Shown here: positions 1 through 58,905 of the stretch, piece after piece
Position numbering within the stretch: position 1 is the stretch's first letter
Layout of the letters: each line of letters opens with the position of its first letter
Origin: a virus
Taxonomy: Duplodnaviria > Caudoviricetes
Direction: 5' to 3' (one strand)
DNA length: 58,905 bases
Virus record (IMG/VR): IMGVR_UViG_3300045996_001882
Location: 1 to 58,905 of that record
Notes under the pieces: model-generated
What the model was told of the DNA's origin: nothing
The model's input: the letters and a program-made list of their open reading frames with translations, nothing else
The model's database searches: none
Program-made: the position numbers and the translations under genes

Positions 1-127
1 TCCCTGGCGATCTGACCGGCGAGCACGTCGTCGCGCGCTTCGGCGACAGAACGCAGAGCTTCGGCGAGAACCGGGGCGAGACCAGCACGAAGGCCGGCCG
101 TCACTGCCTCGACCTGACGCTTCTCCG
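1..127. repeat. Exact 127-bp copy of 58779-58905 (circular-assembly overlap)
   Basis: Identical sequence at both ends; the endolysin ORF reads in frame across the join; 127 is a common assembler k-mer length. Confidence 0.95.
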
Positions 128-1019
128 AGGCTTCGAGCAGAGCGCGCAGCGCCTCCTCGTCCAGGTCGGGATCGCTGATCAGACTCGCCACGAGCTGGAT
201 GAGCTTGTCGACCTTCGAGTTGGTCTCGTAGGCCACGTCCTTGGCCTCACGAATCATCTCGTTTGCGTAGCGGAGCAGCTGTCCCGTCGGCGCGGTCGTA
301 CGCTTGTCGATCTCGTCCGGGGTACGCGGGATCTCGTGGTTCCAGACATCCTGTGCGCTCACGTCATCATCTCCCTGCAAGTAGCTGAGTGGAACGTAGG
401 ATTCCAGCAGGTCGGTGGCAGTCCCGAGGAGCACCGGCTGGAAGTTGTTCTGCTGCCAGAGCTGCACTCCATCGATCAGCGCAGACTTCGCACCGCACTG
501 CATGAAGTACTTGACCCGTCCACGACGCACGACTTCAGCCATGCTGTCGTAGAACCCGTAGAAGCCCGCCATCTCGCCGACGACAGACACGAACCCCCGA
601 AGGTACTCGTCGATGTCGTTGTCCGACAGCGTGGCGTAACCGGCCTTGACCTTGAACCGATCGAGACACGCGAGAATCGGCGACTCGCCGTCCCAGCCCA
701 CACGACTGCTTCGCGCGTCAGCAAGAGCGGTCTGACCGTGCAGACGACCCTTCGCGTATCCGCCCTCGAAGTCGTTGTAAGCGATCTGGTGGAACAGGCC
801 GACGAACTTGCCGGCATTCCTGAACCGCTGGTATGCACCCGGGTAGTAAGAGATGCACTTGCGGTTCGCCGGGTAGCCGATGTAACGCCACACGAACGAG
901 ATCGGGTACTTGATGCCGTTGTGCCACACCTCGTTGATCTCGCCGGGCGAGAACTCACGAGCTGAGTAATCGGACCCGTAAGCCTCGATCACACGTGTGG
1001 TCTTAGTCAATCCTCCCAT
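1..1019 (-). CDS. Endolysin, DUF1906/GH25-like (Rv2525c-like) glycoside hydrolase; 360 aa, continues across the join to 58715
   Basis: Own translation (absent from ORF track): MGGLTKTTRVIEAYGSDYS...FVWRYIG...ILACLD...AGFYG...VQLWQ; ATG at 1019 preceded by GGAAAGAGGA; 1019+64 nt = 361 codons; upstream of holin. Confidence 0.8.
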   Translation of the reverse strand, partial: MGGLTKTTRVIEAYGSDYSAREFSPGEINEVWHNGIKYPISFVWRYIGYPANRKCISYYPGAYQRFRNAGKFVGLFHQIAYNDFEGGYAKGRLHGQTALADARSSRVGWDGESPILACLDRFKVKAGYATLSDNDIDEYLRGFVSVVGEMAGFYGFYDSMAEVVRRGRVKYFMQCGAKSALIDGVQLWQQNNFQPVLLGTATDLLESYVPLSYLQGDDDVSAQDVWNHEIPRTPDEIDKRTTAPTGQLLRYANEMIREAKDVAYETNSKVDKLIQLVASLISDPDLDEEALRALLEASEKRQVEAVTAGLRAGLAPVLAEALRSVAEARDDVLAGQIAR

Positions 1020-1037
1020 GTCGTCCGTCCTCCTTTC

Positions 1038-1925
1038 CTATGCCGGGTGAACGTGGGCTTCGAACATAGCGCCGATCGTGGAAGTGATCGCCTGCATGTT
1101 GCCCGTACCGTACGCACGTTCGAGCATCATGTAGAGCGTCGTCGCACCCGTCAAACTGCCCGTCTTGGGAACGAACCCGAACGGCGTGACAGCGTGTCGG
1201 TATTGACCATCCACACCCATGACTTCAGCAGCGATCGTGCCCGTTGCAGTGCCCTGACGAACGACCAACTTGGGCTGCGTGTTGCTCGCCGCCTGAATTT
1301 CGATCGCCGCCGACACGTTGATGAAGTACGGGAAGCCAGGGTCGGGAATCGCCAGTGTGGAAATCTGGAACGTTGCAGCAGTCGTCCCGCCCGTGGTGGT
1401 GAACGAGGTAGTTCGATACCTCAGAGGCGGATCCTGGCGGCGTCCACTCGCGCCGACGATCGCCGAGCCCTGGAGGATCTGGTCGCTGCGCAGAGTCGTA
1501 GCACTGTCACGGTACAGGTTGACGTCCGCCGCGGCAGTACCGTCGCCCCACTTGAGACGACCATCGAAGTCGATCGAGAACCGCTGGTTCACGTCCGTGG
1601 ACCGTCGAAGATCAAGCGCGCGGTTTCCCGCCGGCGCAGGAATGCTTCTCCACACGTGTGGAGCGTTGGCTCCTGAAGTGCCGTACGTCTCCGTTCCCTG
1701 GCCCATGTAGAGCCACGTCGCGCCGGCCCAGTGGATCTTGGCGCCAGTGTCACTCTCGTAAGCGATCTGACCCGACCAAGGCGATGCTGGGCGAGCACCT
1801 GACGTAGTTGAAGCGAGACCGATCTGAGTGTCGATCTGTGAGAGCCAGCCGTTGATCTTGGTGAAGTCCACCAGCTCGTTCTCATCGGCGATCAACTCAA
1901 GGGCGATCTTCGGCGTAGTCGGCAC
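1038..1925 (-). CDS. Tail fibre / minor tail protein (295 aa)
   Basis: RPASPWSGQIAYESDTG and WGDGTAAADVNLYR segments typical of actinophage tail fibres; Thr/Gly-rich; end of tail block. Confidence 0.65.
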   Translation of the reverse strand: MPTTPKIALELIADENELVDFTKINGWLSQIDTQIGLASTTSGARPASPWSGQIAYESDTGAKIHWAGATWLYMGQGTETYGTSGANAPHVWRSIPAPAGNRALDLRRSTDVNQRFSIDFDGRLKWGDGTAAADVNLYRDSATTLRSDQILQGSAIVGASGRRQDPPLRYRTTSFTTTGGTTAATFQISTLAIPDPGFPYFINVSAAIEIQAASNTQPKLVVRQGTATGTIAAEVMGVDGQYRHAVTPFGFVPKTGSLTGATTLYMMLERAYGTGNMQAITSTIGAMFEAHVHPA

Positions 1926-2226
1926 TCTTGTCCCTCCTTCGTCCCCGTGTACGAACCCGGTGGAACACGATCAGCGTGCGCATCGTGAACGTCACCGCGA
2001 GAGCGAGTAGAATCGTCCTCAGAACGTCCTCAGCGACCTGATTCGTCACGTAACGTGCGACGATACCGGACGCGAACAAAGACGCTACTGTGAACCCCAT
2101 GAACATCATGTGACGCCCGACGTCTGAACGCTCCCAGGGCGATGTGATCCAGTAGTAGATGATGAAGGACAACGCGAGTCCGAAGCCGGTCAGTATCAAG
2201 ACCGCTCGAACCGTGTCAAATGACAT
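1897..2226 (-). CDS. Membrane protein, putative holin-like (109 aa, about 3 TM)
   Basis: Three hydrophobic stretches, PWERSDVGRHMM motif, basic C-terminus. Confidence 0.6.
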   Translation of the reverse strand: MSFDTVRAVLILTGFGLALSFIIYYWITSPWERSDVGRHMMFMGFTVASLFASGIVARYVTNQVAEDVLRTILLALAVTFTMRTLIVFHRVRTRGRRRDKSADYAEDRP

Positions 2227-2560
2227 AGCCCGACCTACCAGTCTTCTTGGCCCGAACCTGAGTCCGAACGAACAGTGATACCCTCCACCACACGACGATC
2301 ACTAGGGCGATGATCGATGAGTAAGACACGAGAGCACGTCCTGGGTACTCGGCCCAGATGAACCGGGGCAAGTACGTCGATATCGCGTAGGCCACCACGA
2401 AACTGAACCAGAACAGGTGTCGCCCGACTTCCGTCGTCCGCCACGGTGCGAAGATCACGTAGAGGATCGGAAACAACCACGCCCCCACAAACGCTGCGAT
2501 GACGAAGAAGAAGTACAGGTACAACCAGAACCCGTTCAACTGCTCGACGATCGTGCTCAT
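2216..2560 (-). CDS. Membrane protein, putative holin-like paralogue (114 aa, about 3 TM)
   Basis: PWRTTEVGRHLF motif shared with neighbour; hydrophobic helices. Confidence 0.6.
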   Translation of the reverse strand: MSTIVEQLNGFWLYLYFFFVIAAFVGAWLFPILYVIFAPWRTTEVGRHLFWFSFVVAYAISTYLPRFIWAEYPGRALVSYSSIIALVIVVWWRVSLFVRTQVRAKKTGRSGYVI

Positions 2561-2772
2561 TGCGTCCGCCCCCTTCTCGCTGCCATGACCTTCTCGATGT
2601 TCTCCGCGAAGTGGTTCTCATGCTGGTATCGCCGGAGCCGGTCGATCATAGCCTGCGCTTCTTCGTCAGAAGCCGTCCCCCGTCGCAAATCGTACGCTTC
2701 GGCTAGCGTCTGTTCGGCTTCAGTTCCATCTACGTCCCCCACCTTCCTGAAAATGTTTCGCCAGAAAGTCAT
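2557..2772 (-). CDS. Small lysis-cluster protein (71 aa)
   Basis: ATGA overlaps with both neighbours; ENHFAE motif. Confidence 0.55.
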   Translation of the reverse strand: MTFWRNIFRKVGDVDGTEAEQTLAEAYDLRRGTASDEEAQAMIDRLRRYQHENHFAENIEKVMAARRGRTQ

Positions 2773-3029
2773 TCCTGGTCCTCCACCTGTTGGCGTATTC
2801 CCAGGATCATCCGCTCTAGCGTCTTCGCCGATTCGAGCTGAACCTGGGTGAGTAGTTGATCCTTGCGTTCCGCCGTTGCACGGTTGAACTCCGCCGCTTC
2901 CTTGTACTGCTCAATACGCTCTTCCATGACACTACGCGGAACAAGACGTCCCGTGTAGATCATCCACGCGACCGCTGTCAATACCGAGACTGCCCCGCCA
3001 GTCGGCACGTAGGAGAGCCACTCTTCCAC
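2769..3029 (-). CDS. Single-TM coiled-coil membrane protein (86 aa)
   Basis: N-terminal hydrophobic helix, GRLVPR, coiled-coil tail; GAGGTGA RBS. Confidence 0.6.
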   Translation of the reverse strand: MEEWLSYVPTGGAVSVLTAVAWMIYTGRLVPRSVMEERIEQYKEAAEFNRATAERKDQLLTQVQLESAKTLERMILGIRQQVEDQE

Positions 3030-3032
3030 CTA

Positions 3033-3206
3033 TCACCTCATTGACTTGAGTCTTTCGATTTCCCGATCGCGGTTTGCGATCTTGCCTGCGGCCAGTGCCA
3101 GCTCGTTCACGAGCTGCTGGATGCGGTCGAGGTAGAACTCCTGAAGGTCGGTGAACAACACCGCTTCCCCCGTTGACACTTCAGGGGTCGTCGTGGACTC
3201 AGGCAT
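3033..3206 (-). CDS. Small coiled-coil protein (57 aa)
   Basis: Own translation MPESTTTPEV...ERLKSMR; GGAG RBS; fills gap in operon. Confidence 0.55.
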   Translation of the reverse strand: MPESTTTPEVSTGEAVLFTDLQEFYLDRIQQLVNELALAAGKIANRDREIERLKSMR

Positions 3207-3786
3207 TGTTCTCCAACTCCTCTCGAGCTGCCTTCTGAATCACTTCGCCGATCGCCCGTTCCAGGAACACGAGCGGCCGCAGCAGGTCTGGGTCCATCTC
3301 CTGCACTCCGCTTCGGTGACGCTCGAGAATCACCGGCAACGACTTGATCACGAGATCCTGCGGGGGCGGGTTCGCGACAATTCGACGCATCTCATCAAGA
3401 ACCCCTCCCTTCGCACGTGTGGAGATCCTGAACTTCAGCTTGATGTTCGTGATCTCAGCCAGGTAGACTTCTCGTGCTTCGGCGATGGTAGCCGCCGTGA
3501 AAAGAGTCTTCTGACCCGCCCAGAATTCCGGTGAGACGTAGTCTTCGCAGATGACGATGTCTACCAGCGTGTTCACGTTGCCCGGGTCGAACCCGTACTC
3601 TGCTGCACGCCAGACCGGAGTGTCGTGTGGCATCACCAGCCGAACATCTCCGTGGTTGCCTTCACCGTCGTACTCTCGCTTGTCGATCTGCCAGAACTTC
3701 TTCCCCTCACGAGTAACGGTAGAAAGGTCGAGGATTTCCACCTTGACCAATTTGTCCCTATCGATGATCACGGCTTGATCCTCCAC
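3199..3786 (-). CDS. Hypothetical tail-associated protein (195 aa)
   Basis: In operon directly after the large minor tail gene. Confidence 0.6.
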   Translation of the reverse strand: MEDQAVIIDRDKLVKVEILDLSTVTREGKKFWQIDKREYDGEGNHGDVRLVMPHDTPVWRAAEYGFDPGNVNTLVDIVICEDYVSPEFWAGQKTLFTAATIAEAREVYLAEITNIKLKFRISTRAKGGVLDEMRRIVANPPPQDLVIKSLPVILERHRSGVQEMDPDLLRPLVFLERAIGEVIQKAAREELENNA

Positions 3787-6641
3787 ACCTGGGCCGAGTA
3801 GAACCCATTTCTTCCTGCCGTACCGTTGCCCACCATGAAGCTCGTGTTGGTAGAGTTGAACACGACCACACCCACGTTCAAGTAGCCAGTGAAGTCAGTC
3901 CAGCTCGCATTGATACAGACATCACCGATCATCGTAGCGCCGTAGCCGAAGCTGACCGAGCCGCCCGCCCAACCGATGTTGTCCAACCACAGAGCTGCTC
4001 GACCGCCGTTCGCGAAACCCCGCGCTCCATATCCCTTGAAGTACAGAACTTCGTCGTCGTAGATGCTGAGGTTCGCATCTCGTCCGTCGGGGTGTCGCCA
4101 TCCCAGCGTGGCGAACGTGCGACTCAAGTGCACCACACCCGCGCTGAGCGTTCCAGCCGTGTCGTAAATCTCCATCCACACGTTGTCGGCGTTGATCCTC
4201 ACACTCCCGCCGCGTGTGGAGCCGGTGCCGACCTGCGTGTATGACAGGCGAGCATCGTTGTCGAACAACCACAGGGTGGTCTGATACCCGCCCGAACCGC
4301 CCGAGTTCATGCCGAGGCTGGCATTTCCAGTAGACGGGGCGTTGATGTACGAGTAGGTCGAGCCCGTCGAAGGGTAGAATCTCATCTCTGGGAAGAACGT
4401 CCCGCCGACTTCCTCGTTCATCACGATGCGAGTTCCGACCGTTCCGGACTGTACCTGACCAGTGAAGTACCCCTTGCCGGTTGACGCGTCGAGGAACACC
4501 GTTCGGGTGTTACCCGAGTTGAACAGCTCAACGCCAGCCGTGTTCAGTTCAGCGCGAGCACCTGTGTTTCCGGTCTTGATCCGAGCGCCGACGAACCAGT
4601 CTGCACTGATCGTGCCGGCAGTCACCTTCGTGACCGTCAGGTTCTGCACGTGCTGATCGTCAATCAACGTTGCCGTTGCTGCGACAGACACACTGGGCTG
4701 TGATGCGTTGCCCGCCTCGTCCACCGCGACCACACGGTACCAACGAGCGCCGATCGCATCGGTCTTGAACCCGCCGACTGCGGGAATCAGACCGGTGATC
4801 ATCCCCGCGGTGACGGGCAACTTGCCAATCAGAGTGGCGTTCGACACCTCGAACGTGTTCGTCGTCCCCTGGTGAATCTCTAGGTGATTCATGTCAAGCT
4901 CGAGATTGTACGTGCCACCGCCAGCAACGCCGAGCGTGTGCGTGATCTGCACCCCGATCAGCGAAGCAGCGACCGTCGGAGGAGCAGGTGTGGAAGGTGC
5001 GATCGTGTCACCCGTGGTCTGCCACACCGCGAGTGTCGACCATGCGCCGGCGTTAGGCGGTGACCCGGTGTCGACTGCTCGAACCTGAGCTTCATAGGGC
5101 ATGTTCGGCGTGAGCTCTTGCAGCATGAACCGCAGCTCATCGGCTGTGACAGTCAAGTACTGCCAGTCAACGTTCTCGTACTTGAGCGGATTACCCCACG
5201 TACCGCCAGTAGCCTGAATCTCACCCCAGGTCTGGGTACCGAGTTGACCCCACGTCACCGGGAAGATCGGTGTGGTCGAGGTGCGATACCTGATCTCGTA
5301 GTAGGCTGCGTCGTTCATCGCAGAGCCGTCGGTGTTCAGTGGCCTCGTCCACACGAGTACAACCTGCGAGCGTGTGAGTCCTGACACAGGTGACTGGTAG
5401 ACTCCGAGGGCGAATGGCTGAACCCAGGTGGGAGCGGCCGGAATCGTGGTGTTCGCCGTAGGAGGACGCGTTCCAGGAGTCTCGGTGGATGACCCCGTGA
5501 GCGACCTGTTGTAGCCGCCCACAACCAGCGTGGTGTCGCCCTGTTCCCACTCGACGTACTTCGTCAGGTCGATCCAGATAGGCTCGCCGCCAGGCGTCGT
5601 CGGGTTCTTGCGGTACGCAACCGACATACCCTGAATGACAGGCCACGTCATCTCGGTGATCTGTAGCTTCACCGGATTGATGCGTCGACCCCGAAAGATG
5701 ACTTCCTTCGTGTAGTCGACCAGCTGAAGATCCTCGTCGTGAACCCACGCGTAGTCACCGACCTGAGCAACACCCTTGATGTCGTACTCGGTCGTGCTCA
5801 TCGTGAGAGCGGAACGCGGCTTCGTGAACCGGTTGAGTTGAAGCTGTGCTCGTGCCTCGGCGTTGGTGGTATCAGTCTGTGACTCCGACACGAGGCGAGT
5901 CAACTTGACGGGATTGCCGTAGAGGTCGCGGTACACATTCTTCACCGGGTCGATGTCAGCATCGGCCGTGACGATGGAATCTTCTGTACCTTCAGCGAGC
6001 AAGAGCACACGTGTGGTGAAGTCACGAACGTCATCAGACGTCTTGAGGTTACCGAGCAGTCCTCGCAGCCTCATGTCCACACCCGCGTCACGACGAATCA
6101 CTGCGCATCGCAGTTCATCGTCCGCGGTGAGGAACAGATCTTCCTCTAGCCCGGCGTCGAGCGTGCCATCACCGTTGACTCGCCAGGTCGCGCCGTAGGT
6201 CTCGGTGATGTACTTGATCACCTGACGCGGAGTCTGGTACCGAAACGTACCGGTCACGGGTGAGGCAATTCCGTACAGCGTCCCGGGCACAATCGCCCCG
6301 CTCGGTGGGAGAGCAGCTGTGATCGCGTCCTGGAACGTCGCCCCCGTGAAGGTCAACGGGTTCTCGAAGATCTCACCCTTGGCCTCCTCATCACCGAGCC
6401 AGTACGAGATGTCTGATCCCGACAACGAACGCGAGTCACCCTCGAAGTCACGCTGACGCACCACACCCACGTACCGCGCTTCGGACAGCAGTCCGTCCTG
6501 AGTGAGCGCGGGGTTGATCTGACCCACCGACACGGCGATGTGACCGAAGTACTGGATCTCGTCGAGAATCGATCGCGGAGTGTTCTCCCGAAGCTTCAAC
6601 GACCAAGAACCGAGCCCGCGAAGAATCTCCGTAATTGCCAT
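3768..6641 (-). CDS. Large minor tail / tail-tip protein with fibronectin-III-like domains (957 aa)
   Basis: YEAQVRAVD and YRVVAVDEAGNAS FN3 signatures; TWG repeats; second gene after tape measure. Confidence 0.8.
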   Translation of the reverse strand: MAITEILRGLGSWSLKLRENTPRSILDEIQYFGHIAVSVGQINPALTQDGLLSEARYVGVVRQRDFEGDSRSLSGSDISYWLGDEEAKGEIFENPLTFTGATFQDAITAALPPSGAIVPGTLYGIASPVTGTFRYQTPRQVIKYITETYGATWRVNGDGTLDAGLEEDLFLTADDELRCAVIRRDAGVDMRLRGLLGNLKTSDDVRDFTTRVLLLAEGTEDSIVTADADIDPVKNVYRDLYGNPVKLTRLVSESQTDTTNAEARAQLQLNRFTKPRSALTMSTTEYDIKGVAQVGDYAWVHDEDLQLVDYTKEVIFRGRRINPVKLQITEMTWPVIQGMSVAYRKNPTTPGGEPIWIDLTKYVEWEQGDTTLVVGGYNRSLTGSSTETPGTRPPTANTTIPAAPTWVQPFALGVYQSPVSGLTRSQVVLVWTRPLNTDGSAMNDAAYYEIRYRTSTTPIFPVTWGQLGTQTWGEIQATGGTWGNPLKYENVDWQYLTVTADELRFMLQELTPNMPYEAQVRAVDTGSPPNAGAWSTLAVWQTTGDTIAPSTPAPPTVAASLIGVQITHTLGVAGGGTYNLELDMNHLEIHQGTTNTFEVSNATLIGKLPVTAGMITGLIPAVGGFKTDAIGARWYRVVAVDEAGNASQPSVSVAATATLIDDQHVQNLTVTKVTAGTISADWFVGARIKTGNTGARAELNTAGVELFNSGNTRTVFLDASTGKGYFTGQVQSGTVGTRIVMNEEVGGTFFPEMRFYPSTGSTYSYINAPSTGNASLGMNSGGSGGYQTTLWLFDNDARLSYTQVGTGSTRGGSVRINADNVWMEIYDTAGTLSAGVVHLSRTFATLGWRHPDGRDANLSIYDDEVLYFKGYGARGFANGGRAALWLDNIGWAGGSVSFGYGATMIGDVCINASWTDFTGYLNVGVVVFNSTNTSFMVGNGTAGRNGFYSAQVWRIKP

Positions 6642-7840
6642 TACCGTGTCACCCCGCTCACAAGCTCCGAAGGACTGCCGATGTACTGCGCGTACAGAGA
6701 AGTCGCCGAGTCACCTGTTGCCGGCGTAGTTCCGTTGAGCACCACACCGACCATCGCGTCGAAACGCACTGCAGAGGCGAGCGAGATCCCGCCATTCGCC
6801 AGGTCAGTCGTGAATGTGCGAGTAGACCCGACAATGTAGCGATTCCCGTTCGCGTCGTTCGCCGTAGCTGAAACGAAGCCGTTGCCCGACGTACCGGTCT
6901 GAGCTGTAGACAACACCAGAGCGAACGTGCCGGCAGTTGCGCTCTGAGCGTAAATCTCAGCGAACCGAGCGCCTCGCCGGAGTGTGATGTCACACGTGAC
7001 GCGAACGGACGCCAGCGTGCGAATCAGACGCACTGTGACGACTTCGTACTCGTTGTGAATCACGCTCACCGCGTCGGGCACTCCGAGCGTTGTGCCGGCG
7101 TAGGTCATGTTCCAGTTCTTCGCGCGCCAGGCAGTACCATCCCAGACGCTGACCTCGAGCACACCACCCGACAACAGTGGACGAATGCGCATGATGCTGT
7201 TCGACACCTCCCACGACCCGGGTGTGGTCGCGAACGAGGTCCCCACACGCTCGAACCCGTTGGCGTCGAGAAATCGAGCCCGACCGAGCCCGTAGTTCTC
7301 CTCGTAACTCGTCCACCGCGGGGTCGTGCCGGCGAGCGTTCGGTAGACGCGAATCGTCCCGTCCGTTGAGACTCGATCGGTGAACGGCGGGATGGTGGAA
7401 CTGACGAAGTACCCGTTGTGACCCCCGGCAGGTGCGTGCCATCGATCACCTGTGACCGTGAAGTTGTTCTGGCGAGTGAGAGCGCCGCCGAGCTTGGATT
7501 CCAGGTCAATCTCGAAGGATGAACCGACGCGGAGCAGATCGATCGTCCAGGGCAGCGCGCCCATCGCGTGATCTTCCCACTTGAGCCAGTTCGCCGTTGA
7601 TGCCGACACCTGGTAGTAACCGTTGAGCTCGGGCTTCTGGCTGAACACGACGGGGACGAACGAACCTCGAAGATTCAAGATGTCCTCACGCCGCCTACTC
7701 ATGTCAGGCAACTTCACGTGTGGGGATGACTCTTGACCAGCGAGCCTCAGCGTTCGCACGCCATCAGTATTCTCTTCGTTCACCGACAGATTCTCGCGTA
7801 GAGACACACGCCCAACCTTGACTACTCCGTATCTACTCAC
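6641..7840 (-). CDS. Minor tail protein, distal-tail position (399 aa)
   Basis: Immediately after tape measure, overlapping start/stop; beta-rich composition. Confidence 0.7.
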   Translation of the reverse strand: MSRYGVVKVGRVSLRENLSVNEENTDGVRTLRLAGQESSPHVKLPDMSRRREDILNLRGSFVPVVFSQKPELNGYYQVSASTANWLKWEDHAMGALPWTIDLLRVGSSFEIDLESKLGGALTRQNNFTVTGDRWHAPAGGHNGYFVSSTIPPFTDRVSTDGTIRVYRTLAGTTPRWTSYEENYGLGRARFLDANGFERVGTSFATTPGSWEVSNSIMRIRPLLSGGVLEVSVWDGTAWRAKNWNMTYAGTTLGVPDAVSVIHNEYEVVTVRLIRTLASVRVTCDITLRRGARFAEIYAQSATAGTFALVLSTAQTGTSGNGFVSATANDANGNRYIVGSTRTFTTDLANGGISLASAVRFDAMVGVVLNGTTPATGDSATSLYAQYIGSPSELVSGVTR

Positions 7841-10626
7841 ACGTACTCCTCGTCCAGTGTGCGAATCGCATCCTTCAGGTTGACGATCGTCTGACGGAAT
7901 GCAACGGGGTTGGTCGGGTCGAGATTGCCGTCTACCTTCAGGGTCAAGTTCTCGATGTTCGTAGTACGTGTATTAGTGCTCGTATTGGATACACCAGCAG
8001 ACGTACTAGATACACCGACGTTACGAGCGAGTACGCTTGCCGGCATCGTCATCGGGTCGAGTTGTCCGGCAGCCACAATGTTCGTGGCGACACGGGCAAC
8101 CGTGTTCACGACCTGATCCTTGAGGTTATCCACACCGACGACGTAGCCCTGCATCGTGTACTCACCGAAGGCTCGGAACACTGTCGACGGTGAGGCGATT
8201 CCCAGGGCAGACTTCGCACCGTTGATGACCGCGCTAGCTGCATCCTTGACCCGTCGAACAGCTTCGGTCACCATCGACGCAATACCATTGATCAGGCCAA
8301 TGATGACATTCTTGCCGGCAGACACTAGCCAGTTGGCGGCGTCACCCAGAGCGCCGATGATTCGACCGGGCAGAGAACCCACCAGGTTCATGACGTTGTT
8401 GACACCATCTCTGACTGAACCGCTGACCGAATCCCACACCCCTCGGAACCAGCTGATGATCGGGTCGAACACCGAGTGGAAGATCTGCGAGACACGGTTC
8501 CACGCGTTGGACACCGCACCAGTCACCATCTCGACGGCGGCTGACGCAACACGCTGAAGATCAGCCCACAAAGCCGAGAACCACTCAGCCAAAGGATCGA
8601 AGACCGCGTGGAAGATCGTGACCAACTGGTTCCACTTCTCAGACACGAAGTTCACCGTGTTCGAGATGATCGTGGAAATCGTCTCGTAGAGGTAGTTCCA
8701 GATACCCGTGAACCATTCAGCCAGTGGATCCCAAATCGCGTGGAACAATTCGACGGTCTGTTGGAACCACGACTGAATCAAGATCCAGATCAACTCCACG
8801 ACCGTAGAAATCACGGTGTGGATAATGGTGAAGATTCCTGTGATGATCGTGATGATGGGAGTGAGTACCGTCGTAGCAGCCGAGACGATGTTACTCCACA
8901 CCGTGTTGAGGAAGTCACGGATAGCCGTCACCGGCACCATGATCGCGTTGCTCACCCGCGTGAACACGTCTGTGAAGAACGTGACAATGCTGTTCCACAC
9001 GCTGGTGATCGTGTCCGTGATCGAGGACCAGACCGACGAGAAGTACAGGACGATCCCGTCCCAAAGTCCCGTGAAGAAGTCAACGATCCCGTTCCAAATT
9101 GTGGCTGACGTGGAAGCGATCCACTCCCATGTTGCACTCAAGAACTCGACAATCTTGTCCCAGTTCATGATGATGATGGCTACCAGTGCGATCACCGCGG
9201 CAGCGATGGCCACATAGGGGTTCATCAACATCACCAGGTTGAGCGCTGCTTGGGCAACAGCTACAGCCTTCAGAACTCCGACCAGAATCGCCCCCACGAT
9301 GAGAAGCTGACTGATCGCATCGGCGTTCGCCGTGATGTACAGCGCCAAGCCCGCGATGATCGGGGCAAGGAATTCGATCACCGGCACCAAGTTGTCAGCC
9401 AAGGCCGCAGCCAAAGCCGCAACAGCGCTGACGATGATGGGCAAATACGGCCCGAGCGCATCGAGACCGCCTGTGATCAGGGTGCCGATCGCATCGCCAA
9501 CAGCGATCAACGCCCGTCCCAAGTTCGCCATGAACGTGGCGAATTCCTCAGTTGCTGTGAACTCGCGCAGTCGATCGAGCACCGAACCGAGGCCACCAGC
9601 AGCCGTCTCAGAGCCCGTGACAAGTGGCCCGAACACGTTGCCGACAATCGCCGCGATGTCGACGAGCAAGCCGCCCAGCTGACGCAAAGCATTGAGTCCG
9701 CCCAGGAGAACTTCCTCGAGTCGACCCGACTCGATGAACGACGCAGTCCATTCGCGGAAAGCATTCGCTGCTTCGAACGCCCCGCCCGTCAAACGCGCGA
9801 ATACCTCAGCGCCGGCATTTGCCAGATCGAGGAACGCCGCAGCGAGCGGGCCCAATGCGTTGCCGAGGTTGAACACGATAAGACGTGTGGCACGAAACAG
9901 GCCATTCACAGCCTCGACGTTTCGTCCCTCCGTCATCACGATGGCAAACCTGCGAGCGACGATGTTGACGGCTTCTGCCACACCGACGAGCCCGTCCCTC
10001 AGGACTGGGATGTAAGTCTCTGTCAAGCGCTGAAGAGCGGGGCCCAACCCGTTGAAGAAAGCTTCCTGCACAGCCTGCTGAACGGGCTTGAACGCCTTGG
10101 CCGACTCACGAACTGCCAGCGCGAATTCGCGAGCTGCCGGCGACAACTTCTTCAGGGCTTCTTCGACCGCAGCAGCGTCGGCCTCCAGGTCGACCATGAC
10201 CTCGAGAGCATCGCTGACTCCGCTGAGCGCCACCTTGAATGCAGCCATCGCCACACCCATCGCGGCGAATGCGCCCGGGAGAATGAGGGCAGCACCGGAT
10301 GCAGTAGTGAGCGCACTCCCCAGCGCAACAACTGCGGGAAGAGCACTACCGACCAGACCGAGAACACCGGCCATCTTGCCGAACGACGTGAGCAAACTCA
10401 GCAGACTCGAGCCGACCTTCTGCAGTGCTTCGCGCGACTGATTCGCCGATCGCGTGGCGGTCTTGCCCATCCTGTCGTGCTCATCGGCATTCTTGCGCAG
10501 ACCATCATCAAGATCCCTCAACTCTTCCTTGAAGGTGTTGATGTTGCCCCTGGCGCGCATGACGCCGTTCTCGTCATAGTCGATGATGATCTCGCCGTGA
10601 ACACTACCGATCCGGTGCTCAGCCAC
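7837..10626 (-). CDS. Tape measure protein (929 aa, GTG start)
   Basis: Ala/Leu/Gly-rich with periodic Trp/Phe repeats (IWNGIVDFFTGLWDGI); GTG at 10626 overlaps upstream TAG, AGGGGGA RBS. Confidence 0.92.
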   Translation of the reverse strand: MAEHRIGSVHGEIIIDYDENGVMRARGNINTFKEELRDLDDGLRKNADEHDRMGKTATRSANQSREALQKVGSSLLSLLTSFGKMAGVLGLVGSALPAVVALGSALTTASGAALILPGAFAAMGVAMAAFKVALSGVSDALEVMVDLEADAAAVEEALKKLSPAAREFALAVRESAKAFKPVQQAVQEAFFNGLGPALQRLTETYIPVLRDGLVGVAEAVNIVARRFAIVMTEGRNVEAVNGLFRATRLIVFNLGNALGPLAAAFLDLANAGAEVFARLTGGAFEAANAFREWTASFIESGRLEEVLLGGLNALRQLGGLLVDIAAIVGNVFGPLVTGSETAAGGLGSVLDRLREFTATEEFATFMANLGRALIAVGDAIGTLITGGLDALGPYLPIIVSAVAALAAALADNLVPVIEFLAPIIAGLALYITANADAISQLLIVGAILVGVLKAVAVAQAALNLVMLMNPYVAIAAAVIALVAIIIMNWDKIVEFLSATWEWIASTSATIWNGIVDFFTGLWDGIVLYFSSVWSSITDTITSVWNSIVTFFTDVFTRVSNAIMVPVTAIRDFLNTVWSNIVSAATTVLTPIITIITGIFTIIHTVISTVVELIWILIQSWFQQTVELFHAIWDPLAEWFTGIWNYLYETISTIISNTVNFVSEKWNQLVTIFHAVFDPLAEWFSALWADLQRVASAAVEMVTGAVSNAWNRVSQIFHSVFDPIISWFRGVWDSVSGSVRDGVNNVMNLVGSLPGRIIGALGDAANWLVSAGKNVIIGLINGIASMVTEAVRRVKDAASAVINGAKSALGIASPSTVFRAFGEYTMQGYVVGVDNLKDQVVNTVARVATNIVAAGQLDPMTMPASVLARNVGVSSTSAGVSNTSTNTRTTNIENLTLKVDGNLDPTNPVAFRQTIVNLKDAIRTLDEEYV

Positions 10627-10883
10627 TACTTGTTCCCCCTTCTGCGCGTTGGTGCGGCGGGACTTGCGAATCTCCCAGGCATGGAGCCATCTTCGTCGAG
10701 CCACACCATGATGCGACGCTGCTCGGCTTCTTCCTTGCGCTTCTTGACATTCTTGGTGTGGTCAGAGACATCCGCCTCAAGCGAAGAACCGAACAAGAAC
10801 ACGGCTCGATCGAACAAAAAGGCTTCAACTGGATGCTCTAGTCCATACAAGTTGGAAGGGGGGAGGTGGTATGCCTGTGACAT
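10626..10883 (-). CDS. Tail assembly chaperone, downstream (T-like) segment
   Basis: Between chaperone and tape measure; no clear RBS; frame open back to the TTT CGC site of the upstream gene. Confidence 0.65.
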   Translation of the reverse strand: MSQAYHLPPSNLYGLEHPVEAFLFDRAVFLFGSSLEADVSDHTKNVKKRKEEAEQRRIMVWLDEDGSMPGRFASPAAPTRRRGNK

Positions 10884-10902
10884 CCGCCACGCAGAGAAGA
10901 GA

Positions 10903-11430
10903 TCAGTTGCTTTGCTCGCGAAATCGCTCGAGCTTGCTCAGATCTCCCACCGCGTACGAGAGGATGTGGGCACGGTCCTCGAACGGGATGGTGTCGGTGT
11001 AGATCACACCGGCCACACGATCCTCGTAGTCGAGCGGAGTCTCCGTGCCGTCCTCGTGGCGAGTGACAGGTCGCTGAACGACCGGATCGAGGAGCATCGC
11101 TTCCGTCACTCGATCCATCAGGTTGTTCAGCTGCGTCATGGCCCCAGGCTTCTTCAGCAGGCTGTTCACGTCGATCTCGGCGTTCGCCGCCACCGGCTTG
11201 TCCTGCTGCACCTTCTTGCCCTTGACGCGCTTGATGTGCTTCTCCTCGACGAGGGCAGACAGGGTATCGACACTGTCGATTGCGCCCGCCTCGAGCAGCT
11301 TGTCGACCCCGGGAGCCTTCACCAGGATGGTCGAACCGCTGGGCACAGTGATCTCCCGCTGAGCGGGACCACCCCACGTGTGTCCACGCGAGATGTTGGA
11401 AAGCTTCTCAGAATCGTTGATGGGTGGCAT
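10903..11430 (-). CDS. Tail assembly chaperone (175 aa)
   Basis: Position between major tail and tape measure genes; AGGAG RBS. Confidence 0.75.
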   Translation of the reverse strand: MPPINDSEKLSNISRGHTWGGPAQREITVPSGSTILVKAPGVDKLLEAGAIDSVDTLSALVEEKHIKRVKGKKVQQDKPVAANAEIDVNSLLKKPGAMTQLNNLMDRVTEAMLLDPVVQRPVTRHEDGTETPLDYEDRVAGVIYTDTIPFEDRAHILSYAVGDLSKLERFREQSN

Positions 11431-11470
11431 CCCAGTGCTCCTAATACCCGTTGACTGATGTTGGTGTGGA

Positions 11471-12316
11471 TCAGGCCGTCGTGGTCTTGCTGACCTTGCT
11501 CGACCAAGCGCCGGGCATGCCCGACTTCTTCGCGCGAACCCGGTAGTCGTACGCGGTTGCCGCCGTGAGGCCGGTCTGCGTGACCGTCTCGGTACCGGTC
11601 GGGACCGTTGCCGGCGTACCCGCGGCGAATGCCGAATCCGGGGCGGACGTCAGCTTGCGCTGGATGTCGTAGCCCTCGTTCTCGCCTACGACCTCGTCCC
11701 AGGTGAGAACCTGCGTGTTCGCCGTCGTCGCCCCAGCCGTGAGGTTGGACACCATGGTCGGCGGCATCGGGATTGCCGTCACCTCGTCGTTCGAGACGAA
11801 GTCGTACACGACACCGTAGAGGTTCTCCGGATCCTCGGGCGTGTTCTCGTCGCCCATGAGGCAGCCGTAGCCCGTACCCGAGCAGCTCGTCAGGAAGAAC
11901 TGCTGGTCGCCGAACTCGCCGCCGATCGTGTCGGTGCACTTCGCTCGGTAGATGATCGCGTGCAGATCGCCGCCCGCGTCGTCGATGACCTGACCCTCGA
12001 TCATGAAGTACGGCCGACGGTTCGTGACCTTCTTGCGAAGACGACGAGACGCCACGAGTTCGGTGACAGAAGCACCGCTGAGAACCGCGTACGCGGGGAA
12101 GTCGATGCCGCCCGCCTCGATCTCCCAGGAAACCGTCGGCGCAGCCTCGTGCGAGGCCACTTCCTCGTCGTCGCCTCGAAGCGATTCCGAATCGCCGTTC
12201 TCCTCGAACGACAGAGTACGACCCACCGGCAGTCGAACGGGGACACCCAGCTCGGTGCAGGTCTGATCGGTGTACGGCGTCAGCACGAGCCGACGCAAGC
12301 CAAAGGGAAGCGCCAT
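11471..12316 (-). CDS. Major tail protein with C-terminal FN3/Ig-like domain (281 aa)
   Basis: Synteny; LRGDD motif; C-terminal LTAATAYDYRVRA FN3 signature. Confidence 0.85.
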   Translation of the reverse strand: MALPFGLRRLVLTPYTDQTCTELGVPVRLPVGRTLSFEENGDSESLRGDDEEVASHEAAPTVSWEIEAGGIDFPAYAVLSGASVTELVASRRLRKKVTNRRPYFMIEGQVIDDAGGDLHAIIYRAKCTDTIGGEFGDQQFFLTSCSGTGYGCLMGDENTPEDPENLYGVVYDFVSNDEVTAIPMPPTMVSNLTAGATTANTQVLTWDEVVGENEGYDIQRKLTSAPDSAFAAGTPATVPTGTETVTQTGLTAATAYDYRVRAKKSGMPGAWSSKVSKTTTA

Positions 12317-12498
12317 CAGTTCCTCTTCTCTACTTTCGCGAACCTTCGCGTGGTGAATTCACCGGTCTTGAGATTGAACCGATGAACGACGACCTCGCCG
12401 GGATTGTGCAGACAGAAACGGGAATTGCAAGCGATCTCAACGCAGTCTTCATCGATCACCACACCGTGCAGCTTCGCTTCACATCGCAGCTCGGTCAT
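12316..12498 (-). CDS. Small zinc-ribbon protein, Mu Com-like pattern (60 aa)
   Basis: ELRCEAKLHG...VEIACNSRFC; coupled to both neighbours. Confidence 0.5.
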   Translation of the reverse strand: MTELRCEAKLHGVVIDEDCVEIACNSRFCLHNPGEVVVHRFNLKTGEFTTRRFAKVEKRN

Positions 12499-12899
12499 GA
12501 CACCCCCGAGCCAGTCAGAACGAAGGAGGCGTACCTCGTGAACGTGTTCGCTTCGTCATCACTCAGGTCCTCCGAATAGCCCTCCCAGTTGACCTGTGAG
12601 AGCCAACCGCTCGTTTCCGGTGTTGCGATACCGGCGAGGTCGATCAGGGCGTCACGGACGTGTTTGAGGCACCGGTTGATCCGACTGTAGTCACCCTTCT
12701 TGTCGTGAACCCACACCTGAAGTGATCGTCGGTTGATCGGGCCGAGGCCCGGGTCGGTGTTACCCCACCGAAGGACGATGAACGGCTTTGCGCCAGGAGT
12801 GTCCACATCGTGCGTGATGTAGATCCGGTTCAAGGTGATGCCCTCAGCGTTCAAGCCCGGGTCAGTGCCCAGCAGAGTGCGAATCAAGGTCGTCGCCAT
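12495..12899 (-). CDS. Tail terminator protein (134 aa)
   Basis: Start at MATTLIR (TGATG overlap); PFIVLRW and LQVWVHD patterns; position before major tail. Confidence 0.65.
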   Translation of the reverse strand: MATTLIRTLLGTDPGLNAEGITLNRIYITHDVDTPGAKPFIVLRWGNTDPGLGPINRRSLQVWVHDKKGDYSRINRCLKHVRDALIDLAGIATPETSGWLSQVNWEGYSEDLSDDEANTFTRYASFVLTGSGVS

Positions 12900-13252
12900 C
12901 AGTCGAACACCTCCTCGAGCATTTGCCTCAGTCGGGGAACCACAGAGTTCATCACGGGGCCGATGATCGCGTACTTTCCTGACCATCGAACTTCAAGCCA
13001 AATGTTGTACGGCATCGACCCGAAGAACACCAGTGAAGTTGAAGACGCACTCTGGTAAACCCGGAACCGGAGACCTTGACGAGCGTTGCCCGTACGGTCA
13101 GTCCATCTCGCACCAGATTGCATCTCAGACTTCCCCTGAAGTCCCCAATATTGCAGGATATCCCTGATAGTCTCCCGGTGACGTTCATCGAGGTCACTCA
13201 ATCCCACGCTGAGGGAATCGGATTTCACTACCGCTCTAGCTCTGGAAGCCAC
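12899..13252 (-). CDS. Tail completion / HK97 gp10-like protein (117 aa)
   Basis: WTDRTGNAR and YNIWLE...GKYAIIGP motifs; synteny. Confidence 0.7.
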   Translation of the reverse strand: MASRARAVVKSDSLSVGLSDLDERHRETIRDILQYWGLQGKSEMQSGARWTDRTGNARQGLRFRVYQSASSTSLVFFGSMPYNIWLEVRWSGKYAIIGPVMNSVVPRLRQMLEEVFD

Positions 13253-13622
13253 GGCGAGTCACCAAGCCTTTGACCTCGTAGCCGTTGTGCGGGACGATCT
13301 CGATGATCTCGTACCGCGCACCGTTCGAGTCGAGCCAGTAGTCGTAGATCTGCATCTCACAGTCCCACTCACCGAGGAGCGTGAAATCCACGATGCGCTC
13401 CACACCGTCCGCCGAACGCACCGGCCGAGTGCTGTCAGACATCGTGATCAGTTTGAAGACCTGCGGCTCACGCGGTTCTCCGTCGATCCAGTCAGTACCG
13501 CCCGATCCGGTGCGTTCACGCACTTGAGGTATGAGGACGATCGTGCTGGGATCCCAGGCGATGAACTCTTTCGTGAGCCGCCTTTGAAGCTGAAGTTCAA
13601 GCGTGATCGCGGGAGTCGTCAT
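13236..13622 (-). CDS. Head-to-tail stopper (128 aa)
   Basis: Start MTTPAIT after GGGGG RBS; beta-rich, DYW...RYEI pattern; synteny. Confidence 0.6.
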   Translation of the reverse strand: MTTPAITLELQLQRRLTKEFIAWDPSTIVLIPQVRERTGSGGTDWIDGEPREPQVFKLITMSDSTRPVRSADGVERIVDFTLLGEWDCEMQIYDYWLDSNGARYEIIEIVPHNGYEVKGLVTRRGFQS

Positions 13623-13630
13623 GCTACCCC

Positions 13631-13945
13631 CTAAGCCTGCGGGCGAGTGATCCGCCGAATGGTCGTTCTGCGCGCGGTCAATGCTGCTTCTTCGCTGGCA
13701 GCCTGATTGCGGTAGTATTCGGCCAACTTGAGCGAGTTGTCGAAGATGGTGCCGAGTGATCGCGACGAACCTGCCTCGCTCACGTTCACCAGCGTGTGGG
13801 ATCGAGCCGCAACTGATTCCCACGTGAACTGCACGGCCTCGTTCATCGAGTCCGCTCGATCGATGATCTCGCCCAACTGCTCATCGGTCAAACCCACATC
13901 GCCGATGATGCCCCTGAGCTCGTCGATTTCCTCCTGGCTAGCCAC
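13631..13945 (-). CDS. Head-to-tail adaptor (104 aa)
   Basis: LRGIIGD...LTDEQL and VSEAGSSRS motifs; synteny. Confidence 0.65.
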   Translation of the reverse strand: MASQEEIDELRGIIGDVGLTDEQLGEIIDRADSMNEAVQFTWESVAARSHTLVNVSEAGSSRSLGTIFDNSLKLAEYYRNQAASEEAALTARRTTIRRITRPQA

Positions 13946-13972
13946 CGAGCCTCCCGACGTGCGTAGTCCGAA

Positions 13973-14047
13973 TCAACACAGCGGCGTCATCACATGCACG
14001 AGCACGTTTGGGGCGCTCACAGACACGCTCAGACGCCGCTGTGTTGA
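13973..14047 (-). terminator. 16-bp perfect inverted repeat with 43-nt loop; attenuator or mRNA-stabilising hairpin after head genes
   Basis: TCAACACAGCGGCGTC (13973-13988) and GACGCCGCTGTGTTGA (14032-14047), intergenic. Confidence 0.65.
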
Positions 14048-14055
14048 CCTGGGAA

Positions 14056-14442
14056 TCACGCGACGTTGTCGTCCTCGCCGAACTCGGCATCGTCCGCCTC
14101 GAGTCGAGCCACGAGCTCACTCTTCTTGCCCGAGGTGGAGTACCGCGTGGCAGCCTCGTCGGCTGGCATCCCGTCGTCGCCGGCGACCATCGCCTCGTGC
14201 CGCTTGGTGAGCTCCGTCTTCAGCATGTCGACGGTCCACTCACTGTACGGGGGGACCTCTTCGTTCTCTTCGAAGAACTCCTCCTCGTCCTCGTCGCCGA
14301 GCAGGAAGCGCCGGTGCTCGATCGCCTTCTGTTCGTCCTCGAGCTGCTGGACCACGCGGTCACGACCGATGGAGATCAGGAAATCCCGATCCTCGTCGGA
14401 GAGAGGAGCACTGTACTCCTTGCCCTTCACCAGAACAGACAT
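14056..14442 (-). CDS. Acidic capsid-associated protein with SAP/HeH-like motif (128 aa)
   Basis: YSEWTVDMLKTELTKR...GKKSELVARL. Confidence 0.6.
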   Translation of the reverse strand: MSVLVKGKEYSAPLSDEDRDFLISIGRDRVVQQLEDEQKAIEHRRFLLGDEDEEEFFEENEEVPPYSEWTVDMLKTELTKRHEAMVAGDDGMPADEAATRYSTSGKKSELVARLEADDAEFGEDDNVA

Positions 14443-14455
14443 GAAGCTACTCCCC

Positions 14456-15595
14456 TCACAGGTAGTCGAAGTTGGCCGGCGGGGTGTAGGTGGTACCGGT
14501 CACGACCTGCATGACCGCCCCTGCACCGCGATGACGAACACCGAGGCCGAAGCCGCGGATGTACGCCGAGTCGATCAGCGGGTAGTCAGGGTTCGGGCCC
14601 TTCACCAGCCGCATCCCCTGAAGATCCGGGTTCACGTGCTGGCGCATGCCGATCGGGTTGCCGAGGTTCGCGACTCCGCCGGTGGCGAAGCAGAACAGGT
14701 ACCCGACCGGAATGTAGTCCTCCTCGATGATCAGCGCGTCACCGTAGGAACCGATGACGTTGAACCCCTCGAGGGTCGCCGCCGGCTGAGCACCGAGCAG
14801 CAGCTGGTTCTGCGGCAGCAGCATCGCGTTCGTGCCGACCGACGGGATGAAGTCCCAATCGGCGTGCGTGGCGTCGACGGTGCCCGGGCTATCGGTACGA
14901 CCCGAGGCCGAACGGAAGGACCGGATGCGCGGCGACTGCGCCTTGTTCACCATCACGACGATGCGGTAACCGAGCGCCTTGGTGTAGCCGTGCTCGGTGA
15001 CCTGCTCGATCAGGAAGTCGAGATCCTCGGCGTCGAGCGTCGCGCCGTTCGTGGTGGTGTAGTGCGTGTGATTCGACGTGAACGTGTTCTGCCTCCACTT
15101 CGGCGGCGCCTCGCCCACACCGTTGTAGAAGGTGTAGACGTTGTACGGGTTCTTGTTGATGTTCGCGGTGGTGTTCGTGTTGTCGAAGATCCGCTTCATC
15201 ACCGCGTTGAACACCAGCTCGTTGTCCGCCTCGATCGCGGCGTTCTGGATCGAGTCGACCTGCTGAGCGGTCGCGTCGGCCAGGAACATCCACGTGAACC
15301 GAGCGGCGAGGTCGTACCAGTCGAACGGGTAACCGATCGAGTACGAACCCAGCCCGGTGCGAACACCCTTCGGACGACCGAACTCGGACGCCTTCTCGAA
15401 CTTCGTGCCCTGACCGAGGATCGGGACCTCTTCGATCGGATCCACGACGCCGAACGTCAGGAAGTTCACGAGAGCCGAACGCTCAGCGTTGTACGACTCC
15501 AGAACAGCCTGGTAGTCGACCCACAGCCCGTTGAGATCGCGGCCATCCTTCGTCGTGGTGACGAGATCGGCCTTCTGGTTGTAACCCTGAGGCAT
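14456..15595 (-). CDS. Major capsid protein (379 aa)
   Basis: Size, strong C/G third-position bias, position after scaffold and decoration genes. Confidence 0.85.
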   Translation of the reverse strand: MPQGYNQKADLVTTTKDGRDLNGLWVDYQAVLESYNAERSALVNFLTFGVVDPIEEVPILGQGTKFEKASEFGRPKGVRTGLGSYSIGYPFDWYDLAARFTWMFLADATAQQVDSIQNAAIEADNELVFNAVMKRIFDNTNTTANINKNPYNVYTFYNGVGEAPPKWRQNTFTSNHTHYTTTNGATLDAEDLDFLIEQVTEHGYTKALGYRIVVMVNKAQSPRIRSFRSASGRTDSPGTVDATHADWDFIPSVGTNAMLLPQNQLLLGAQPAATLEGFNVIGSYGDALIIEEDYIPVGYLFCFATGGVANLGNPIGMRQHVNPDLQGMRLVKGPNPDYPLIDSAYIRGFGLGVRHRGAGAVMQVVTGTTYTPPANFDYL

Positions 15596-15636
15596 GTTGA
15601 GAACCTCTTTCCCACACGTCCGTTAGGACTGTGTGA

Positions 15637-16080
15637 TCAGGCCGCTGCTTCCGCACCGGGGACGACGCGGACGATGAGCCGGGTGGCTTCCACCGTGTGG
15701 CCGATGCGACCGTTGGCCGCGCCGGGAGCGGTCGTGCCGTACGTGCCGTCCGCGTTGGAGGTGTAGACGGTGCCGGCGGTGGCAGCCGTTCCGTTCGCCG
15801 CGGTGAACTCCACGATCTCACCGGCGGTCATGACGTCCACGATCTCGCCGACCTTCGTCGGCTCCTGCAGGCAGATGATGCCCACCAGACCGCCGATCGC
15901 GGTCCCAGCGTTGAGCGGGGTGCCGATCACCACACGGCCGTTCGCGTCGAGCGACACAGCCTTGATCTTGCCGAGATCAGCGTGCGAGTAGTCCGGCGCG
16001 TTGGACGTGTAGCCGTAGTTCGCGAGCAGAGGTGCGCGGAAACCGCCCACCATCGGGTCGTACTTGTCGATGCGAGGCAT
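15637..16080 (-). CDS. Capsid decoration / minor head protein (147 aa)
   Basis: Gly/Ala/Thr-rich; between scaffold and capsid. Confidence 0.65.
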   Translation of the reverse strand: MPRIDKYDPMVGGFRAPLLANYGYTSNAPDYSHADLGKIKAVSLDANGRVVIGTPLNAGTAIGGLVGIICLQEPTKVGEIVDVMTAGEIVEFTAANGTAATAGTVYTSNADGTYGTTAPGAANGRIGHTVEATRLIVRVVPGAEAAA

Positions 16081-16124
16081 CTGTCGTTGTCCTTCCTGAG
16101 ACGACGTGTGGAACGAGGTGTTGC

Positions 16125-16763
16125 TCAGCCGACCTTCTGACCGCGGAATGCCGCCGGGAATCGACGGCGCCTCTCGGCATCCGCGGCAGCCTGGTCGGGG
16201 TTGGCACCCTTGCGAGTGCTCGATCCGGACCCAGTCGCCTCAGGCGCGGGCTGGACGATACCGGTCTTCACCAGGTACGACTTCTTCTTGGCGAGCGCGG
16301 CGACGGCTTCCTTCATGCCGGTGACCTTGCCGTCCTCGGCGATCTCCACACCCTCCATGAAGTCGCGGAGCAGGATCGCGTACGCGTCGCTCGGGTCCTG
16401 CCACTGGATGTTGCCCTCAGCCGCCAGGAAAGCGTTGCGCAGCCTTTCCGAGCGGAGAGCGATCGCCGTCTCCTCGCGAGCCTTGAGAGCTTCCTCGGCA
16501 TCGCGCTTGGCCTTCTCGATGTCGGTGAGCGTGGCCTTCTCGGCTTCGGCGATCTTCGCGGCCAACTCTTCCTTGGCCTTCTGCTCTGCAGCGGCCCGTC
16601 GATCGGCAGCCTTCATCCGCTCGAGCAGCTGGTCGTACTCCGCCTTCGACACCGACAGGTTGGCCTGATCACCCGTCTTGCCAGCGTTCGAATCACTACC
16701 CGTCTGCGGGTTGGTGTTCTCGGTGCTGGTCGACGGATCGGTGTTCGGGTCGGGCTGCGTCAT
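16125..16763 (-). CDS. Scaffolding protein (212 aa)
   Basis: Disordered N-terminus, coiled coil, LAKKKSYLVK; position. Confidence 0.8.
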   Translation of the reverse strand: MTQPDPNTDPSTSTENTNPQTGSDSNAGKTGDQANLSVSKAEYDQLLERMKAADRRAAAEQKAKEELAAKIAEAEKATLTDIEKAKRDAEEALKAREETAIALRSERLRNAFLAAEGNIQWQDPSDAYAILLRDFMEGVEIAEDGKVTGMKEAVAALAKKKSYLVKTGIVQPAPEATGSGSSTRKGANPDQAAADAERRRRFPAAFRGQKVG

Positions 16764-16793
16764 GACGATCTCTCTTCCTGGGGCCTCTGACCC

Positions 16794-16955
16794 CTACTTG
16801 CGCTTCTTCACACCAGAGTGCTTGCTGGCGGGCAGTCGTCGGTAACGAGTGACCTTACCGCCCTTGGTTTTGTGGGCCTTCTCGCGTGCCCACGGCTGCT
16901 TCGTGGCGAATGCCCACCGCCACTGCTTCTTGGATTTGAAGCCCTTGTAGCCCAT
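16794..16955 (-). CDS. Very basic small protein (53 aa)
   Basis: Own translation MGYKGFKSKKQWRWAFATKQPWAREKAHKTKGGKVTRYRRLPASKHSGVKKRK; fills gap in operon. Confidence 0.6.
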   Translation of the reverse strand: MGYKGFKSKKQWRWAFATKQPWAREKAHKTKGGKVTRYRRLPASKHSGVKKRK

Positions 16956-16958
16956 CGA

Positions 16959-17807
16959 TCACGCCGCCTTACCTAGTTTCTTTCTCATCAGAGCGACCAT
17001 ATCGCTTGGGGAGATCAGATCGTAGGTCATGTAACACAGGCAATGCGGATGAGGTTTGTCGGGAACCTCGTCAGGCTTGAATCGCTTCTTCTCCGCGTAC
17101 TGATCACACAGGTGTTTGGGGTTGGGTGGATGTCGCGAAGACAGATTCCAGATCACAGCCTTGACTTCTTCTCGACCCTTGACGAGTTCTTGCTGCTCAT
17201 CGTGGAACGAGTTGTTAATCTCGGTACGGGCGAGGCGCATAGCGGCGTAAGAAACACCGCCAGGTGTGGCAGGATCGATGAACTTCCGAACTGATCGCGC
17301 AAGTTCCTTCGCGGACAAACCTTGAACGATACCTGCTTTGATCATGTCCTGAACACGACCCGAGGCAAGGTCAGCGTTGCGATACACGCGCCGTGAGAGG
17401 TCTCGTTCGCGTCGCGTACGCAACAACTCGATTGCGGCGTCAGCAGACGCCTGAATGCCTTCTAGGTACGCGTTCGCACGCCTCTCGCCGACAGCGGCGC
17501 GCAATGCGCGATCGATCGACGCTGAAGCGCGTATTGCAGCCTTCCCGACGATCGGAATGTACTTCAAGATGGTGCTCAAAACACCTGATCGCCACATCTT
17601 TTGCTGGTCGGCGTCGATCGCATTGAGCACAGCCTGAAGCTGTACCTGACGCATCGCAGCCCCCACACCGCCGCTTGACTCGAGTGCCTCGATGCGCCGA
17701 GCTGACTGCTTTGCAGCGAGTCGAAGGATGCGACGCATCTCGACATCCATCTTCGTCTGCACAGTCAGATAACGCATGAGCGGTTCACGGTTCGGTGTGG
17801 GAGCCAC
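16959..17807 (-). CDS. MuF-like minor capsid / head morphogenesis protein (282 aa)
   Basis: RLARTEIN and PDKPHPHCLC motifs. Confidence 0.85.
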   Translation of the reverse strand: MAPTPNREPLMRYLTVQTKMDVEMRRILRLAAKQSARRIEALESSGGVGAAMRQVQLQAVLNAIDADQQKMWRSGVLSTILKYIPIVGKAAIRASASIDRALRAAVGERRANAYLEGIQASADAAIELLRTRRERDLSRRVYRNADLASGRVQDMIKAGIVQGLSAKELARSVRKFIDPATPGGVSYAAMRLARTEINNSFHDEQQELVKGREEVKAVIWNLSSRHPPNPKHLCDQYAEKKRFKPDEVPDKPHPHCLCYMTYDLISPSDMVALMRKKLGKAA

Positions 17808-17821
17808 GATTCACCTCCGAC

Positions 17822-19267
17822 CTACTCGTCGTACTCGACCTTCTCGGCTACGAACAGGGAGTAACGCTTGCTGTTACCCAGCTCGCGACTGCGGATGTAC
17901 GCTCGGCGTTGAGCGTTACCCAAACCCTCGTACTCCGGCTCACTGGAGAACCTCGACTCCGCGGTCGGTCGCTTGGGAGTCCGCTTCTTCGGCACGGCGC
18001 GAGGCGCTGCAGTACGCTGGGTCGCCGATTCCTGCTGTTCGCGAGCAGCGTCAGCGAGAAGGTTCCCGCCGTTCCCCGAGATCTTCTTGATCGCCGGCGA
18101 GTTGCGACTCTGACCTGTGGAAGCGTCGTAAGCGCGACTCGACATCGAACGGTCGCTGGGCTTGCGCGGTTCGTTCGCCCTCGCCGCTGCCGCGATAGAA
18201 GCCTCACGAATGCGACGCTGGTAAGCAACCCTCGCTTCTTGATCACGCCTCTGCTGCTCGTGCTTGGCCTGTGCAGCCTTGCGACGAGCCACACTCGCTT
18301 CGCGTTCTGCCCGAGTGGGCTCGTTGCGATTGCGAGCAGCAGCCGTAGAAGAGGCACGAGCAGCACGAGTCGACATCGGCGCGCGATTCGGGTCACCCGC
18401 CGTGGTCGAGCCGTTCTTGCTCCTGCGAACGCGGTCGCGACCCTTCGTGTTCTGCAGCTTCGAGTCCGCGACCATCTGCGCCTCGAACTCGGGGCTGTTG
18501 AGGTACGCCATGAGCGCATCCTCGGTCTTCGTGCGAAGACCCTCGGAATCGAACGTCATGGCCTGCTTCAGAGCCTCGGCGTCGCTCTTCTGCTTCGCCG
18601 TCGCAGGTTCCTGAGCCTCGGCAGCCCGACGCTGCTTCTCCGACCTGTTCCCAGTCCCGAACATGATGTCCGCAGCACTCTCGCGAGAAATGCGGCCACC
18701 TTCGGCCTTGGGGTAAGTCTTCTTCGCCGCGTCGTTGTTGTTCACCACACGTGCTGCCGACGGTTCGTTGGCGCGAGCAGCCTGCTTCTCGAGAAGACTC
18801 GTGAGCTTTGAGTCACCCTTGAGTTTCGCCACCGCGTGAAGACGGCTGTCCTGCTCACTCAGGCCGGGCATCTTGTCGAAAGTGCCGTCCTGAAGCTTCT
18901 TGACCTGCGCCTGCGTGTCGTTGTTCCCTTCGGCGACGGTAGTGAGCTTGCCCTCTCGAGCACGCGCCTGTGCCTTCACCTCGGGTGTGGTGGACTTGGC
19001 AACCGTCGATGCCTGAACACCTTCGTTGCGTCCGCCCTGAGCCTCTTCACGTCGAGCCTGTGCACGAAGACGCTTCGCGACAGCGGATCGACGAGCGATC
19101 TGCTCAGGCGTCAGGTTCATCTTCTTGCTCGACGTGCGAGCGTTGATGTTCGCGACCTTCTCGCGGGCAGTCAGACGCTTCTTGGGACCGCCTCGATAGG
19201 CGTTCTTGTTCCCCTTCAGAGACCGGGAGATGGCAGCCTTCGTCGCGGCACTCAGACTACGTGCCAT
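17822..19267 (-). CDS. Highly basic Ala/Arg/Lys-rich protein (481 aa), candidate internal virion protein
   Basis: Composition; N-terminal SAATKAAISRSLKGNKN resembles NUMOD3; located between portal and MuF. Confidence 0.65.
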   Translation of the reverse strand: MARSLSAATKAAISRSLKGNKNAYRGGPKKRLTAREKVANINARTSSKKMNLTPEQIARRSAVAKRLRAQARREEAQGGRNEGVQASTVAKSTTPEVKAQARAREGKLTTVAEGNNDTQAQVKKLQDGTFDKMPGLSEQDSRLHAVAKLKGDSKLTSLLEKQAARANEPSAARVVNNNDAAKKTYPKAEGGRISRESAADIMFGTGNRSEKQRRAAEAQEPATAKQKSDAEALKQAMTFDSEGLRTKTEDALMAYLNSPEFEAQMVADSKLQNTKGRDRVRRSKNGSTTAGDPNRAPMSTRAARASSTAAARNRNEPTRAEREASVARRKAAQAKHEQQRRDQEARVAYQRRIREASIAAAARANEPRKPSDRSMSSRAYDASTGQSRNSPAIKKISGNGGNLLADAAREQQESATQRTAAPRAVPKKRTPKRPTAESRFSSEPEYEGLGNAQRRAYIRSRELGNSKRYSLFVAEKVEYDE

Positions 19268-19268
19268 C

Positions 19269-19349
19269 CTACTTCACCTTCTTCCCGGATCCCTTGTTGC
19301 GCTTGAGCCGCTTGTCCTTCCGGGTTCCCGGATTGGGCTTTCCTCCCAT
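19269..19349 (-). CDS. Basic micropeptide (26 aa)
   Basis: MGGKPNPGTRKDKRLKRNKGSGKKVK; GAGGTGA RBS; fills portal-to-next-gene gap with 1-nt spacers. Confidence 0.5.
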   Translation of the reverse strand: MGGKPNPGTRKDKRLKRNKGSGKKVK

Positions 19350-19350
19350 G

Positions 19351-20883
19351 TCACGTCACCTCGATGTCGAGTCCTTCGTTGGCCAGTTCATCATCGACTC
19401 GAGCACCGAACGGATCCGCCGCCCGAGCGATGCGATCTTGGTCGGCCTGGATGTCCGCTTCCATGTTGGCCGGGAACTGAATCCCGAAGAGGCGTGTCAT
19501 CTCAGCTCGATAGAACGCCGTGCTGATGACCTGGCGATCCAGCATCGCATCGAGTTCAGCACGGGTGGCAGCGCGGTCGGTCGGCATCTTGTCCCCGAAC
19601 GTCATGGTTGGAGCCATGCCGTCGAATCGAACTTGCTCGTAGGTCGGGAACCACTGCGTCGCGAGGTCGTAGAGCATCTGATCGTGAGTACCCAGGATGA
19701 GTTCTTCCTTGGCCTCAGCCTTGGACAACATGGGAGCGAACTGAAGAGCACGCGCCACACCCGATTCAGCGACCGACACGTCAACCGAGCCGATAGCGAT
19801 GTCAGGCGTGTTCGAGCCCTCCTTAATGTTCTTCATCAGCAAAGCGATGTGTTCCTGAAACGGGCCGACTGAACCCACACCGCTGACGCGTTGGAACGAC
19901 TTGCCGCCTTCGTACCCGACGACAGATCCCGGCCCGAGTTCCCACGGGAGTTCGTTGCCTTCGTCATCCGTCGGGTTCGGAGCATCCGTCGCGTACACGC
20001 CGAGGCCTTCCAGAGCGAGTGCGAGGTCTTCGTCCGAAATCGACTGATTGACAGCGGCGATGATTCGCTCGAACCCGCGAAGATCACTAGATCCGAACGG
20101 GTTCTGGGGCTCCTCGAAGTTCTTGGTGTGGTACAGGGGGATCGAGGTGATCCCGGGCAACTCCATCACGGGGGTGAGCACCTGCTTGGGACGCGTCTTC
20201 GTGCCGGCAACGCCCCACTCGGGATCGACCTCCCAGAGCGTCACTTCGTACGACACCCATTGACCCGGATTCTCCGCGGTCAGAGGACGTCGATACGTCG
20301 AACGCTTCAGGAGGATTTCCTCCGAGTTTTTCGGATCGGCGTACATGTCCACGACATGAACACCCACGATCTTGTCGAGATCGTTCTCGTCGAAGATCGG
20401 GAAGTACGTCCCCGGGTCGACCGCACGAATCGACACGCGAGAGCCGGGCGGCTTGAGGGGGTCAGCGTAGAGCTGCCACACCCAATCGCCGCGCATGAGG
20501 CCGTAGAGCTTGTTGCTCGTGAACTTCGACCAGAATCGTTCACGCTTGAAGAAGTTGTTCCAGAAGTCATTGGCAGCCGAGATGGTCTCAGCCGTCGCCG
20601 GGTTGATGAACGACGGCACGAGCGCGAGGCTCGGCTTGGGTGCTGTGAATCGAGCTGTGGTGTTGATGATGGTCATACCGCTCGGCAGGTAGATGGGCTT
20701 GTCCTCGACCGCTCGAGCTACCAGCTTGAACGTCTGAGGAACCCCCCAGTAAATCTGCTCGTAAAGCCCGTACGACGTCACACGCTCCTGATCCAACCTG
20801 TCAGCAATCCATGACGGACCGCCGCTGGCGGGCATGAATCCTGACAGTGTGGAGTAAGGCGTGAAGTCGGTTGGAGAAGTCAT
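19351..20883 (-). CDS. Portal protein (510 aa)
   Basis: Follows terminase; PFGSSDL and SGVARAL motifs. Confidence 0.88.
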   Translation of the reverse strand: MTSPTDFTPYSTLSGFMPASGGPSWIADRLDQERVTSYGLYEQIYWGVPQTFKLVARAVEDKPIYLPSGMTIINTTARFTAPKPSLALVPSFINPATAETISAANDFWNNFFKRERFWSKFTSNKLYGLMRGDWVWQLYADPLKPPGSRVSIRAVDPGTYFPIFDENDLDKIVGVHVVDMYADPKNSEEILLKRSTYRRPLTAENPGQWVSYEVTLWEVDPEWGVAGTKTRPKQVLTPVMELPGITSIPLYHTKNFEEPQNPFGSSDLRGFERIIAAVNQSISDEDLALALEGLGVYATDAPNPTDDEGNELPWELGPGSVVGYEGGKSFQRVSGVGSVGPFQEHIALLMKNIKEGSNTPDIAIGSVDVSVAESGVARALQFAPMLSKAEAKEELILGTHDQMLYDLATQWFPTYEQVRFDGMAPTMTFGDKMPTDRAATRAELDAMLDRQVISTAFYRAEMTRLFGIQFPANMEADIQADQDRIARAADPFGARVDDELANEGLDIEVT

Positions 20884-22259
20884 CGGCCCATCCTTGCCTT
20901 GGTGACACTAGACCGTCTCTGTGTCAATGTCTCACCAGGGATTCCGTAGTAGCCGCGCATGAATCGACCCAGCGCTTCAGGGCCGTGGTTGTCCTTGTCG
21001 ATCGGGTGCTCGCTTTGGGACTTGACCTCAGATCGATGTTCCGGCCAGCGATAGCCCTCTCGCATCTCCCAGGAAAGCTGCTTGCACGATCGATCCACAA
21101 ACAGCTTCGGTTGACGATCACGATGACCGTATGGAAGATGTGTGTTGCGCTCCTTCAGCGCGCCGCGAATCAACGAGTCACGGATACGCCTTTCGCCGCC
21201 TGTGTTGTTCCTGGGCGGGATCTTGAGTGCATTCTGCAACGTCAACGTGTCGTCAGGCTCAGCAGGATCCGGGTAGAAAGCCACAGTCTTTCTCACCAGA
21301 TCCCCGTGATGGAGCAGAAGTTCCTGCGCCACCTCAGGCGTGTCGCGCTGAGTCCAGTAGAATTCCTTGATGACGTAGATGTTATCCCACTCATCAACCT
21401 GGAGCCACAACCACACGAACGGGTTCGTGTAGCCGTAGTCAATCGCAGCATACAGCGGCCACGACGGGTTGTACTCCAAGTTCTTCAGGTGAATGTCGTC
21501 ATCCCATTCCTGCATGACGGCACCGACCTTATCCACGAACTGAGCACCGTACTGACGGTTGAATTCATCAGCCGTCAGATCAGCCTCTGCTTCGAGGATT
21601 TCCGGGTCATTACGTCCACCCGGGAAGATCCAGGTATTAGCCCAACTCGGGAATCGCCAGGACTCCCAGTTGGGGAAGTTTGTGTCTGATCCACGCTGCC
21701 ACAGGGCGTAGAGCAACGAATGCTCCGACTTGCCCTCGGGCACACCCGTGAACGCAGCCCAGCCCTTCTTGTCGGACAGCGTGGGGCGAATGTACTCACC
21801 CCAGGTGCGGCGCTTGTGCCGGCCCGCTTCGACCATCAACACGAAGTCGAGACCGTCGCCGACGAGCGTCTCTGGGTGCTTGGCGCTCTTGGCGAGCAGC
21901 TCAAAGCCCCAGTTAGTCTTGATGTGCATTGACCCGTTATCGGGGTTGTTCTGGAACTTGATCGACTCCCGATCGATGCCGAGCCGTCGGAAGTCATCGT
22001 AGACGATCTTGAATTCCTTCTCAGCATCAGAGTACTGGGGACCACACACCCAGCCGAGTTGAGGGCCGCCCGTGATGTGTCGCGACACGACGAATGCCTG
22101 CGGCTGAATCTCGTAGGCACCCATCTTCGTCTTGCCGAAACGACGCCCGTTCGGAGCAACGCGAAAACGCGCTCGCGAATTGTGAAACGCCATCTGACCG
22201 GGGTGCGGCTCGTACCCGAGCTTCTCGAAGTACTTCGCTTTGTCAAAGATCTTGGGCAC
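20880..22259 (-). CDS. terL: Terminase large subunit (459 aa)
   Basis: Walker A GRRFGKT, Walker B-like VLMVEAG, nuclease IDYGYTNP, DPAEP, DNHGPEALG. Confidence 0.95.
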   Translation of the reverse strand: MPKIFDKAKYFEKLGYEPHPGQMAFHNSRARFRVAPNGRRFGKTKMGAYEIQPQAFVVSRHITGGPQLGWVCGPQYSDAEKEFKIVYDDFRRLGIDRESIKFQNNPDNGSMHIKTNWGFELLAKSAKHPETLVGDGLDFVLMVEAGRHKRRTWGEYIRPTLSDKKGWAAFTGVPEGKSEHSLLYALWQRGSDTNFPNWESWRFPSWANTWIFPGGRNDPEILEAEADLTADEFNRQYGAQFVDKVGAVMQEWDDDIHLKNLEYNPSWPLYAAIDYGYTNPFVWLWLQVDEWDNIYVIKEFYWTQRDTPEVAQELLLHHGDLVRKTVAFYPDPAEPDDTLTLQNALKIPPRNNTGGERRIRDSLIRGALKERNTHLPYGHRDRQPKLFVDRSCKQLSWEMREGYRWPEHRSEVKSQSEHPIDKDNHGPEALGRFMRGYYGIPGETLTQRRSSVTKARMGR

Positions 22260-22276
22260 GAGCCACCTCCCTTCGA

Positions 22277-22510
22277 TCAGACCAGCTCGATGATCCAGCG
22301 CGCGTCCGGGTCGCTGTTGCTGACACCCGAACCATCACTGAACTGGATGTTCCGCAGATCCGCGCTCACGCCGACGATCGTGCGATTCTCCACGAGGTCC
22401 TGCACGGGCGGCTGGATCGACACATTGCACATCTCGCCGAGGTACTGCTTGTACTCCTCGGGCGTCGACTCGGCATCCGGCAGTCCGGGCCGACCAGAAG
22501 GAACGGTCAT
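22277..22510 (-). CDS. Hypothetical protein (77 aa)
   Basis: AGGAGAG RBS, in operon. Confidence 0.55.
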   Translation of the reverse strand: MTVPSGRPGLPDAESTPEEYKQYLGEMCNVSIQPPVQDLVENRTIVGVSADLRNIQFSDGSGVSNSDPDARWIIELV

Positions 22511-22518
22511 AAACTCTC

Positions 22519-22731
22519 CTACTTCGAGATCTGCTTGGTAGCAGGTGGGGCTGGCTCCGTCTCAGCATTTCTGCCGTTCGGGAACCCCGCAGCCGGGTTG
22601 GTTGCGGTGATCATGTAATGCGTCTCCTTGACGGAGTTCGCAGGACTGTGGGGCGGCGGCTGGATCAGATTACCCACACCACCGAACTCAGTTCCCCGAT
22701 TGATCGGGCGGCGAGAAATGTGGCGGCTCAT
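22519..22731 (-). CDS. Hypothetical protein (70 aa)
   Basis: GGAGG RBS, in operon. Confidence 0.55.
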   Translation of the reverse strand: MSRHISRRPINRGTEFGGVGNLIQPPPHSPANSVKETHYMITATNPAAGFPNGRNAETEPAPPATKQISK

Positions 22732-23029
22732 ACGACTGACCTCCCATCGAACTGACGGTCCTGAGCAGCTTCGCGGCTTCCTCGATCTGCTCGGGGGTGA
22801 TCACACCTGCGTTGATGAGCGCCATGCGCAGCGCCGGGTCGAAAGGCACCATCGCCGGCATGACTTGCAACGGGGGCGGTGTGGGATCGTCAGCAACGAG
22901 CTGGTCTTTCTCGTTGAGGTACCTGGACGGGGCGTTGAACGGGTGTCGGGGTGAATTGGCGACGTGCCAGCTCAACGTTTTACCGCACATCGAACACGTC
23001 TCGTCAGAATCGTGATCACTGCCCTTCAT
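22688..23029 (-). CDS. Hypothetical protein with CxxC...H...H motif (113 aa)
   Basis: CSMCG...H...H; start overlaps end of terminase small subunit. Confidence 0.5.
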   Translation of the reverse strand: MKGSDHDSDETCSMCGKTLSWHVANSPRHPFNAPSRYLNEKDQLVADDPTPPPLQVMPAMVPFDPALRMALINAGVITPEQIEEAAKLLRTVSSMGGQSYEPPHFSPPDQSGN

Positions 23030-23552
23030 CGCCTTCCACCTCCTCCCATTCGCTTTCGTCCAGGTCGATCGCGTCATCGTGCACCATCTCACCGTCAGCG
23101 TTCACGATGACATCTGCGAGCATGTCCGTGAACTTGACGTTGTTCTGGACCTCCACACGCTGCGTCGCCATGCCCATCGTCTGGTCGAGGATGTACTTCG
23201 CAGCCTGGAACCGAACTGAATCCGATTCACCCTGCATCATCAACTCATGCATGACGCCGATCGCAGCGCCCGAGTGAACACTCAGCTCAGTGAGTGCTGA
23301 ACTCTTGAGCCGACGTGATGCTTCCTCGAGCACGATCGTGGTGACCCACGACGGACGCTTCTTGCGGAAGTTGCCTTCTTCGTCTCGGGGTTGCCCCCGG
23401 CGCAACTCCTCGAAGTCCCATTCTTCGACGGGCTTTCGATAGATGATTGCGAGATCGGCCTTGGCACGAGTCACATCCCGCTTGACTCGATTTTCCGTTC
23501 TCTTCAAGCGAGCACGTGCCGCTGCGGGCCGCTCGCTGTATTCACGAGCCAT
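23016..23552 (-). CDS. Putative terminase small subunit (178 aa)
   Basis: GGAGG RBS before MAREYS; VRFQAAKYILD...G...QRVEV pattern; upstream of terL. Confidence 0.65.
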   Translation of the reverse strand: MAREYSERPAAARARLKRTENRVKRDVTRAKADLAIIYRKPVEEWDFEELRRGQPRDEEGNFRKKRPSWVTTIVLEEASRRLKSSALTELSVHSGAAIGVMHELMMQGESDSVRFQAAKYILDQTMGMATQRVEVQNNVKFTDMLADVIVNADGEMVHDDAIDLDESEWEEVEGDEGQ

Positions 23553-23641
23553 GACGAGCCTCCACCCTCTGTGTGGATGACCCTCATGGCAGAATACGAC
23601 GTCGGGGTAGTCGCGTAACTGCCATGAGGGCCATGCTACGC

Positions 23642-23671
23642 ACATTACGCACCCAAAATCCCTCTTGTCAA
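23642..23671 (-). promoter_or_regulatory. Sigma70-type promoter for packaging/structural operon
   Basis: TTGACA-N18-TAATGT in the intergenic gap upstream of terS. Confidence 0.65.
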
Positions 23672-23764
23672 ACGTCGCACCGGCCGGTCACATTTTTCTC
23701 AGATACTCTGACGAAATCGGCCGACCGTCAGGTAGCAACGATCAGCCGATTCGCGTCGACACGG

Positions 23765-24079
23765 TTACTCGATCGAATCGTCGTCCGGGTCACACGTGCA
23801 GTTGGCCTCCGAGCTGCGATAACGCAGGATGTCAGAAGCCTGGGTCAACAGGCCTAGTGCGACGGTCGCTCGAACCTGACCCTGGCGGAACAGCAGGCCC
23901 ACATCGCCATGCGGCGCGCCGTCGGCGTCGGTCATGTCCATCTTCATCAGCTCGATTGCCACGATGAAGTCCACCATGAAGAAGCCCGGCGCCGGCACGT
24001 TGTACGCCTTCATGGCCGCCTTGATGGCCTCCTCGAGTGCGTAGTCCGCATCCTTCTGCTCTGACGTCTTGTTACCCAC
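23765..24079 (-). CDS. Hypothetical protein (104 aa)
   Basis: GTG start after GGGAG; GLLTQA C-terminal pattern. Confidence 0.5.
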   Translation of the reverse strand: MGNKTSEQKDADYALEEAIKAAMKAYNVPAPGFFMVDFIVAIELMKMDMTDADGAPHGDVGLLFRQGQVRATVALGLLTQASDILRYRSSEANCTCDPDDDSIE

Positions 24080-24081
24080 AA

Positions 24082-25790
24082 CTACTCCCGTCCCAAATCC
24101 ACGACGATGAACCAACTAATCCACGCCACCACAACCGTGATCAGAAACGCGAAGAACCACGAGATGTCGTAGTGAATGAACCGCGCCAGGAGTTTCACTC
24201 CCACCGTGATCGGCACACACATGCTCAGCTTGATCAGGAATTCCTGAACCGGCGTGAACATCCTATCCCCTGTCATCGAAATCGAGCACTCGACCTTGGC
24301 CCTGCATTCGATGTGGTACAGGGGGCGGCCAGTTCACCTTGGTGTGTGCCGCCCGGGTGTACTGAGCACGCGTGACACGACTACGTGACGCACGAGCTCC
24401 CAGAACACCGTCCAGGTTCGTCTGTGAGCGCCTGAAACGCATTCGACGAGTGAATGCGCGTCGCACACGCTCCAGGAGCGTCACGAGACCTCCTGGCGTC
24501 GTTCGTCATCGACCATGACCTGCTCCGTGATGTTGAACAGCAGCTGAACGGCCCGATTGAACTCGGGCGAGATCTGCTTGATGTTTGCGCGCTGATCGTC
24601 GGTCAGGCTCATCCACACCGATCGGAGGTCGATCGCGTGCGGGTGGTCGAAGTGCGGCGTGGTGTAGGTCAGAACCGACAGCGCCACACCGAACTCGTCT
24701 TCGATCGCCTTCTGTACTCTCGAAGACATGACCGATGACGGGATGCGCTCCTCGGCCTTGTAGACACCGGTGACGAGGAAGTTCACTCGACGATCGGCCC
24801 GCGGCGTGTGGGCATTAGTCATGACTGCTTTCCCATCTGGTCGATGACGCGCTGGACATTCTCGAAGGTGTCGTGGTTGTACTCGCCGAGAAGCTTCCCG
24901 TATCCCATCTCGGGAAGCGCTCGCTCGACGGTCTTGGCCTTCGCCTCCACACGAGCCTGACGAGCCCTGTGATCACTGATGGCCCGACGCCAGCGATCCG
25001 GTTCGTTGCGCATCGCGGAAGTGACAGCCTCGAACGCCGACACCTCGTCCTTCAACCACACCTGCTGACGCGCACTCTCGCCGAATGCCTCGGGGAGTGG
25101 GCCGAAGAAACGAACTCCCCCGGGAGACACCTTGAGTTCGCGAACTTCGCCAATCTGGTCTTCGGTCTTGCGGTTCACATCAGTTCCAATCTTGCGTCGA
25201 GCAGCAAGTCCATGTCGGGGTGTGGGTAGTGCTTAGAACGTTTCACGATGTCACGCAGATGATCGTCCACCGAATCGACGATGGACTTACCCTCCTCATC
25301 GGCCTGGATGATGTAGCGATACCCATAGGCCCCAGTCACGTACATGTACTTCTCGGCCCAATTGACCTGGACCGTGTCGAACTGCTGAACGGTTCTGCGA
25401 CGATTACTCCTGAGTACCTTCGCCATCGTCAGACCCCTCATTCTTGTTCTGTGTTGCTTCGATCTTCGCACGCCTCAGGGCGTCTCGCATCAGTTGCTTC
25501 ACATCTTGTGAGAAATACGGCTCAGCACACCTCATGCGCGTGCGTGCGATAGCACGGGCGTAACCCTGAAGCATCGCCTTGTACTTGACGACCTCCAGTT
25601 CCGGATCCATCTGATCGATGTACACGCCCGAATCAGACTGTGCCGCGACGACCTTGCGCGCAATCGCCAAGAGGTCATCATCCACAGTTTCTACCAACGT
25701 GCGCCCAGCCGTGGAGTGACCAAGACTGAGCGCATCGTTGACCTTCTTCGCCAGCTTCCTGTCGATACCAGCCTGTGTGCGTCGCGTCAT
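24082..25790 (-). CDS. Run of six overlapping small hypothetical genes (24082-24276 membrane, 24263-24484, 24481-24822, 24819-25178, 25175-25471, 25404-25790)
   Basis: ORFs tile the minus strand with ATGA/GTGA-type overlaps; no recognisable motifs. Confidence 0.5.
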
Positions 25791-25829
25791 GCGTCGAACG
25801 TACGCGCAGAGATCACCACGGACAACTCA

Positions 25830-26021
25830 TCAGGCAAAGCGATCGTTGCCCCCGGGAACAACGCTCCCGGGCGGCGGCCAATCACCTTGCTGAGCGTAGC
25901 CCATCACCGACCGGACTTGGGGCGTATCAGATCCGCATTCACACAGCCCACACGCCCAGCACCCGCCGCAGTCCTCACAGCGGTCGTGATGGACGTCCTC
26001 AGCGTCCTCGTCGACACTCAT
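25830..26021 (-). CDS. Cys-rich small protein (63 aa)
   Basis: HDRCEDCGGCWACGLCECG; ATGA overlap with exonuclease gene. Confidence 0.45.
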   Translation of the reverse strand: MSVDEDAEDVHHDRCEDCGGCWACGLCECGSDTPQVRSVMGYAQQGDWPPPGSVVPGGNDRFA

Positions 26022-26605
26022 CTCGCGCCACCACCCGCCGCGATGCTGCGCAGGTACGCCCGCTTCACAGCGTTGTGGCGGGCGTCGTCGAGGGCGTTGT
26101 GGAGGCCGGTCTGCTGCTTCGGCAGCTCGTCCCACGGCACGCCGAGCCGCAGCGCTTCCTGCTGGATGTCGCACGTGAACATCGGCAGCCCGTCGGGGTG
26201 GTCGATCATGGCGCCCCAGAGCTGGCAGAGGGCGACGTGGTCGTACGCCCCGTAGTCCGCCCACAGCACCGGTCGCCCGGCGGCGAGCAGGAACGCCTCG
26301 ACCTCGGCGGCGATCTGCTTGCGCGACTTCACCAGGGGACTGTGGTAGTCGAACAGCCACGATTTCGGCATGTGGTTGTTCCAGTCCCCATAAGGCTTCG
26401 GGAGGCTGGGCACGACGTTGTCCATGAGCCACTGGTTCTTGCGGATGCGGCGCTCCAGGCTGCCTCTGGTGGTGTCGCTGCTGACGGCGTAGTACTCGCG
26501 GCCATCGGCAGCGACGATCCCGATGGAGATCAGCTCGATGGTGCAGCCGTCCTCCAGGAACTCCAGGTCGTAGTCGTAGTCGGTGGTCGGAGTGTCAGCC
26601 GTCAT
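26018..26605 (-). CDS. DEDDh 3'-5' exoribonuclease, Rv2179c/RNase AS-like (195 aa)
   Basis: YDLEFLEDG.TIELISIGIV, WADYGAYDHVALCQLWG, HNALDDARH. Confidence 0.85.
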   Translation of the reverse strand: MTADTPTTDYDYDLEFLEDGCTIELISIGIVAADGREYYAVSSDTTRGSLERRIRKNQWLMDNVVPSLPKPYGDWNNHMPKSWLFDYHSPLVKSRKQIAAEVEAFLLAAGRPVLWADYGAYDHVALCQLWGAMIDHPDGLPMFTCDIQQEALRLGVPWDELPKQQTGLHNALDDARHNAVKRAYLRSIAAGGGAR

Positions 26606-27165
26606 CGCGTCGACCCCGAGTTCTGGCTCATGTACTGACGGCATTGGTCGAGCCACAGCCATACAGCCTCACGCCACTGTTTGTTGGCCAACGCCCAATT
26701 CATCTGGGCATCGAGGATGATGTCGAACGCGTCGCTCAACATCTGCGTCTCGTCCAACAACGCCGGACCCGGGCTTGAACTCTCACCGTTCATCACTGCG
26801 GTACCCGCGTTGTGGACTGTCGAGGTGACCACCCCGTCTACGTCGATAACGCGCACGTAGCGCCACATGTGCTCCTTGAAGTACCCGATCTCGTACTTGA
26901 GCACCAGTTCGCCGGGGTTCTCGACGGAGTACATGGGCTCGAACGGCCTCGAGAAGATCTTGAGGTCGCCGTTGTTCGGGTTGATCTCCCACGAGACTCC
27001 TCGAGCGAAGTCCTCGTAGCTGAGTTCTCCGCTCACCGAGTCGACAACCTGCACCCGAACTCCGCCGTGACGAAGCTCACGCTCGCCCTCGTCCGCACCC
27101 TGCTGCATTCCCACGTCCTTCTTCCTCGGCCAATCCCTCGGATTGATGTGCACGTTCACGGCCAT
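26602..27165 (-). CDS. Hypothetical protein (187 aa)
   Basis: GAGG RBS before MAVNVH; overlaps neighbours. Confidence 0.55.
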   Translation of the reverse strand: MAVNVHINPRDWPRKKDVGMQQGADEGERELRHGGVRVQVVDSVSGELSYEDFARGVSWEINPNNGDLKIFSRPFEPMYSVENPGELVLKYEIGYFKEHMWRYVRVIDVDGVVTSTVHNAGTAVMNGESSSPGPALLDETQMLSDAFDIILDAQMNWALANKQWREAVWLWLDQCRQYMSQNSGSTR

Positions 27166-27599
27166 AGAAATCCTCGTTTCCTCATGAATTTTTGTGTTTG
27201 GGCCCACGTCACAATCGTGCGTGGTACAAGAGGCATCTGCCCTCTTCGATGTTTCCACACCAGCGAGAGAATCCCATAGACCTCCTGATAAGTCCAGTTG
27301 TTCTCAGCCATCATCCACAGAGACCAATTGATCAGCTCGTATTGGTACTCCGTGTACATCATCTCTACGATGTAGTGATCTCGCTTGTCTTTGAGTCGCT
27401 TGATCCGCTGAGTTCTCGGTTTCAAGTGACCCGAAACAGTCAAGCTCATCTCGTACCAGAGCCCAGTTTGCTTGTCGTACAGCCGGACGTACTTGGGCTC
27501 AGGCCGGCCAGTCACCCGAGAGAACTCTTCCTGCGTGACGTACTGCCGCTTGGGGTTGTCACGCCACCAGATCAGGCCTTCTTCGTCAGATTTCGGCAT
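27156..27599 (-). CDS. Hypothetical protein (147 aa)
   Basis: Aromatic-rich ORF tiling operon. Confidence 0.55.
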   Translation of the reverse strand: MPKSDEEGLIWWRDNPKRQYVTQEEFSRVTGRPEPKYVRLYDKQTGLWYEMSLTVSGHLKPRTQRIKRLKDKRDHYIVEMMYTEYQYELINWSLWMMAENNWTYQEVYGILSLVWKHRRGQMPLVPRTIVTWAQTQKFMRKRGFLWP

Positions 27600-29763
27600 C
27601 GTCGAGACGAGCCTGAACCAGGGCCATCTTGCGGTGCACGAGCTGCAGCTCCGAGATCGGCTTCAGAGTCTCCACAGCCTGAAGCTGCTCGAACATCGGC
27701 AGGTCACGCTCACGCAGAGTGCGACGACGCTTGAGCCAGCTGTGCCGCGAACGCTGCTCGGTCTGTGTGGGCAGGCCGTACCACGTCAGCTCGAGGAGGG
27801 GTGTCCCGTTCTCGTCCAGGGGAACGCACTTGCGGTCGTCACGAACCCACCACAGAATGTCGTCGGAGTCCGTGTACATCTCGCGGCCCTGCAGTTCGCG
27901 CACCGTGTTGAGCAAGCTCTCTGTGATCGCGTCCACGATTCCTCCTTCTGCTCGTCGGGAGTACAAGCACAAAGTATCTCACCAGGAACCGGACCGACAA
28001 ATGCAAGGAGAGTACCCACACCAACACCAGTGCCCCGGTGAGCGTCATTTCTTCTACCCCCTGACCTTAGAGGCCATCTCAGCGACTACAGAGCACGTCA
28101 CGCACGCACGTCGCATGTGACGGTCAATCACGATGCTCTTCGAGCGCGTCAGCGGGTCCGTGAGGAGTGCTGCGTGATAATCACGCACGATCGATGCACG
28201 CAATGCGTGCAGAACACCAGCGAGCGCAGGGGCGGTAGACAACACCAAGCCCACACCGAGCTCGAGCATCAGGGATGACGTGAAGGCGAAGCCCAGCATC
28301 ACGTCACCAGCCCAGAAATGATGCCCCACATGATGGCGAGGCCCGGCGAGGTGAGGCCCAGGACAACTCCGGCGAGAGCGGACAGGACGAGTGCAGAAGC
28401 GATACGACGTGTGGTCATGCCGCGTACTGTACGGTCCTGCCCGCTCAGCCGTCAAACTGTCGCTCTAGGTCTGAGGAGGCACTGGCTTCTTGATCTTGTT
28501 GAGGCTCCTCGACAGCATCTCCGCCACGTCAGCGGGTGTGGGCGCTCGACCCGTCACAGGATCGCCGTATTCCCGGACCATCGCGTCGTAGATCGGGGTC
28601 ACCTCGAAGTCATCCACGATCGTGCCCGAGATCACATGATGTTCGCTCACAACCCGCCTCCTTGGCTCTTGCCGACCTGGTACCCGATGAAGATTCCGAT
28701 CCCAAGCAGGACCGCGCCGAACACGACCCCGAACATGAGCGCACCGAAGCTGAGATCCATCACTTGGATGCCCCACCGTTGGTGATCTGACTCGTGCAGT
28801 TCGTACACGCCACACGCATGTCCGTCAAGTCGAGCGTACCCACTTCGCGCACGTACGAGATCACATCGCCTTCGTGAATGCGGTGCTCGTCATTCAGGGC
28901 ACAAGGCCCGTTGAACTTCGCATCCCACGACGTGATCTTCTCGAACTCCTCGAACTTCACCTCACCGCCGGCGTCGATGTTGCGATGCCATTTGCAGGCA
29001 CACTCACGCGGCCACAACTCGGTGAGGAGGCAACGACCGTCCTCGTCGACTAATGCCACGGGATCACCAACCCCCACCCTCACCGCGGCCCAGCACGTAC
29101 TTGAACACGCCCCACGCCTTCTTGGCCTTGCCCTGACGCGGCGTCTTCGTGTAGTTCCCCTTCTTCATCAGGCCCATCTCGCGAGCCTCCTTCGGAGACA
29201 CGAAGATGTATTCCTGCGGCTTGTCCTTACCCACACCAACACCTGGCCTTTCGTTAGCGCGTCATCATCTCATCATCAGTGCACAACGACACTATCAGAT
29301 TTCTCTTGTGCCGGCACAGTCGCGCTGAGAGACGACGTAACGCCTCCACCGACGTGTTGAGGTGCAGGAACCCGATCGTCGCTCGTACGGCGCTTCTGAG
29401 CAGCTACAGCGTACCCGACGAGGATGAACGACGCGTGTACTCCTGCAGCACCGAACAGACCGTACTTCTGAAGCAACTTCGTGCTCGGCATTCCTGAGCC
29501 GAGGATCATCCACAACGCGGGGACTGAGAACTCCTTTGCTATCTTGAGGATCTTGTGCGACGTGTTGAGCAAGCTCACGAGCCGTCCTCGGTATTGTAGT
29601 CAATTCGGGGAATGAATGCCACTCCGTCCCACACCCGCGCGAGTCGGTGGATGCGACACGTCAGGCGAGCGCCTACGTGAATCATCGGCCGAGCGAACGG
29701 CTGCAGGACGAAACGGCAGCGACAGCCTTCGGGAATCGGCGTCGCCGGCGGAACGGGCACAGT
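27586..29763 (-). CDS. Run of small hypothetical genes (approx. 27586-27936, 28054-28320, 28465-28641, 28760-29083 Cys-rich, 29276-29578, 29575-29763)
   Basis: Minus-strand tiling ORFs; starts uncertain. Confidence 0.4.
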
Positions 29764-29765
29764 GA

Positions 29766-30233
29766 TTACCTCCAGGCCGCGAGCATGTCGGCGTACGACT
29801 GCCCCTGATGGGTCACGATCTCGTGAGGTGTGGCCTTCGTCGGTCCCGTGATCTTGCCGGGGTCGGGCACGACCAGCCCGCGATGCACGCACTGGATCAC
29901 CAACGCGACACGGTTCTCGACGTTCCAGGCGCGGTAGATCCGCTGGAGGTACGTCTTGATGGTGTCCTCCGTCATGAACAGCTGGCGCCCGATCTGACCG
30001 TTCGTCAGACCCTGGCACACGAGCGCAGCGATCTCGGCCTCGCGCTTGTTCAGGAACAGCCGCTGCGCGCGCCAGTCGGGCTTCTCCTTCGAGTACCGCT
30101 TCGACATCACCCGCTCCTGCTGAAGGGGCGTCATCGGTTGATCCTGAACCTGCACCAGTTCAGCCTTGCTCCCCACACCCATCTCGTGCTCCTCGGCTCC
30201 GGCGTTGCTCGGGTTCGGCTCCGGCGTCGACAT
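29766..30233 (-). CDS. LuxR/GerE-family helix-turn-helix regulator (155 aa)
   Basis: LNKREAEIAALVCQGLTNGQIGRQLFMTEDTIKTYLQRIYRAWNVENRVALV. Confidence 0.9.
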   Translation of the reverse strand: MSTPEPNPSNAGAEEHEMGVGSKAELVQVQDQPMTPLQQERVMSKRYSKEKPDWRAQRLFLNKREAEIAALVCQGLTNGQIGRQLFMTEDTIKTYLQRIYRAWNVENRVALVIQCVHRGLVVPDPGKITGPTKATPHEIVTHQGQSYADMLAAWR

Positions 30234-30344
30234 TCAGTCCTCCACTCTCACGTCACGGTCAGAGTCAGTAGTTGCCGGCGATGATCAGCAGCGTTCCCAT
30301 GACGTACAGAACTACGATGATCACACAAGCCCAGAAAATAGCCC

Positions 30345-32383
30345 TCACCTGATCAAGCCTCCCTCGTTCTCCCACGAATCGATACCCGACGAAATGCGCA
30401 CGCGATCGATCGATGCGTTCACCATGTCACGAAACGTCGAGCCCGGCACCCCGTACATGAAGCCGAAGACCTCCCGCTTGAGCGCACGGCGTTCGGGGCC
30501 GTTGGGCATCGTGCGGAGCGCGTCGATCGCTTCACCCACAGCTGCCGGCACACGCGTCTGGTAGTTCGAGTACTGAGCCCGACGCTGATCGGCCAACTTC
30601 TTGACGTCATCCCAGGGATTGACGAGAGTTCCGTCCTCGGCCAGCCGCATGGCGACCTTGATCTCGCTCGGAACGTAGGCCGCGTCGATGAAGACCCGAT
30701 CCCCACCATCGGAAAACCCGAGTCCGAGTTCGTCGTTCAGGTTGTGCTTGCCCACAGTTCCTCCGGTCACCTTTCTTTGGCACGCAACAGGTTCAGGTAC
30801 ATTCGGGCACGTTCACGCCCGGTGTCAGTGTCAGGGTATCGGATCACCGGACCAACTCCAATACCGTTCGGGTCGACCTCGTTGCCGTGACGCAACCGGA
30901 TCTTCGAAGCATCACCGGCCCCCGTAGGCCACGTGATGATCTCCACACACCCGCGTGAAGCTATGAGCACGAGACGATAGCTTTGCATCTCACTTCTTTC
31001 GCTTTCCGAAGAGCACGAATCGCAAGATGATGATCCCCGCCAACACGAGCAGAAGCAAATCGGTCGAGAACCCGAACAGGTTGGGAAGATCCGTGAAGTC
31101 GATGTCCTCGAGCCAGCCCAAGTCGATCTCGGGCAGCTCGAGGTCACCGAACAACACGTCTTCTTCAGTATCGATGACAGTCACAGTCGTCATGTCCTGG
31201 ACAGTACATCACTGTCAGTCCTTCTCCGCACGAGACACGGCTTCACTGACAAGAGCAGCCTTCTCGTTGATCAGCTGATCTATACGCAGCGTCAGATCCC
31301 TGATCAACTGACGAATCCCTGCAGCCAGAGATTCCTCCTTCTTCAGGTCCTCGTTCCACCACATCAGGGCCTGCCAGGCGTCGACGATCTCCTGACGATG
31401 AACCCCCGTGAAGTGCGCATCCACGCGCTCGATCAAGGCCGGCCCGACACTCCCAGCGTTCTTCCACACCGGCGTGATCCGGATGATCTCGTCGAGATTG
31501 AGGACGTCGATCAAGCTCTCGTTGATCAGGTACCCGCTCTCGTAGGCGGGCTTGTCGTACAGGTACACCATGAACTCGCCCTCAGGCTTGAGCCAGCTCG
31601 TGGCCTCGATCGGCTCGGTGCTTCCCTTCAGGAACACCTTCCAGCCCTTGAGCTTCTTGTCACCGAACTTCTCGTCGCCATTCATCGGGTTGTGCTCGCC
31701 GACCTTCCCGGAATCAGGTGAACGGACGTCAATGGAGCCGGCATCATGCTCACACGAACGAGGCACTCCTGTCGACTCGAACTACCGAATGACCCCACAC
31801 CCGAACACCGCATGTCCTCGACGGTCGTTCCGGGCACCCGCACGCGTTCGGTACCACCCTCACCACCCGCCGTCGACGCGAACACCGCACCGATCATGGC
31901 GCACGCAGTCAAACCAGCGCCGATCATAGCTCCCATGATGCGACGACGCGCACTCATGCGTTTCACAGGCACAATTGCAACCTCCTAGCAGACACGTACA
32001 CGGCTTCAAACCGGCATCACATCGAATCACGCACGAGGCGTGTCAAGCATCGCTCACAGGCGTTCTGAGCGCGTCGCCCGTCACGAGATCGCTCAGAGGC
32101 ACCGCCGGCAAGTCCAACTCTCGGCGGATGTCCTGAACCTCAACGGCGGCCTTGACGCGGGCCAAGTACAGGGCGTGCCACGAGAGAAGAGTCATCACGC
32201 GGCCGATCAGCGCCAGTCGCGGCGGTGCGAGGCCTTGAGCCAGATCCACCACTTCTCGAGCACGGCCCAGCCGGACCAGGCGTCGATCTTGCCCCAGATG
32301 TTGGACAAGAAGACCATCGCCGAATCCCAGGCGGAGAACAGCGCGGAGAACAGAACAGCGAAGTTGCGAAGGAAAGTTTTCAT
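30345..32383 (-). CDS. Run of small hypothetical genes (30345-30770, 30767-30988, 30990-31193 TM, 31215-31685, 31682-31972 signal peptide, 32043-32195, 32207-32383 Trp-rich)
   Basis: Tiling ORFs with RBS-like purine runs; no family recognised. Confidence 0.45.
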
Positions 32384-32387
32384 GCTC

Positions 32388-33185
32388 TCAGTTTACCTCC
32401 GACATCGGACCTCCGCAACGAGCGCAGTAGATCCACTCACTTTCCCCGATCTTTCCGCATCGCCCTGCGCACTTGCGGACGGGCTCAGTCTTGGCCTCGT
32501 CGCCGTCGAGGAACGCAGCAAGTTGGCGGGCTATCACTCGCAATTTCTTGTCAGTTTTTCGGCGCAGCGCAACAGCGTTTGCATCTCGAACAAAACCAGC
32601 CCCACCATTTTTTTTGCCTGATGCAGCCAACCGTAGGCCAGAATCGAGCGACCCGTAAGAGCTTTTTCCCTTCCCCGTCGCCCTGCCCTGTTCGTCTGAA
32701 GCTCCACGACCAGAGCCCAAATTCGTCTCCCCGAAGCACCGATCGATCAGAGCTTCATACCGAAAGACGAAGTCCCCCGGCAAGAACCGCAGAATGAGCC
32801 CGATCTCCGCATCATCCAACGACACCCGGCGAAGAGACCGACCCCCGCCACGACGGCCCGATCCCACACCCCCGTCCAGCACCGGGTGCGGCTTGTACCC
32901 GTCTGGCAGAGAGAGACTACGAGAGTCAGAGCTACCAGAATCAGAACCAGGGATCGTCACAGGCCGATACCCGTGATCCGGACATCCCACACCTGGCCTG
33001 TACAGCTTCTTGCACCGACCCTTGCCGTGAGCGCCCGTCGATTCCGAACAGACGATCGGCACAATCGAGTCCATGAGCTGCAACAACTTCTTCTGCTCAT
33101 CCTCGGGCAACTTCTTCCACCAATCACCCGAACCAACACCGCCGCTGCTGCTGCCGCCGCTCGAACCGCCGCTCATTTCCGTCAC
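32388..33185 (-). CDS. Zinc-binding protein, two Cys clusters, Gly/Ser-rich linkers (265 aa)
   Basis: C-x10-C-x9-CPDH near N-terminus; C-terminal CAGRC...CARCG; first gene of leftward arm. Confidence 0.6.
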   Translation of the reverse strand: MTEMSGGSSGGSSSGGVGSGDWWKKLPEDEQKKLLQLMDSIVPIVCSESTGAHGKGRCKKLYRPGVGCPDHGYRPVTIPGSDSGSSDSRSLSLPDGYKPHPVLDGGVGSGRRGGGRSLRRVSLDDAEIGLILRFLPGDFVFRYEALIDRCFGETNLGSGRGASDEQGRATGKGKSSYGSLDSGLRLAASGKKNGGAGFVRDANAVALRRKTDKKLRVIARQLAAFLDGDEAKTEPVRKCAGRCGKIGESEWIYCARCGGPMSEVN

Positions 33186-33289
33186 GCCGAGAATCTATCA
33201 TCTCCACACCCGTCCCACCAAAAACCAAACCAAAAGCCCGATGAATCAACTCACCGGCATGATGTTCTGGCGGCGTATCTGTTCTTTTT

Positions 33290-33530
33290 CTTCGCGCCAC
33301 ATACGTCGCGCATGTGTATGTATTGCGTGTTTATAAACACGCTAATACATGAATACGCATTGACGTAGGCGTATAAAAGTACACCGATACATACCCCCAT
33401 CAGATTAAAGAGTTCTAATGGGTACAAGAAATACACCAGCATGATCAAAAAATACATACCCCCTCAGATCGAGTTGGTGTATGTATTTCTGACGGTGTAT
33501 CATACGTATCCAATACACCATCAGGTCAGG
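33290..33530. promoter_or_regulatory. AT-rich divergent intergenic region, putative replication origin with palindrome and iteron-like repeats
   Basis: Perfect 18-bp palindrome GCGTGTTTATAAACACGC (33325-33342); ATACATACCCCC(A)TCAGA at 33387 and 33452; directly upstream of primase-helicase. Confidence 0.55.
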
Positions 33531-33543
33531 GGATTGACAGAAT

Positions 33544-35856
33544 ATGGAAGACAGGTTCGACCAGGATCAGGCCGCAATATTCCTTCACAGGTTGTTCGGC
33601 GATCGTAAAGGGTACATCTCGCTGGTCTTCGGTCACAACCCGAGGATGCAGAAGCCGAGGTTCGCGCCCGATGACTTTCGGCCGGCATTCTACCTTTGGC
33701 CTGAACAGTCAGACGACTTGTTCGAGGCAGTGGACGACTCGCTCAATCACCCGGACATGCGCGGCGACAACGTCGAGGTGTTCATCTGCCCGAGCCTGAG
33801 GAAGATCCCGTCGCGGAGCAGGGGCACGCACGCGCCGCTCATGTGGGTGTGGGCAGATCTCGACGTTGACCCGACACAGGATCAGATCGATCGCATGAAC
33901 CGGCTCGGCGCTATGACGGTGCTGTCAGGATCAGAAGGTCACAGGCACGTCTACATTCCTCTGGACAGGGCTGTCAAGGCGGTCGACCACAAGGCGCTGT
34001 GTCTTTCGCTGAAGGACGCTATCAAGGCCAAGGACTCGAAGATCGCAGAGAATGACTTGCTGCGGCTTCCCGGCACCTTGAACTGGAAGAGCCTCGAGCC
34101 CAAGCAGGTGTTCCTGAAGTCGATCGGTCGCAAGCCGAAAGACCCCAAGGAACTGATTCGCCTGCTCAACATGATGCACGGCAATCCTTGGTCTCACTAC
34201 AAGGAATACGCCGAGGCAACGACACCCAAGCAGCTCGAAGACGTGCGAGACGTCCCGCGGCCGAAGCTCACGGGCGACAGTCTCAAGGCGTACAGGTACT
34301 CGCCCGATTCGGACGGGCAGCGTCACGACGCGATCTACAAGCTCGTCAAGACGATGAAGGAACAAGGATACACGCGTGATCAGACCCACGCGACGCTCCA
34401 CACGTACCCGCCGGCGTTGAGCAAGTTCAAGACGCCGTGGGCTATCTCGAACGACGTCGACAGGATCTGGCAGAAGTCCAAGCTGTCATCACCTCTGAGT
34501 GCTGACAAGAAGACGGCAGCACCGGCAGCAGCGGACATCTCTGAGGAAGACGACGGCTCAGAGCAGCCTGAGCTCGAGTTTCACGTGTGGGGCGACGTCG
34601 TCAAGCGTGTGGACGAGGCACCGCCCCCGCAGTACTTGTTCCAAGGAATTTGGGTCGAGGGCGATTACGGCGTTGTGTCAGCGCCTGACAAGTCGGGCAA
34701 GTCGTGGACCATGGCAGATGCAGCGATATCGTGTGCGAGCGGTACGCCGTGGATGAATCGATGGGAAACGCCCCTCGGGCCGTCGCCTGTCGTGATCTGC
34801 TTCGGCGAAGGATCTGAGCGCAAGCAGATTCGACGCGCACGCGCTATCGCCCGTCACAAGGGAATCTCAGACGAAGACTTCCGTGCGCTGCCGATTCACC
34901 CGATGTTCTCTGTTCCTCAGATCAGCGACGATCAGCACCTCACAGAACTCGAGGCGAAGATCCGCACAGTGCGGCCCGCGCTCGTGATCATCGACCCGTT
35001 CTATCTCGCGGCGTCGGGCGCTGACTCGTCAAACCTGATCCAGATGGGAACGATGCTGCGTCGCATTCAGCTCGTGTGTCAGCGACACGGGGCTGCCCTG
35101 ATGATCAGTCATCACTTCAACAAGTCGTCATCAGCGGGCGGTAACGGCGACGTGCACTCGCGCTCGAGCGGTGTGGGACCGACAGCATGGGGTCGAGTTC
35201 TCGTCGCTATCGAGATCGAGCGGAACTACACTGACCCGATCACCAAGCGATCACAGGTGACCTTGAAATGGGATGTCAAGGGCGATGAGATCGCCAACGA
35301 GCAATTCCACGTTCAACGCGACGTGTGGGAGACTACACCCGGTGATCTGTCGAGCGACATGAACTACTCCCTGCAGTTCCAGGATCAGGAGGCTGTCGCT
35401 CAGGCTAAGCCCCTCGTGAACGCGCCGTCGATGCAGCGAGTCTCACAGATCTTGGAAGATCACAAGGCGGGATACGGCATTCGCGCGATCATGCGTGTGG
35501 CCAAGGAATCGGGAAAGGCAATCAGTCAGAAGACTGTTGAGAACTGCCTCGACCAGTTGATGTTGCACGGGTTCGTGCAAGAGGGGCCGAAGGTCGGGCT
35601 GACCAAACCTTACTTGTCGGTGAACCCATTCAGAGCCGACATGCTCAATGGCGACATGACATTGCAAGTGGCAAGCCACAATGGTGTACGCAAGCCATAC
35701 CGGCCACCATCATCAGCCACATCTACCACGCCCACACGTCGAGTGAACAACCTGAAGCCACGCATCACGAATCGTGCACCGCGTACGTCAGCCACACCGG
35801 CAGCCACTTTGATCCTCGACTTCTCACAAGTTTCGCGACCGCGACGACGTTACTAG
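33544..35856 (+). CDS. Primase-helicase (RepB-like primase domain plus RecA-like AAA_25 helicase, 770 aa)
   Basis: WVWADLD, SGSEGHRHVY, LLRLPGTLNWK; Walker A APDKSGKS; Walker B VIIDP; ISHHFNK. Confidence 0.88.
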   Translation: MEDRFDQDQAAIFLHRLFGDRKGYISLVFGHNPRMQKPRFAPDDFRPAFYLWPEQSDDLFEAVDDSLNHPDMRGDNVEVFICPSLRKIPSRSRGTHAPLMWVWADLDVDPTQDQIDRMNRLGAMTVLSGSEGHRHVYIPLDRAVKAVDHKALCLSLKDAIKAKDSKIAENDLLRLPGTLNWKSLEPKQVFLKSIGRKPKDPKELIRLLNMMHGNPWSHYKEYAEATTPKQLEDVRDVPRPKLTGDSLKAYRYSPDSDGQRHDAIYKLVKTMKEQGYTRDQTHATLHTYPPALSKFKTPWAISNDVDRIWQKSKLSSPLSADKKTAAPAAADISEEDDGSEQPELEFHVWGDVVKRVDEAPPPQYLFQGIWVEGDYGVVSAPDKSGKSWTMADAAISCASGTPWMNRWETPLGPSPVVICFGEGSERKQIRRARAIARHKGISDEDFRALPIHPMFSVPQISDDQHLTELEAKIRTVRPALVIIDPFYLAASGADSSNLIQMGTMLRRIQLVCQRHGAALMISHHFNKSSSAGGNGDVHSRSSGVGPTAWGRVLVAIEIERNYTDPITKRSQVTLKWDVKGDEIANEQFHVQRDVWETTPGDLSSDMNYSLQFQDQEAVAQAKPLVNAPSMQRVSQILEDHKAGYGIRAIMRVAKESGKAISQKTVENCLDQLMLHGFVQEGPKVGLTKPYLSVNPFRADMLNGDMTLQVASHNGVRKPYRPPSSATSTTPTRRVNNLKPRITNRAPRTSATPAATLILDFSQVSRPRRRY

Positions 35857-35865
35857 GATGTGCAC

Positions 35866-36351
35866 ATGAGCCTGAACCTGACCACACTGCCGACGATGAG
35901 AGACCTGCTCGCGGACGAGGTGTACGCCGAGTACTTCGAGAAGACGCCCAAGCTGACGAATCGAGGCGGGCAGCCCTGGCGCGTCCTGGCGAAGCGTCAC
36001 AACGCCGGGCCTGACAAGGTGCGCAAGCCGTACAAGTACGGCATGGCGGACTTCGAGCGGTACCGTGACGCCCGTGACAAGGTCGTGTCACTGCTGCTCG
36101 AACCGCGCAACATCGACGTGGCGCTGATCTCGAAGCGTCGACTGATGATGCCGCCCGTCGGGTTCGAATGGGACAGCGCGTGGCACTGGTGCACCAGGTG
36201 CCGTCGACCGAGCGAGTTCAGGCTCACGTGGTCACGACCGCCCGCTCTCAAGGACGCGCCGGCGATCACGTTCGATGAGCCGGTTCGATGCGTGTTCTGC
36301 GGTGTGCGTGCCTCGTTCGCCAAGCCGATCACTAAGCCGAGGATGTCATGA
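35866..36351 (+). CDS. Zinc-finger hypothetical protein (161 aa)
   Basis: WCTRCRRP...RCVFCG; TAGGAT-N6-ATG possible leaderless start. Confidence 0.6.
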   Translation: MSLNLTTLPTMRDLLADEVYAEYFEKTPKLTNRGGQPWRVLAKRHNAGPDKVRKPYKYGMADFERYRDARDKVVSLLLEPRNIDVALISKRRLMMPPVGFEWDSAWHWCTRCRRPSEFRLTWSRPPALKDAPAITFDEPVRCVFCGVRASFAKPITKPRMS

Positions 36352-37123
36352 TGAGCGACGAGGAAATCGATCGGACCACGACCATGATGCAGGATCAACT
36401 CCGGCACATGGACGCGCTCTACGAGATCGTGAATTCGAGCGACGAGGCGGAGGTAGTTCGTCTGGCTATCTCTGCGCTCACGGGCACGCCCAGCGGCCTC
36501 GCGTACCTGCAAGCACACCCGATCATTCTGTAGGAAGGACCCCCGTTCATGTCTGGAGCATCGACCCGCAAGGGTAACTTCGACGCGCGCAAAGCCCGTG
36601 AGATCCTGGCGCGTCGTCAGGCCAATCACCGCTGCGACCAGTCATTTCTCCAACGTGCTCCGCGCTTCGACATCGTGCTGATGGTCGAGGGCGAGGAGTA
36701 CAAGAAGCACGGCTACCACTGCCCCACGTGTGGAGCAAGGTGGTTGAAGATCTTCGTTCGTCGGTCGGGTACCCTGTACATCAACTGGGAGAAGCAGGAG
36801 GTCACACCGCTGTGAGTCCTAGCTGGAAAACCAACAAAGAGGGCCCAGCCCCGTTGAGGGACTACGACAGGCTCGGTGTCGCCGAGGTGACGGTGGTGAG
36901 ACTCACCGGCAATGCGCGCGCGTCGTTGCTCGCTTATCAGGGCACGATTACGAGCGCTGAGTGTCTCTGTAAGCCGGCTTTGGGCATGACCGCACGTGAT
37001 GCACGTGCACGAGCGTTCAAGGCGCACAAGCGTGCTTTCTGGGCCGGAGCGTGTGACTTCGCGCCATACGAGAACGTCAACGACCTCGACCGGCGACTGC
37101 TCACGCGAGAGGAAGAGGAATAG
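36348..37123 (+). CDS. Three small hypothetical genes (36348-36533, 36549-36815 Zn ribbon, 36812-37123)
   Basis: Tiling ORFs with overlaps and AGGA RBS. Confidence 0.5.
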
Positions 37124-37126
37124 CCG

Positions 37127-38662
37127 GTGGGATACAAGTGGAAGACCACACCGTACCTGCATCAAGTGAAGGGAGTGAAGCGGCTCCTTAAGCAAGGGTA
37201 CGGTGGCGCCCTGTTGATGGAACCGCGGACGGGGAAAACCAAGACGACGATCGACTGGCTGTCGATCTTGAACCAACAGGGCAAGCTCAAGAAGGTTTTG
37301 ATCATCTGCCCCGCACGCGTCATGGACGTGTGGGTCGCGGAGTTGCTGACTCATTCACCGCGTCGGGTCAACATCGTCGTGTGGGATAGAAAGGCACGCA
37401 AGGACGGTCCACTGCCCGAGCACAACCCGGTGTTCGACATGACTGTGGTGATCGTGAACTACAACGCGTTCGCCACACCCGGGAAGAAGTTGGCGAGCGG
37501 GCGACGCTCGAAAGCAACCGGGCGGTTCAAGTTCAGGTCGTTGATCTTCAAGTGGATTCAGGGTGAAGACGCGGCGTGCGTGCTCGACGAGAGTCACAAG
37601 ATCAAGAGTCCCAGCGGCAAGACGTCGAACATGGTGGTCAGTCTCGGCAGCAAGTTCACCTACCGCGTGATCCTCACCGGAACACCGGTCACGAAGGCGA
37701 AGCGACTTCACGACCTGTACATGCAGTGGCAGTTCTTGAACCCGAGCACGCTCGAACAAATCGGCATCTACACTGTAGCCGATATGAAGGATCGAATGGG
37801 ACGGTGGACTGAGCGCAACGGGTTCCCGCAGTTCCTGCGCGCGAATGACCAGGGTGTGGAAGAGATCCGTCACGCGATCCACACCGATGCCTACGCGGTG
37901 AAGCGCGAGGAGTGCTTCGACCTGCCGCCGAGTGAGAACCGCATCATCCACGTACCGCTCACGACGTCAGCACGTGTGTACGACGAGATGGCTGAGCGCC
38001 TCGTGGCGACACTGAAGGACAAGCTGCGGGAGGAACACACGGTCGAGGCCGGTATCCCACTCACGCTCGCCCTGAGGCTTGCTCAGATCACAGGAGGATG
38101 CGCCACGACGGACGAGGGCAAGATCCTGCGCGTCGGGCGTGAGAAGATCAACGTCTTGACCGAACTCGTGCAAGACGAAGCGGTCGAGAAAGAACAGAAG
38201 ATGGTGATCGCGGCGAGGTTCAAGCCCGACCTGGCCGCAGCTGCTCGCATCGGCACTCAACTCGGTCTCCCCGTGTACCGCCTTCAGGGCGGCATTAGTC
38301 GTCAAGAAGCCACCGACAGCATTCGCAAGTTCAAGGAATTGGAGGGTCCTGCTCTGTTCGTGATGCAGCCTTCCGCAGGATCGCTGGGCATCGACCTGTC
38401 AGCTGCTCATCATTTGGTGTGGTACAGCCAAACACCGAACTGGACTGACTACACGCAGTCGAACGACCGAATCGCCTTGGCGTCAGGCATCAAGACCTAC
38501 ACGTACCTGATCGCTCCCGACACGGTGGATCAGATCTTGTACGACAGCTTGCAACTGGACGGCGAGGTCGCTCGACACATCACCACACGTCCTGAGGGGT
38601 TGTTGCGCTCTCAGGCTTCGATCAAGCGCATGAATTCGATGCTGGATATCAACGCCAGCTAG
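37127..38662 (+). CDS. SNF2-family (SF2) helicase (511 aa)
   Basis: MEPRTGKT, LDESHKIK, LTGTP, GSLGIDL, QSNDRI. Confidence 0.92.
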   Translation: MGYKWKTTPYLHQVKGVKRLLKQGYGGALLMEPRTGKTKTTIDWLSILNQQGKLKKVLIICPARVMDVWVAELLTHSPRRVNIVVWDRKARKDGPLPEHNPVFDMTVVIVNYNAFATPGKKLASGRRSKATGRFKFRSLIFKWIQGEDAACVLDESHKIKSPSGKTSNMVVSLGSKFTYRVILTGTPVTKAKRLHDLYMQWQFLNPSTLEQIGIYTVADMKDRMGRWTERNGFPQFLRANDQGVEEIRHAIHTDAYAVKREECFDLPPSENRIIHVPLTTSARVYDEMAERLVATLKDKLREEHTVEAGIPLTLALRLAQITGGCATTDEGKILRVGREKINVLTELVQDEAVEKEQKMVIAARFKPDLAAAARIGTQLGLPVYRLQGGISRQEATDSIRKFKELEGPALFVMQPSAGSLGIDLSAAHHLVWYSQTPNWTDYTQSNDRIALASGIKTYTYLIAPDTVDQILYDSLQLDGEVARHITTRPEGLLRSQASIKRMNSMLDINAS

Positions 38663-38678
38663 CGTCCCGTCTTACAAG

Positions 38679-38715
38679 TTTACAAGGCATTTCTCCACAT
38701 ACTAGGATAGGACGC
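38679..38715 (+). promoter_or_regulatory. Promoter of nucleotide-modification operon
   Basis: TTTACA-N18-TAGGAT-N7-ATG. Confidence 0.55.
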
Positions 38716-39267
38716 ATGATCATAGTAGAGGGATGTGATGGGAGCGGGAAAGACACCCTGATCCAATCACTGGCGTCGTACTTCCAGCTGCCCGTGCACG
38801 AGCGAGCCTGTACCAGTGAAGGGGGACCGATCGACGATCTCTACTCGTGGGTTCAGCGCGACGTTCTGCGCTTGCAGGAGCAGCCCCTGTCGATCTACAA
38901 CCGGCATCCTCTCGTGTCCGAGTACATCTACGGTCCGATCGTTCGTCAGTTCCTCCCGCAGGAATTCACCACGACGAACGCGCACCTCCTGATCAGGATG
39001 CTCGCCCAGCGGTCGTTCTTGATCGTGTGCGAGCCCCCCATGCACGAGGTCGCGCACAACCTGTCCGCTCAGCCGCACAACGCGCAGATGCCGGGAGTGT
39101 TCGATCACTTCCCGCAGATCTACAGTGCGTATCAGACGATGCGTCAGTTCTGGCCCGGCCAGGTCATGACGTACAACTACACCTACGGACAAGATCACTT
39201 CAACGGTCTTCTGTCCGCACTTCGCATCCACGTCGCCACTGAGAGGAACTACCGCCATGCCGCGTGA
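38716..39267 (+). CDS. dNMP kinase, thymidylate-kinase-like (183 aa)
   Basis: MIIVEGCDGSGKDT P-loop; YNRHPLVSEYIYG. Confidence 0.85.
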   Translation: MIIVEGCDGSGKDTLIQSLASYFQLPVHERACTSEGGPIDDLYSWVQRDVLRLQEQPLSIYNRHPLVSEYIYGPIVRQFLPQEFTTTNAHLLIRMLAQRSFLIVCEPPMHEVAHNLSAQPHNAQMPGVFDHFPQIYSAYQTMRQFWPGQVMTYNYTYGQDHFNGLLSALRIHVATERNYRHAA

Positions 39268-39862
39268 ATTCGTCAAGTCCGCCGAGATCATCTCTCTCTA
39301 CGACATCCAGGAGGACTCGAACGAGTGGCGCACCCAGGCCTACCCCGACACGTGCGGCCCGATGTACCAGTTCATGGGGGTGGCCGAGGAGGTCGGTGAA
39401 CTGTCGCACGCGCTCCTCAAGTACCTTCAGGGCATCCGCGGTTACGACAAGGACCGCATGCTCGCCGAGGTCGGCGACGCCGGGGGCGACATCGTCATCT
39501 TCCTGTGTGGGCTGTTCTCGTCGCTCGGCCTCGATCTCGAGCAGGAAGTGAACCAGGCGTGGGCTCACGTCAAGAACCGCAACCTGCGACAGGGTTCCGA
39601 CAACGGCTCGACCTCCGGCACCTACACGGCTCCCGCGGATGTCGACGTGCCGGCGCAGAATAACTCCCAGCAGCGCGGTGATCAGCCCAAGCCCGTGTGC
39701 GCCACGAACTGCGGGTGCTCGATGTCGGACGATGTCAAGGTCGTCAGCGTCGATGACACCCCCATCAACCAGCTCAACCCCGAGCAGCGTGAACGTCTCC
39801 TGGGCATGCCGCCCGTCAAGCCGTCCTACGACGCTGCTGCGCACGCGAACAGGATCCCCTGA
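39257..39862 (+). CDS. mazG: MazG-like dNTP pyrophosphohydrolase with C-terminal extension (201 aa)
   Basis: GVAEEVGEL...AEVGD EXXE/EXXD motifs. Confidence 0.85.
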   Translation: MPREFVKSAEIISLYDIQEDSNEWRTQAYPDTCGPMYQFMGVAEEVGELSHALLKYLQGIRGYDKDRMLAEVGDAGGDIVIFLCGLFSSLGLDLEQEVNQAWAHVKNRNLRQGSDNGSTSGTYTAPADVDVPAQNNSQQRGDQPKPVCATNCGCSMSDDVKVVSVDDTPINQLNPEQRERLLGMPPVKPSYDAAAHANRIP

Positions 39863-40752
39863 TGGTTCATCTGATCAAGGCTCCGACCGCGACGCTGCTT
39901 CACGACAAGCTGGCGAATTCGCTCCTGTTCGGTTCTCGAACCGAGCTCGATGACGCCAACTCGGTCGACGTGCAGCTTCACAACGTCGTGGCCGAGGCCG
40001 ACTCGTTCGAGTGGCTCAACAGCGCCGAGAGGTTCTGGACGACTCGTTCGAGGTGGAACACGATGGTGCGGCAGTACATCGATCCCGTGGCTCTTCAGGA
40101 ATGGCTCAACATCATCGAGGGCCGATTCCCGTCGAGCAAGCGCGGCGTCGCCGTTCTGCGCACCAACACGGTGGCCTCACGCAACACCGGCCGGGGTGTG
40201 ACCCGTCGATGGGGTTCGTGCATGTTGAGCCTGTCGTACCGCGTCAAGCCGTGGCCTCAGATCACCCTGCACTCGCGCACGTGCTACCTGGGCTACTTGA
40301 GTGTTCTCGACATGACGGTGGCCCACGTGTGTGCACGTCTCGCCGGCGCACGATCGGGTGTGGACCCAACAAGCATGAGGTTCGTGTGGAATCTCGAGAT
40401 GGCCCAGTTCCACGGCTTCAGGTGCCTCGCGTACCCGGTCGGGGGATCGGACGATTTCTTCGAAGAGTTCACCGCGCACGACGCGAGACGCGAGACTTAC
40501 CCGGGCGTGTACCTCGCACGCAAGGAGTACGACAAGATCGAGGCGCTCGACAACGCGCTGGTGCCGTACGGCGATCAGTCGTTCTCATCCAGCCGTCGGG
40601 TTCGCCGTCGGTTCCACACCCAGGTTCACGGGTACGACTACGCACTTCAGTTCGAGGGGGGTAAGGACCCCAAGAATTCGAGGGCGTACCGACCGATTCC
40701 CCACACGTCGACCGACGATCTGGACTTCACACCGATTGGGATTATCGCATGA
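39862..40752 (+). CDS. Divergent thymidylate-synthase-fold paralogue (296 aa)
   Basis: PSSKRG, WGSCMLSLSYR, LHSRTCYLGYLSVLD, AQFH in the order and spacing of TS motifs (manual alignment). Confidence 0.55.
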   Translation: MVHLIKAPTATLLHDKLANSLLFGSRTELDDANSVDVQLHNVVAEADSFEWLNSAERFWTTRSRWNTMVRQYIDPVALQEWLNIIEGRFPSSKRGVAVLRTNTVASRNTGRGVTRRWGSCMLSLSYRVKPWPQITLHSRTCYLGYLSVLDMTVAHVCARLAGARSGVDPTSMRFVWNLEMAQFHGFRCLAYPVGGSDDFFEEFTAHDARRETYPGVYLARKEYDKIEALDNALVPYGDQSFSSSRRVRRRFHTQVHGYDYALQFEGGKDPKNSRAYRPIPHTSTDDLDFTPIGIIA

Positions 40753-41561
40753 GAACCACCGGCCGCACTGTGTTCACCGATGTGCATTCGACTGAGTTCA
40801 GTCGTCTGTTCTCGATCCTTCGTCACAACCTCAACGAATCGTCGGTGTACGACCGCGGTCGGTGGCAATCCCAAGACGTCTCGACGCGCCCTGAGATGAA
40901 CACACGCGAACTCTGGAACGTGCACATCGAGTACGACATGCCGACGACGAACAAGGCGCTTGTGGACGCTGTGAGGCCTAACCGGCCGTGGGCCGACGAC
41001 CACTTCCTCGAGCGCGTGTCTGGTCAACCGCTCAACCCGCCGCCGTCGTCATCTTGGTGGCCTTTCAACCAACGGGACAATGCTCAGCACAAGTCGGCCG
41101 ACAAGTTCTCCCACACGTACCCCGAGCGATTCTGGCCCAAGTGGGCCAACGGCAAGGACGTCGAACGAAACCCCAAGAAGCACCGAGGTATTCGATTTGG
41201 TTATGGTGATCTCGCCGACGTCGTCAAGCAACTGCGAGCTGACCCTTTCACCCGCCAAGCATACCTCCCTGTCTGGTTCCCCGAGGACACCGGCGCGGTG
41301 CACGGCGAGCGAGTCCCGTGCTCGTTGGGTTACCATTTTGTCCGCAATGGCAGTAGGCTTGATTGCGTTTATAGCCTTCGCTCTTGTGACTTTTTCCGTC
41401 ATTTCCGTGATGATGTATATCTCGCTTGCCGGCTCACCGATTGGATCCAAGATCAGCTCCTGGATGTGGATGGTTATCCCTGGCTAGGCAAGCTCGTGCT
41501 CAACATCTCGAACCTGCACTGTTTCCGTGGAGACCAATGGCTGCTTGACAAGGAGGACTGA
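40749..41561 (+). CDS. Thymidylate-synthase-fold enzyme, probable dCMP C5-modifying (methyl/hydroxymethyl) transferase (270 aa)
   Basis: HFLERV, TYPERF, PFTRQAYL, VPCSLGYHF, LRSCDFFRHFRDD, NLHCF; Asp at E. coli ThyA Asn177 position. Confidence 0.8.
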   Translation: MRTTGRTVFTDVHSTEFSRLFSILRHNLNESSVYDRGRWQSQDVSTRPEMNTRELWNVHIEYDMPTTNKALVDAVRPNRPWADDHFLERVSGQPLNPPPSSSWWPFNQRDNAQHKSADKFSHTYPERFWPKWANGKDVERNPKKHRGIRFGYGDLADVVKQLRADPFTRQAYLPVWFPEDTGAVHGERVPCSLGYHFVRNGSRLDCVYSLRSCDFFRHFRDDVYLACRLTDWIQDQLLDVDGYPWLGKLVLNISNLHCFRGDQWLLDKED

Positions 41562-41566
41562 CCAAC

Positions 41567-41713
41567 ATGGATCGCAAAGCTCGCATATCGGTGTGGTGGG
41601 ATCGAGTAGGCTTACCCTCATTCCTCGGCTTTCTGATCGTGTGCTTCGTGATGTCTCTGGCGTTCGGCGTGTTCTTCGTTCTTCGTGGTCTGGGGTGGCT
41701 CCCGTGCCCGTGA
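41567..41713 (+). CDS. Small membrane protein (48 aa)
   Basis: Own translation MDRKARISVWWDRVGLPSFLGFLIVCFVMSLAFGVFFVLRGLGWLPCP; AGGAGG upstream; GTGA overlap with deaminase. Confidence 0.5.
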   Translation: MDRKARISVWWDRVGLPSFLGFLIVCFVMSLAFGVFFVLRGLGWLPCP

Positions 41714-42144
41714 CGCCTCGTCCCACACGCCATGACATGCTGATGCAGATTGCTCATGTGGTGGCCTCTCGTTCGACGTGCGATCGACTCAACGTCGGTG
41801 CAGTTCTGTCTCGCGAGGGTCGCGTTCTGTCCATGGGCTACAACGGCCCGGCGAGCGGTCTGCCCCACTGTGCACACGAGAACGGGGAGCCGTGCGACGC
41901 TGCGATCCATGCAGAGGCCAACGCGATCACGTGGGCTGCTCGTGACGGAATACGGATCGTCGCGTCTGATCTGTACGTCACGCACATGCCGTGCCTGGGG
42001 TGCGCGAAGTTGATCGCCCAGGCAGGAATTCGCCGAGTCATTTTCCAGAGTTCGTATCGCGACCGGGCAGGACTTGACTTACTCACACGTGCTCGCGTAG
42101 GTTTCGTCAGTTACGATCCGACATTGTCGGGAGGAGGACTGTAA
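41710..42144 (+). CDS. dCMP deaminase (144 aa)
   Basis: RSTC.R..VGAV, GYNG, HAEANAI, PCLGCAK. Confidence 0.92.
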   Translation: MTPRPTRHDMLMQIAHVVASRSTCDRLNVGAVLSREGRVLSMGYNGPASGLPHCAHENGEPCDAAIHAEANAITWAARDGIRIVASDLYVTHMPCLGCAKLIAQAGIRRVIFQSSYRDRAGLDLLTRARVGFVSYDPTLSGGGL

Positions 42145-44696
42145 TGGGTGTGGGGAATCCACGCATTGAGCTGGCGGTTCGTAATGCCGACTGCACTGCT
42201 TGCAAGCTTCACGTCCAGGCTGACGGCGACGACCGCTGTGTGACCGCGAGGGGTTCCCACGCGTCCGACGTTCTCATTCTGACCAAGCATCCACTCGGGC
42301 CCCGTGCGCTCAAGGAGCTGAAGACGTACCTCGAGCGCGCGGGTTTCGACCCCGAGCAGTTGTTGTACACGGGCGCAAGCAAGTGCTTGACCTGGGATCT
42401 CGAACCGACGAAGACGACGATGAAGGCGTGCAAGCCTTACCTTGAGGCTGAGGTCGAAACGTCGAAGGTCAAGTGGATTCTTGCGATCGGCAACGAGGCT
42501 CTGTATTCCGCCGCCGGCAAGTCCGGGATCATGAAGCACCGCGGGATCACCTACGACGGTGTGGGTGGTTCTCGAGTCGTCGCGACGATCTCGCCGGCGA
42601 TGGTGTACCGCAATCCCGGCCAGAAGAGCGGGTTCGAGGCTGACTTGCGTTACTTCTACAACCTCGTGACCAAGAATCCGACAATCGCCGCTGCCGAGCC
42701 CGATGAAATCCACACCGTTGACACGAAGGAAAAGCTGCACGCATTCCTGGAAACACTCGCCAACGGTGAAGCAGCGGCCTACGACCTCGAGACGACCGGG
42801 TTCGAAGAGTACGTCTCAGACGCTGCTATCGTGTCAATGGCGGTGACAGTACGAACGCGTGACGCGAAGACGTCAGCGACGACTACAGAGTGCTTTGCGG
42901 TGCCCCTCTGGCATCCCGATTCGCCGTGGCGTACCGCGTGGCGTCGCATCATGGAACTCATCGGCAAGTACCTCGCTCGAGTTCCCAAGCGCATCGCTCA
43001 CAACGGGAAGTTCGACAACAGGTGGTGTCGTCAGTTCAACGCTCGCGTCAAGCTGACATTCGACACGATGCTGGCGGCACACCTCCTCGACGAGAATCGA
43101 CCCAAGGGGCTCAAGCCTCTCGCACGTACGCTCCTCGGTGCGCCGCCGTGGGACATCCAGATTCACAACGTCAAGGGCAAGCCGTGGTGGGAAGTTCACG
43201 GGCTCGACAACATCCTGAAGTACAACGGGCTCGACACCTGGCACACCCTTCGCCTTTACGACCTGTTCGTCGAGGAGTTGAAGAAGAACCCGCGGTTGGC
43301 CAAGATCATGCAGTACCTGATGATGCCCGCCAACGAGGTGTTCACCGACGCCGAGATGCACGGGGTGTGGGTCGACCTCAAGCGTTTGACGGCCAACTAC
43401 CAGATCGTCCTCGAGCGCCTCGCCGATGTCGAACAACGCCTCTCGAAGTGGATTCCTGAGGACCACGGATTTGGCGAGGTCAACTTCAACCCCTCGAACT
43501 TCGCACGGTGGTGGTTGTTCACCCATCTCAAGCTGCCCGTCCTCGCCCGTGGCAAGCAGAAGGAAGATGGTTCACCTGGAGCGCCGTCGATGTCTGAGGC
43601 TGTGATGCTCGAGCTTCAGGAGATCCACGAAGTTCCACGTATGTTGCTCGAACGCGCGGGCTATGAGAAGAATCGACAGTTCTTCGCTGCGTACTCGAAC
43701 CTGGTTGACAGTCGCGGTCGTATCCACACGTCGTTCAAGCTGACTGGGACCGTGACAGGGCGACTTTCTTCGGGCAAGGAAGAAGCCGACAAGGTGTCAG
43801 GCCGCGTACCGCAGCGAGGTGTGAACCTTCAACAAGTTCCCCGTGATTCGTTCGTGCGCGGTGTGTTCGGCGCCGCACCCGGGAACTACTTCGTTGAGTG
43901 CGACTACTCCCAGGTTGAACTTCGAGTTGCTGCCTTCCTCGCCCAAGAGCGTACGATGTTGCACCTGTACGCAACGGGTCAGGACATTCACATGGCGATG
44001 GCTATGAGGATGACCGGCAAGGCTGCGAAGGACGTCACCAAGGAGGAGCGCAAGAAGGCCAAGGCCGTGAACTTCGGGTTCTTGTACGGCATGGGCTGGA
44101 ACAAATTCATCTCCACTGCATGGCTCAACTACGGCGTTCGAGTGACCGAGGAGGAAGCACAGGCATTCCGACGGGCATTCTTCGATCAGTTCCCGATGCT
44201 GCTCAAGTGGCACGCTTCGTGCAAGGCGTTCGCGCGCAAGCACGGGTATGTCATCAGCCCGCTGGGTCGCAAGCGCAACCTTCCCGACATCTACTCCCAG
44301 GTTCAGTCAGTGGCGAACGAAGCTGGACGTCAGGCGATCAACTCGCCCGTTCAATCGTTCGCATCTGACATGGCATTGTGGTCGATGGTGCTCGTCAATC
44401 AGCAGTTCAAGAAGCGCGGGATGAAGGCCACACCGATCGGGACCGTTCACGATGCTGTGAACTACGAAGTGCCCGCCGACGAGGTACACATCGCTGTTCC
44501 GATCATCAAGCACACGATGGAGAACTTGCCCCTCCAGAAGTACTTCGGCATCGACCTGAACGTTCCGATCATCGGTGACGTCAAGCTGGGAACTCACTGG
44601 GGTGACTCGCTCGAGATGGACAACGAGGTGTCTGTCAACGGTGAGCGCATCCTTGAGTGGATGAATGAGAAGGGGTTTGTGACCAATGCCAGTTGA
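42144..44696 (+). CDS. polA: Family A DNA polymerase with N-terminal UDG-family-4-like domain and 3'-5' exonuclease (850 aa)
   Basis: CTACKLH; YDLETTG, HNGKFD, YNGLD; TGRLSS, DYSQVELR, RKKAKAVNFGFLYG, TVHDA. Confidence 0.95.
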   Translation: MGVGNPRIELAVRNADCTACKLHVQADGDDRCVTARGSHASDVLILTKHPLGPRALKELKTYLERAGFDPEQLLYTGASKCLTWDLEPTKTTMKACKPYLEAEVETSKVKWILAIGNEALYSAAGKSGIMKHRGITYDGVGGSRVVATISPAMVYRNPGQKSGFEADLRYFYNLVTKNPTIAAAEPDEIHTVDTKEKLHAFLETLANGEAAAYDLETTGFEEYVSDAAIVSMAVTVRTRDAKTSATTTECFAVPLWHPDSPWRTAWRRIMELIGKYLARVPKRIAHNGKFDNRWCRQFNARVKLTFDTMLAAHLLDENRPKGLKPLARTLLGAPPWDIQIHNVKGKPWWEVHGLDNILKYNGLDTWHTLRLYDLFVEELKKNPRLAKIMQYLMMPANEVFTDAEMHGVWVDLKRLTANYQIVLERLADVEQRLSKWIPEDHGFGEVNFNPSNFARWWLFTHLKLPVLARGKQKEDGSPGAPSMSEAVMLELQEIHEVPRMLLERAGYEKNRQFFAAYSNLVDSRGRIHTSFKLTGTVTGRLSSGKEEADKVSGRVPQRGVNLQQVPRDSFVRGVFGAAPGNYFVECDYSQVELRVAAFLAQERTMLHLYATGQDIHMAMAMRMTGKAAKDVTKEERKKAKAVNFGFLYGMGWNKFISTAWLNYGVRVTEEEAQAFRRAFFDQFPMLLKWHASCKAFARKHGYVISPLGRKRNLPDIYSQVQSVANEAGRQAINSPVQSFASDMALWSMVLVNQQFKKRGMKATPIGTVHDAVNYEVPADEVHIAVPIIKHTMENLPLQKYFGIDLNVPIIGDVKLGTHWGDSLEMDNEVSVNGERILEWMNEKGFVTNAS

Positions 44697-45747
44697 GCTG
44701 TACGTCGATCCTGACACCGGGATGAACATCGTCACGCACTCGATGGTGAAGGCGTTTCGACGGTGCCCGCGTCAGGCCATGTACAAGTACGTGGACCGAC
44801 TCAAGCCCAAGGCGCTGTCGAAGCCCCTGAAGCGCGGAACGTGGATCCACGCACTACTCGAGACGCATTACAAGGGCGGTGACTGGCGGGACACGCACAA
44901 GAAGCTCAGCGAGCAATTCTACCGGCTGTTCGTGGAAGAACAGGAGGCCCTCGGCGATCTCCCGCGCGAGATCCGTCGACTGATGCAGTCGTACTTCTGG
45001 CACTACCGCGACGACGCTGACTGGAAGGTACTCGAGACCGAGTTCACCATCGAGACCGAACTCTTCCCGGGCACGATCTACCGCGGACGTGTGGACAATC
45101 TCGTCGAGACCCCTTACGGTCTTTACGTGGTCGACCACAAGAGCCATCGCACGTTGCCCGACCTGTCAGACCAATTGCTCGACCCGCAGTCCGTTCTGTA
45201 CGTGTGGGCTGCACGTCGACTCGGCATGCCTGTGAAGGGATTCATCTGGAACTACATCAAGACGGATCCCCCCAAGCAGCTTCGATTCAAGAAGGACGGC
45301 AACCTGTACGCGAAGCAGGGTGCAACAGACTACCCGACCGCGTACCGTAGCCTGATGGCACGCGGCATCGACCCGCGCGACGAGGAGAACGAGAAGTGGG
45401 TGGCGTATCTGAAGCCCCTTCAGAACCAGCGTTACCGACCGGACTCTACGCTGCAGTTGTCCCCCTTCTTCCGTCGCGATACGTTGGAAAAGGATGACGC
45501 GATGATCGAACGAGCAGTCAAGGAGGTGATCCACACCGTCAAGCGAATGCAGAAGTACCCCTTCGACAAGCGCGATTACGTCGAGCGTGTGGTCAACCGT
45601 GACTGCAAGTACTTCTGCTCATACCGTTCGATCTGCACGTCTGACCTGATGGGCGGCAATTCCGAACTGATCGCTCGACAGCAGTTCCGCGTCGGCGACC
45701 CGATGGACTACTACCGCGACGACAAGCTGGAGGAAACAACGTCATGA
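44686..45747 (+). CDS. Cas4/RecB-like PD-(D/E)XK exonuclease (353 aa)
   Basis: CPRQ, GTWIH, GRVD...VDHKS, Q...Y, C-terminal CKYFCSYRSIC. Confidence 0.85.
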   Translation: MPVELYVDPDTGMNIVTHSMVKAFRRCPRQAMYKYVDRLKPKALSKPLKRGTWIHALLETHYKGGDWRDTHKKLSEQFYRLFVEEQEALGDLPREIRRLMQSYFWHYRDDADWKVLETEFTIETELFPGTIYRGRVDNLVETPYGLYVVDHKSHRTLPDLSDQLLDPQSVLYVWAARRLGMPVKGFIWNYIKTDPPKQLRFKKDGNLYAKQGATDYPTAYRSLMARGIDPRDEENEKWVAYLKPLQNQRYRPDSTLQLSPFFRRDTLEKDDAMIERAVKEVIHTVKRMQKYPFDKRDYVERVVNRDCKYFCSYRSICTSDLMGGNSELIARQQFRVGDPMDYYRDDKLEETTS

Positions 45748-45995
45748 GTAATGACCCGCACTACGTCCTGCGTTACACGATCGAGCGTGTGGATCACATC
45801 AAGCCCGAGGCCCGTAGTTCGTACCGAACGGATTCGTTGCCCGAGCCGAAGGAGACGCGTGTCGTGACGGAACTCGCCTCCCACACGCTGAAGCGCGGTG
45901 ACCTGACTAGTCTGATCGCGACGGCGATCAAGCACCTCGATCTGGTGGAGGACGACAACATCCACGACCCGAAGCCGAAGGGTAATGTTCGCTGA
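45744..45995 (+). CDS. Hypothetical protein (83 aa)
   Basis: Coupled to both neighbours; GGAGG RBS. Confidence 0.6.
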   Translation: MSNDPHYVLRYTIERVDHIKPEARSSYRTDSLPEPKETRVVTELASHTLKRGDLTSLIATAIKHLDLVEDDNIHDPKPKGNVR

Positions 45996-46786
45996 TGAAG
46001 ATCACTCTGATCTCGAGCAGTACCCTGGTGCCGGCGCGGGGCGCGATCGAAGGTCCACCGTGGGCGATCAACAAGTGGCTCCCCGAGGACGGCCGTCGAG
46101 GCGACGACGAGTGGAGTCCCGACTTCGCTGACGACGCTGACATGATCACCGAGTTCGCGGGCCGTGCGTGTTACGAGTCGTGGGACAGGCCGAACCCCAA
46201 CACGGCTCACAACGCGGACTACGTGCGCAACATCCTGGGGCAGCAGCACGAGTCTGTGCTGGAACACTCATCCCTGACGTTCTACGTCGAGGAGGTGTCG
46301 CGTTCGATGACGCTCGAGTTGGTGCGTCACAGGCACCTGAGTTACTCGCAGCGGTCTCAACGTTACGTCAACGAGTCGTTGTCCGATTTCGTGATTCCGG
46401 GCGATCTCAGCGACCGTCAGCGCGATCCGTACATCGCCCGGCTGATCGAGGAACTCAAGGATCATCACAAGTCGGCCGCGAACCTCTACGGTGAGATCGT
46501 CGAGGCCCTGATGGACACCTGCGTAGACGAGCGGGGCGAGCTGTACCCCAAGCTGGGAATCAAGCAGGCGCGAGGTGCTGCTCGGGCGGCGCTGCTCGAG
46601 TCGACCCACACCAACATCGTCGTCACGGGCAACTTGCGCGCCTGGCGTGACATGCTCAAGAAGCGGTGGCACGTCGCTGCGGAGAGGGAAATCCGCGAGT
46701 TTGCCGGCTTGATCCTCGCCGACATACGATCAATCGCACCTAACAGCGTTCAGGACATTCCGTCCGAACCCTACGGAACGGAGTGA
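45995..46786 (+). CDS. thyX: Flavin-dependent thymidylate synthase ThyX (263 aa)
   Basis: EFAGRACYES, HESVLEH, RHRHLSYSQRSQRY, NLRAWR, AEREIR. Confidence 0.95.
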   Translation: MKITLISSSTLVPARGAIEGPPWAINKWLPEDGRRGDDEWSPDFADDADMITEFAGRACYESWDRPNPNTAHNADYVRNILGQQHESVLEHSSLTFYVEEVSRSMTLELVRHRHLSYSQRSQRYVNESLSDFVIPGDLSDRQRDPYIARLIEELKDHHKSAANLYGEIVEALMDTCVDERGELYPKLGIKQARGAARAALLESTHTNIVVTGNLRAWRDMLKKRWHVAAEREIREFAGLILADIRSIAPNSVQDIPSEPYGTE

Positions 46787-46787
46787 C

Positions 46788-47618
46788 GTGGCGACCACCA
46801 CCGCGCGCAAGGTCGCAGCACGCAAGGACTACGACGCGATTGCTGCGAGCAAGATCACGAGCCCCACGGCTCAGGGTCTGTTCCGCCCGCGCATTCTCGT
46901 CTACGGCAAGAATAAGAAGGGCAAGACCCGTTTCTGCACCACGCCCGGCAAGGGCAAAGTGCTGATCGTCGACCCCGAAGAGGGCACGAAGGCGATGAAG
47001 CGGCTCGACCCGGACGTCTGGCCGATCTCGAAGTGGGAAGACATCGATGATGTCTACAACTTCCTGAAGGGGGGCAATCACAACTACGAGTACGTCGCCC
47101 TCGACGGGATGACGCGCATTCACGACTTCGCCATTCGGTGGGTCATGAACGTGGCAGCTGAAGCCCGCCTCGACTCGAAGCCTGTTCTGGTGCAGAAGCA
47201 GCACTACGGCCAGGCAGGTCGACTGACGTCGGACCTGATCACGAACTTCCACAACCTCCCCATGGGTGTCATCTACACCGCTCAGGAGCGCATGGAGGCC
47301 AGTGCGGGGTTCGACGAGGAGGACGACGACGTCGAGCAGGCTGCTGCTCAGATCGTTCCCGCACTTCCGAAGGGTGCACGCGCCGCGCTCAACCAGATCG
47401 TGGACGTGATCGGCCGAATCTACATCGTGAAGGTCGAGAACCCGAAGGACCCGGAGAAGGTCATTCTCCAACGACGGCTGTTCGTGGAACCGAGCGAGCG
47501 ATTCGACACGGGTTACCGTTCGGACTTCCAGCTGCCGCCATTCATCAAGAACCCGACAGTTCCGCGTCTCATGGATCTGATCAACACGGGTAAGAGCGAA
47601 AGGGTTACCGCCAAGTGA
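46788..47618 (+). CDS. AAA_24 / Sak4-like RecA-family ATPase (276 aa)
   Basis: YGKNKKGKT, IVDPEEG, VALDG, YTAQE. Confidence 0.8.
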   Translation: MATTTARKVAARKDYDAIAASKITSPTAQGLFRPRILVYGKNKKGKTRFCTTPGKGKVLIVDPEEGTKAMKRLDPDVWPISKWEDIDDVYNFLKGGNHNYEYVALDGMTRIHDFAIRWVMNVAAEARLDSKPVLVQKQHYGQAGRLTSDLITNFHNLPMGVIYTAQERMEASAGFDEEDDDVEQAAAQIVPALPKGARAALNQIVDVIGRIYIVKVENPKDPEKVILQRRLFVEPSERFDTGYRSDFQLPPFIKNPTVPRLMDLINTGKSERVTAK

Positions 47619-48262
47619 GCAACAAGGCTACCACCACGATTCTCGACTTCTCCCAGGCGAAGGAGCGCGGGGCATACAACCCCAAGCACATCGAGGAGGG
47701 GGACTACGTCGGCAAGATCGTGCACATCGTGGACTCGCCCACGAAGGAGAAGGACGACGGCACGGGCAACAAGCCGCAGTGGATCGTCGGGATCGTCCTG
47801 GACGACGTCCGCGGTGCCTCGTACCCGTACCGCTGCCAGCTCGAGCCGGACCAGCTGTGGAAGCTGCGCAACGTGTTCGAGGCCGTCGGCATGAAGGTCG
47901 GTCAGCGTCGGATCAAGGTCGACCCGCAGAAGGCGGTCGGCAAGAAGATCGGCGTGACCATCATCGACAACGAGTACAACGGCAAGGTCTCCTCCCAGAT
48001 CGACCAGGTGTTCCCCGCGTCCGACCTGATCGCTGGTGACGAGGACGACGTCGATCCGGAGGACGTCGACACCGACGAGGAAGAGACCGAGGAGGAGCCC
48101 GCTCCCCCGGCTCGTCGCACCAAGGCTGCTGTCGCCACGACCGCGAAGAAGACGACGGCGAAGCGTGCGACGAAGCCCGCCCCGGCCCCCGAGCCGGAGG
48201 ACGAGGAGGAAGAGGAGATCACCGACGAGGACCTCGAAGAGCTGGACGTCGACGAGCTGTAG
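47615..48262 (+). CDS. Single-stranded DNA-binding protein, DUF669-like, with acidic tail (215 aa)
   Basis: EEGDY, LWKLR, EYNGK; Asp/Glu-rich C-terminus; follows Sak4-like gene. Confidence 0.7.
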   Translation: MSNKATTTILDFSQAKERGAYNPKHIEEGDYVGKIVHIVDSPTKEKDDGTGNKPQWIVGIVLDDVRGASYPYRCQLEPDQLWKLRNVFEAVGMKVGQRRIKVDPQKAVGKKIGVTIIDNEYNGKVSSQIDQVFPASDLIAGDEDDVDPEDVDTDEEETEEEPAPPARRTKAAVATTAKKTTAKRATKPAPAPEPEDEEEEEITDEDLEELDVDEL

Positions 48263-48294
48263 TTCCTCTCCCCACACCGCCGCCAACAATTAGT

Positions 48295-48323
48295 TTGACA
48301 TCGGGGACGCGATACGTCATACT
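48295..48323 (+). promoter_or_regulatory. Sigma70-type promoter
   Basis: TTGACA-N17-CATACT. Confidence 0.65.
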
Positions 48324-48329
48324 GATTGC

Positions 48330-48412
48330 GCGGTGATCCGAACAACACTCGTCGAGTGCGTTCGTCATACCAGGAGCCGGGCTGTGTTAATCCCCTTGCA
48401 GCCCGGCTCTTC
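48330..48412 (+). ncRNA. Candidate two-hairpin small RNA or leader (about 80 nt)
   Basis: Lies between promoter and an 11-bp stem; internal stem CGAAC..CACTC/GAGTG.GTTCG. Confidence 0.4.
48374..48412 (+). terminator. Intrinsic terminator-like hairpin
   Basis: GAGCCGGGCTG / CAGCCCGGCTC 11-bp stem followed by TTC. Confidence 0.55.
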
Positions 48413-48440
48413 GGTAGGCAACTGAGAAAGGCTAACGAAC

Positions 48441-48743
48441 ATGTCCGGACCCGAGACTCGAATTCAGCGCGCCATTCAGAAGATGGTGAAATCCCGCGGT
48501 GGGTTCGTCTTCAAAGTACACGGCTCTGAGACGATGATGGCAGGATTGCCCGACCTCGTCGTGTGCTACAAGGGTTACTTCATCGCGTTCGAGGTCAAGA
48601 CACCCGTCGGCAAGTTGTCAGAGCGTCAGCGGTACGTGCATCGCATGATGTCACGCGCTGAAGCGATCGTAGCCGTGCCTACAAGCGTCGCTGAAGCCTC
48701 CGCAGTGCTCGATGACGTGGACACATGGTGCGACGCAAACTAG
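48441..48743 (+). CDS. VRR-NUC nuclease / Holliday junction resolvase (100 aa)
   Basis: E..IQ, KVHGS, GLPDL, FEVKTP.GKLSERQ. Confidence 0.88.
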   Translation: MSGPETRIQRAIQKMVKSRGGFVFKVHGSETMMAGLPDLVVCYKGYFIAFEVKTPVGKLSERQRYVHRMMSRAEAIVAVPTSVAEASAVLDDVDTWCDAN

Positions 48744-48794
48744 ACGCTCACAGACGATTTGAGCGCCGGTGCAAATGCAAATCAGTACGCCCGC

Positions 48795-48821
48795 CGAAAA
48801 GCCGCCCGGGGGCGGCCTCGG
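48795..48821 (-). terminator. Terminator at convergence of replication arm and early cassettes
   Basis: GCCGCC-CCCG-GGCGGC then TTTT on minus strand. Confidence 0.6.
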
Positions 48822-49400
48822 TTAGCGAGATGCGCGGCACACACGACGCGCGGCCGGTGTGGAAGGATGCGAGCACGAGGAGTGGGAGGTCGACGTACGG
48901 CGAGCAGGGGGAGCAGCAGCGACCGGCGACTCGTCCTCGAGCCCGGTGACGGTGACATCCTTCATGCCGGCAACACGTCGGACAGCAGCGATGAACACAT
49001 CGCGCTGGTACACGCGGACATCGAACTCAAGGGAAGTGTTAACGACATACTCCCGGTCAGGACGGAGCAGGTAATGACCACTCACCAGAATGCGGTCCTG
49101 AGGCCCGTCGAGAGTCGAAATGGACTCGGTCGGCTCGATGCTGTCAACGATCACCCAGTACTTGTGGTCAACGAAGACGCGGTCGCCGATCTTGACGTTG
49201 GCCCACGTGGTCGTCATGGTGTGGCAGAGATCGTCGTAGATCTTGCGAGCACGCGCGGCAGCGGCGGTGAGCTTGTACCCCTTACCACTGCACCCGAGGC
49301 AACGACCCTCCCAAGCAGGCGAGGGATACGTACCGGTTCCCCCACACCGCGTGCACGGCTCGACATGGAACTTGATGCTGAGCTTCGAGTTCGTCGTCAT
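48822..49400 (-). CDS. Protein with DnaJ-type CxxCxGxG zinc finger and C-terminal HCHC module (192 aa)
   Basis: CTRCGGTG...CLGCSGKG; SHSSCSHPSTPAARRVCR. Confidence 0.75.
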   Translation of the reverse strand: MTTNSKLSIKFHVEPCTRCGGTGTYPSPAWEGRCLGCSGKGYKLTAAAARARKIYDDLCHTMTTTWANVKIGDRVFVDHKYWVIVDSIEPTESISTLDGPQDRILVSGHYLLRPDREYVVNTSLEFDVRVYQRDVFIAAVRRVAGMKDVTVTGLEDESPVAAAPPARRTSTSHSSCSHPSTPAARRVCRASR

Positions 49401-49432
49401 GGGGAGATCCTATCAGAGATGTCAGGTGAACT

Positions 49433-50053
49433 TCAGGCGAAGGAGCGCGACGAGCGGCAGCGACGTCGAGCAGCAGGCGTTGCATCGTGCCCGCAGGTCG
49501 CGTGTGACGACCCGGAGCGCTTCGCCGGCACAACTACCGGGGCGACGTTGTTTGGGGCGTCAGCGACGATCTCAGCGGTGGAATTATCAGCCTCGGTCAG
49601 CTGATTCGTTGCTGTAACGTTACCTTGGGCGAGGTAGATCGGCTTGTCGACCCCCTCAACCCGGATTCCCACCCGCGGACCCCAGTGGCTGTCACCAACC
49701 CACATCACGATGCCCGAAGTGCCGATCTTGACCTTGCGGCCCTTAGTGACGGTGACATGCTGGTCGACAACGATTTGGCCCGAGGCCAGCTCGTGACGGA
49801 TCTTGTCCTGGTACTCGACGACGGCGTCAGGGTCGCATTCGTGCACGTGCCAGCAAGCGGTGCGGCGGGCGCCGGACGCGGCCCGGTACGTCACGTCGAG
49901 CAGCTGGTTTTTCCGGTTGTACCGGGCGACTTCCCGCCCACACGCGTAGCATCGGCCCAAGTCGTGCACGTCCTCAGCCTGGTGGTTCCGCCCGTAGCAC
50001 GTGATGTGCAGCGTATCAGGGTTGCGCACGAAGCGCGGGCGCGTAGTCGTCAT
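49433..50053 (-). CDS. Protein with Cys/His region, KOW/SH3-like segment and C-terminal HCHC module (206 aa)
   Basis: VTVTKGRKVKIGTSGIVMW...RVGI; SHATCGHDATPAARRRCR. Confidence 0.75.
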   Translation of the reverse strand: MTTTRPRFVRNPDTLHITCYGRNHQAEDVHDLGRCYACGREVARYNRKNQLLDVTYRAASGARRTACWHVHECDPDAVVEYQDKIRHELASGQIVVDQHVTVTKGRKVKIGTSGIVMWVGDSHWGPRVGIRVEGVDKPIYLAQGNVTATNQLTEADNSTAEIVADAPNNVAPVVVPAKRSGSSHATCGHDATPAARRRCRSSRSFA

Positions 50054-50246
50054 GTGACGACCTTATCAGAAGTCCTGGGAAGAACCCAACAAGAACTTCA
50101 GCTCGCTCGTACGCAGGCGCAAGGGCCGGACGTATCCTAGGTATCTTCAGTCCTTCACCTGACGTCACGCGAGCGCTGAAGCCCAGTTTGCACTTGCAAA
50201 GACCCCTGCCCACCACTGAGCCGGCACGAGGCCGGCAGGGTGTGGA

Positions 50247-50609
50247 TCAAGCGGTGCGGCGTGCCTTGCGGCAAGCAGCGCGACCCTTCGACGTGCGAGC
50301 GTGCGTGCAGAAGGCGTGGGAGGAAGACGTGGGGACATGCACCTCGGCGTGCGCAAGGGACATCGCATGGGGCACATGCAGGTGGTAGTACGAGATGAAC
50401 GCGGGGACGAACCCGTAGTCGTCAGTTGCAGGGTCGTACGAGTACGAGTACGCGGGCATCGCGACGGCGACGAACTCGAGGGCCTGACGTGCGGTTTCGA
50501 CCTCGAAGTGCATTTCCTGGTCGGCGGAGGGGCGGACATCCGGTTCGGTCAGGTAGAGCATGTTGTCGTCGGCGTCGAAGGCGGTGATTCGGTACGTCGC
50601 GGTGTTCAT
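50247..50609 (-). CDS. Hypothetical protein with C-terminal HCHC module (120 aa)
   Basis: Own promoter; SHAFCTHARTSKGRAACR. Confidence 0.75.
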   Translation of the reverse strand: MNTATYRITAFDADDNMLYLTEPDVRPSADQEMHFEVETARQALEFVAVAMPAYSYSYDPATDDYGFVPAFISYYHLHVPHAMSLAHAEVHVPTSSSHAFCTHARTSKGRAACRKARRTA

Positions 50610-50663
50610 GCCAGAACTCTACCACACCCGGCGACAGGGTCGCAACAGGTGTGGCGAAGAGTT

Positions 50664-50993
50664 TCAGGCGGACGCGGCACGTGCCTTGCGGCAGGCAGCA
50701 CGCGCCTTGGGCGTCACCTCGTGGTCACACGCAGCGTGTGACCTGCGCGTCTTGGCAACGGTGTTCGTGTGGCCGGTGCGCAGTTGGGGCTTCGCGTTCA
50801 GGCAGACGAGGCAACCTTCGCGCTCCTCAGCGTCCTCGGGAAGGTTGTCGTGGTTGCCATCCTCGTGGCAGTTTTCCCAGCCCCAGAAATCGTAGCACTT
50901 GTTGCACACGTCGCGGTAGTGGCGGCCCGGGGTGCGGTTTGCGGCGGTGATGCGCGTACCACATTCGGTGCAGGTGATCGTCGTTTTCGTCAT
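50664..50993 (-). CDS. Cys-rich protein with C-terminal HCHC module (109 aa)
   Basis: Three CxxC pairs; SHAACDHEVTPKARAACR. Confidence 0.75.
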   Translation of the reverse strand: MTKTTITCTECGTRITAANRTPGRHYRDVCNKCYDFWGWENCHEDGNHDNLPEDAEEREGCLVCLNAKPQLRTGHTNTVAKTRRSHAACDHEVTPKARAACRKARAASA

Positions 50994-51112
50994 GCCAGAA
51001 CTTTACCACACCTCAGCGCAGACGTGCAAGGGGTATGGTGATTTGCTTGTGCAAACTGTCCTCTCACCGACAAACCCGCACGTGGCGGGCAGTCGGGGGA
51101 GGGGGTCAGTGA

Positions 51113-51451
51113 TCAGTCAGCGAGCGTGTCGCTGTCCTCGAGCTTCAGGATCGCGTCAACGATCAGGACCTCGAGCGAGTCGTCAGAGAGCTCGGTCAGC
51201 GTCTCGCGGATTTCCAACATCGCACGATCGATCAGGTCGGCGTTCTCGACGTTGGGGGCGACGTTGTTGCGCTCCTCGATCGCGCAGAGGATCCCGTACG
51301 CGGTGACATTGTGGGGATCGGTCGGGGAGAACATCCCGTACGTGTTGAGCTCGCGCGGGGACACCTCGTCGTCGAGCCAGGTCACGAGCGTGCGGATCGC
51401 GGTGTCGACGTCATCGGCGGTGTGCGGGCGGGTGTTCGCGTTGTTCGTCAT
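51113..51451 (-). CDS. Acidic hypothetical protein (112 aa)
   Basis: Own promoter, downstream hairpin. Confidence 0.7.
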   Translation of the reverse strand: MTNNANTRPHTADDVDTAIRTLVTWLDDEVSPRELNTYGMFSPTDPHNVTAYGILCAIEERNNVAPNVENADLIDRAMLEIRETLTELSDDSLEVLIVDAILKLEDSDTLAD

Positions 51452-51500
51452 GTGAAGACCTTACCACACGCCTGCGTCGTCGCGCAACAGGTCATCACAG

Positions 51501-51737
51501 TCACTTGCGCGCGTCGCCTGCCTGGGCCCACTCGAAGCGCGGGTACCCTTCAGACGCCCGTTCGCGCCCGATCAGGTCACGAGCGTGGTCCCAGCTCGCG
51601 GTTTCCAGGAGGATCTCGTACGACACCGCGGTCCCACCTGGTGACGTGTAGGGACGCAACTGACGAACTGCCTGGTCAGCGGTGGTGACGTTGATCGAAC
51701 CGACGTAGCCGTCGTTGCGGCGGAAGACGAAAAACAC
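51501..51737 (-). CDS. Hypothetical protein (78 aa)
   Basis: ORF fills gap; GAAGGG upstream. Confidence 0.5.
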   Translation of the reverse strand: MFFVFRRNDGYVGSINVTTADQAVRQLRPYTSPGGTAVSYEILLETASWDHARDLIGRERASEGYPRFEWAQAGDARK

Positions 51738-51749
51738 GAGGAGTACCCT

Positions 51750-52187
51750 TCAGATTTCGATGGTGTGGATGATGTCGTAGGGAAAGACCATCTCGTTGTC
51801 CTCGTGGTCGAGGCCCTCGATCGCGTCGTCGCCGACGCGGGTGAGACGAATGAGGGTGTCAACGGGAACGTCACCGAGACCCGGAACTGCATGGGTAACC
51901 GTGATGAACTTCTCGACTTCCTGGTCAAGCGCACGTGACAGCAGGATCAACGTGTTCGTGAAGCGGTCGCGCGAGCTCTGAGTACGCCGTGAGCGCCTCG
52001 AAGTCGTTCGCCGCGGTGACGTCTCGGTCGGCGTACGATCGGCGCTCACGGACGAACTCAGCGCCTGACCGAACGGCGTGACGAGCAAGTTCGTCGTGTC
52101 CGCGGCGGGGGTGATTCCCGCACGCCGGCACGCGGCACGACCCGCCGGAGTAGCGGGGTGGTCACACAGCTTATGAGACATGGCCAT
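51750..52187 (-). CDS. Hypothetical protein with N-terminal HCHC module (145 aa)
   Basis: MAMSHKLCDHPATPAGRAACR; GGAAGG RBS. Confidence 0.7.
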   Translation of the reverse strand: MAMSHKLCDHPATPAGRAACRRAGITPAADTTNLLVTPFGQALSSSVSADRTPTETSPRRTTSRRSRRTQSSRDRFTNTLILLSRALDQEVEKFITVTHAVPGLGDVPVDTLIRLTRVGDDAIEGLDHEDNEMVFPYDIIHTIEI

Positions 52188-52269
52188 GATCAGAACGCCT
52201 TCCAGGGAGAACACGCCAATGCGCGGCCCGCGATTGAGCAAGCAGCGCATTGACGTGCGGCGGGAATGG

Positions 52270-52575
52270 TCAGCGGGCAGCGACGATGTTGCGCTTGATG
52301 CGCCAGGTCATGGCACGCGTGGCGTCGTGCGAGGACCAATCGACCTCGTTCTCGTTCACCTCGATGATCGGCTTGTCGGTGCGGGTACGCACGGAGGTCA
52401 CGATGCGGTACGTCGTGCGACGCCGGCGCAGCTGGGCGGGCGTGGCCGGGATCACGATGTCGCGGTTCGAGGGCGTGAAGTCGACAGTCACATCACCCAC
52501 ACGCAGATCGCGAGCGAACACGAGTTCGAGGTCGGCGGGAGTCACAGTGGCGCGGAAGGCGTCGGTGTTCGTCAT
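52270..52575 (-). CDS. Hypothetical protein (101 aa)
   Basis: Own promoter; ARDLRVGD motif. Confidence 0.65.
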   Translation of the reverse strand: MTNTDAFRATVTPADLELVFARDLRVGDVTVDFTPSNRDIVIPATPAQLRRRRTTYRIVTSVRTRTDKPIIEVNENEVDWSSHDATRAMTWRIKRNIVAAR

Positions 52576-52690
52576 GCCATAACCTTACCAGGACTCACGT
52601 CGTCATGCAACAGGAAACCCAAGTTTGCTTTAGCAAATACTGACCGCTCTCCGAAGCGCACCCGGAGGTGCGCGCGGAGGAAGGGGCAGG

Positions 52691-53002
52691 TCAGAGGGAC
52701 GTGGGGTCGACGTTCTTGACGCAGTTCTTGCACGTCACACACTCGGCGAGCGCGTCGACACGCTCCGCGGAGTCGAGGATGTTCTTCTTCGTGCAGGCGA
52801 ACGTATCACCGTTGGCGAAGTGAACGACCTTCGACCCCTTCGCGATGACCGCCGGGTACGTGGGGGGCAGAACGACCTTCGTCGCCTTCGGCGTCACGCC
52901 GGCACGGGCCCGGCGGCAGGCGGCACGAGCGACCTTCGTGCGGGGGTGAGTGCAAGCGGTGTGGGCGGTGGTGCGGGGCGCGGTGTTCGTGTTCGTCGTC
53001 AT
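52691..53002 (-). CDS. Protein with N-terminal HCHC module and C-terminal H/C zinc finger (103 aa)
   Basis: AHTACTHPRTKVARAACR; VVH...C...VTCKNC. Confidence 0.75.
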   Translation of the reverse strand: MTTNTNTAPRTTAHTACTHPRTKVARAACRRARAGVTPKATKVVLPPTYPAVIAKGSKVVHFANGDTFACTKKNILDSAERVDALAECVTCKNCVKNVDPTSL

Positions 53003-53101
53003 GCCATAAACCTAATGCCTGTGTGGCGTGGTGTCAACACGCTTCGCAGAAGTCGGCCTGTTTTCTTTTGCAAACATGCTCTGACCTGGCCAAACTGCCG
53101 C

Positions 53102-53131
53102 AAAGCCCCGCGACGTCGAAGGTCACGGGGC
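53102..53131 (-). terminator. Intrinsic terminator
   Basis: GCCCCGTGAC-N7-GTCGCGGGGC then TTT on minus strand. Confidence 0.55.
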
Positions 53132-53148
53132 CCGCGGGGGTCAGATCA

Positions 53149-53382
53149 TCAGGGGTACGTGTCGCCCGGGGCGTACTTGCTCGCCTCGTCCTCGCTCACG
53201 CACACGGTCTTGATCGCCTGGTCGCCAGGCGGGTCGACAGCGATCGACCAGAACTTGTCCTGCCCACACTCCTTCGAGGGGACGTCAGGGCTGTACACGT
53301 TGACGACGGTGCCACTGACGGTGTTGCACGCAGTGAGCGCGAAGGCCATCGCCACGAGCGCGGCGGTGAACTTGGTACGCAT
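53149..53382 (-). CDS. Predicted lipoprotein (77 aa)
   Basis: MRTK + hydrophobic core + LTAC lipobox; two further Cys; GAAGGA RBS. Confidence 0.75.
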   Translation of the reverse strand: MRTKFTAALVAMAFALTACNTVSGTVVNVYSPDVPSKECGQDKFWSIAVDPPGDQAIKTVCVSEDEASKYAPGDTYP

Positions 53383-53428
53383 GTCATTGGTCCTTCAGGT
53401 AGGCGGTGAAGCGAACACAGGAACTGTA

Positions 53429-53707
53429 TCAGACCTGACGCTGCGCTCGACACCTTTTCCGGGCAGCAGGAGTGTGTTCGTGATCACACCCAGCATGTGA
53501 CCCCAACTTGCGCGACCCTGGAGGACGAGGAGCGGCCGACTTCTCCCGCGTACACGTGATGCACGACGAGTTGAGACGCTCCTCGTGTTCGCCGTCACGG
53601 TGCTCCCGTGCCAGCTCAGCGACGAGCCAGCACACCGGACACAGCTGATCACGGGCCCGAGATCGCACGCGGTCGCACTTGGGGCACACGAACGCGCTCA
53701 CGGTCAC
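53429..53707 (-). CDS. Cys-rich protein with C-terminal HCHC module (92 aa)
   Basis: Three CxxC pairs; SHAGCDHEHTPAARKRCR. Confidence 0.7.
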   Translation of the reverse strand: MTVSAFVCPKCDRVRSRARDQLCPVCWLVAELAREHRDGEHEERLNSSCITCTREKSAAPRPPGSRKLGSHAGCDHEHTPAARKRCRAQRQV

Positions 53708-53898
53708 ATCCGCGATTCGCGACGAACCCGAGGGATGCGGTGCAGCACAGTGGCCCAGTCAGGAGTGGCACCCTCGTGCGCGATCGGACGCAGGCGATGT
53801 TTCCCCGTGTACGCGTACGAAGGGACGGTGCTGTAGATCAGGTTGACGACCCACACGACGAGGGCGGCCCCAACGATCAGGGTCAAGAGCGTGGTCAC
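53704..53898 (-). CDS. Small membrane protein (64 aa)
   Basis: N-terminal TM; YTGKHR; GGAGG RBS. Confidence 0.55.
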   Translation of the reverse strand: MTTLLTLIVGAALVVWVVNLIYSTVPSYAYTGKHRLRPIAHEGATPDWATVLHRIPRVRRESRM

Positions 53899-54293
53899 GC
53901 GGAGACCTCCGAGTCAGTGCGGTTGAAGCGCGTCATCTGCGAGAGGTGCAGGCCGGCAGCGCGGAGGCGTGCCTCCAGGCGGTCGACACGCTCACGCGAC
54001 GCAGCGTCACGGCGCTCACGCTCGCTGCGGGTGAGCCCGCGGTGGAGCTGGTCGGTCGTGAGGATGAAGTCAGTGTCCTTGACCTGGCGGCGAGGGGTGC
54101 GCGCCTTGGCCTCGGCGGCGGGGGCCTTCGCGTTGAACCGCTTCTCCAGGACGACCAGGTCGGCGTCGCTGAAGGCGTACTTGCCGCCCGCGCCGGCGTT
54201 GCGGAACGTGGGGTCGGACCGGAGGAACTGACGGAGCTTCTTCGGCGTGGTCCCGATGCGCTCGGCAGCCGCCTTGGTGTCGTACGAGGTCAT
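53895..54293 (-). CDS. MerR-like helix-turn-helix DNA-binding protein (132 aa)
   Basis: TKAAAERIGTTPKKLRQFLRS...GGKYAF; GAGGA RBS. Confidence 0.75.
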   Translation of the reverse strand: MTSYDTKAAAERIGTTPKKLRQFLRSDPTFRNAGAGGKYAFSDADLVVLEKRFNAKAPAAEAKARTPRRQVKDTDFILTTDQLHRGLTRSERERRDAASRERVDRLEARLRAAGLHLSQMTRFNRTDSEVSA

Positions 54294-54390
54294 TGCGGTG
54301 ATCCTCTTCTTCGTGGAGTTGTCTTTCGGTCTTGCAACTCGAACGTACACGAGGGGCGTGCGACGTGTCAAATCACACGCCCCCGTGTCG

Positions 54391-54588
54391 TCACATGTTC
54401 GGCAGGTTCGAGATCCCGTCAGACGCGTTGACGAGCATGTTCCCGATCATGCGCATGTCATCGCACGACCCGGACATCACCTCACGCCCGTTGACGACGA
54501 GGTGCACGATGTTCGTGTCCTCGTTGCGATACACGGCGATCACGTTCGGGTGCGTCGGGGAGGGGAGCGGGTTCGCGTTGTTCGTCAT
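54391..54588 (-). CDS. Hypothetical protein (65 aa)
   Basis: Leaderless promoter; MTNNAN start shared with 51113-51451. Confidence 0.65.
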   Translation of the reverse strand: MTNNANPLPSPTHPNVIAVYRNEDTNIVHLVVNGREVMSGSCDDMRMIGNMLVNASDGISNLPNM

Positions 54589-54644
54589 GTGAGAACTGTA
54601 CCACACCCGTCAGAGGCGACACAACAGGTGTGGCACAAGATCTT

Positions 54645-54899
54645 TTAGTCGTGATCCATGTCGCAGTCGTCGTCGCAGTCGTGCTCGTTGACGAGATCCA
54701 TCAGGTCGTTGAGGAGATCGTCGGACACGTGCCCGTAGTGCTTCGTGATGATGTCGCGCACGGCGAGGTTGTAGATCATCGTGATTCCCGTGTTCGCCTG
54801 CGTGTCCTCGAGCAGGATCAACGGGTCGTCATCGACCGCCTCGGCGTAGGCGTACAGCTCGTCGAGGAACGCGGTGTCAGTTTCGGTTTCGTTCGTCAT
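54645..54899 (-). CDS. Very acidic hypothetical protein (84 aa)
   Basis: Leaderless promoter; Asp/Glu-rich. Confidence 0.65.
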   Translation of the reverse strand: MTNETETDTAFLDELYAYAEAVDDDPLILLEDTQANTGITMIYNLAVRDIITKHYGHVSDDLLNDLMDLVNEHDCDDDCDMDHD

Positions 54900-55006
54900 G
54901 CCACAACACTACCCGCACCTGCAGTCATCGCGCAACCTGAACCTCTGTGACGCAGGTCACACAGTCATGTCTTGACAACACCCCTGCGTCAGGTTAGTGT
55001 TGTGGC

Positions 55007-55315
55007 ATGACGAACAACACGAACAACATCGCCTCGATCATCACCTGCACCGGGCGACGCGGCGCGAAGGCCTGCTCCCACGCTGCGAAGGCGGGTCGCA
55101 CGATTCACGCGATCCCCGCACATCGTGACGACTTCTACCTCGTCCTCCCCACGTATCACTTCACGTCCGCCGAGGAGGCGCTGACGTACGTGTCCAACGC
55201 GTTCGACAACGCGCCCCTCGTCACGTCCGACGCCGATCGCGAGTCGTTCGAGGCTCAGGAGATCGCGTTCAAGATCCCGAGGACGTACGTGCACCCCTCT
55301 CGTCGCAACGTCTGA
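55007..55315 (+). CDS. Hypothetical protein (102 aa)
   Basis: TTGACA-N17-TAGTGT-N6-ATG. Confidence 0.7.
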   Translation: MTNNTNNIASIITCTGRRGAKACSHAAKAGRTIHAIPAHRDDFYLVLPTYHFTSAEEALTYVSNAFDNAPLVTSDADRESFEAQEIAFKIPRTYVHPSRRNV

Positions 55316-55710
55316 TCATTCCCCACACGCCCGACGCTCGGGAGGCGCTGATCGCGTCTCTCGGGCGTTTTCGTGAGCGTCGTGCGTGATCGTGCGTTCG
55401 TACGTGTTGCGGACGAGCACGAGCCTGCTAGCAGGCACGAAACGTCTCTCGTCATTCTCGTCAATCACCATGTAATACCCACGCCCGGCATTGTAGAGAA
55501 TCCTCACCAATCCGACAGTGCCACACGTCGCGTACATTGATTCAGACATTCCCATTCCTCTCTGCACAAAGCCCACACCAGGCGAAATACGATTGGTCGC
55601 AGTTGACGATTCTGCATTCGTATTTCTGGGGGAGCTTGGTGTGGGCTTCATGCTCGGATCATCGTTGCCTGGGCCATCGCTTTGTTCGCAACCCAAGAAA
55701 CTACCCGAAG

Positions 55711-55788
55711 TGAGGGGGGCGGGGCTTGAACCCGCCTTCGGTGAAGATCATTCACCTACTCCCATGCGCGACCCGGAATCGCCCCCTC
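55711..55788 (-). tRNA. Non-canonical tRNA-like cloverleaf, anticodon GAT (Ile-like), no encoded CCA
   Basis: GAGGGGG/CCCCCTC acceptor; ATTCC/GGAGT arm; GGTGA-ATGATCT-TCACC; GCGGG-TTCAAGC-CCCGC; discriminator A. Confidence 0.6.
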
Positions 55789-55796
55789 GGCTTGTG

Positions 55797-56507
55797 TCAG
55801 TCGTCGAGATCCTCGACGTCGTCCTCGTCCTCGTCCTCGAACTCGTCCTCGACGGGCGCCGCGGGCTTGGCGGCCTTCTTGCCGGCGGGCTTCGCGGCCT
55901 TCTTGGCCTTGAGCTCGGCGAGCTTCGCCTTCTTCTCCTTCTCGAGGGTGCCCGAACGCACGTGCTCGACCAGGGCGACGACCACCGGGTCGTTCTCACC
56001 CTCGAAGGAGTACCTGCCGCGCTCCTCGCCGATCTCGCGGTCGAGCTGACCGGACCGCGCCATCTTGCGCAGGAGGGCCCGCAGGTCGTACGGCTTGTAG
56101 ACACGCCCGGTCTGGGTGGCGACGTGGTCCGCGAGCCACGAGGAACCGAACTGGATCGCCGGCTGCTTGGGCTTCACGGCCTTCTTCGCCGGCTTCGCGG
56201 GCTCCTCCGCCGCGGCAGCAGCCTTGCGACGACGCTTCGCCGCAGGCTTGACCTCCTCGGGCTCCTCCTCCTCGGCGAGCTCCTCGTCGTCCTCGTCGTC
56301 GTCCGAGTCCTGCTCTTCGTCCTCGACGGGCTCGGGTTCGGGCGCGGCGGCCTTGCGACGACGCTTGGTCGGTGCCGGCGCGGGGGTCTCCTCGTCCTCG
56401 GACTCGTCGTCCAGCTCGATGTCGTCCAGCTCGTCGGGGTCGACAGTGGCGGGCACAGCGGGCTTCACAGGAGTGGTGGCGCGGCGACGTCGAGTGGTGG
56501 GCGGCAT
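55797..56507 (-). CDS. Histone-like low-complexity protein with central HTH-like domain (236 aa)
   Basis: Alternating D/E and K/A/P tracts; WLADHV...YDLRALLRKM...GRYSF; own TTGACA promoter and GAGG RBS. Confidence 0.75.
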   Translation of the reverse strand: MPPTTRRRRATTPVKPAVPATVDPDELDDIELDDESEDEETPAPAPTKRRRKAAAPEPEPVEDEEQDSDDDEDDEELAEEEEPEEVKPAAKRRRKAAAAAEEPAKPAKKAVKPKQPAIQFGSSWLADHVATQTGRVYKPYDLRALLRKMARSGQLDREIGEERGRYSFEGENDPVVVALVEHVRSGTLEKEKKAKLAELKAKKAAKPAGKKAAKPAAPVEDEFEDEDEDDVEDLDD

Positions 56508-56594
56508 TGCGGTACCTCTTTCGAACTCGGAGAGTGTGCAGTTCAGTTGAAGCGAACAAGAGCCAACATAATGTCTATGCCGGCGGATGTCAAA

Positions 56595-57011
56595 TCATCG
56601 AGCGGTGCGCGAGTTCGTCGCGCGGTACATCGTGCTGTGCTTGGGGTTGGTGACTGCCTCGACCAGATCCCACTCGACCAGCATCTTGAGGACCCGCGTC
56701 ATGCGGGACAGTTCCACGTCGATGTTCTGCGACAGCGTCTGAGCGGTGACCGGGATGACCAGCTGGCGGAGAATCGCCAACACCTGGTTTCCCAGTGCCT
56801 GATCCTCGCTCGGGTCCAGCGCTTCCACACGTCGCTCGAGATCGCTGATTCGTCCGGCGAGAACGAGGAGCGAATCTCGCAATTCGTTACCTCGGCGAAC
56901 ATTCTCGTCACGCATGTTGCGCACCGTCGCGTCGCAGGTGTCGATGTTGGCGCTCAGATTGTCCACAGCGGCCTGAAGCATCGCTGTTGTCACGTACTCG
57001 TCATCGGTCAT
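56595..57011 (-). CDS. Coiled-coil plus winged-helix protein (138 aa)
   Basis: Leaderless promoter; VLAILRQ...TAQTLSQ...RVLKMLVEWDLV. Confidence 0.65.
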   Translation of the reverse strand: MTDDEYVTTAMLQAAVDNLSANIDTCDATVRNMRDENVRRGNELRDSLLVLAGRISDLERRVEALDPSEDQALGNQVLAILRQLVIPVTAQTLSQNIDVELSRMTRVLKMLVEWDLVEAVTNPKHSTMYRATNSRTAR

Positions 57012-57085
57012 GCCAGGAACTGTACGGACAACCTGAGCGCCTCTCAAGTTCAGAGACGAAGACGTCGCTAGGTAGAGTTCTCCAC

Positions 57086-57361
57086 ATGCTGATTCTCCCC
57101 GACCCGAACGAAATCCCCGCCTGGATCTTGTTCGTGGAATGGCGCGAACGTCTCGCCGCACTGAACAAGGGTATCCCGAGCTTGCACGACTCGTGCACCT
57201 ACCTGCGTGAGATCGGTCGTAAGAACCTCGTCGAGGCCGCGTTGCTGGTAACTCAGGATATTCGCCGCGAGCGTTGGCGCAACGAGGGCGGTTACAGCGT
57301 GCCGCTGTCGTTCGACTTCTTCGAGTCGGTTGACTCGTTGTGGGAAACGGTGCGAGATTAA
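57086..57361 (+). CDS. Hypothetical protein (91 aa)
   Basis: TTCAGA-N18-TAGAGT-N7-ATG. Confidence 0.6.
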   Translation: MLILPDPNEIPAWILFVEWRERLAALNKGIPSLHDSCTYLREIGRKNLVEAALLVTQDIRRERWRNEGGYSVPLSFDFFESVDSLWETVRD

Positions 57362-57365
57362 TCCT

Positions 57366-57650
57366 ATGAAGAACACTAACCCGTTCAGTGAATCTGCCCG
57401 GTGCAAAGTCTTCAAGCACGACTTCGACGGTCACATCTTCCTCGAGACGATCAAGAATTCCACACGCTGGGTCGCTCGACTTCAGTGCACAAGGTGCGGA
57501 ACTCGTCGTGTGGATGTCATGATTCCTCTCACCTGCGAACTCGTGTCTCGTCACTACGAATACCCTGACACCTACGACACGCAGCTCGAGCACTCCGACG
57601 CCAAGCGAGTTCTGTTCAAGTTCATGATTCAGGAAGAAGGCAACAACTGA
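57366..57650 (+). CDS. Zinc-binding hypothetical protein (94 aa)
   Basis: C-x4-H...CTRCGTRR...YEYPDTY. Confidence 0.65.
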   Translation: MKNTNPFSESARCKVFKHDFDGHIFLETIKNSTRWVARLQCTRCGTRRVDVMIPLTCELVSRHYEYPDTYDTQLEHSDAKRVLFKFMIQEEGNN

Positions 57651-58045
57651 TGGCACACCTCATCTGCCTGTCCGATCGCCGACGAGTTCTGCGGTTCGAG
57701 GACAAGGACGGTCACACCGTCGTGATCCACCGCGAGGACGGCACCGACTGTCAGTCCGAGTTCGTGCGCATCGGGCGATTCACCTACGCTCCACACGACG
57801 AGCCCCTCGTCGATCAGGTAGCGCTCGGCGTGTACCACGCGACGGCCGTGCTCGGTCGCCTCGTCGCAGTGACCGACCTCGAAGCTCAGGGCAAGGCACT
57901 GATCAAGATGAACCTGCAGAAGGCCGAGCGTCGCAAGCGTCGCGCTCAGCGGTGGGGTCACGCGATCACCGACCTGGGCGAGTCCATGAAGTCGGCGACC
58001 GCCGCCCTCGAGATCCTGAACGGTCAGCTGAACAAGAAGAACTGA
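57650..58045 (+). CDS. Hypothetical protein (131 aa)
   Basis: TGATG overlap with upstream gene. Confidence 0.6.
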   Translation: MAHLICLSDRRRVLRFEDKDGHTVVIHREDGTDCQSEFVRIGRFTYAPHDEPLVDQVALGVYHATAVLGRLVAVTDLEAQGKALIKMNLQKAERRKRRAQRWGHAITDLGESMKSATAALEILNGQLNKKN

Positions 58046-58052
58046 TCGTTCT

Positions 58053-58119
58053 ACTCCAAAGCCCGGGACTCAGTTCAGGCGTCGAGAATGTGCCTGTTCC
58101 GAATCCCGGGCTTTAGAGT
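58053..58119. terminator. Long-stem, possibly bidirectional terminator
   Basis: ACTCcAAAGCCCGGGA ... TCCCGGGCTTTaGAGT, 7 nt after stop codon. Confidence 0.65.
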
Positions 58120-58149
58120 GAGTCTCGCGTGATTCGCGCCTACGTCGTG

Positions 58150-58400
58150 ATCGTATTCGACACACACCTACGGGGGGATGTACTCAACCGTATAAATGTG
58201 TGTATGAATCGGACTGTATTTCGCGGCACGCGAAGCAGCGAATACATCCGATCCTACCCATTATGTGTAAAAAAGCAACTCCTAATACGATACCCGTAGG
58301 CGCTATTTTTCATGATCAAACGAATGATTTTGCATGTGCAAACCTACGGTATGTATTCGTCGCGATTTCGCTGGAAAAATACATACCCCTCAGACAGGTA
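58150..58400. promoter_or_regulatory. Second AT-rich non-coding region carrying the same AATACATAC motif as 33.3-33.5 kb
   Basis: GGTATGTATT (58348-58357) inverted to AATACATACC (58378-58387); ATACATACCCCTCAGA at 58379. Confidence 0.5.
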
Positions 58401-58454
58401 ACTCACGCCTGTCTGTGTGCACATGCAAACCCGACCAGACCTGTCACAGACCTG

Positions 58455-58715
58455 TCACACAGCGCGCGGCGTCGTGTCGGGGTTCGGCGCACCGAGGTCC
58501 GGGCGGAAGGTGTGCTTCGTGTAGAAGGCCACGATCCAGGTCACAGCGGCGGTGACGAGCGCGGTCAGGATCGCCTCGACGACGTCCGACAGAGAGGCCA
58601 GGAACGGAACCTGCTTCATCAGGAACGTCATCAGAAACGCCACGATCAGAGCCGTCGCCGAGGCGGTGGTGACCTTCTTCTCGACCGGCGCGCTGTTGGT
58701 GTGGGAGGTCGTCAT
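58455..58715 (-). CDS. Holin (86 aa, 2 TM)
   Basis: TGATG coupling to endolysin; APVEKKVT start, two hydrophobic helices, YTKHTFRPD. Confidence 0.75.
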   Translation of the reverse strand: MTTSHTNSAPVEKKVTTASATALIVAFLMTFLMKQVPFLASLSDVVEAILTALVTAAVTWIVAFYTKHTFRPDLGAPNPDTTPRAV

Positions 58716-58905
58716 CAGCTGTTCTCCTTCTGAGTGGGGATCTTCGCGGACAGGATCTCGCCCATGCGCTCGAGCGATTCCCTGGCGATCTGACCGGCGA
58801 GCACGTCGTCGCGCGCTTCGGCGACAGAACGCAGAGCTTCGGCGAGAACCGGGGCGAGACCAGCACGAAGGCCGGCCGTCACTGCCTCGACCTGACGCTT
58901 CTCCG
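58715..58905 (-). CDS. 3' end of endolysin (continuation of 1-1019)
   Basis: In-frame ...ESLERMGEILSAKIPTQKENS* with TGA at 58715-58717. Confidence 0.8.
   Translation of the reverse strand, partial: EKRQVEAVTAGLRAGLAPVLAEALRSVAEARDDVLAGQIARESLERMGEILSAKIPTQKENS
58779..58905. repeat. Exact copy of bases 1-127
   Basis: Direct comparison. Confidence 0.95.

What the first reader, a model, noticed from the sequence alone, without database searches (positions are those of the whole stretch)
38679..44696. Candidate cytosine-replacement pathway: kinase + MazG + two Asp-type TS-fold enzymes + deaminase + polymerase, with ThyX elsewhere
Seen: one tightly coupled operon with its own promoter, running from dNMP kinase to polymerase, plus an intact thyX at 45995. 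In the 270-aa enzyme RSCDFFRHFRDD puts Asp where E. coli ThyA has Asn177. Established: Asn there selects dUMP and Asp selects dCMP (T4 dCMP hydroxymethylase); modified-base phages typically pair the synthase with a kinase and a dNTPase that removes the canonical nucleotide. Inference: ThyX and the deaminase supply dTMP, so the TS-fold enzymes probably make a C5-modified dCMP, the kinase phosphorylates it and MazG destroys dCTP. I saw no glycosyltransferase, so the final base is unknown and may be new.
Basis: partly seen in the sequence, partly recalled or inferred. Interest (0 to 1): 0.9.

Follow-up and report, generated by a model that had tools for sequence, protein, structure and literature searches.

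The report
Phage gene set for altered cytosine
A complete 59-kb phage genome carries, just ahead of its DNA polymerase, a conserved gene set that probably makes a chemically altered cytosine for the phage's DNA; it is built around a known type of retargeted thymidylate-synthase relative plus a second, uncharacterised enzyme of the same shape that also occurs in cultured phages such as mycobacteriophage Muddy.

Summary
The window is a complete phage genome with terminal repeats. On the + strand, overlapping genes encode a P-loop kinase, a MazG-like pyrophosphohydrolase, a 296-aa protein (TS-A), a 270-aa thymidylate-synthase homologue (TS-B), a dCMP-family deaminase and PolA. ThyX lies in the same gene string, not elsewhere. 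Alignment with E. coli ThyA places TS-B Asp222 at Asn177. TS-A has no sequence-family match, but its confident model has the TS fold, and its invariant Cys, Arg and Asp fit the catalytic register.

'Asp177-type TS + in-cis deaminase + MazG-like enzyme + PolA' is a published metavirome signature of cytosine-modified phage DNA, so the kind is known. The product cannot be called: TS-B fits none of the published methyl, hydroxymethyl or hydroxyl signatures. Its short C-terminal tail resembles the non-reductive enzymes. TS-A is uncharacterised.

The same gene order occurs in cultured phages (Zuko, Muddy, Opt-155, P744, PMBT14), and 39 of 40 metagenomic loci pair TS-A with TS-B. No glycosyltransferase was found. 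No modified base has been observed. This scan has already noted the same tandem pair on other DNA.

The parts
38679..38708 (+). Promoter-like site (TTTACA, 18 nt, TAGGAT) ending 7 nt before the kinase ATG, in the only intergenic gap (53 nt) upstream of the module.
   Evidence: It is a consensus match only, and the number of such sites in the region is no higher than in shuffled sequence.
38716..39267 (+). P-loop nucleotide kinase of 183 aa, dTMP-kinase-like. Inferred to phosphorylate the modified dCMP.
   Evidence: phrog_761 E 8.3e-12. PF02223 and TIGR00041 match only the P-loop and fall far below their cut-offs. A homologue lies upstream of TS-A in 37 of 40 related loci.
39257..39862 (+). MazG-like all-alpha nucleoside-triphosphate pyrophosphohydrolase of 201 aa. 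Inferred dCTP-to-dCMP enzyme; specificity unknown.
   Evidence: phrog_715 E 6.8e-6. Weak PDB matches to MazG-like proteins 2q73 and 5ie9. The same slot is filled in 37 of 37 related loci, and 9 of 10 sampled slot ORFs match pyrophosphohydrolase or dUTPase PHROGs of differing families.
39862..40752 (+). TS-A: a 296-aa thymidylate-synthase-fold protein of an unannotated family. Invariant Cys120, Arg139 and Asp150, with Tyr142 where ThyA has Asp169. Function unknown.
   Evidence: AF2 model with pLDDT 92.8. VIA Z 16.3 to the HY126 dCMP hydroxylase AfhB, 15.1 to MilA and 10.9-11.9 to classical TS. Invariant residues. 0 of 48 family members hit PF00303.
40749..41561 (+). TS-B: a 270-aa thymidylate-synthase homologue with Asp222 at the ThyA Asn177 position and Cys191 as nucleophile. 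Asp214 corresponds to D169, Arg188 lies three residues before the Cys, and His218 sits at G173. Only 13 residues follow the H207 column.
41737..42144 (+). dCMP-family zinc deaminase with HAE and PCxxC motifs. The ORF is open from a GTG at 41527, but the ATG at 41737 is the likelier start.
   Evidence: PF00383 E 1.6e-21 and phrog_174 E 1.5e-52. TIGR02571 E 6.9e-30, below its cut-off. A homologue lies between TS-B and PolA in 37 of 40 related loci.
42144..44696 (+). Family A DNA polymerase of 850 aa with an N-terminal UDG-like domain and a 3'-5' exonuclease domain. Presumed to incorporate the altered dCTP.
   Evidence: PF00476 E 4.9e-78, PF01612 E 3.7e-18 and PF03167 E 5.4e-10.
44686..45995 (+). 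PD-(D/E)XK exonuclease (44686-45747) and an 83-aa ORF (45744-45995). They link PolA to ThyX through overlapping stop and start codons; listed as context.
   Evidence: PF12705 E 2e-25. Coordinates.
45995..46786 (+). ThyX, the flavin-dependent thymidylate synthase, which gives a dUMP-to-dTMP route that needs no DHFR.
   Evidence: PF02511 E 3.1e-47. TIGR02170 at 160.9 bits, above its cut-off of 87.9. No DHFR in the genome.

Best explanation
This is a pre-replicative cytosine-modification cassette of a lytic siphophage. The host is probably an actinobacterium.

Proposed flow; every chemical step is inferred, none was shown here:
1. The MazG-like pyrophosphohydrolase turns dCTP into dCMP. This depletes the canonical nucleotide and feeds the next step.
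2. TS-B binds dCMP through Asp222. Cys191 attacks C6, and a one-carbon unit from methylene-tetrahydrofolate is placed on C5.
3. The kinase, followed by host NDP kinase, raises the product to the triphosphate.
4. The phage PolA builds it into DNA.
5. The deaminase plus ThyX make dTMP from dCMP without producing dihydrofolate.

I favour a non-reductive outcome for step 2, that is 5-hydroxymethyl-dCMP or another non-methyl C5 group, over 5-methyl-dCMP. TS-B lacks the C-terminal segment that ThyA and the PaMx74 enzyme keep, and it lines the pocket with polar residues (Arg188, His218, Asp221).

TS-A is a second Cys/Arg/Asp enzyme of the same fold. It has Tyr where the folate-binding Asp169 sits in ThyA. 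It most likely performs a second C5 chemistry on a cytosine nucleotide, using a different cofactor or acting on the TS-B product. Its reaction is unknown.
For: **Shown here**
- TS-B has Asp in the Asn177 column, an intact Cys, and the equivalents of Arg166, Asp169, Trp80, Tyr94 and His207. These are invariant or nearly so in 40 of 40 sequences.
- TS-B scores 15-24 bits against NCBIfam thymidylate-synthase equivalogs whose cut-offs are 108-405 bits.
- A genuine ThyX coexists with TS-B in the window and in two related genomes: the one behind L007, and Zuko.
- Among 40 IMG/VR loci holding TS-A: TS-B 39, kinase 37, deaminase 37, PolA 37. A pyrophosphohydrolase-type ORF fills the slot between kinase and TS-A.
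- The same gene order occurs in Zuko, Muddy, Opt-155, P744 and PMBT14.
- Residues after the H207 column: ThyA 57, PaMx74 TS 63, T4 gp42 30, RB69 gp48 14, TS-B family 10-37 (window 13).
- No DHFR in the genome.
- TS-A has the TS fold. Cys120, Arg139 and Asp150 stay invariant down to 19% identity.

**From papers (sections read)**
- Asp177-type TS homologues, PRA-PH/MazG domains and dCMP deaminases co-occur specifically on contigs of cytosine-modified DNA (PMC8670742).
- 104 of 149 deaminases on modified contigs lie within 3 kb of a TS gene, against 17 of 277 on unmodified contigs. DNA_pol_A and its exonuclease domain are among the top five neighbours (bioRxiv 10.1101/2024.12.05.627091).
Against: - No modified base has been observed for this phage or for any cultured carrier. 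Five searches found no report on a carrier phage. This is absence of evidence only.
- The substrate specificities of MazG and the kinase are unknown. The pyrophosphohydrolase is not even orthologous across the family: only 1 of 40 loci matches the window's protein by tblastn.
- TS-B fits none of the validated signatures. At the L143 position, ThyA has Leu, T4 has Asp, RB69 has Glu and PaMx74 has Asn, while TS-B has Arg. The step from Asp177 to dCMP, and any product call, are therefore extrapolations.
- Muddy, Opt-155 and P744 carry no ThyX or second TS. That fits a dTMP-supply role for the module.
- Six-base palindromes are depleted: median O/E 0.86, and 13 of 47 fall below the non-palindrome 5th percentile. 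The DNA is therefore not obviously immune to type II enzymes. The 5mC phage PaMx74 shows the same pattern, 13 of 42.
Confidence: 0.5

Rival explanations
1. A dTMP bypass. TS-B methylates dCMP to 5-methyl-dCMP and the in-cis deaminase converts it to dTMP. The module is then a thymidylate supply route, and the virion DNA is canonical or only partly methylated.
For: - Yang et al. 2024 (section read) found that 5 of 7 tested deaminase-linked TS homologues make 5mdCMP. They propose that the in-cis deaminases make dTMP from 5mdCMP.
- Muddy, Opt-155 and P744 have no ThyX, and each has only one PF00303 place.
- ThyX lies within 10 kb in only 1 of 40 related loci.
- Earlier notes of this scan propose the same route in small uncultured bacteria (not tested here).
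Against: - The window, its close relative and Zuko also carry ThyX, which would be redundant.
- A conserved pyrophosphohydrolase and a dedicated kinase are not needed for a dTMP route.
- TS-B lacks the long C-terminal segment kept by the two reductive, methyl-forming enzymes compared.
- There is no DHFR to recycle dihydrofolate.
- TS-A has no role in this scheme.
Confidence: 0.2
2. TS-A and TS-B form one heterodimeric enzyme. The TS fold is an obligate dimer with shared active sites, so the pair would catalyse a single reaction rather than two.
For: - TS-B is adjacent to TS-A in 39 of 40 loci.
- In the window the two genes overlap by 4 nt at the stop and start codons.
- Their features are complementary. 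TS-B keeps Asp169 but lacks the C-terminal segment and has Arg-Gln where ThyA has Arg126-Arg127. TS-A spans the whole TS chain in structural alignment but has Tyr at position 169.
Against: - Each protein keeps its own invariant Cys, Arg and Asp set, as expected of two self-sufficient active sites.
- No fused form was found among longer proteins, which is weak evidence.
Confidence: 0.15
3. Nucleotide-pool manipulation without incorporation. The module drains dCTP or makes a modified nucleotide that acts as an inhibitor or anti-defence molecule, and the virion DNA stays canonical.
For: No direct support. It would explain the lack of any report of unusual DNA in the many cultured carriers and the palindrome depletion.
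Against: The module is invariably placed directly upstream of the phage's own polymerase (37 of 40 loci). The published association is with modified DNA itself.
Confidence: 0.1
4. TS-B is simply a divergent thymidylate synthase that makes dTMP from dUMP, as annotated in GenBank records of related phages.
For: PF00303 is just above its cut-off, and relatives are annotated 'thymidylate synthase'.
Against: - Asp rather than Asn at position 177 in all 40 sequences.
- Scores far below every NCBIfam TS equivalog cut-off.
- The C-terminal segment is missing.
- ThyX coexists with it.
Confidence: 0.05

Closest known systems
Metavirome neighbourhood 'Asp177-type TS homologue + in-cis dCMP-family deaminase + PRA-PH/MazG + DNA_pol_A/exonuclease', linked to cytosine-modified phage DNA (MetaGPA; Yang et al. 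2021 eLife PMC8670742; Yang et al. 2024 bioRxiv 10.1101/2024.12.05.627091)
   Same: Same domain set and same adjacency. The Asp177-type TS lies next to the deaminase, PolA with its exonuclease domain lies directly downstream, and a MazG-like enzyme lies upstream.
   Different: Those papers do not describe a second TS-fold gene in the sections I read. Whether TS-B-type sequences were among their tested enzymes is in supplements that I could not see. The DNA of this phage has not been assayed.
Xp12/PaMx74-type 5-methylcytosine module (NTP pyrophosphohydrolase, TS-homologue dCMP methylase, deaminase, DHFR)
   Same: The order pyrophosphohydrolase-TS-deaminase, and Asp at position 177. The TS-B core is 32% identical to PaMx74 gp52 over 90 residues. 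Six-base palindrome depletion is similar.
   Different: PaMx74 TS has 63 residues after the H207 column, against 13 here. It has Asn rather than Arg three residues before the Cys, and Gly rather than His at position 173. PaMx74 carries DHFR and the window does not. PaMx74 has no TS-A-sized gene in the block between its pyrophosphohydrolase (gp53), TS (gp52) and deaminase (gp51), by annotation; a homology search for TS-A in that record was not run.
T4 hydroxymethylcytosine pathway (gp56 dCTPase, gp42 dCMP hydroxymethylase, gp1 dNMP kinase, Cd deaminase, glucosyltransferases)
   Same: Same logic: pyrophosphatase, Asp-type TS homologue, kinase and deaminase. Both enzymes have a short C-terminal tail.
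   Different: T4 gp42 has Asp at the L143 position and Gly at 173, where TS-B has Arg and His. No glycosyltransferase was found here. T4 gp56 is annotated dUTPase in its record and the window's enzyme is MazG-like; that they belong to different folds is recalled, not tested here.
Flavin-dependent 5-hydroxy-dCMP synthases (RB69 gp48, DLP3 gp80, HY126 AfhB; Lee et al. 2026 NAR PMC13326640; PDB 9iqu and 9iqc)
   Same: AfhB is the best structural match of both TS-A (Z 16.3) and TS-B (Z 16.7, tied with human TS at 16.6). All are short proteins with the Asp177 type.
   Different: The diagnostic D169N is absent: TS-B has Asp and TS-A has Tyr. Sequence identity is 10-16%. There are no sugar-activation or glycosyltransferase genes.

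Membership tests
Thymidylate synthase ThyA (dUMP to dTMP) | Asn at E. coli position 177, which selects dUMP | tested here: not met
   Asp in this column in TS-B and in 40 of 40 family sequences.
Thymidylate synthase ThyA (dUMP to dTMP) | Score above the curated NCBIfam equivalog cut-offs | tested here: not met
   TS-B scores 15.3-23.9 bits against cut-offs of 108-405 bits. TS-A has no hit.
Thymidylate synthase ThyA (dUMP to dTMP) | C-terminal segment after His207 that closes over the folate. That role is recalled from the literature, not tested here. | tested here: not met
   13 residues follow the H207 column in TS-B, against 57 in E. coli ThyA. The structural alignment to E. coli TS ends at chain residue 222.
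TS superfamily fold with Cys nucleophile | TS fold with a catalytic Cys ahead of the central strand | tested here: met
   TS-B: Z 15.4-16.7 to TS, MilA and AfhB, with Cys191 in the C146 column. TS-A: Z 10.9-16.3, with Cys120 invariant in 48 of 48 sequences. The TS-A register is inferred from secondary structure and a non-significant hhalign match.
T4-type dCMP hydroxymethylase | Asp at position 177 | tested here: met
T4-type dCMP hydroxymethylase | Acidic residue at the L143 position (rule in Lee et al. 2026) | tested here: not met
   TS-B has an invariant Arg three residues before the Cys, where T4 has Asp and RB69 has Glu.
T4-type dCMP hydroxymethylase | Product is 5-hydroxymethyl-dCMP | not testable with these tools
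   Needs an enzyme assay or LC-MS.
Xp12/PaMx74-type dCMP methylase module | Asp177-type TS flanked by an NTP pyrophosphohydrolase and a deaminase | tested here: met
   In the window, TS-A is inserted between the pyrophosphohydrolase and TS-B.
Xp12/PaMx74-type dCMP methylase module | Full-length TS C-terminus and a phage DHFR, as in PaMx74 | tested here: not met
   Tail of 13 residues against 63. No PF00186 match in the genome.
5-hydroxy-dCMP synthase (RB69 gp48 / AfhB type) | Asn at the Asp169 position (diagnostic in Lee et al. 2026) | tested here: not met
   TS-B has Asp214 (37 of 40 Asp, 3 Glu). TS-A has Tyr142 (41 of 41). The RB69 gp48 control shows Asn in the same alignment.
5-hydroxy-dCMP synthase (RB69 gp48 / AfhB type) | Bound flavin cofactor | not testable with these tools
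   Needs purified protein.
MetaGPA modified-cytosine neighbourhood | Asp177-type TS within 3 kb of a dCMP-family deaminase, with DNA_pol_A and its exonuclease domain adjacent | tested here: met
   TS-B ends at 41561, the deaminase spans 41737-42144 and PolA starts at 42144.
MetaGPA modified-cytosine neighbourhood | PRA-PH (PF01503) domain protein nearby | tested here: inconclusive
   The 201-aa protein has no Pfam hit at E 0.01. It does match the MazG-like phrog_715 and, weakly, MazG-like PDB chains.
MetaGPA modified-cytosine neighbourhood | DNA of the contig shown to resist C-specific enzymes | not testable with these tools
   No wet-lab data exist for this record.
ThyX (flavin-dependent thymidylate synthase) | Score above the TIGR02170 cut-off | tested here: met
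   160.9 bits against a cut-off of 87.9.

The most novel reading that the evidence does not exclude
TS-A and TS-B together make a C5-substituted deoxycytidylate that is none of the three known TS-derived products (methyl, hydroxymethyl, hydroxyl). One route: TS-A uses its Cys to re-open the TS-B product to the exocyclic methylene and traps it with a new nucleophile. Another: TS-A uses a non-folate cofactor. Either would give a new DNA base in a phage family that spans actinobacterial and proteobacterial hosts and includes the therapy phage Muddy.
Probability: 0.15. Interest if true: 0.85.

Novelty: new variant of a known kind. Interest (0 to 1): 0.55.

Why it matters
- **Scope.** If the module does what its parts suggest, a large and widely cultured group of siphophages packages DNA with an altered cytosine that nobody has reported. 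The group includes Mycobacterium phage Muddy, more than 60 Gordonia phages, and Streptomyces, Serratia, Yersinia and Pseudomonas phages.
- **Practical consequences.** An altered cytosine would affect restriction and defence evasion, phage engineering, sequencing-based methylation calls and therapeutic phage choice.
- **Enzymology.** TS-A is an unannotated branch of the thymidylate synthase fold: 251 representative clusters, none recognised by Pfam among the 48 scanned. It keeps the Cys, Arg and Asp catalytic set, so it is a candidate for new pyrimidine C5 chemistry.
- **Testability.** The question is cheap to settle because cultured carriers exist.

Tried and rejected
**Steps that gave no usable answer**
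- Complex prediction of TS-A with TS-B, both as alignments: verdict 'no answer'. It counts neither for nor against binding.
- Search for fused or longer forms of TS-A: none scored. This is weak evidence.
- Profile-profile comparison of the TS-A and TS-B families: not significant, probability 3.3% and 0.3%. The second alignment does place Cys120, Arg139, Asp150 and His184 on Cys191, Arg211, Asp222 and His257. I use that register only as consistent with the fold.
- Sequence homology of TS-A to the position-equivalent ORFs of Yersinia phage P744 and Serratia phage Opt-155: not established. hhalign probabilities were 1-12%, with only GxCM and (H/Y)xR motif-level likeness. The link to the Gram-negative phages rests on synteny and on the PMBT14 262-aa protein, which is the third-best BFVD structural match.
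- Sequence searches of TS-A against PDB, as a single sequence and as a profile: nothing at E up to 10.
With the single protein P0293 it found nothing.

**Restriction-site statistics**
- Four-base palindromes show no avoidance: median O/E 0.965, with GATC at 586 copies.
- Six-base palindromes are depleted.
- The control shows the same depletion in the 5mC phage PaMx74 and none in 16-18 kb segments of T4 and RB69.
- I rejected this statistic as a test of whether cytosine is modified.

**Literature**
- No paper held both 'actinobacteriophage' and 'dCMP hydroxymethylase'.
- A search on actinophage names together with 'thymidylate synthase homolog' or 'modified cytosine' listed only genome announcements and surveys.
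- 'mycobacteriophage' plus 'hydroxymethylcytosine' gave 14 papers, none about these phages judging by title and abstract.
- The P744 paper has no mention of restriction, modification or thymidylate.
- Searches on PMBT14, GTE2, FF47, Tlacuache and Serbin gave only announcements.
- In Pope et al. 2017 I saw only passages.
- The GTE2 paper is not held.
- He et al. 2026 (Nat Chem Biol, AfhB) was not read. I know it only through Lee et al. 2026 and the PDB titles.
- Supplements are closed. Supplementary Figures 1E and 2A of Yang et al. 2024 may show whether TS-B-type enzymes were tested.

**Considered and dropped**
- A phylogeny of TS-B with the four reference enzymes. Identity is too low and the references too few to assign a product.
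- Sequencing-run look-ups. Base calls would not reveal C5 modifications.

Full report
**What the window is.** The window is a whole IMG/VR virus record of 58,905 bp. It has direct terminal repeats and is rated 100% complete. Its G+C content is about 0.60 throughout. The minus-strand left half encodes large terminase, portal, head protease or morphogenesis protein, scaffold, major head, major tail, tape measure, minor tail proteins and two holin-family genes. The + strand from 33.5 kb to 48.7 kb encodes the replication and nucleotide genes. ARAGORN finds no tRNA. The nearest cultured relatives of the module are actinobacteriophages. blastn of 38679-44696 finds 107 phage records, the best being Streptomyces phages Zuko and KimJongPhill at 31-33% coverage and 68-69% identity. 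tblastn of the 296-aa protein finds 85 records, all phages of Gordonia, Mycobacterium or Mycobacteroides, Streptomyces, Microbacterium or Curtobacterium.

**The observation.**
- Kinase, 38716-39267.
- MazG-like protein, 39257-39862, overlapping the kinase by 11 nt.
- TS-A, 39862-40752, overlapping by 1 nt.
- TS-B, 40749-41561, overlapping by 4 nt.
- Deaminase: the ORF is open from 41527, and the domain begins at residue 68 of that ORF. The ATG at 41737 gives a 135-aa protein of the size seen in relatives.
- PolA, 42144-44696, overlapping the deaminase by 1 nt.
- PD-(D/E)XK exonuclease, 44686-45747.
- An 83-aa ORF, 45744-45995.
- ThyX, 45995-46786.
- A Sak4-like ATPase starting at 46788.

ThyX is therefore part of the same overlapping gene string. 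The promoter-like site at 38679-38708 lies in the only 53-nt gap, 7 nt ahead of the kinase ATG. As a pattern match it is no more frequent than chance.

**TS-B.**
- *Sequence and profile matches.* A single-sequence HMMER search of PDB gives the L. casei N229D mutant with dCMP bound (1njc) as its best hit. It aligns the second Asp of RSCDFFRHFRDD with residue 229. A profile of 45 homologues hits MilA (CMP hydroxymethylase, E 2.1e-6) and 1njc (E 4.6e-6) in the same register.
- *Alignment with reference enzymes.* I fetched E. coli K-12 ThyA, T4 gp42, RB69 gp48 and PaMx74 gp52. I aligned them with 15 TS-B-type sequences.
  - Every TS-B-type sequence has Cys in the C146 column, Arg at R166, Asp at D169, Asp at N177, Trp at W80, Tyr at Y94 and His at H207.
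  - Each has Gln at R127, His or Tyr at G173, Asp or Asn at F176, and all but two have Phe at Y209.
  - The controls behave as published: T4 D177, RB69 N169 and D177, PaMx74 D177.
- *The L143 position.* Counting back from the Cys, the residue at the published L143 position is Arg. It is invariant in 40 of 40 sequences. ThyA has Leu there, T4 Asp, RB69 Glu and PaMx74 Asn.
- *The C-terminal tail.* After the H207 column, ThyA has 57 residues and PaMx74 TS has 63; T4 gp42 has 30 and RB69 gp48 has 14. The TS-B family has 10-37, and the window's protein has 13.
- *Structure.* The AF2 model (pLDDT 82.3) matches AfhB, human TS and MilA at Z 15.7-16.7. Its alignment to E. coli TS stops at chain residue 222.
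- *Conclusion.* TS-B is a true TS homologue with a cytosine-type pocket and the folate-contact residues W80 and D169 retained. It has none of the three published product signatures. Its architecture resembles the non-reductive enzymes.

**TS-A.**
- *No family annotation.* It matches no Pfam, NCBIfam or PDB sequence. Its 570 near-length relatives in the listing carry no Pfam annotation.
- *Fold.* A model from 41 sequences is confident, with pLDDT 92.8 and pTM 0.90. Foldseek and VIA-align both rank TS-fold enzymes first. The HY126 flavin-dependent dCMP hydroxylase AfhB gives E 6.6e-7 and Z 16.3 (rmsd 3.6 over 186 residues). MilA gives Z 15.1, and classical thymidylate synthases give Z 10.9-11.9 spanning model residues 8-296.
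- *Family size.* An exhaustive profile search finds only 251 representative clusters at E 0.001. Of 48 diverse members scanned, none hits PF00303.
- *Invariant residues.* Across those 48 sequences, down to 19% identity, the invariant residues are Arg64, Tyr72, Gly118, Cys120, Arg139, Asp150 and Trp176.
- *Register.* In the model, Cys120 precedes a strand, Arg139 to Tyr142 end the next strand, and Asp150 lies in the first turn of the following helix. That is the arrangement of C146, R166, D169 and N177 in TS. A non-significant hhalign match to the TS-B family gives the same register, adding His184 on His257.
- *Conclusion.* 'Asp-type TS-fold enzyme' is a fair description of TS-A. It carries Tyr at the folate-binding Asp169 position, and the residue correspondence is inferred rather than proven.

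**Conservation of the module.** I fetched 40 IMG/VR loci through TS-A and scanned them by tblastn.

| Gene | Loci with a match, of 40 |
|---|---|
| TS-B immediately downstream | 39 (the exception ends at the contig edge) |
| Kinase | 37 |
| Deaminase | 37 |
| PolA | 37 |
| SNF2 helicase | 38 |
| ThyX | 1 |
| PaMx74-type DHFR | 0 |

- The slot between kinase and TS-A holds an ORF in 37 of 37 loci. Only one resembles the window's MazG-like protein by sequence.
- Nine of 10 sampled slot ORFs match nucleotide pyrophosphohydrolase or dUTPase PHROGs of several different families. The activity, rather than the gene, appears to be conserved.
- The order kinase, pyrophosphohydrolase (annotated dUTPase in some records), hypothetical protein, 'thymidylate synthase', deaminase, PolA is annotated in Zuko, Opt-155, P744 and PMBT14. 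Muddy has it too, with an unannotated gene in the deaminase position.
- Among complete genomes checked, ThyX is present in the window, the genome behind L007 and Zuko. It is absent from Muddy, Opt-155 and P744. Each has a single PF00303 place, which is TS-B.
- The window has no DHFR.
- None of 54 ORFs scanned matched a glycosyltransferase, carbamoyltransferase or other known DNA-hypermodification enzyme. This set includes every ORF of 140 aa or more from my ORF list.

**What is known.** I read sections of three papers.
- *Yang et al. 2021 (PMC8670742).* TS-domain proteins are the top association with cytosine-modified metavirome DNA, and position 177 is Asp on modified contigs. PRA-PH and dCMP-deaminase domains co-occur with them.
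- *Yang et al. 2024 (bioRxiv 10.1101/2024.12.05.627091).* Of 149 deaminases on modified contigs, 104 lie within 3 kb of a TS gene, against 17 of 277 on unmodified contigs. The top neighbouring domains are TS, MafB19-deaminase, PRA-PH, DNA_pol_A and its exonuclease. Five of 7 tested TS homologues make 5mdCMP. Many of the deaminases prefer 5mC, which suggests dTMP synthesis from 5mdCMP. Xp12 and PaMx74 replace C with 5mC.
- *Lee et al. 2026 (PMC13326640).* They give three residue rules: N177D for dCMP, L143D/E for non-methyl products, and D169N for flavin-dependent 5-hydroxy-dCMP synthases.

The window's module is therefore an instance of a published signature. I did not find the tandem TS-A partner or the TS-B residue signature in these sections or in my searches. 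This scan's own earlier notes describe the same tandem pair on at least four other phage records, with the same reading. I reached mine before reading them.

**How it most likely works.** The anatomy is shown. Each chemical step is inferred.
1. The pyrophosphohydrolase supplies dCMP.
2. TS-B adds a one-carbon unit at C5 of dCMP.
3. The kinase and host NDP kinase raise the product to the triphosphate.
4. PolA incorporates it.
5. The deaminase plus ThyX make dTMP without producing dihydrofolate.

The coexistence of ThyX with TS-B in three genomes argues that TS-B is not there to make dTMP. The missing C-terminal segment, the polar pocket and the absence of DHFR tilt me towards a non-reductive product. 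My rough odds for the TS-B product:

| TS-B product | Odds |
|---|---|
| 5-hydroxymethyl type | 40% |
| 5-methyl | 25% |
| Something else | 15% |
| No DNA modification at all | 20% |

TS-A keeps a full catalytic set but not the folate-binding Asp. I therefore expect a second reaction, or a different cofactor, on a cytosine nucleotide. I cannot say which.

**Evidence against, and controls.**
- No modified base has been seen in any carrier.
- The carriers without ThyX fit a dTMP-bypass reading.
- The pyrophosphohydrolase and the kinase are only family-level calls.
- Six-base palindromes are depleted: median O/E 0.86, and 13 of 47 lie below the non-palindrome 5th percentile. The 5mC phage PaMx74 shows the same (median 0.83; 13 of 42). 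Segments of T4 and RB69 do not (4 of 34 and 1 of 35). At most, this hints that any modification here is not a bulky, fully protective one.

**Verdict.** The system is a new variant of a known kind. It is a published type of cytosine-modification neighbourhood that carries an uncharacterised second TS-fold enzyme, and its TS homologue has a signature outside the published product rules. It is cheap to test, because the module sits in cultured phages.

Noticed in passing
window 41562-41736: About 175 nt separate the TS-B stop from the likely deaminase ATG. A 48-aa ORF (41567-41713) lies in this gap. In related loci the deaminase match starts about 800-1,300 nt after the start of the TS-B match, which leaves little or no such spacer. 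No promoter-like or terminator-like site was called in the gap.
   Followed up: partly
L007-L046, slot between kinase and TS-A; window 39257-39862: The pyrophosphohydrolase slot is always filled, but by proteins of different PHROG families (phrog_12184/173/18650, phrog_671; phrog_715 in the window). This looks like repeated non-orthologous replacement of one activity at a fixed position.
   Followed up: partly
whole window; L005 (PaMx74); L048 (T4); L049 (RB69): Six-base palindromes are depleted in the window to the same degree as in the 5mC phage PaMx74. They are not depleted in T4 or RB69 segments. Four-base palindromes are not depleted, except CTAG.
   Followed up: yes
window 42144-42680: PolA begins with a UDG-superfamily domain (PF03167, E 5.4e-10, residues 47-162) ahead of the exonuclease and polymerase domains. 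Its catalytic competence was not examined.
   Followed up: no
   Followed up: partly
window 26018-26662 (-) and 29766-30233 (-): A 214-aa protein carries an Rv2179c-like 3'-5' exoribonuclease domain (E 9.8e-10). A 155-aa protein carries a LuxR/GerE-type HTH domain (E 5.5e-13). Both lie among small early genes.
   Followed up: no
window 1897-2226 (-) and 2216-2560 (-): Two adjacent, overlapping genes both match Pfam Phage_holin_2 (E 3.8e-12 and 9.9e-15).
   Followed up: no
window 17822-19267 (-): A 481-aa ORF between the portal gene and the head protease or morphogenesis gene has no Pfam or PHROG match.
   Followed up: no
L049 6048-6596 (RB69p045): RB69 carries a gene annotated 'thymidylate kinase' three genes from its 5-hydroxy-dCMP synthase gp48. 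It resembles the window's kinase only at the P-loop (BLASTP E 0.004 over 19 residues).
   Followed up: partly

Follow-up and report, generated by a model that had tools for sequence, protein, structure and literature searches.

The window analyzed, i.e., the whole stretch of 58,905 nucleotides of the Caudoviricetes record IMGVR_UViG_3300045996_001882 (positions 1-58,905), contains on its plus strand a gene cassette in which a protein of 296 aa, the main subject of this study, is encoded directly upstream of a thymidylate synthase (TS) homolog of 270 aa. A P-loop dNMP/thymidylate kinase-like protein of 183 aa (38716..39267) matched phrog_761 ('thymidylate kinase', E 8.3e-12) and, weakly and below the cutoff, Pfam Thymidylate_kin (E 0.006). 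It is followed by a MazG-like nucleotide pyrophosphohydrolase of 201 aa (39257..39862), which matched the MazG-like phrog_715 (E 6.8e-6), phrog_1994 (E 4.9e-9) and, weakly, Pfam PRA-PH (E 0.047). The gene for the 296-aa protein, a predicted divergent member of the TS fold, occupies 39862..40752 and belongs to phrog_13667, a group of unknown function (E 2.3e-92), whereas the gene for the TS homolog (40749..41561), a ThyA-type protein predicted to act as a dCMP-specific C5 (hydroxy)methyl transferase, was assigned to PF00303 and phrog_160. The next gene encodes a dCMP deaminase (PF00383, E 1.6e-21 over residues 68-173; phrog_174, E 1.5e-52), for which the coordinates 41527..42144 are those of the longest ORF (205 aa), the true start being probably located later. 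Finally, a flavin-dependent thymidylate synthase (ThyX) of 263 aa is encoded at 45995..46786 (PF02511, E 3.1e-47; NCBIfam TIGR02170 thyX, 160.9 bits with a cutoff of 87.9). Since this genome possesses a bona fide ThyX, a role of the ThyA-like genes in dTMP synthesis is unnecessary.

The stop codon of the MazG-like gene overlaps the start of the 296-aa gene (TGATG). The junction between the 296-aa and 270-aa genes reads ...GCATGAGAACC..., and within it ATGA (40749..40752, plus strand, read from the sequence) supplies both the stop codon of the former and the start codon of the latter, in agreement with the overlap recorded in a first-pass annotation of this DNA. Annotations of the phages KimJongPhill and AndPeggy show an identical 4-nt overlap, and that of Muddy a 2-nt gap. 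The cassette of kinase, MazG, TS and dCMP deaminase genes is shared with 85 actinophage records, that of Mycobacterium phage Muddy among them, and its order is the same in all four named actinophages inspected (Muddy, Shrew, KimJongPhill and AndPeggy). In particular, the position of the kinase gene is matched by Muddy gp49, Shrew gp72, KimJongPhill gp75 and AndPeggy gp48, and the syntenic counterparts of the MazG-like gene in these phages are annotated as dUTPase or MazG-like.

The 270-aa protein barely passed the PF00303 threshold (25.1 bits, cutoff 24.3), matched phrog_160 with E 7.2e-29 and fell well short of the equivalog cutoffs for ThyA in NCBIfam. Its AlphaFold2 (AF2) model (pLDDT 84.6) retrieved AfhB, MilA and T4 dCH as top Foldseek matches (E 1e-10 to 1e-8), with E values of 3e-10 and below against TS-family chains. 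Residues C191 and R211-S212-C213-D214, the counterparts of Cys146, Arg166, Ser167 and Asp169, are invariant in the family, and D222, which aligns with the 229/177 column of L. casei TS chains, is present in 120 of 120 sequences; the active site of the 270-aa protein is complete in itself. According to a published rule, Asp or Glu at position 143 marks hydroxymethylases and Leu marks methylases. The TS homologs possess neither, with R188 at the Leu143 position in all 120 sequences, and whether the product is hydroxymethylated or methylated is therefore not predictable from this rule. Position 177 on helix J carries Asn in uracil-specific and Asp in cytosine-specific enzymes, and the Asp found there implies that the 270-aa protein should be dCMP-specific. 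The His147 position (residue 192) is occupied by Ser or Thr throughout the family. PMC8670742 and PMC13326640 present Asp177 with a non-His residue at 147 as the rule for cytosine-specific ThyA homologs, and PMC8670742 describes this residue pair, together with co-occurring PRA-PH/MazG and dCMP deaminase, as the signature of modified-cytosine contigs.

The 296-aa gene is real, as 570 database proteins matched its product at E<=1e-3 and a profile search collected 251 cluster representatives. Among cultured phages, the family is limited to 85 actinophage records, including Mycobacterium phage Muddy, where the counterpart is gp47, and phages of Mycobacteroides abscessus, and in all of these records the product is labeled 'hypothetical protein'. 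No match to the 296-aa protein was obtained in Pfam, NCBIfam or the PDB sequences, and PF00303 recognized none of 54 family members even at E<=10. Searches of the PDB sequences with the family (phmmer and two profile searches) returned insignificant matches only, to TNFAIP3 (E 0.15), and hhalign comparisons of the 296 family with the TS homolog family were likewise non-significant (probability 2.6% and 0.3%).

The AF2 model of the 296-aa protein (mean pLDDT 93.2, pTM 0.90) gave 12 Foldseek matches in the PDB at E<=1e-3, and the 11 of them that were listed are all TS-superfamily chains, which supports the TS fold that the first-pass annotation had proposed. The leading matches are enzymes acting on cytosine nucleotides, namely AfhB (9iqu/9iqc), MilA and T4 dCH, the best one being the dCMP hydroxylase AfhB (9iqu, E 1.2e-5, TM 0.39/0.51); TM-scores against solved TS-family structures were modest (0.31-0.51), and the bona fide 270-aa TS homolog had the same top matches. 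Secondary-structure elements follow the same order in the 296-aa and 270-aa models. A search of BFVD placed three uncharacterised viral proteins first and TS/dCH entries from rank 4, and an ESM Atlas feature search, to be taken as a lead only, assigned 21 of 30 matches to one set (score 0.92), in an example cluster of which 67% of the members carry PF00303. Residues ~190-296 form a helical addition with a conserved cluster of R246, R248 and R250, and H252. The models support placing the 296 family within the thymidylate synthase / dCMP hydroxymethylase fold, as a highly divergent lineage that had not been annotated before; to this placement combined with the functional reading given below, we assign an even chance.

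The translation of the 296-aa ORF contains PSSKRG, GSC, RTCYLGYLSVLD and AQFH in this order, precisely the succession of TS landmarks that had been listed in the first-pass annotation. The putative equivalent positions are C120 (Cys146 of the E. coli enzyme), R139 (Arg166), Y142 (Asp169), D150 (Asn177) and H184 (Tyr209, with Q182 at His207), and are based on the register of strands and helices and on an hhalign alignment with the expected register (not significant, probability 0.3%), not on superposition; in this alignment C120 and R139 pair with C191 and R211 of the TS homolog. The codons for residues 118-150, computed from the ORF start, span 40213..40311 on the plus strand and cover G118-S-C120 with the putative nucleophile, S138-R139-T140-C141-Y142 as the equivalent of the RSxD motif, and D150. 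In the AF2 model, C120 is found where strand 122-127 begins and R139 within strand 133-142, whereas D150, placed by register only, is found at the N-terminus of helix 147-165, 11 residues after R139, the same spacing as that of Asn177 after Arg166. Among 93 distinct family members, Y72, G118 and C120 are conserved in 93, and R139 and D150 in 92, and the conservation of C120, R139 and D150 extends down to ~20% identity. At position 142, 85 members have Tyr, five Ser, and one each Leu, His and a gap, and none of the 93 has Asp or Asn, so that the replacement of Asp169 by Tyr noted earlier in the single sequence holds for the family. Since this replacement removes the Asp that binds the folate pterin, the 296-aa enzyme should not use methylene-tetrahydrofolate. 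K93-R94 is located where the TS Arg pair would be, and R94 is kept in 76 of the 93 members. Because the nucleophile, the Arg and the Asp are retained almost without exception, the 296-aa protein is, to judge from its residues, most likely an active enzyme itself and not the structural half of a heterodimer.

The distribution of the two genes is asymmetric. Of the 76 IMG/VR loci that encode a 296-family protein, 75 have a TS-family ORF just downstream, and the remaining one stops at the contig end; some loci have several genes between the two, with stop-to-stop gaps of up to ~1.1 kb. Conversely, 38 of 80 loci of the closest TS homolog relatives (46-55% identity) are without a 296-family gene, and in 35 of these 38 the sequence reaches 1.7 kb or more upstream. 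No 296-family member was found in the whole records of five partner-less relatives, two of which are at least 99% complete, with the positive control detected (1/1). One locus first counted as partner-less (L035) encodes an upstream 288-aa ORF with a weak match to the 296-family profile (probability 52%, E 1.4e-4) and GNC, R and D in register, and was set to 'unknown' in the comparison of residues between partner-bearing and partner-less sequences. In this comparison, all TS homologs, 91 partner-bearing and 29 partner-less, have the same residue at C191, R169, Q170, R188, R211, D222 and H257 (100% identity), whereas position 229 (helix J) is Leu in 99% of the partner-bearing and Lys in 93% of the partner-less sequences, the partner-less set being essentially one clade. 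Nearly all 296-bearing loci have one replication module in common (of 76 loci, SNF2 in 73, kinase in 72 by tblastn, dCD in 71 and PolA in 71), and the co-occurrence of the two genes is therefore confounded by ancestry and may partly reflect conserved synteny. Among 20 neighboring ORFs scanned beside the partner-less clade, none encodes an enzyme that uses 5hmC, e.g., a carbamoyltransferase, from which the product of the TS homolog could have been deduced; these ORFs contained methyltransferase, metallophosphatase, DUF669, IMPDH-like, endonuclease or lysozyme domains, or nothing.

The TS fold normally dimerizes, with Arg126' and Arg127' coming from the other subunit, and the first-pass annotation had offered two explanations for the tandem genes, a heterodimer with one catalytic and one structural subunit, or a two-step system, with the divergent copy adding a second group to the base. 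In the heterodimer, the 296-aa and 270-aa proteins would pair across the central sheet into a TS-like dimer with one canonical folate site and one remodeled site, and an Arg (R94 or R169) would be lent to the phosphate pocket of the partner. The presence of the TS fold in both proteins, the ATGA translational coupling here and in two of four annotated relatives (with the 2-nt gap in a third), and the 75 of 76 loci with both genes are all consistent with such pairing, and the Leu/Lys split at position 229 could mark a contact, if it is not simply a property of the one clade that makes up the partner-less set. However, 38 of 80 close relatives of the TS homolog lack the partner gene and yet have an identical active site, including Arg169, so that the homolog is evidently able to form its own dimer; R94 is kept in just 76 of 93 family members, and some loci have additional genes between the two. 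Fused 296-TS proteins were found neither among 1630 longer candidates, which is weak evidence, nor among the best 150 of the 251 representatives (longest 371 aa). A complex prediction for the two proteins with two alignments, run without controls, gave a score of 0.00 against a mark of 0.32 and speaks neither for nor against binding. We therefore consider a heterodimer improbable, and an obligate one is not supported; the occurrence of the 270-aa protein without its partner in relatives is part of what had been named in advance as refuting this proposal, whereas the other refuting finding named, a 296-aa protein devoid of the TS fold, was not what the model indicated.

An enzyme working in parallel, in which the 296-aa protein would use dCMP itself as substrate and a cofactor other than folate, e.g., flavin, and install a C5 substituent unrelated to the product of the TS homolog, appears somewhat less probable still. 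In its favor, the solved structure matching best is AfhB (9iqu, 9iqc), a flavin-dependent dCMP hydroxylase, Asp150 suggests a cytosine substrate, and Asp169 is lost, as it is in the AfhB family, where Asn replaces it (PMC13326640). However, the diagnostic D169N is absent, with Tyr in 85 of 93 members and Asn in none, and the ranking is not specific, as AfhB also tops the list for the ordinary 270-aa homolog. Moreover, an enzyme acting on dCMP independently should at times be found without a TS homolog, whereas both genes are present in 75 of 76 loci, and two enzymes competing for C5 of one dCMP pool are hard to rationalize. Least probable of all is a non-catalytic protein retaining the TS fold, whether a nucleotide-binding regulator, a scaffold for dNTP synthesis or an inhibitor of a host enzyme: the 296-aa protein has no nameable cofactor site, and its helical C-terminal third, with the Arg cluster and H252, could bind protein or nucleic acid, but near-absolute conservation of Cys, Arg and Asp down to ~20% identity is not expected of a scaffold.

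The two-step system of the first-pass annotation fits better, given that the 296-aa protein keeps a nucleophile, an Arg and an Asp of its own and has the TS homolog downstream in 75 of 76 loci. The preferred reading, which we hold to be about evenly balanced between right and wrong, is that the 296-aa protein is a separate, folate-independent TS-fold enzyme acting on a cytosine nucleotide, probably the product of the TS homolog. The analysis itself shows the fold, the residue conservation, and the gene neighborhood with its asymmetry; from these we infer the chemistry of the 296-aa protein, i.e., substrate, order of steps, cofactor and product. By analogy with TS-family chemistry, Arg139 would hold the 5'-phosphate of the nucleotide, Asp150 would read the N3/N4 face of cytosine, and Cys120 would add to C6 and thereby activate C5. 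Since the 296 gene was never seen without the TS homolog, which itself is often alone, the substrate would most likely be the product of the latter, 5-hydroxymethyl- or 5-methyl-dCMP, which would then be converted further. Overall, the cassette would resemble the T4 scheme: the MazG-like pyrophosphatase would convert dCTP to dCMP, the 270-aa homolog of the Asp177 type would put a C1 unit on C5, the 296-aa enzyme would remodel the group left there, and the P-loop kinase would rephosphorylate the modified product, with dCMP deaminase and ThyX supplying dTMP. A more specific version, unlikely as it stands although less so than the alternatives above, is that the 296-aa enzyme takes 5-hydroxymethyl-dCMP from its neighbor, and that Cys120 adds at C6 and expels the hydroxyl, regenerating the exocyclic 5-methylene intermediate known from TS chemistry, to be captured by a new nucleophile; an undescribed 5-substituted cytosine, made at the nucleotide level, would then be present in the DNA of Muddy-like actinophages.

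The TS-fold modifiers of pyrimidines known so far are ThyA, dCMP/dUMP hydroxymethylases, dCMP methylase, MilA and the 5-hydroxy-dCMP synthases reported in 2025-26, and to our knowledge all of them act alone on an unmodified nucleotide. If the preferred reading is true, this fold would gain a new reaction type, from an enzyme that is conserved, has a remodeled cofactor pocket and occurs strictly together with a first TS-fold enzyme, and an unknown cytosine modification would be predicted. Muddy-like actinophages include phages in therapeutic use against mycobacteria, and DNA modification in Muddy and in Mycobacteroides abscessus phages would matter for the evasion of restriction, for host range and for behavior in sequencing or cloning. 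The literature searched on base modification or the 296 gene in Muddy-like and other actinophages contained nothing relevant, although the supplementary tables of PMC13326640 and PMC8670742 may list TS homologs from such phages.

Among characterized systems, T4 dCMP hydroxymethylase (gp42; 1b5d, 6a9a, 6l18) has its fold in common with both the 296-aa and the 270-aa proteins according to Foldseek, and its catalytic Cys and the Asp at the Asn177 position have counterparts in both, which in the 296-aa protein are putative and placed by register; its cassette, as summarized in PMC13326640, comprises a dCTPase, a dNMP kinase and a dCMP deaminase. Unlike gp42, the 296-aa protein carries Tyr in place of Asp169, a helical domain in place of the TS C-terminus and no detectable sequence similarity, whereas the 270-aa protein has Arg instead of Asp/Glu at the Leu143 position. 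According to PMC13326640, Asp169 marks folate enzymes and D169N the flavin-dependent 5-hydroxy-dCMP (5hodCMP) synthases, represented by AfhB of phage HY126, RB69 gp48 and DLP3 gp80, which combine the TS fold and a dCMP substrate with independence from folate and loss of Asp169. A bound flavin and O2-dependent hydroxylation are further hallmarks of these synthases. The 296-aa protein differs from AfhB and RB69 gp48 in having Tyr at position 142 and not their D169N; moreover, synthases of the AfhB type are of ~217-234 aa and are the sole TS homolog of their pathway, whereas the 296 family accompanies a second, folate-type homolog (75/76).

MilA, the CMP hydroxymethylase of mildiomycin biosynthesis (5jnh, 5b6d), is likewise a cytosine-nucleotide-specific enzyme of the TS fold and ranked second in Foldseek for both proteins, but it is folate-dependent, acts on a ribonucleotide in a bacterial antibiotic pathway and aligns with the 296-aa model at an rmsd of ~15 A. 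Canonical ThyA (PF00303) and the 296-aa protein agree in the order of strands and helices and, by register, in the Cys, Arg and helix-J specificity positions; they differ in that PF00303 matches 0 of 54 members of the 296 family and only just accepts the 270-aa protein, and in that ThyX takes care of dTMP synthesis in this genome. Finally, the closest predicted structures to the 296-aa protein are the BFVD entries A0A8S5NA65, A0A8S5VMM2 and A0A2I6PI74 (TM 0.56-0.71, E 2e-11 to 2e-8), from Myoviridae sp., Ackermannviridae sp. and Pseudomonas phage PMBT14, which have 10-14% identity to it and were missed by sequence searches. These structural matches between models suggest that a wider unannotated branch of the TS fold is distributed in other phage groups.

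The window, a viral record of 58.9 kb, is complete and bears direct terminal repeats; its replication and nucleotide-metabolism genes are clustered at 33.5-48 kb on the + strand. All in this orientation, they encode a primase/helicase (33544-35856), an SNF2 helicase (37127-38662), a P-loop dNMP-kinase-like protein (38716-39267), a MazG-like pyrophosphohydrolase (39257-39862), the divergent 296-aa protein (39862-40752), the 270-aa thymidylate synthase (TS) homolog (40749-41561), a dCMP deaminase (41527-42144 as the longest ORF), DNA polymerase I (42144-44696), a PD-(D/E)XK nuclease (44686-45747), ThyX (45995-46786) and a Sak4-like annealing protein (46788-47618). The start of the 296-aa ORF overlaps the stop of the MazG-like gene, and the ATGA overlap between the 296-aa and 270-aa genes, proposed in the first-pass annotation, was confirmed from the sequence. 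The longest dCMP deaminase ORF begins at a GTG within the 3' end of the TS gene; since its Pfam domain starts only at residue 68, the true start is probably located past the TS stop codon (41561). ThyX, found 4.4 kb downstream, scored 160.9 bits against TIGR02170 (NCBIfam cutoff 87.9), and the genome thus harbors three 'thymidylate synthase' type genes. Given this bona fide ThyX, neither of the ThyA-fold genes need be invoked for dTMP synthesis.

The fold of the 296-aa protein places it in the TS superfamily; its sequence sets it outside, and it lacks the folate-binding Asp. It matched no Pfam family at E ≤ 0.1, no NCBIfam model and, whether searched singly or as two profiles, no PDB sequence, while none of 54 relatives matched PF00303 at E ≤ 10; the sole named family recovered was phrog_13667 ('unknown function', E 2.3e-92). 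The AlphaFold2 model, based on a 54-sequence alignment, has a mean pLDDT of 93.2 and a pTM of 0.90. Foldseek comparison with the PDB yielded 12 matches with E ≤ 1e-3. Of these, the 11 listed are all TS-superfamily and include the phage HY126 dCMP hydroxylase AfhB (9iqu, E 1.2e-5; 9iqc), MilA, T4 dCMP hydroxymethylase and varicella-zoster virus TS, with human TS and further TS chains just above the threshold. TM-scores to these superfamily chains are modest (0.31-0.51); the 270-aa TS homolog itself reaches only 0.44-0.66, and the same three enzymes lead its matches. Both models share the order strand, helix, strand, two helices, three strands, long helix and strand, beyond which a helical C-terminal domain replaces the TS C-terminus in the 296-aa model. 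The TS fold suggested previously is hence upheld by structure, without sequence-level support, and we hold with high confidence that the ORF is a real, conserved TS-fold gene. In BFVD, the entries nearest to the model (TM 0.56-0.71) are three uncharacterized viral proteins (A0A8S5NA65, A0A8S5VMM2 and A0A2I6PI74), which come from a Myoviridae sp., an Ackermannviridae sp. and Pseudomonas phage PMBT14 and surpass every annotated TS in structural similarity; TS and gp42 entries rank next. Judging from these models, the remodelled fold may extend beyond the actinophage lineage.

The four TS motifs proposed for the 296-aa ORF are all present in its translation, in the order stated. The sole alignment obtained between the two families (hhalign) was not significant (probability 0.3%), but its register, pairing C120, R139, Y142, D150 and H184 of the 296-aa protein with C191, R211, D214, D222 and H257 of the TS homolog, recovers the proposed landmarks and agrees with secondary-structure positions in the model. 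Residue conservation further supports these equivalences, which are well motivated and register-based rather than proven. Among 93 distinct members drawn from 160 loci, Y72, G118 and C120 are present in all, and R139 and D150 in 92 each; Y72, G118, C120, R139 and W176 are invariant in a 69-sequence alignment, down to ~20% identity. The reported replacement of Asp169 by Tyr, at the register-based position 142, recurs in most of the family (Tyr 85, Ser 5, Leu 1 and His 1 of 93; never Asp or Asn). One helix of the added C-terminal domain bears a conserved R-x-R-x-R-x-H stretch (residues 246-252; window 40597-40617), with R246 and R250 kept in 85 and H252 in 83 of the 86 members (out of 93) possessing this region; the stretch may serve to bind nucleic acid or an anionic co-substrate.

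The 270-aa protein narrowly passes PF00303 (25.1 vs. 24.3 bits), lies far under all NCBIfam ThyA equivalog cutoffs, and retains Cys191, Arg211-Ser-Cys-Asp214 and His257. Its Asp222 aligns in the Asn229/177 column, where its best PDB sequence match, 1njc_A, also has Asp; 1njc/1njd represent L. casei TS with the N229D substitution. In the 270-aa family, the position 147 equivalent is Ser or Thr, and that of Leu143, a position said to distinguish methyl from hydroxymethyl products, is an invariant Arg, so that the product is not readable from sequence. According to PMC13326640 and PMC8670742, Asp at 177 turns TS enzymes to dCMP, and modified-cytosine contigs differ at position 147 as well.

A tblastn search of 50,697 phage records recovered the 296 family in 85. 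Every one of these is an actinophage (Gordonia 68, Mycobacterium 9, Streptomyces 4, Microbacterium 2, Mycobacteroides 1, Curtobacterium 1), and the set was unchanged when two divergent family members served as queries. Muddy, Shrew, KimJongPhill and AndPeggy share the order helicase, kinase, MazG/dUTPase, hypothetical protein, 'thymidylate synthase', (dCMP deaminase) and PolA, Muddy having no annotated deaminase. In the Gordonia phage AndPeggy (L004, 5873-6712), an annotated lysin B gene separates the TS homolog from the deaminase, within the nucleotide-metabolism cassette. The co-occurrence of the pair across phages held in one direction only. A TS-family ORF lies directly downstream, on the same strand, in 75 of 76 296-family loci (IMG/VR), the lone exception stopping at the contig end, an apparent association inflated by shared ancestry; the near-uniform replication module of these loci (SNF2 in 73, kinase in 72, deaminase and PolA in 71 each) makes the pairing a property of one phage lineage. 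Conversely, 42 of 80 loci with the closest 270-aa relatives carry the 296 family directly upstream (32 strong and 10 divergent forms), and the flanks of the other 38 lack it. In 35 of these 38, the sequence available upstream spans 1.7 kb or more; L035, also among the 38, probably encodes a highly divergent family member. Nor was the family found in five whole partner-less records, two of them at least 99% complete, with the window record as positive control. Tblastn with the window ThyX detected no ThyX in the 6-kb flanks of any of the 156 IMG/VR loci (0/42, 0/38 and 0/76).

Genes adjoining partner-less TS homologs are unrelated. In two of these loci, on large viral contigs of 177-219 kb (L025, 5141-5854 and 6712-7626; L031, 5167-5817 and 6641-7591), Methyltransf_24 is found upstream and FkbM-type Methyltransf_21 downstream, which may mean that the same modified cytosine is elaborated in another way there. 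One 19-kb viral contig (L078 and L158) contains two TS homologs: one is a solo copy similar to the 270-aa protein of the window, the other is divergent and accompanied by a 296-family gene that is itself divergent. A quick maximum likelihood tree, built from 124 TS homologs, groups most partner-less sequences into a single well-supported clade (27, plus 3 of unknown status), and the partner label requires at least three changes on it. Catalytic and phosphate-binding residues of the TS homolog do not differ between the 91 partner-bearing sequences and the 29 without a partner. The two sets diverge most clearly at helix-J position 229 (codon about 41433-41435), which is Leu in 99% of the former and Lys in 93% of the latter and could be a contact site or a mere clade marker.

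The first-pass annotation had proposed either a heterodimer of the two proteins or a two-step system with the divergent copy acting second. A heterodimer, the less likely of the two, gained no support: no fused 296-TS proteins were found among 1630 longer database proteins or the best 150 of 251 family representatives, and the TS homolog, independent of the 296-aa protein as far as gene content tells, is evidently self-sufficient elsewhere. The same asymmetry means that the 296-aa protein requires the TS homolog, or at least is never retained without one. Strong constraint also acts on the residues that, with roles assigned by register, would be its own nucleophile, its phosphate-binding Arg and its base-reading Asp. 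Together, asymmetry and conserved putative catalytic residues make a second enzyme downstream of the TS homolog the simplest account, to which we give an even chance. The 296-aa protein would then act on the TS homolog's product as presumed substrate, its cofactor and product being likewise presumptive, and the loss of Asp169 would be consistent with no further need for methylene-tetrahydrofolate.

The 296 family is unannotated in all sources examined, and literature searches returned no publication on it or on base modification in the carrier phages. As a whole, the window cassette follows a logic parallel to that of T4 (dCTPase, C5 modification, dNMP kinase and dCMP deaminase). As described in PMC13326640, Asn at the Asp169 position is the diagnostic change of flavin-dependent 5-hydroxy-dCMP synthases, which are thus altered at the same position as the 296 family, where the residue is mostly Tyr.

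What the first reader, a model, noticed from the sequence alone, without database searches (positions are those of the whole stretch)
48822..53707. Seven unrelated early proteins share a terminal H-x2-C-x-H-x2-T-x3-R-x2-C-R module
Seen: SHSSCSHPSTPAARRVCR (48822-49400), SHATCGHDATPAARRRCR (49433-50053), SHAFCTHARTSKGRAACR (50247-50609), SHAACDHEVTPKARAACR (50664-50993), SHKLCDHPATPAGRAACR (51750-52187), AHTACTHPRTKVARAACR (52691-53002), SHAGCDHEHTPAARKRCR (53429-53707). Spacing is invariant; five copies are C-terminal and two N-terminal, usually on a Ser/Thr/Pro/Arg-rich linker; the cargo domains differ completely and the DNA has diverged, so conservation is at protein level. Inference: a portable His2Cys2 zinc knuckle plus basic helix acting as an address tag that brings varied effectors to one target (nucleic acid, RNA polymerase, ribosome or a shared scaffold). 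I cannot assign it to a named family.
Basis: partly seen in the sequence, partly recalled or inferred. Interest (0 to 1): 0.85.

Follow-up and report, generated by a model that had tools for sequence, protein, structure and literature searches.

The report
Portable zinc-knuckle module in actinophage proteins
Seven otherwise unrelated small proteins of this phage share a 17-residue His/Cys motif followed by a basic helix; the same unnamed, movable mini-domain occurs in many phages of actinobacteria and probably binds zinc and tethers its carriers to DNA or to one common target.

Summary
H-x2-C-x-H-x2-T-x3-R-x2-C-R occurs exactly seven times in the six-frame translation, all on the minus strand at the stated coordinates. 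Shuffles give about 0.08 hits for a looser pattern.

With the motif masked, the seven proteins share no significant similarity. The motif DNA is only 57% identical on average.

The module is a real, widespread, unnamed domain:
- Pfam, NCBIfam and PDB sequences give no hit to it. Only PHROGs of unknown function cover it.
- A 27-position profile finds 989 cluster representatives among 1.84 billion proteins.
- Streptomyces phage Zuko has 11 copies, Gordonia phage Emalyn 2 and Mycobacterium phage Muddy 1, and all but one carrier gene seen are annotated hypothetical.
- In bacterial genomes, profile-positive loci are titled only as Actinomycetota.

It behaves as a portable unit:
- The same cargo carries it at the N-terminus in one protein and the C-terminus in another.
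- Some proteins hold 2-4 tandem copies.
- The second ligand varies Cys to His.
- AlphaFold2 predicts a short turn plus a helix with pLDDT 88-93.

The few named cargoes mostly act on DNA: SprT-like, Endonuclease VII and HNH.

Best reading: a zinc-stabilised basic helix that tethers carriers to nucleic acid. Docking to a host protein remains open. Nothing here measures binding.

The parts
48822..49400 (-). Gene 1 (192 aa). Cargo is a DnaJ/anti-TRAP-like CxxCxGxG zinc finger plus a domain of unknown family. The module is C-terminal, encoded at 48834-48884.
   Evidence: ORF and peptide; regex; weak Pfam DnaJ_CXXCXGXG/Anti-TRAP at residues 14-48, below cutoffs; the cargo is homologous to P0102, which carries the module at its N-terminus (E=7e-18).
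49433..50053 (-). Gene 2 (206 aa). Cargo matches phrog_37790 (unknown function). The module is C-terminal, encoded at 49454-49504.
50247..50609 (-). Gene 3 (120 aa). Cargo has no family. The module is C-terminal, encoded at 50268-50318.
50664..50993 (-). Gene 4 (109 aa). Cargo is a CxxC...CxxC...H...CxxC zinc-ribbon-like domain with a conserved GHTNTVAK stretch before the module. It belongs to the largest cargo family and resembles Muddy gp3, Zuko gp93 and Emalyn gp32. The module is C-terminal, encoded at 50688-50738.
   Evidence: AlphaFold2 mean pLDDT 83.5: turn at residues 86-88, helix at 95-108, linker 71-80 at pLDDT 57.
51750..52187 (-). Gene 5 (145 aa from the ATG at 52187). The module is N-terminal (encoded at 52125-52175), followed by a Ser/Thr/Pro/Arg-rich linker and a cargo of unknown family.
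52691..53002 (-). Gene 6 (103 aa). The module is N-terminal, encoded at 52913-52963. Cargo has no family.
53429..53707 (-). Gene 7 (92 aa, GTG start overlapping the stop of the upstream gene). Cargo is an N-terminal CxxC...CxxC. The module is C-terminal, encoded at 53447-53497.
48822..54899 (-). Leftward cluster of about 15 small genes, 7 of them carrying the module. It converges on the rightward replication and recombination genes (Sak4-like 46788-47618, 47615-48262, VRR-NUC-like nuclease 48441-48743).
   Evidence: Zuko shows the same layout: RecA-like recombinase, a hypothetical protein, a nuclease, then a convergent array of module genes.

Best explanation
The shared element is an autonomous mini-domain of about 20-25 residues with the consensus [S/D/N]-H-x2-C-x-H-[P/E]-x-T-[P/K]-x-[A/G]-R-A-A-C-R-[K/R]-A-R. 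His, Cys and His sit on a short turn, and the last Cys sits on the second turn of a basic, alanine-rich alpha-helix capped by the invariant Thr. The four residues most likely hold one zinc ion, which makes so short a peptide fold on its own. Because it folds alone and hangs on a flexible linker, recombination has moved it between many unrelated small proteins of phages and integrated elements of Actinomycetota. It is found at either end, internally, or in tandem. I think its most likely job is to tether these proteins to nucleic acid, most probably DNA, through the arginine/lysine face of the helix. Shown here: the motif, its portability, its distribution and its absence from curated families. 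Inferred: zinc binding. More weakly inferred: nucleic acid as the target.
For: Reality and portability:
- 7 of 7 copies are confirmed, against about 0.08 expected.
- The cargoes are unrelated and the DNA has diverged.
- 989 representatives at E<=0.001 among 1.84 billion proteins.
- 22 cargo groups among 122 proteins.
- Gene 1 (module C-terminal) and P0102 (module N-terminal) share their cargo at E=7e-18.
- 18 of 143 representatives carry 2-4 copies.

Metal site:
- In the 277 collected instances, picked with a regex that fixed the four ligand positions as His or Cys (ligand 2 came out C 97% / H 3%), the positions left free are nearly invariant: Thr 99%, Arg 97% and Arg 97%.
- 7 of 122 proteins have SH-x2-H-x-H in place of SH-x2-C-x-H, with the rest of the motif intact.

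Autonomous fold:
- AlphaFold2 on the motif-only alignment gives pLDDT 88, 93 and 83 for the three blocks covering the motif and 66 for the flank, with a turn at H-x-x and a 14-residue helix from the Pro.
- The same elements appear in full-length gene 4, behind a low-confidence linker.

Nucleic-acid leaning:
- Mean net charge is +3.7 over 26 residues, with 0.19 aromatic residues per motif.
- Among cargoes with a Pfam family: SprT-like 1+3+2, Endonuclease_7 1 (P0126: two Endo VII domains plus four motif copies), HNH_3 1, YgjP-like peptidase 1, Phage_zn_bind_8 ('putative DNA-binding phage zinc finger') 3.
- Emalyn gp30, annotated SprT-like protease, starts with the motif at residue 4.
- A Streptomyces chromosomal copy is fused to an Ala/Lys/Pro repeat tail, which I read as histone-like.
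- Tandem arrays joined by basic linkers are typical of nucleic-acid-binding fingers (established knowledge).
Against: - No tool here measures zinc or nucleic-acid binding.
- Only about 25 of the 376 protein or ORF scans (sets of 120, 143 and 113, which partly overlap) gave any Pfam family. The DNA-related cargoes are therefore a small, annotation-biased sample.
- Other named cargoes say nothing about DNA: DUF6011, DUF2637 (recalled as a membrane family), DUF2786 and anti-TRAP-like zinc fingers.
- On a helical wheel the invariant Arg residues lie next to the Cys that packs on the knuckle. They may be structural rather than ligand-contacting (my inference).
- Very strong conservation of a small surface across phages of distant hosts also fits docking to one conserved protein.
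- HTH or winged-helix readings of some cargoes are only sub-threshold hits: HTH_31 at E=0.013 and FaeA at E=0.0043.
- Structure searches gave no analogue.
Confidence: 0.45

Rival explanations
1. Protein-docking address tag. The knuckle and helix bind one conserved protein of Actinomycetota, or of the phages themselves, such as RNA polymerase or a sigma factor, a replisome or recombination hub, or a chaperone/protease adaptor. Many early proteins would then be recruited to the same place.
For: The surface is extremely conserved (R, A-A, R-K) in phages of Streptomyces, Gordonia, Mycobacterium, Nocardia and Micromonospora-type hosts. There are up to 7, 10 and 11 different carriers per genome. The module is restricted to Actinomycetota-associated elements: 29 of 84 pattern-positive genome loci are profile-positive, and the 28 whose titles I saw all name Actinomycetota genera. 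The alanine stripe on the helix would suit tight helix-helix packing (inference).
Against: No partner was identified. Tandem copies within one protein and fusion to nucleases and SprT-like proteases fit nucleic-acid binding more simply. Carriers that already have a putative DNA-binding domain would gain little from a protein tag.
Confidence: 0.27
2. Structural or regulatory cap. The module only stabilises, oligomerises or switches its carrier, for example as a zinc- or redox-sensitive fold or a self-association element among the carriers, and has no external target.
For: Most conserved positions can be explained by fold requirements: ligands, the N-cap Thr/Pro, and small residues facing the knuckle. 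Cys/His sites can sense redox state or metal (established knowledge).
Against: The module is separated from the cargo by low-confidence, low-complexity linkers and works at either end, which is unusual for a stabilising cap. The invariant Arg pair and the basic tail are not needed for a mere cap.
Confidence: 0.12
3. Sorting signal. The module directs proteins into the virion for co-injection, or into a secretion or degradation pathway.
For: It is terminal in most proteins: among 165 instances in 143 representatives, 113 are N-terminal, 20 C-terminal and 32 internal.
Against: Internal and tandem copies exist. The carrier genes sit among non-structural small genes with their own promoter-like elements, convergent on replication genes and not in the structural module. 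The motif has no hydrophobic or cleavage-site features.
Confidence: 0.04
4. Artefact. The pattern is a chance match in GC-rich reading frames, or a recent DNA duplication or gene conversion without function.
For: GC-rich frames do produce chance matches: 55 of 84 pattern-positive bacterial loci fail the profile.
Against: There are seven in-frame copies in real ORFs against 0.08 expected. Nucleotide identity is 57% with synonymous variation. The profile finds 989 representatives.
Confidence: 0.01

Closest known systems
Module-bearing 'hypothetical proteins' of sequenced actinobacteriophages: Streptomyces phage Zuko gp84-gp95, Gordonia phage Emalyn gp30 and gp32, Mycobacterium phage Muddy gp3. 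PHROG families 18656 and 1342.
   Same: The motif and spacing are the same. Zuko has 11 profile matches in one minus-strand array between 65.8 and 71.8 kb, placed directly after RecA-like recombinase, a hypothetical protein and a nuclease, as in the window. Six of the seven window proteins hit phrog_18656, five of them over the motif region only and gene 4 over nearly its whole length.
   Different: There is no DNA similarity to any record of the phage collection. Cargoes are mostly different. These records and PHROGs give no function and no name for the motif. Emalyn gp30 is named for its SprT-like part only.
Retroviral-type CCHC zinc knuckle (Pfam zf-CCHC; name and spacing recalled)
   Same: Both are four-ligand Cys/His sites within about 16 residues. 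Both are portable, often occur in tandem with basic linkers, and are used to hold proteins on nucleic acid.
   Different: Ligand order and spacing differ: H-x2-C-x-H-x9-C here against C-x2-C-x4-H-x4-C. The last ligand here lies in a long helix. There are no conserved aromatic residues (0.19 per motif). No Pfam hit at E<=1.
Classical C2H2 zinc finger and its prokaryotic Ros/MucR form (recalled)
   Same: Both have two His and two Cys, a helix that carries a ligand and basic residues, and a role in DNA binding.
   Different: The order is reversed and three ligands precede the helix. No beta-hairpin is predicted. The module is only about 20-25 residues long. Neither sequence nor fold searches give a match.
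Accessory zinc-binding and basic DNA-binding regions of SprT/Spartan-family proteases (recalled)
   Same: A small zinc or basic module is attached to an SprT-like metalloprotease, as in Emalyn gp30, P0042 and others.
   Different: No similarity was tested or seen. Here the module is N-terminal and is shared with dozens of non-protease cargoes.
Pfam PF24623 Phage_zn_bind_8 (putative DNA-binding phage zinc finger)
   Same: It is also a small phage zinc motif. It co-occurs in the same proteins in 3 of 143 representatives.
   Different: It is a different element. In P0169 it covers residues 5-57, while the module lies at 138-164.

Membership tests
zf-CCHC zinc knuckle | C-x2-C-x4-H-x4-C ligand spacing (recalled) | tested here: not met
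   All seven copies read H-x2-C-x-H-x9-C.
zf-CCHC zinc knuckle | Match to the Pfam model | tested here: not met
   No such hit at E<=1 in the 7 proteins, and none at E<=0.001 in 376 further scans.
Classical C2H2 zinc finger | C-x2-4-C-x12-H-x3-5-H spacing with a beta-beta-alpha fold (recalled) | tested here: not met
   The ligand order is H,C,H,C. AlphaFold2 shows a 3-residue turn and one helix, with no strands in the module.
PHROG 18656 (unknown function) | Profile match | tested here: met
   Six of seven proteins match: gene 4 at E=4.1e-17 over residues 4-108, and genes 1, 2, 5, 6 and 7 at E=1.4e-3 to 2.8e-7, over the motif region only in genes 1, 2, 5 and 6. Gene 3 has no hit.
Structural zinc site (generic) | Four invariant Cys/His ligands within a short span | tested here: met
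   H, C, H and C are invariant in the 7 copies and in the 94-row alignment. In the 277 collected instances all four positions are His or Cys, a restriction partly imposed by the regex used to collect them.
Structural zinc site (generic) | Ligand positions tolerate only Cys/His exchange | tested here: met
   Ligand 2 is His in 7 of 122 proteins and in 1 of 165 instances. No other ligand variant was seen among the listed hits.
Structural zinc site (generic) | Metal actually bound, with ligands in tetrahedral geometry | not testable with these tools
   The fold tool returns no coordinates. No experiment was done.
Nucleic-acid-binding module (generic) | Basic surface and association with nucleic-acid enzymes | tested here: inconclusive
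   Net charge is +3.7. SprT-like, Endonuclease_7, HNH_3 and Phage_zn_bind_8 cargoes are present, but most cargoes have no family.
Nucleic-acid-binding module (generic) | Direct binding to DNA or RNA | not testable with these tools
   No tool here models protein with nucleic acid.
Pfam PF24623 Phage_zn_bind_8 | The Pfam model covers the motif | tested here: not met
   None of the 7 proteins hit it. In P0169 the hit covers residues 5-57, not the motif.

The most novel reading that the evidence does not exclude
The module is a phage-wide docking code. One conserved knuckle-helix sends up to 7-11 different early proteins per genome to a single conserved hub of Actinomycetota, a host protein complex or a defined nucleoid structure. 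Finding that hub would reveal a common point of host takeover for phages of Streptomyces, Gordonia and Mycobacterium, and would give a ready-made targeting tag for these bacteria.
Probability: 0.2. Interest if true: 0.85.

Novelty: new variant of a known kind. Interest (0 to 1): 0.62.

Why it matters
Small early genes of actinobacteriophages are mostly of unknown function. This work gives a compact, recognisable domain that links hundreds of them: 989 representatives at 50% identity, and up to 11 genes in one cultured phage. It is absent from the Pfam and NCBIfam copies searched here, and my six text searches found no paper that describes it.

It is easy to test, because a 25-residue peptide can be checked for zinc and DNA binding. 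It could be curated as a new family, which would improve the annotation of many phage genomes, including the therapeutic phage Muddy (gp3).

If it turns out to be a targeting module, it would group otherwise unrelated takeover proteins by their site of action. It would also provide a small tag for directing proteins in actinobacteria. If it is merely a generic DNA-binding finger, the finding is a useful but ordinary addition to the zinc-finger catalogue.

Tried and rejected
Searches and tests that led nowhere, or that I set aside:
- Nucleotide search of the region against the phage collection: no match.
- tblastn with the 45-residue module: only 5 records at E>=2, with alignments ending at query residues 30-31, which I take to be the low-complexity filter masking the helix. 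Not informative.
- Pfam and NCBIfam on the seven proteins, on tandem-copy proteins and on three sets of relatives: no family covers the motif.
- PDB sequence profile search at E<=10: 0 hits.
- Foldseek against the PDB with the gene 4 model: 72 rows at E<=10 and none at E<=0.001. The best rows were generic treble-clef, LIM or GATA fingers, or ribosomal proteins, matching the cargo. With the 45-residue module model: 0 rows.
- ESM Atlas on residues 80-109: no usable feature hit. The structural rows were single-helix matches with no meaning.
- The E. coli-consensus promoter scan found 0 sites in 48600-55400. The promoter reading in 'noticed in passing' therefore rests on my alignment of upstream regions and on repeat families, not on that scan.
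- Complex prediction of two copies of the module with two zinc ions: 'no answer' (score 0.01, mark 0.42). I count it neither for nor against self-association.
- Literature. 'HxxCxH' anywhere: 0 papers. I read only the listings and abstract starts for actinobacteriophage + zinc + conserved motif terms, actinobacteriophage + 'zinc finger' (5 papers), Muddy + gp3, His2Cys2 + bacteriophage (3 papers) and SprT-like + actinobacteriophage (8 papers). None describes the motif.
- In PMC7474061 I read one passage. It lists an SprT-like gene of phage LHTSCC as toxic, with filamentation. I did not check whether that gene carries the motif.
- Considered and rejected: Rieske-type or other Fe-S site (the C-x-H is present but the second C-x2-H knuckle is not; from recalled motifs only), the bZIP basic region (A-A-x2-C-R spacing against A-A-C-R here; recalled), a lipobox or signal peptide (no hydrophobic stretch), and a RiPP leader (cargoes too large and diverse).

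Full report
WHAT THE WINDOW IS. The window is one complete virus record of 58,905 bp with direct terminal repeats. Its GC content is about 60%. The rightward genes between 33.5 and 48.7 kb encode:
- a primase/helicase
- a DNA helicase
- a family A DNA polymerase
- an exonuclease
- a thymidylate synthase
- a Sak4-like annealing protein
- a VRR-NUC-type nuclease

The region of the finding is a leftward cluster of about 15 small genes (54899 down to 48822) that converges on this module. There is no nucleotide match in the phage collection. At protein level gene 4 matches 32 records: Gordonia phages (25), Streptomyces (4), Mycobacterium (2) and Nocardia (1). The host is therefore almost certainly an actinobacterium.

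CHECK OF THE OBSERVATION.
- All seven ORFs and peptides are as quoted.
- The strict pattern H..C.H..T...R..CR occurs exactly seven times in the six-frame translation, all on the minus strand. A looser pattern with only the four His/Cys positions finds the same seven. One hundred shuffles of the window gave a mean of 0.08 hits.
- A profile built later from 94 motif segments finds the same seven and no eighth copy at E<=1.
- Invariant columns are H, C, H, T, R, C and R.
- With the motif masked, the seven proteins show no significant pairwise similarity. The best value is E=0.015, between two proteins that both begin with CxxC pairs.
- The 51 nt that encode the motif are 57% identical on average, with synonymous codon variation at every invariant residue.

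IS IT A NAMED FAMILY? No.
- Pfam at E<=1 and NCBIfam at E<=1 give only weak, sub-threshold hits to cargo zinc ribbons.
- A profile search of all PDB chain sequences at E<=10 gives nothing.
- Only PHROG families of unknown function (18656, 1342) align to the motif region.
- Six text searches found no paper describing it (listings and abstract starts only). Supplements were closed.

HOW WIDESPREAD IS IT?
- A word-seeded profile search found 260 proteins at E<=10 among 8,000 scored candidates, of which 120 were listed with E from 3.5e-11 to 3.3e-5.
- The exhaustive HMMER search, with a 27-position profile against 1.84 billion representatives, found 989 proteins at E<=0.001.
- A degenerate DNA pattern found 101 stretches in IMG/VR. 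Of the 130 peptide matches in them, about 100 are credible by simple criteria.
- Five complete relatives of similar size carry 10, 2, 3, 2 and 2 copies.
- In cultured phages, Zuko (Streptomyces) has 11 profile matches, Emalyn (Gordonia) 2 and Muddy (Mycobacterium) 1.
- The Zuko copies form one array, gp84-gp95, all annotated 'hypothetical protein'. The array sits just after a RecA-like recombinase, a hypothetical protein and a nuclease. This is the same layout as in the window.
- Emalyn gp30, annotated 'SprT-like protease', begins with the motif at residue 4. Emalyn gp32 has it at residue 87.
- In one genome per bacterial species, a slightly stricter DNA pattern hit 84 stretches. Only 29 of them pass the profile, and the 28 whose titles I saw all name Actinomycetota genera: Streptomyces, Micromonospora, Tsukamurella, Nocardia, Nocardiopsis, Frankia, Pseudonocardia, Actinacidiphila, Phytohabitans and Granulicoccus. 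The remaining 55, largely from other phyla, look like chance frames.
- Several positive loci hold 2-4 profile-scoring copies within 8 kb (L139, L155, L168). L139 also holds an ORF that I read as an integrase (not tested by a family search), as expected for prophages or integrated elements.

PORTABILITY.
- Among 122 proteins in hand, masked-motif BLAST gives 22 cargo groups.
- The cargo of gene 1 (module C-terminal) is homologous to that of P0102 (module N-terminal): 34% identity over 158 residues, E=7e-18. The two motifs align separately, end to opposite end.
- Among 143 further representatives, 125 have one copy, 15 two, 2 three and 1 four. Of 165 instances, 113 are N-terminal, 32 internal and 20 C-terminal.
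- The largest cargo family, to which gene 4 belongs, has its own conserved extension, G-H-T-N-T-V-A-K, a few residues before the module.

ANATOMY AND LIKELY FOLD. From 277 distinct instances the consensus is:

[S68/D17/N8]-H-[A/S/T]-x-[C97/H3]-x-H-[P72/E14]-x-T99-[P56/K28]-[A/K]-[A53/G36]-R97-A81-A66-C-R97-[K66/R17]-A-R

Mean net charge is +3.7 and there are almost no aromatic residues. The four ligand positions were fixed as His or Cys by the collecting regex; the other positions were not. AlphaFold2 on gene 4 with 58 homologues gives mean pLDDT 83.5. It shows a three-residue helical turn at H-A-A, a helix from the Pro to the C-terminus, and a linker at pLDDT 57 before the module. On the motif-only alignment the module blocks reach 88, 93 and 83 while the flank stays at 66, with the same secondary structure.

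The residue before the first His (S/D/N) and the invariant Thr-Pro are classic helix N-caps (established knowledge). The small residues at helix positions facing the last Cys would let the knuckle pack on the helix (inference). The only ligand variation seen is Cys to His at the second position, in 7 of 122 proteins and 1 of 165 instances. This is what a metal ligand tolerates. I therefore read the module as a single-zinc His-Cys-His-Cys mini-domain. No tool here returns coordinates or shows metal, so this remains an inference.

WHAT DOES IT DO? Most cargoes have no family.
- Of 120, 143 and 113 proteins or ORFs scanned (overlapping sets), Pfam at E<=0.001 names only these: SprT-like (1+3+2), DUF6011 (1+3), anti-TRAP/DnaJ-type zinc finger (3), Phage_zn_bind_8 (3), DUF2786 (2), DUF2637 (2), Endonuclease_7 (1), HNH_3 (1) and YgjP-like peptidase (1).
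- P0126 combines two Endonuclease VII domains with four motif copies, three of them in a C-terminal array joined by Arg-rich linkers.
- P0169 has the putative DNA-binding phage zinc finger at residues 5-57 and the module at its C-terminus.
- A Streptomyces chromosomal copy is fused to an Ala/Lys/Pro-repeat tail.
- Weak, sub-threshold HTH or winged-helix hits occur in two other carriers.

Taken together with the basic helix and the tandem arrays, I think the most likely role is a nucleic-acid (DNA) tether for diverse early proteins. I put my confidence in the whole explanation at about 0.45. Docking to one conserved actinobacterial or phage protein is the main rival (about 0.27). The extreme conservation of the surface and the many carriers per genome fit it well. 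A complex prediction for self-association gave no verdict and is not used. Structure searches gave no analogue.

COMPARISON WITH KNOWN KINDS. The module works like a zinc knuckle or finger used as a portable nucleic-acid or partner-binding element. It is not a member of zf-CCHC or C2H2: spacing, ligand order, predicted fold and profile matches all fail (see the membership table). It is the same element as in the unnamed 'hypothetical proteins' of Zuko, Emalyn and Muddy and in PHROG 18656 and 1342. I rate it a new variant of a known kind: a previously uncurated zinc mini-domain family specific to mobile elements of Actinomycetota.

VERDICT. Interest is 0.62. This is a clean, testable new domain that ties together many phage proteins of unknown function, but its function is still inferred.

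Noticed in passing
window 49393-49417, 50045-50072, 50601-50628, 50985-51012, 51443-51470, 52567-52594, 52982-53009, 54580-54607, 54891-54918 (minus-strand genes); 54972-55009 (plus-strand gene at 55007): Most small genes of the cluster are preceded by a conserved element. Read on the coding strand it is TTG(C/A)nn, about 17-18 nt, (T)G(G/T)TAnnGT, 6 nt, then the ATG. The plus-strand copy has a perfect TTGACA. This looks like one sigma-A-type promoter per gene with a leaderless mRNA, and a divergent promoter pair at 54.9-55.0 kb. Repeat families D2, D3, D8 and D16 and the upstream alignments show it. The E. coli-consensus scan found 0 sites.
   Followed up: partly
window 46788-48743 with 48822-54899; Zuko record 61795-71822 (L192, L005): The layout is conserved with Streptomyces phage Zuko despite no DNA similarity: a RecA/Sak4-like recombinase, a hypothetical protein and a nuclease on one strand, then a convergent array of module-bearing small genes.
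   Followed up: partly
window 55797-56507 (minus strand): A 236-aa ORF has alternating strongly acidic (D/E) runs, KRRRKAAA repeats and a Lys/Ala/Pro-rich tail around a central domain of unknown family. The DNA here produced the low-complexity repeat families D1, D7 and D10.
   Followed up: no
window 50664-50993 and homologues (alignment A4): The largest cargo family has four conserved Cys in CxxC pairs, a conserved W-E-N-x-H-x-D-x-G-H stretch and a G-H-T-N-T-V-A-K box just upstream of the module. This suggests a second metal site and a family-specific extension of the module.
   Followed up: partly
L139 (Streptomyces sp. contig, 8 kb): Four motif copies sit in three ORFs. Next to them are an HNH-like ORF and an ORF that reads like a tyrosine integrase, so this is probably a prophage or integrated element. 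One carrier has two tandem N-terminal modules.
   Followed up: partly
window 55007-55315 (plus strand): A 102-aa ORF starts M-T-N-N-T-N-N like the leftward genes. It carries a Cys/His/basic stretch (C-x-G-R-R-G-A-K-A-C-S-H) that does not fit the module and is not found by the profile.
   Followed up: no
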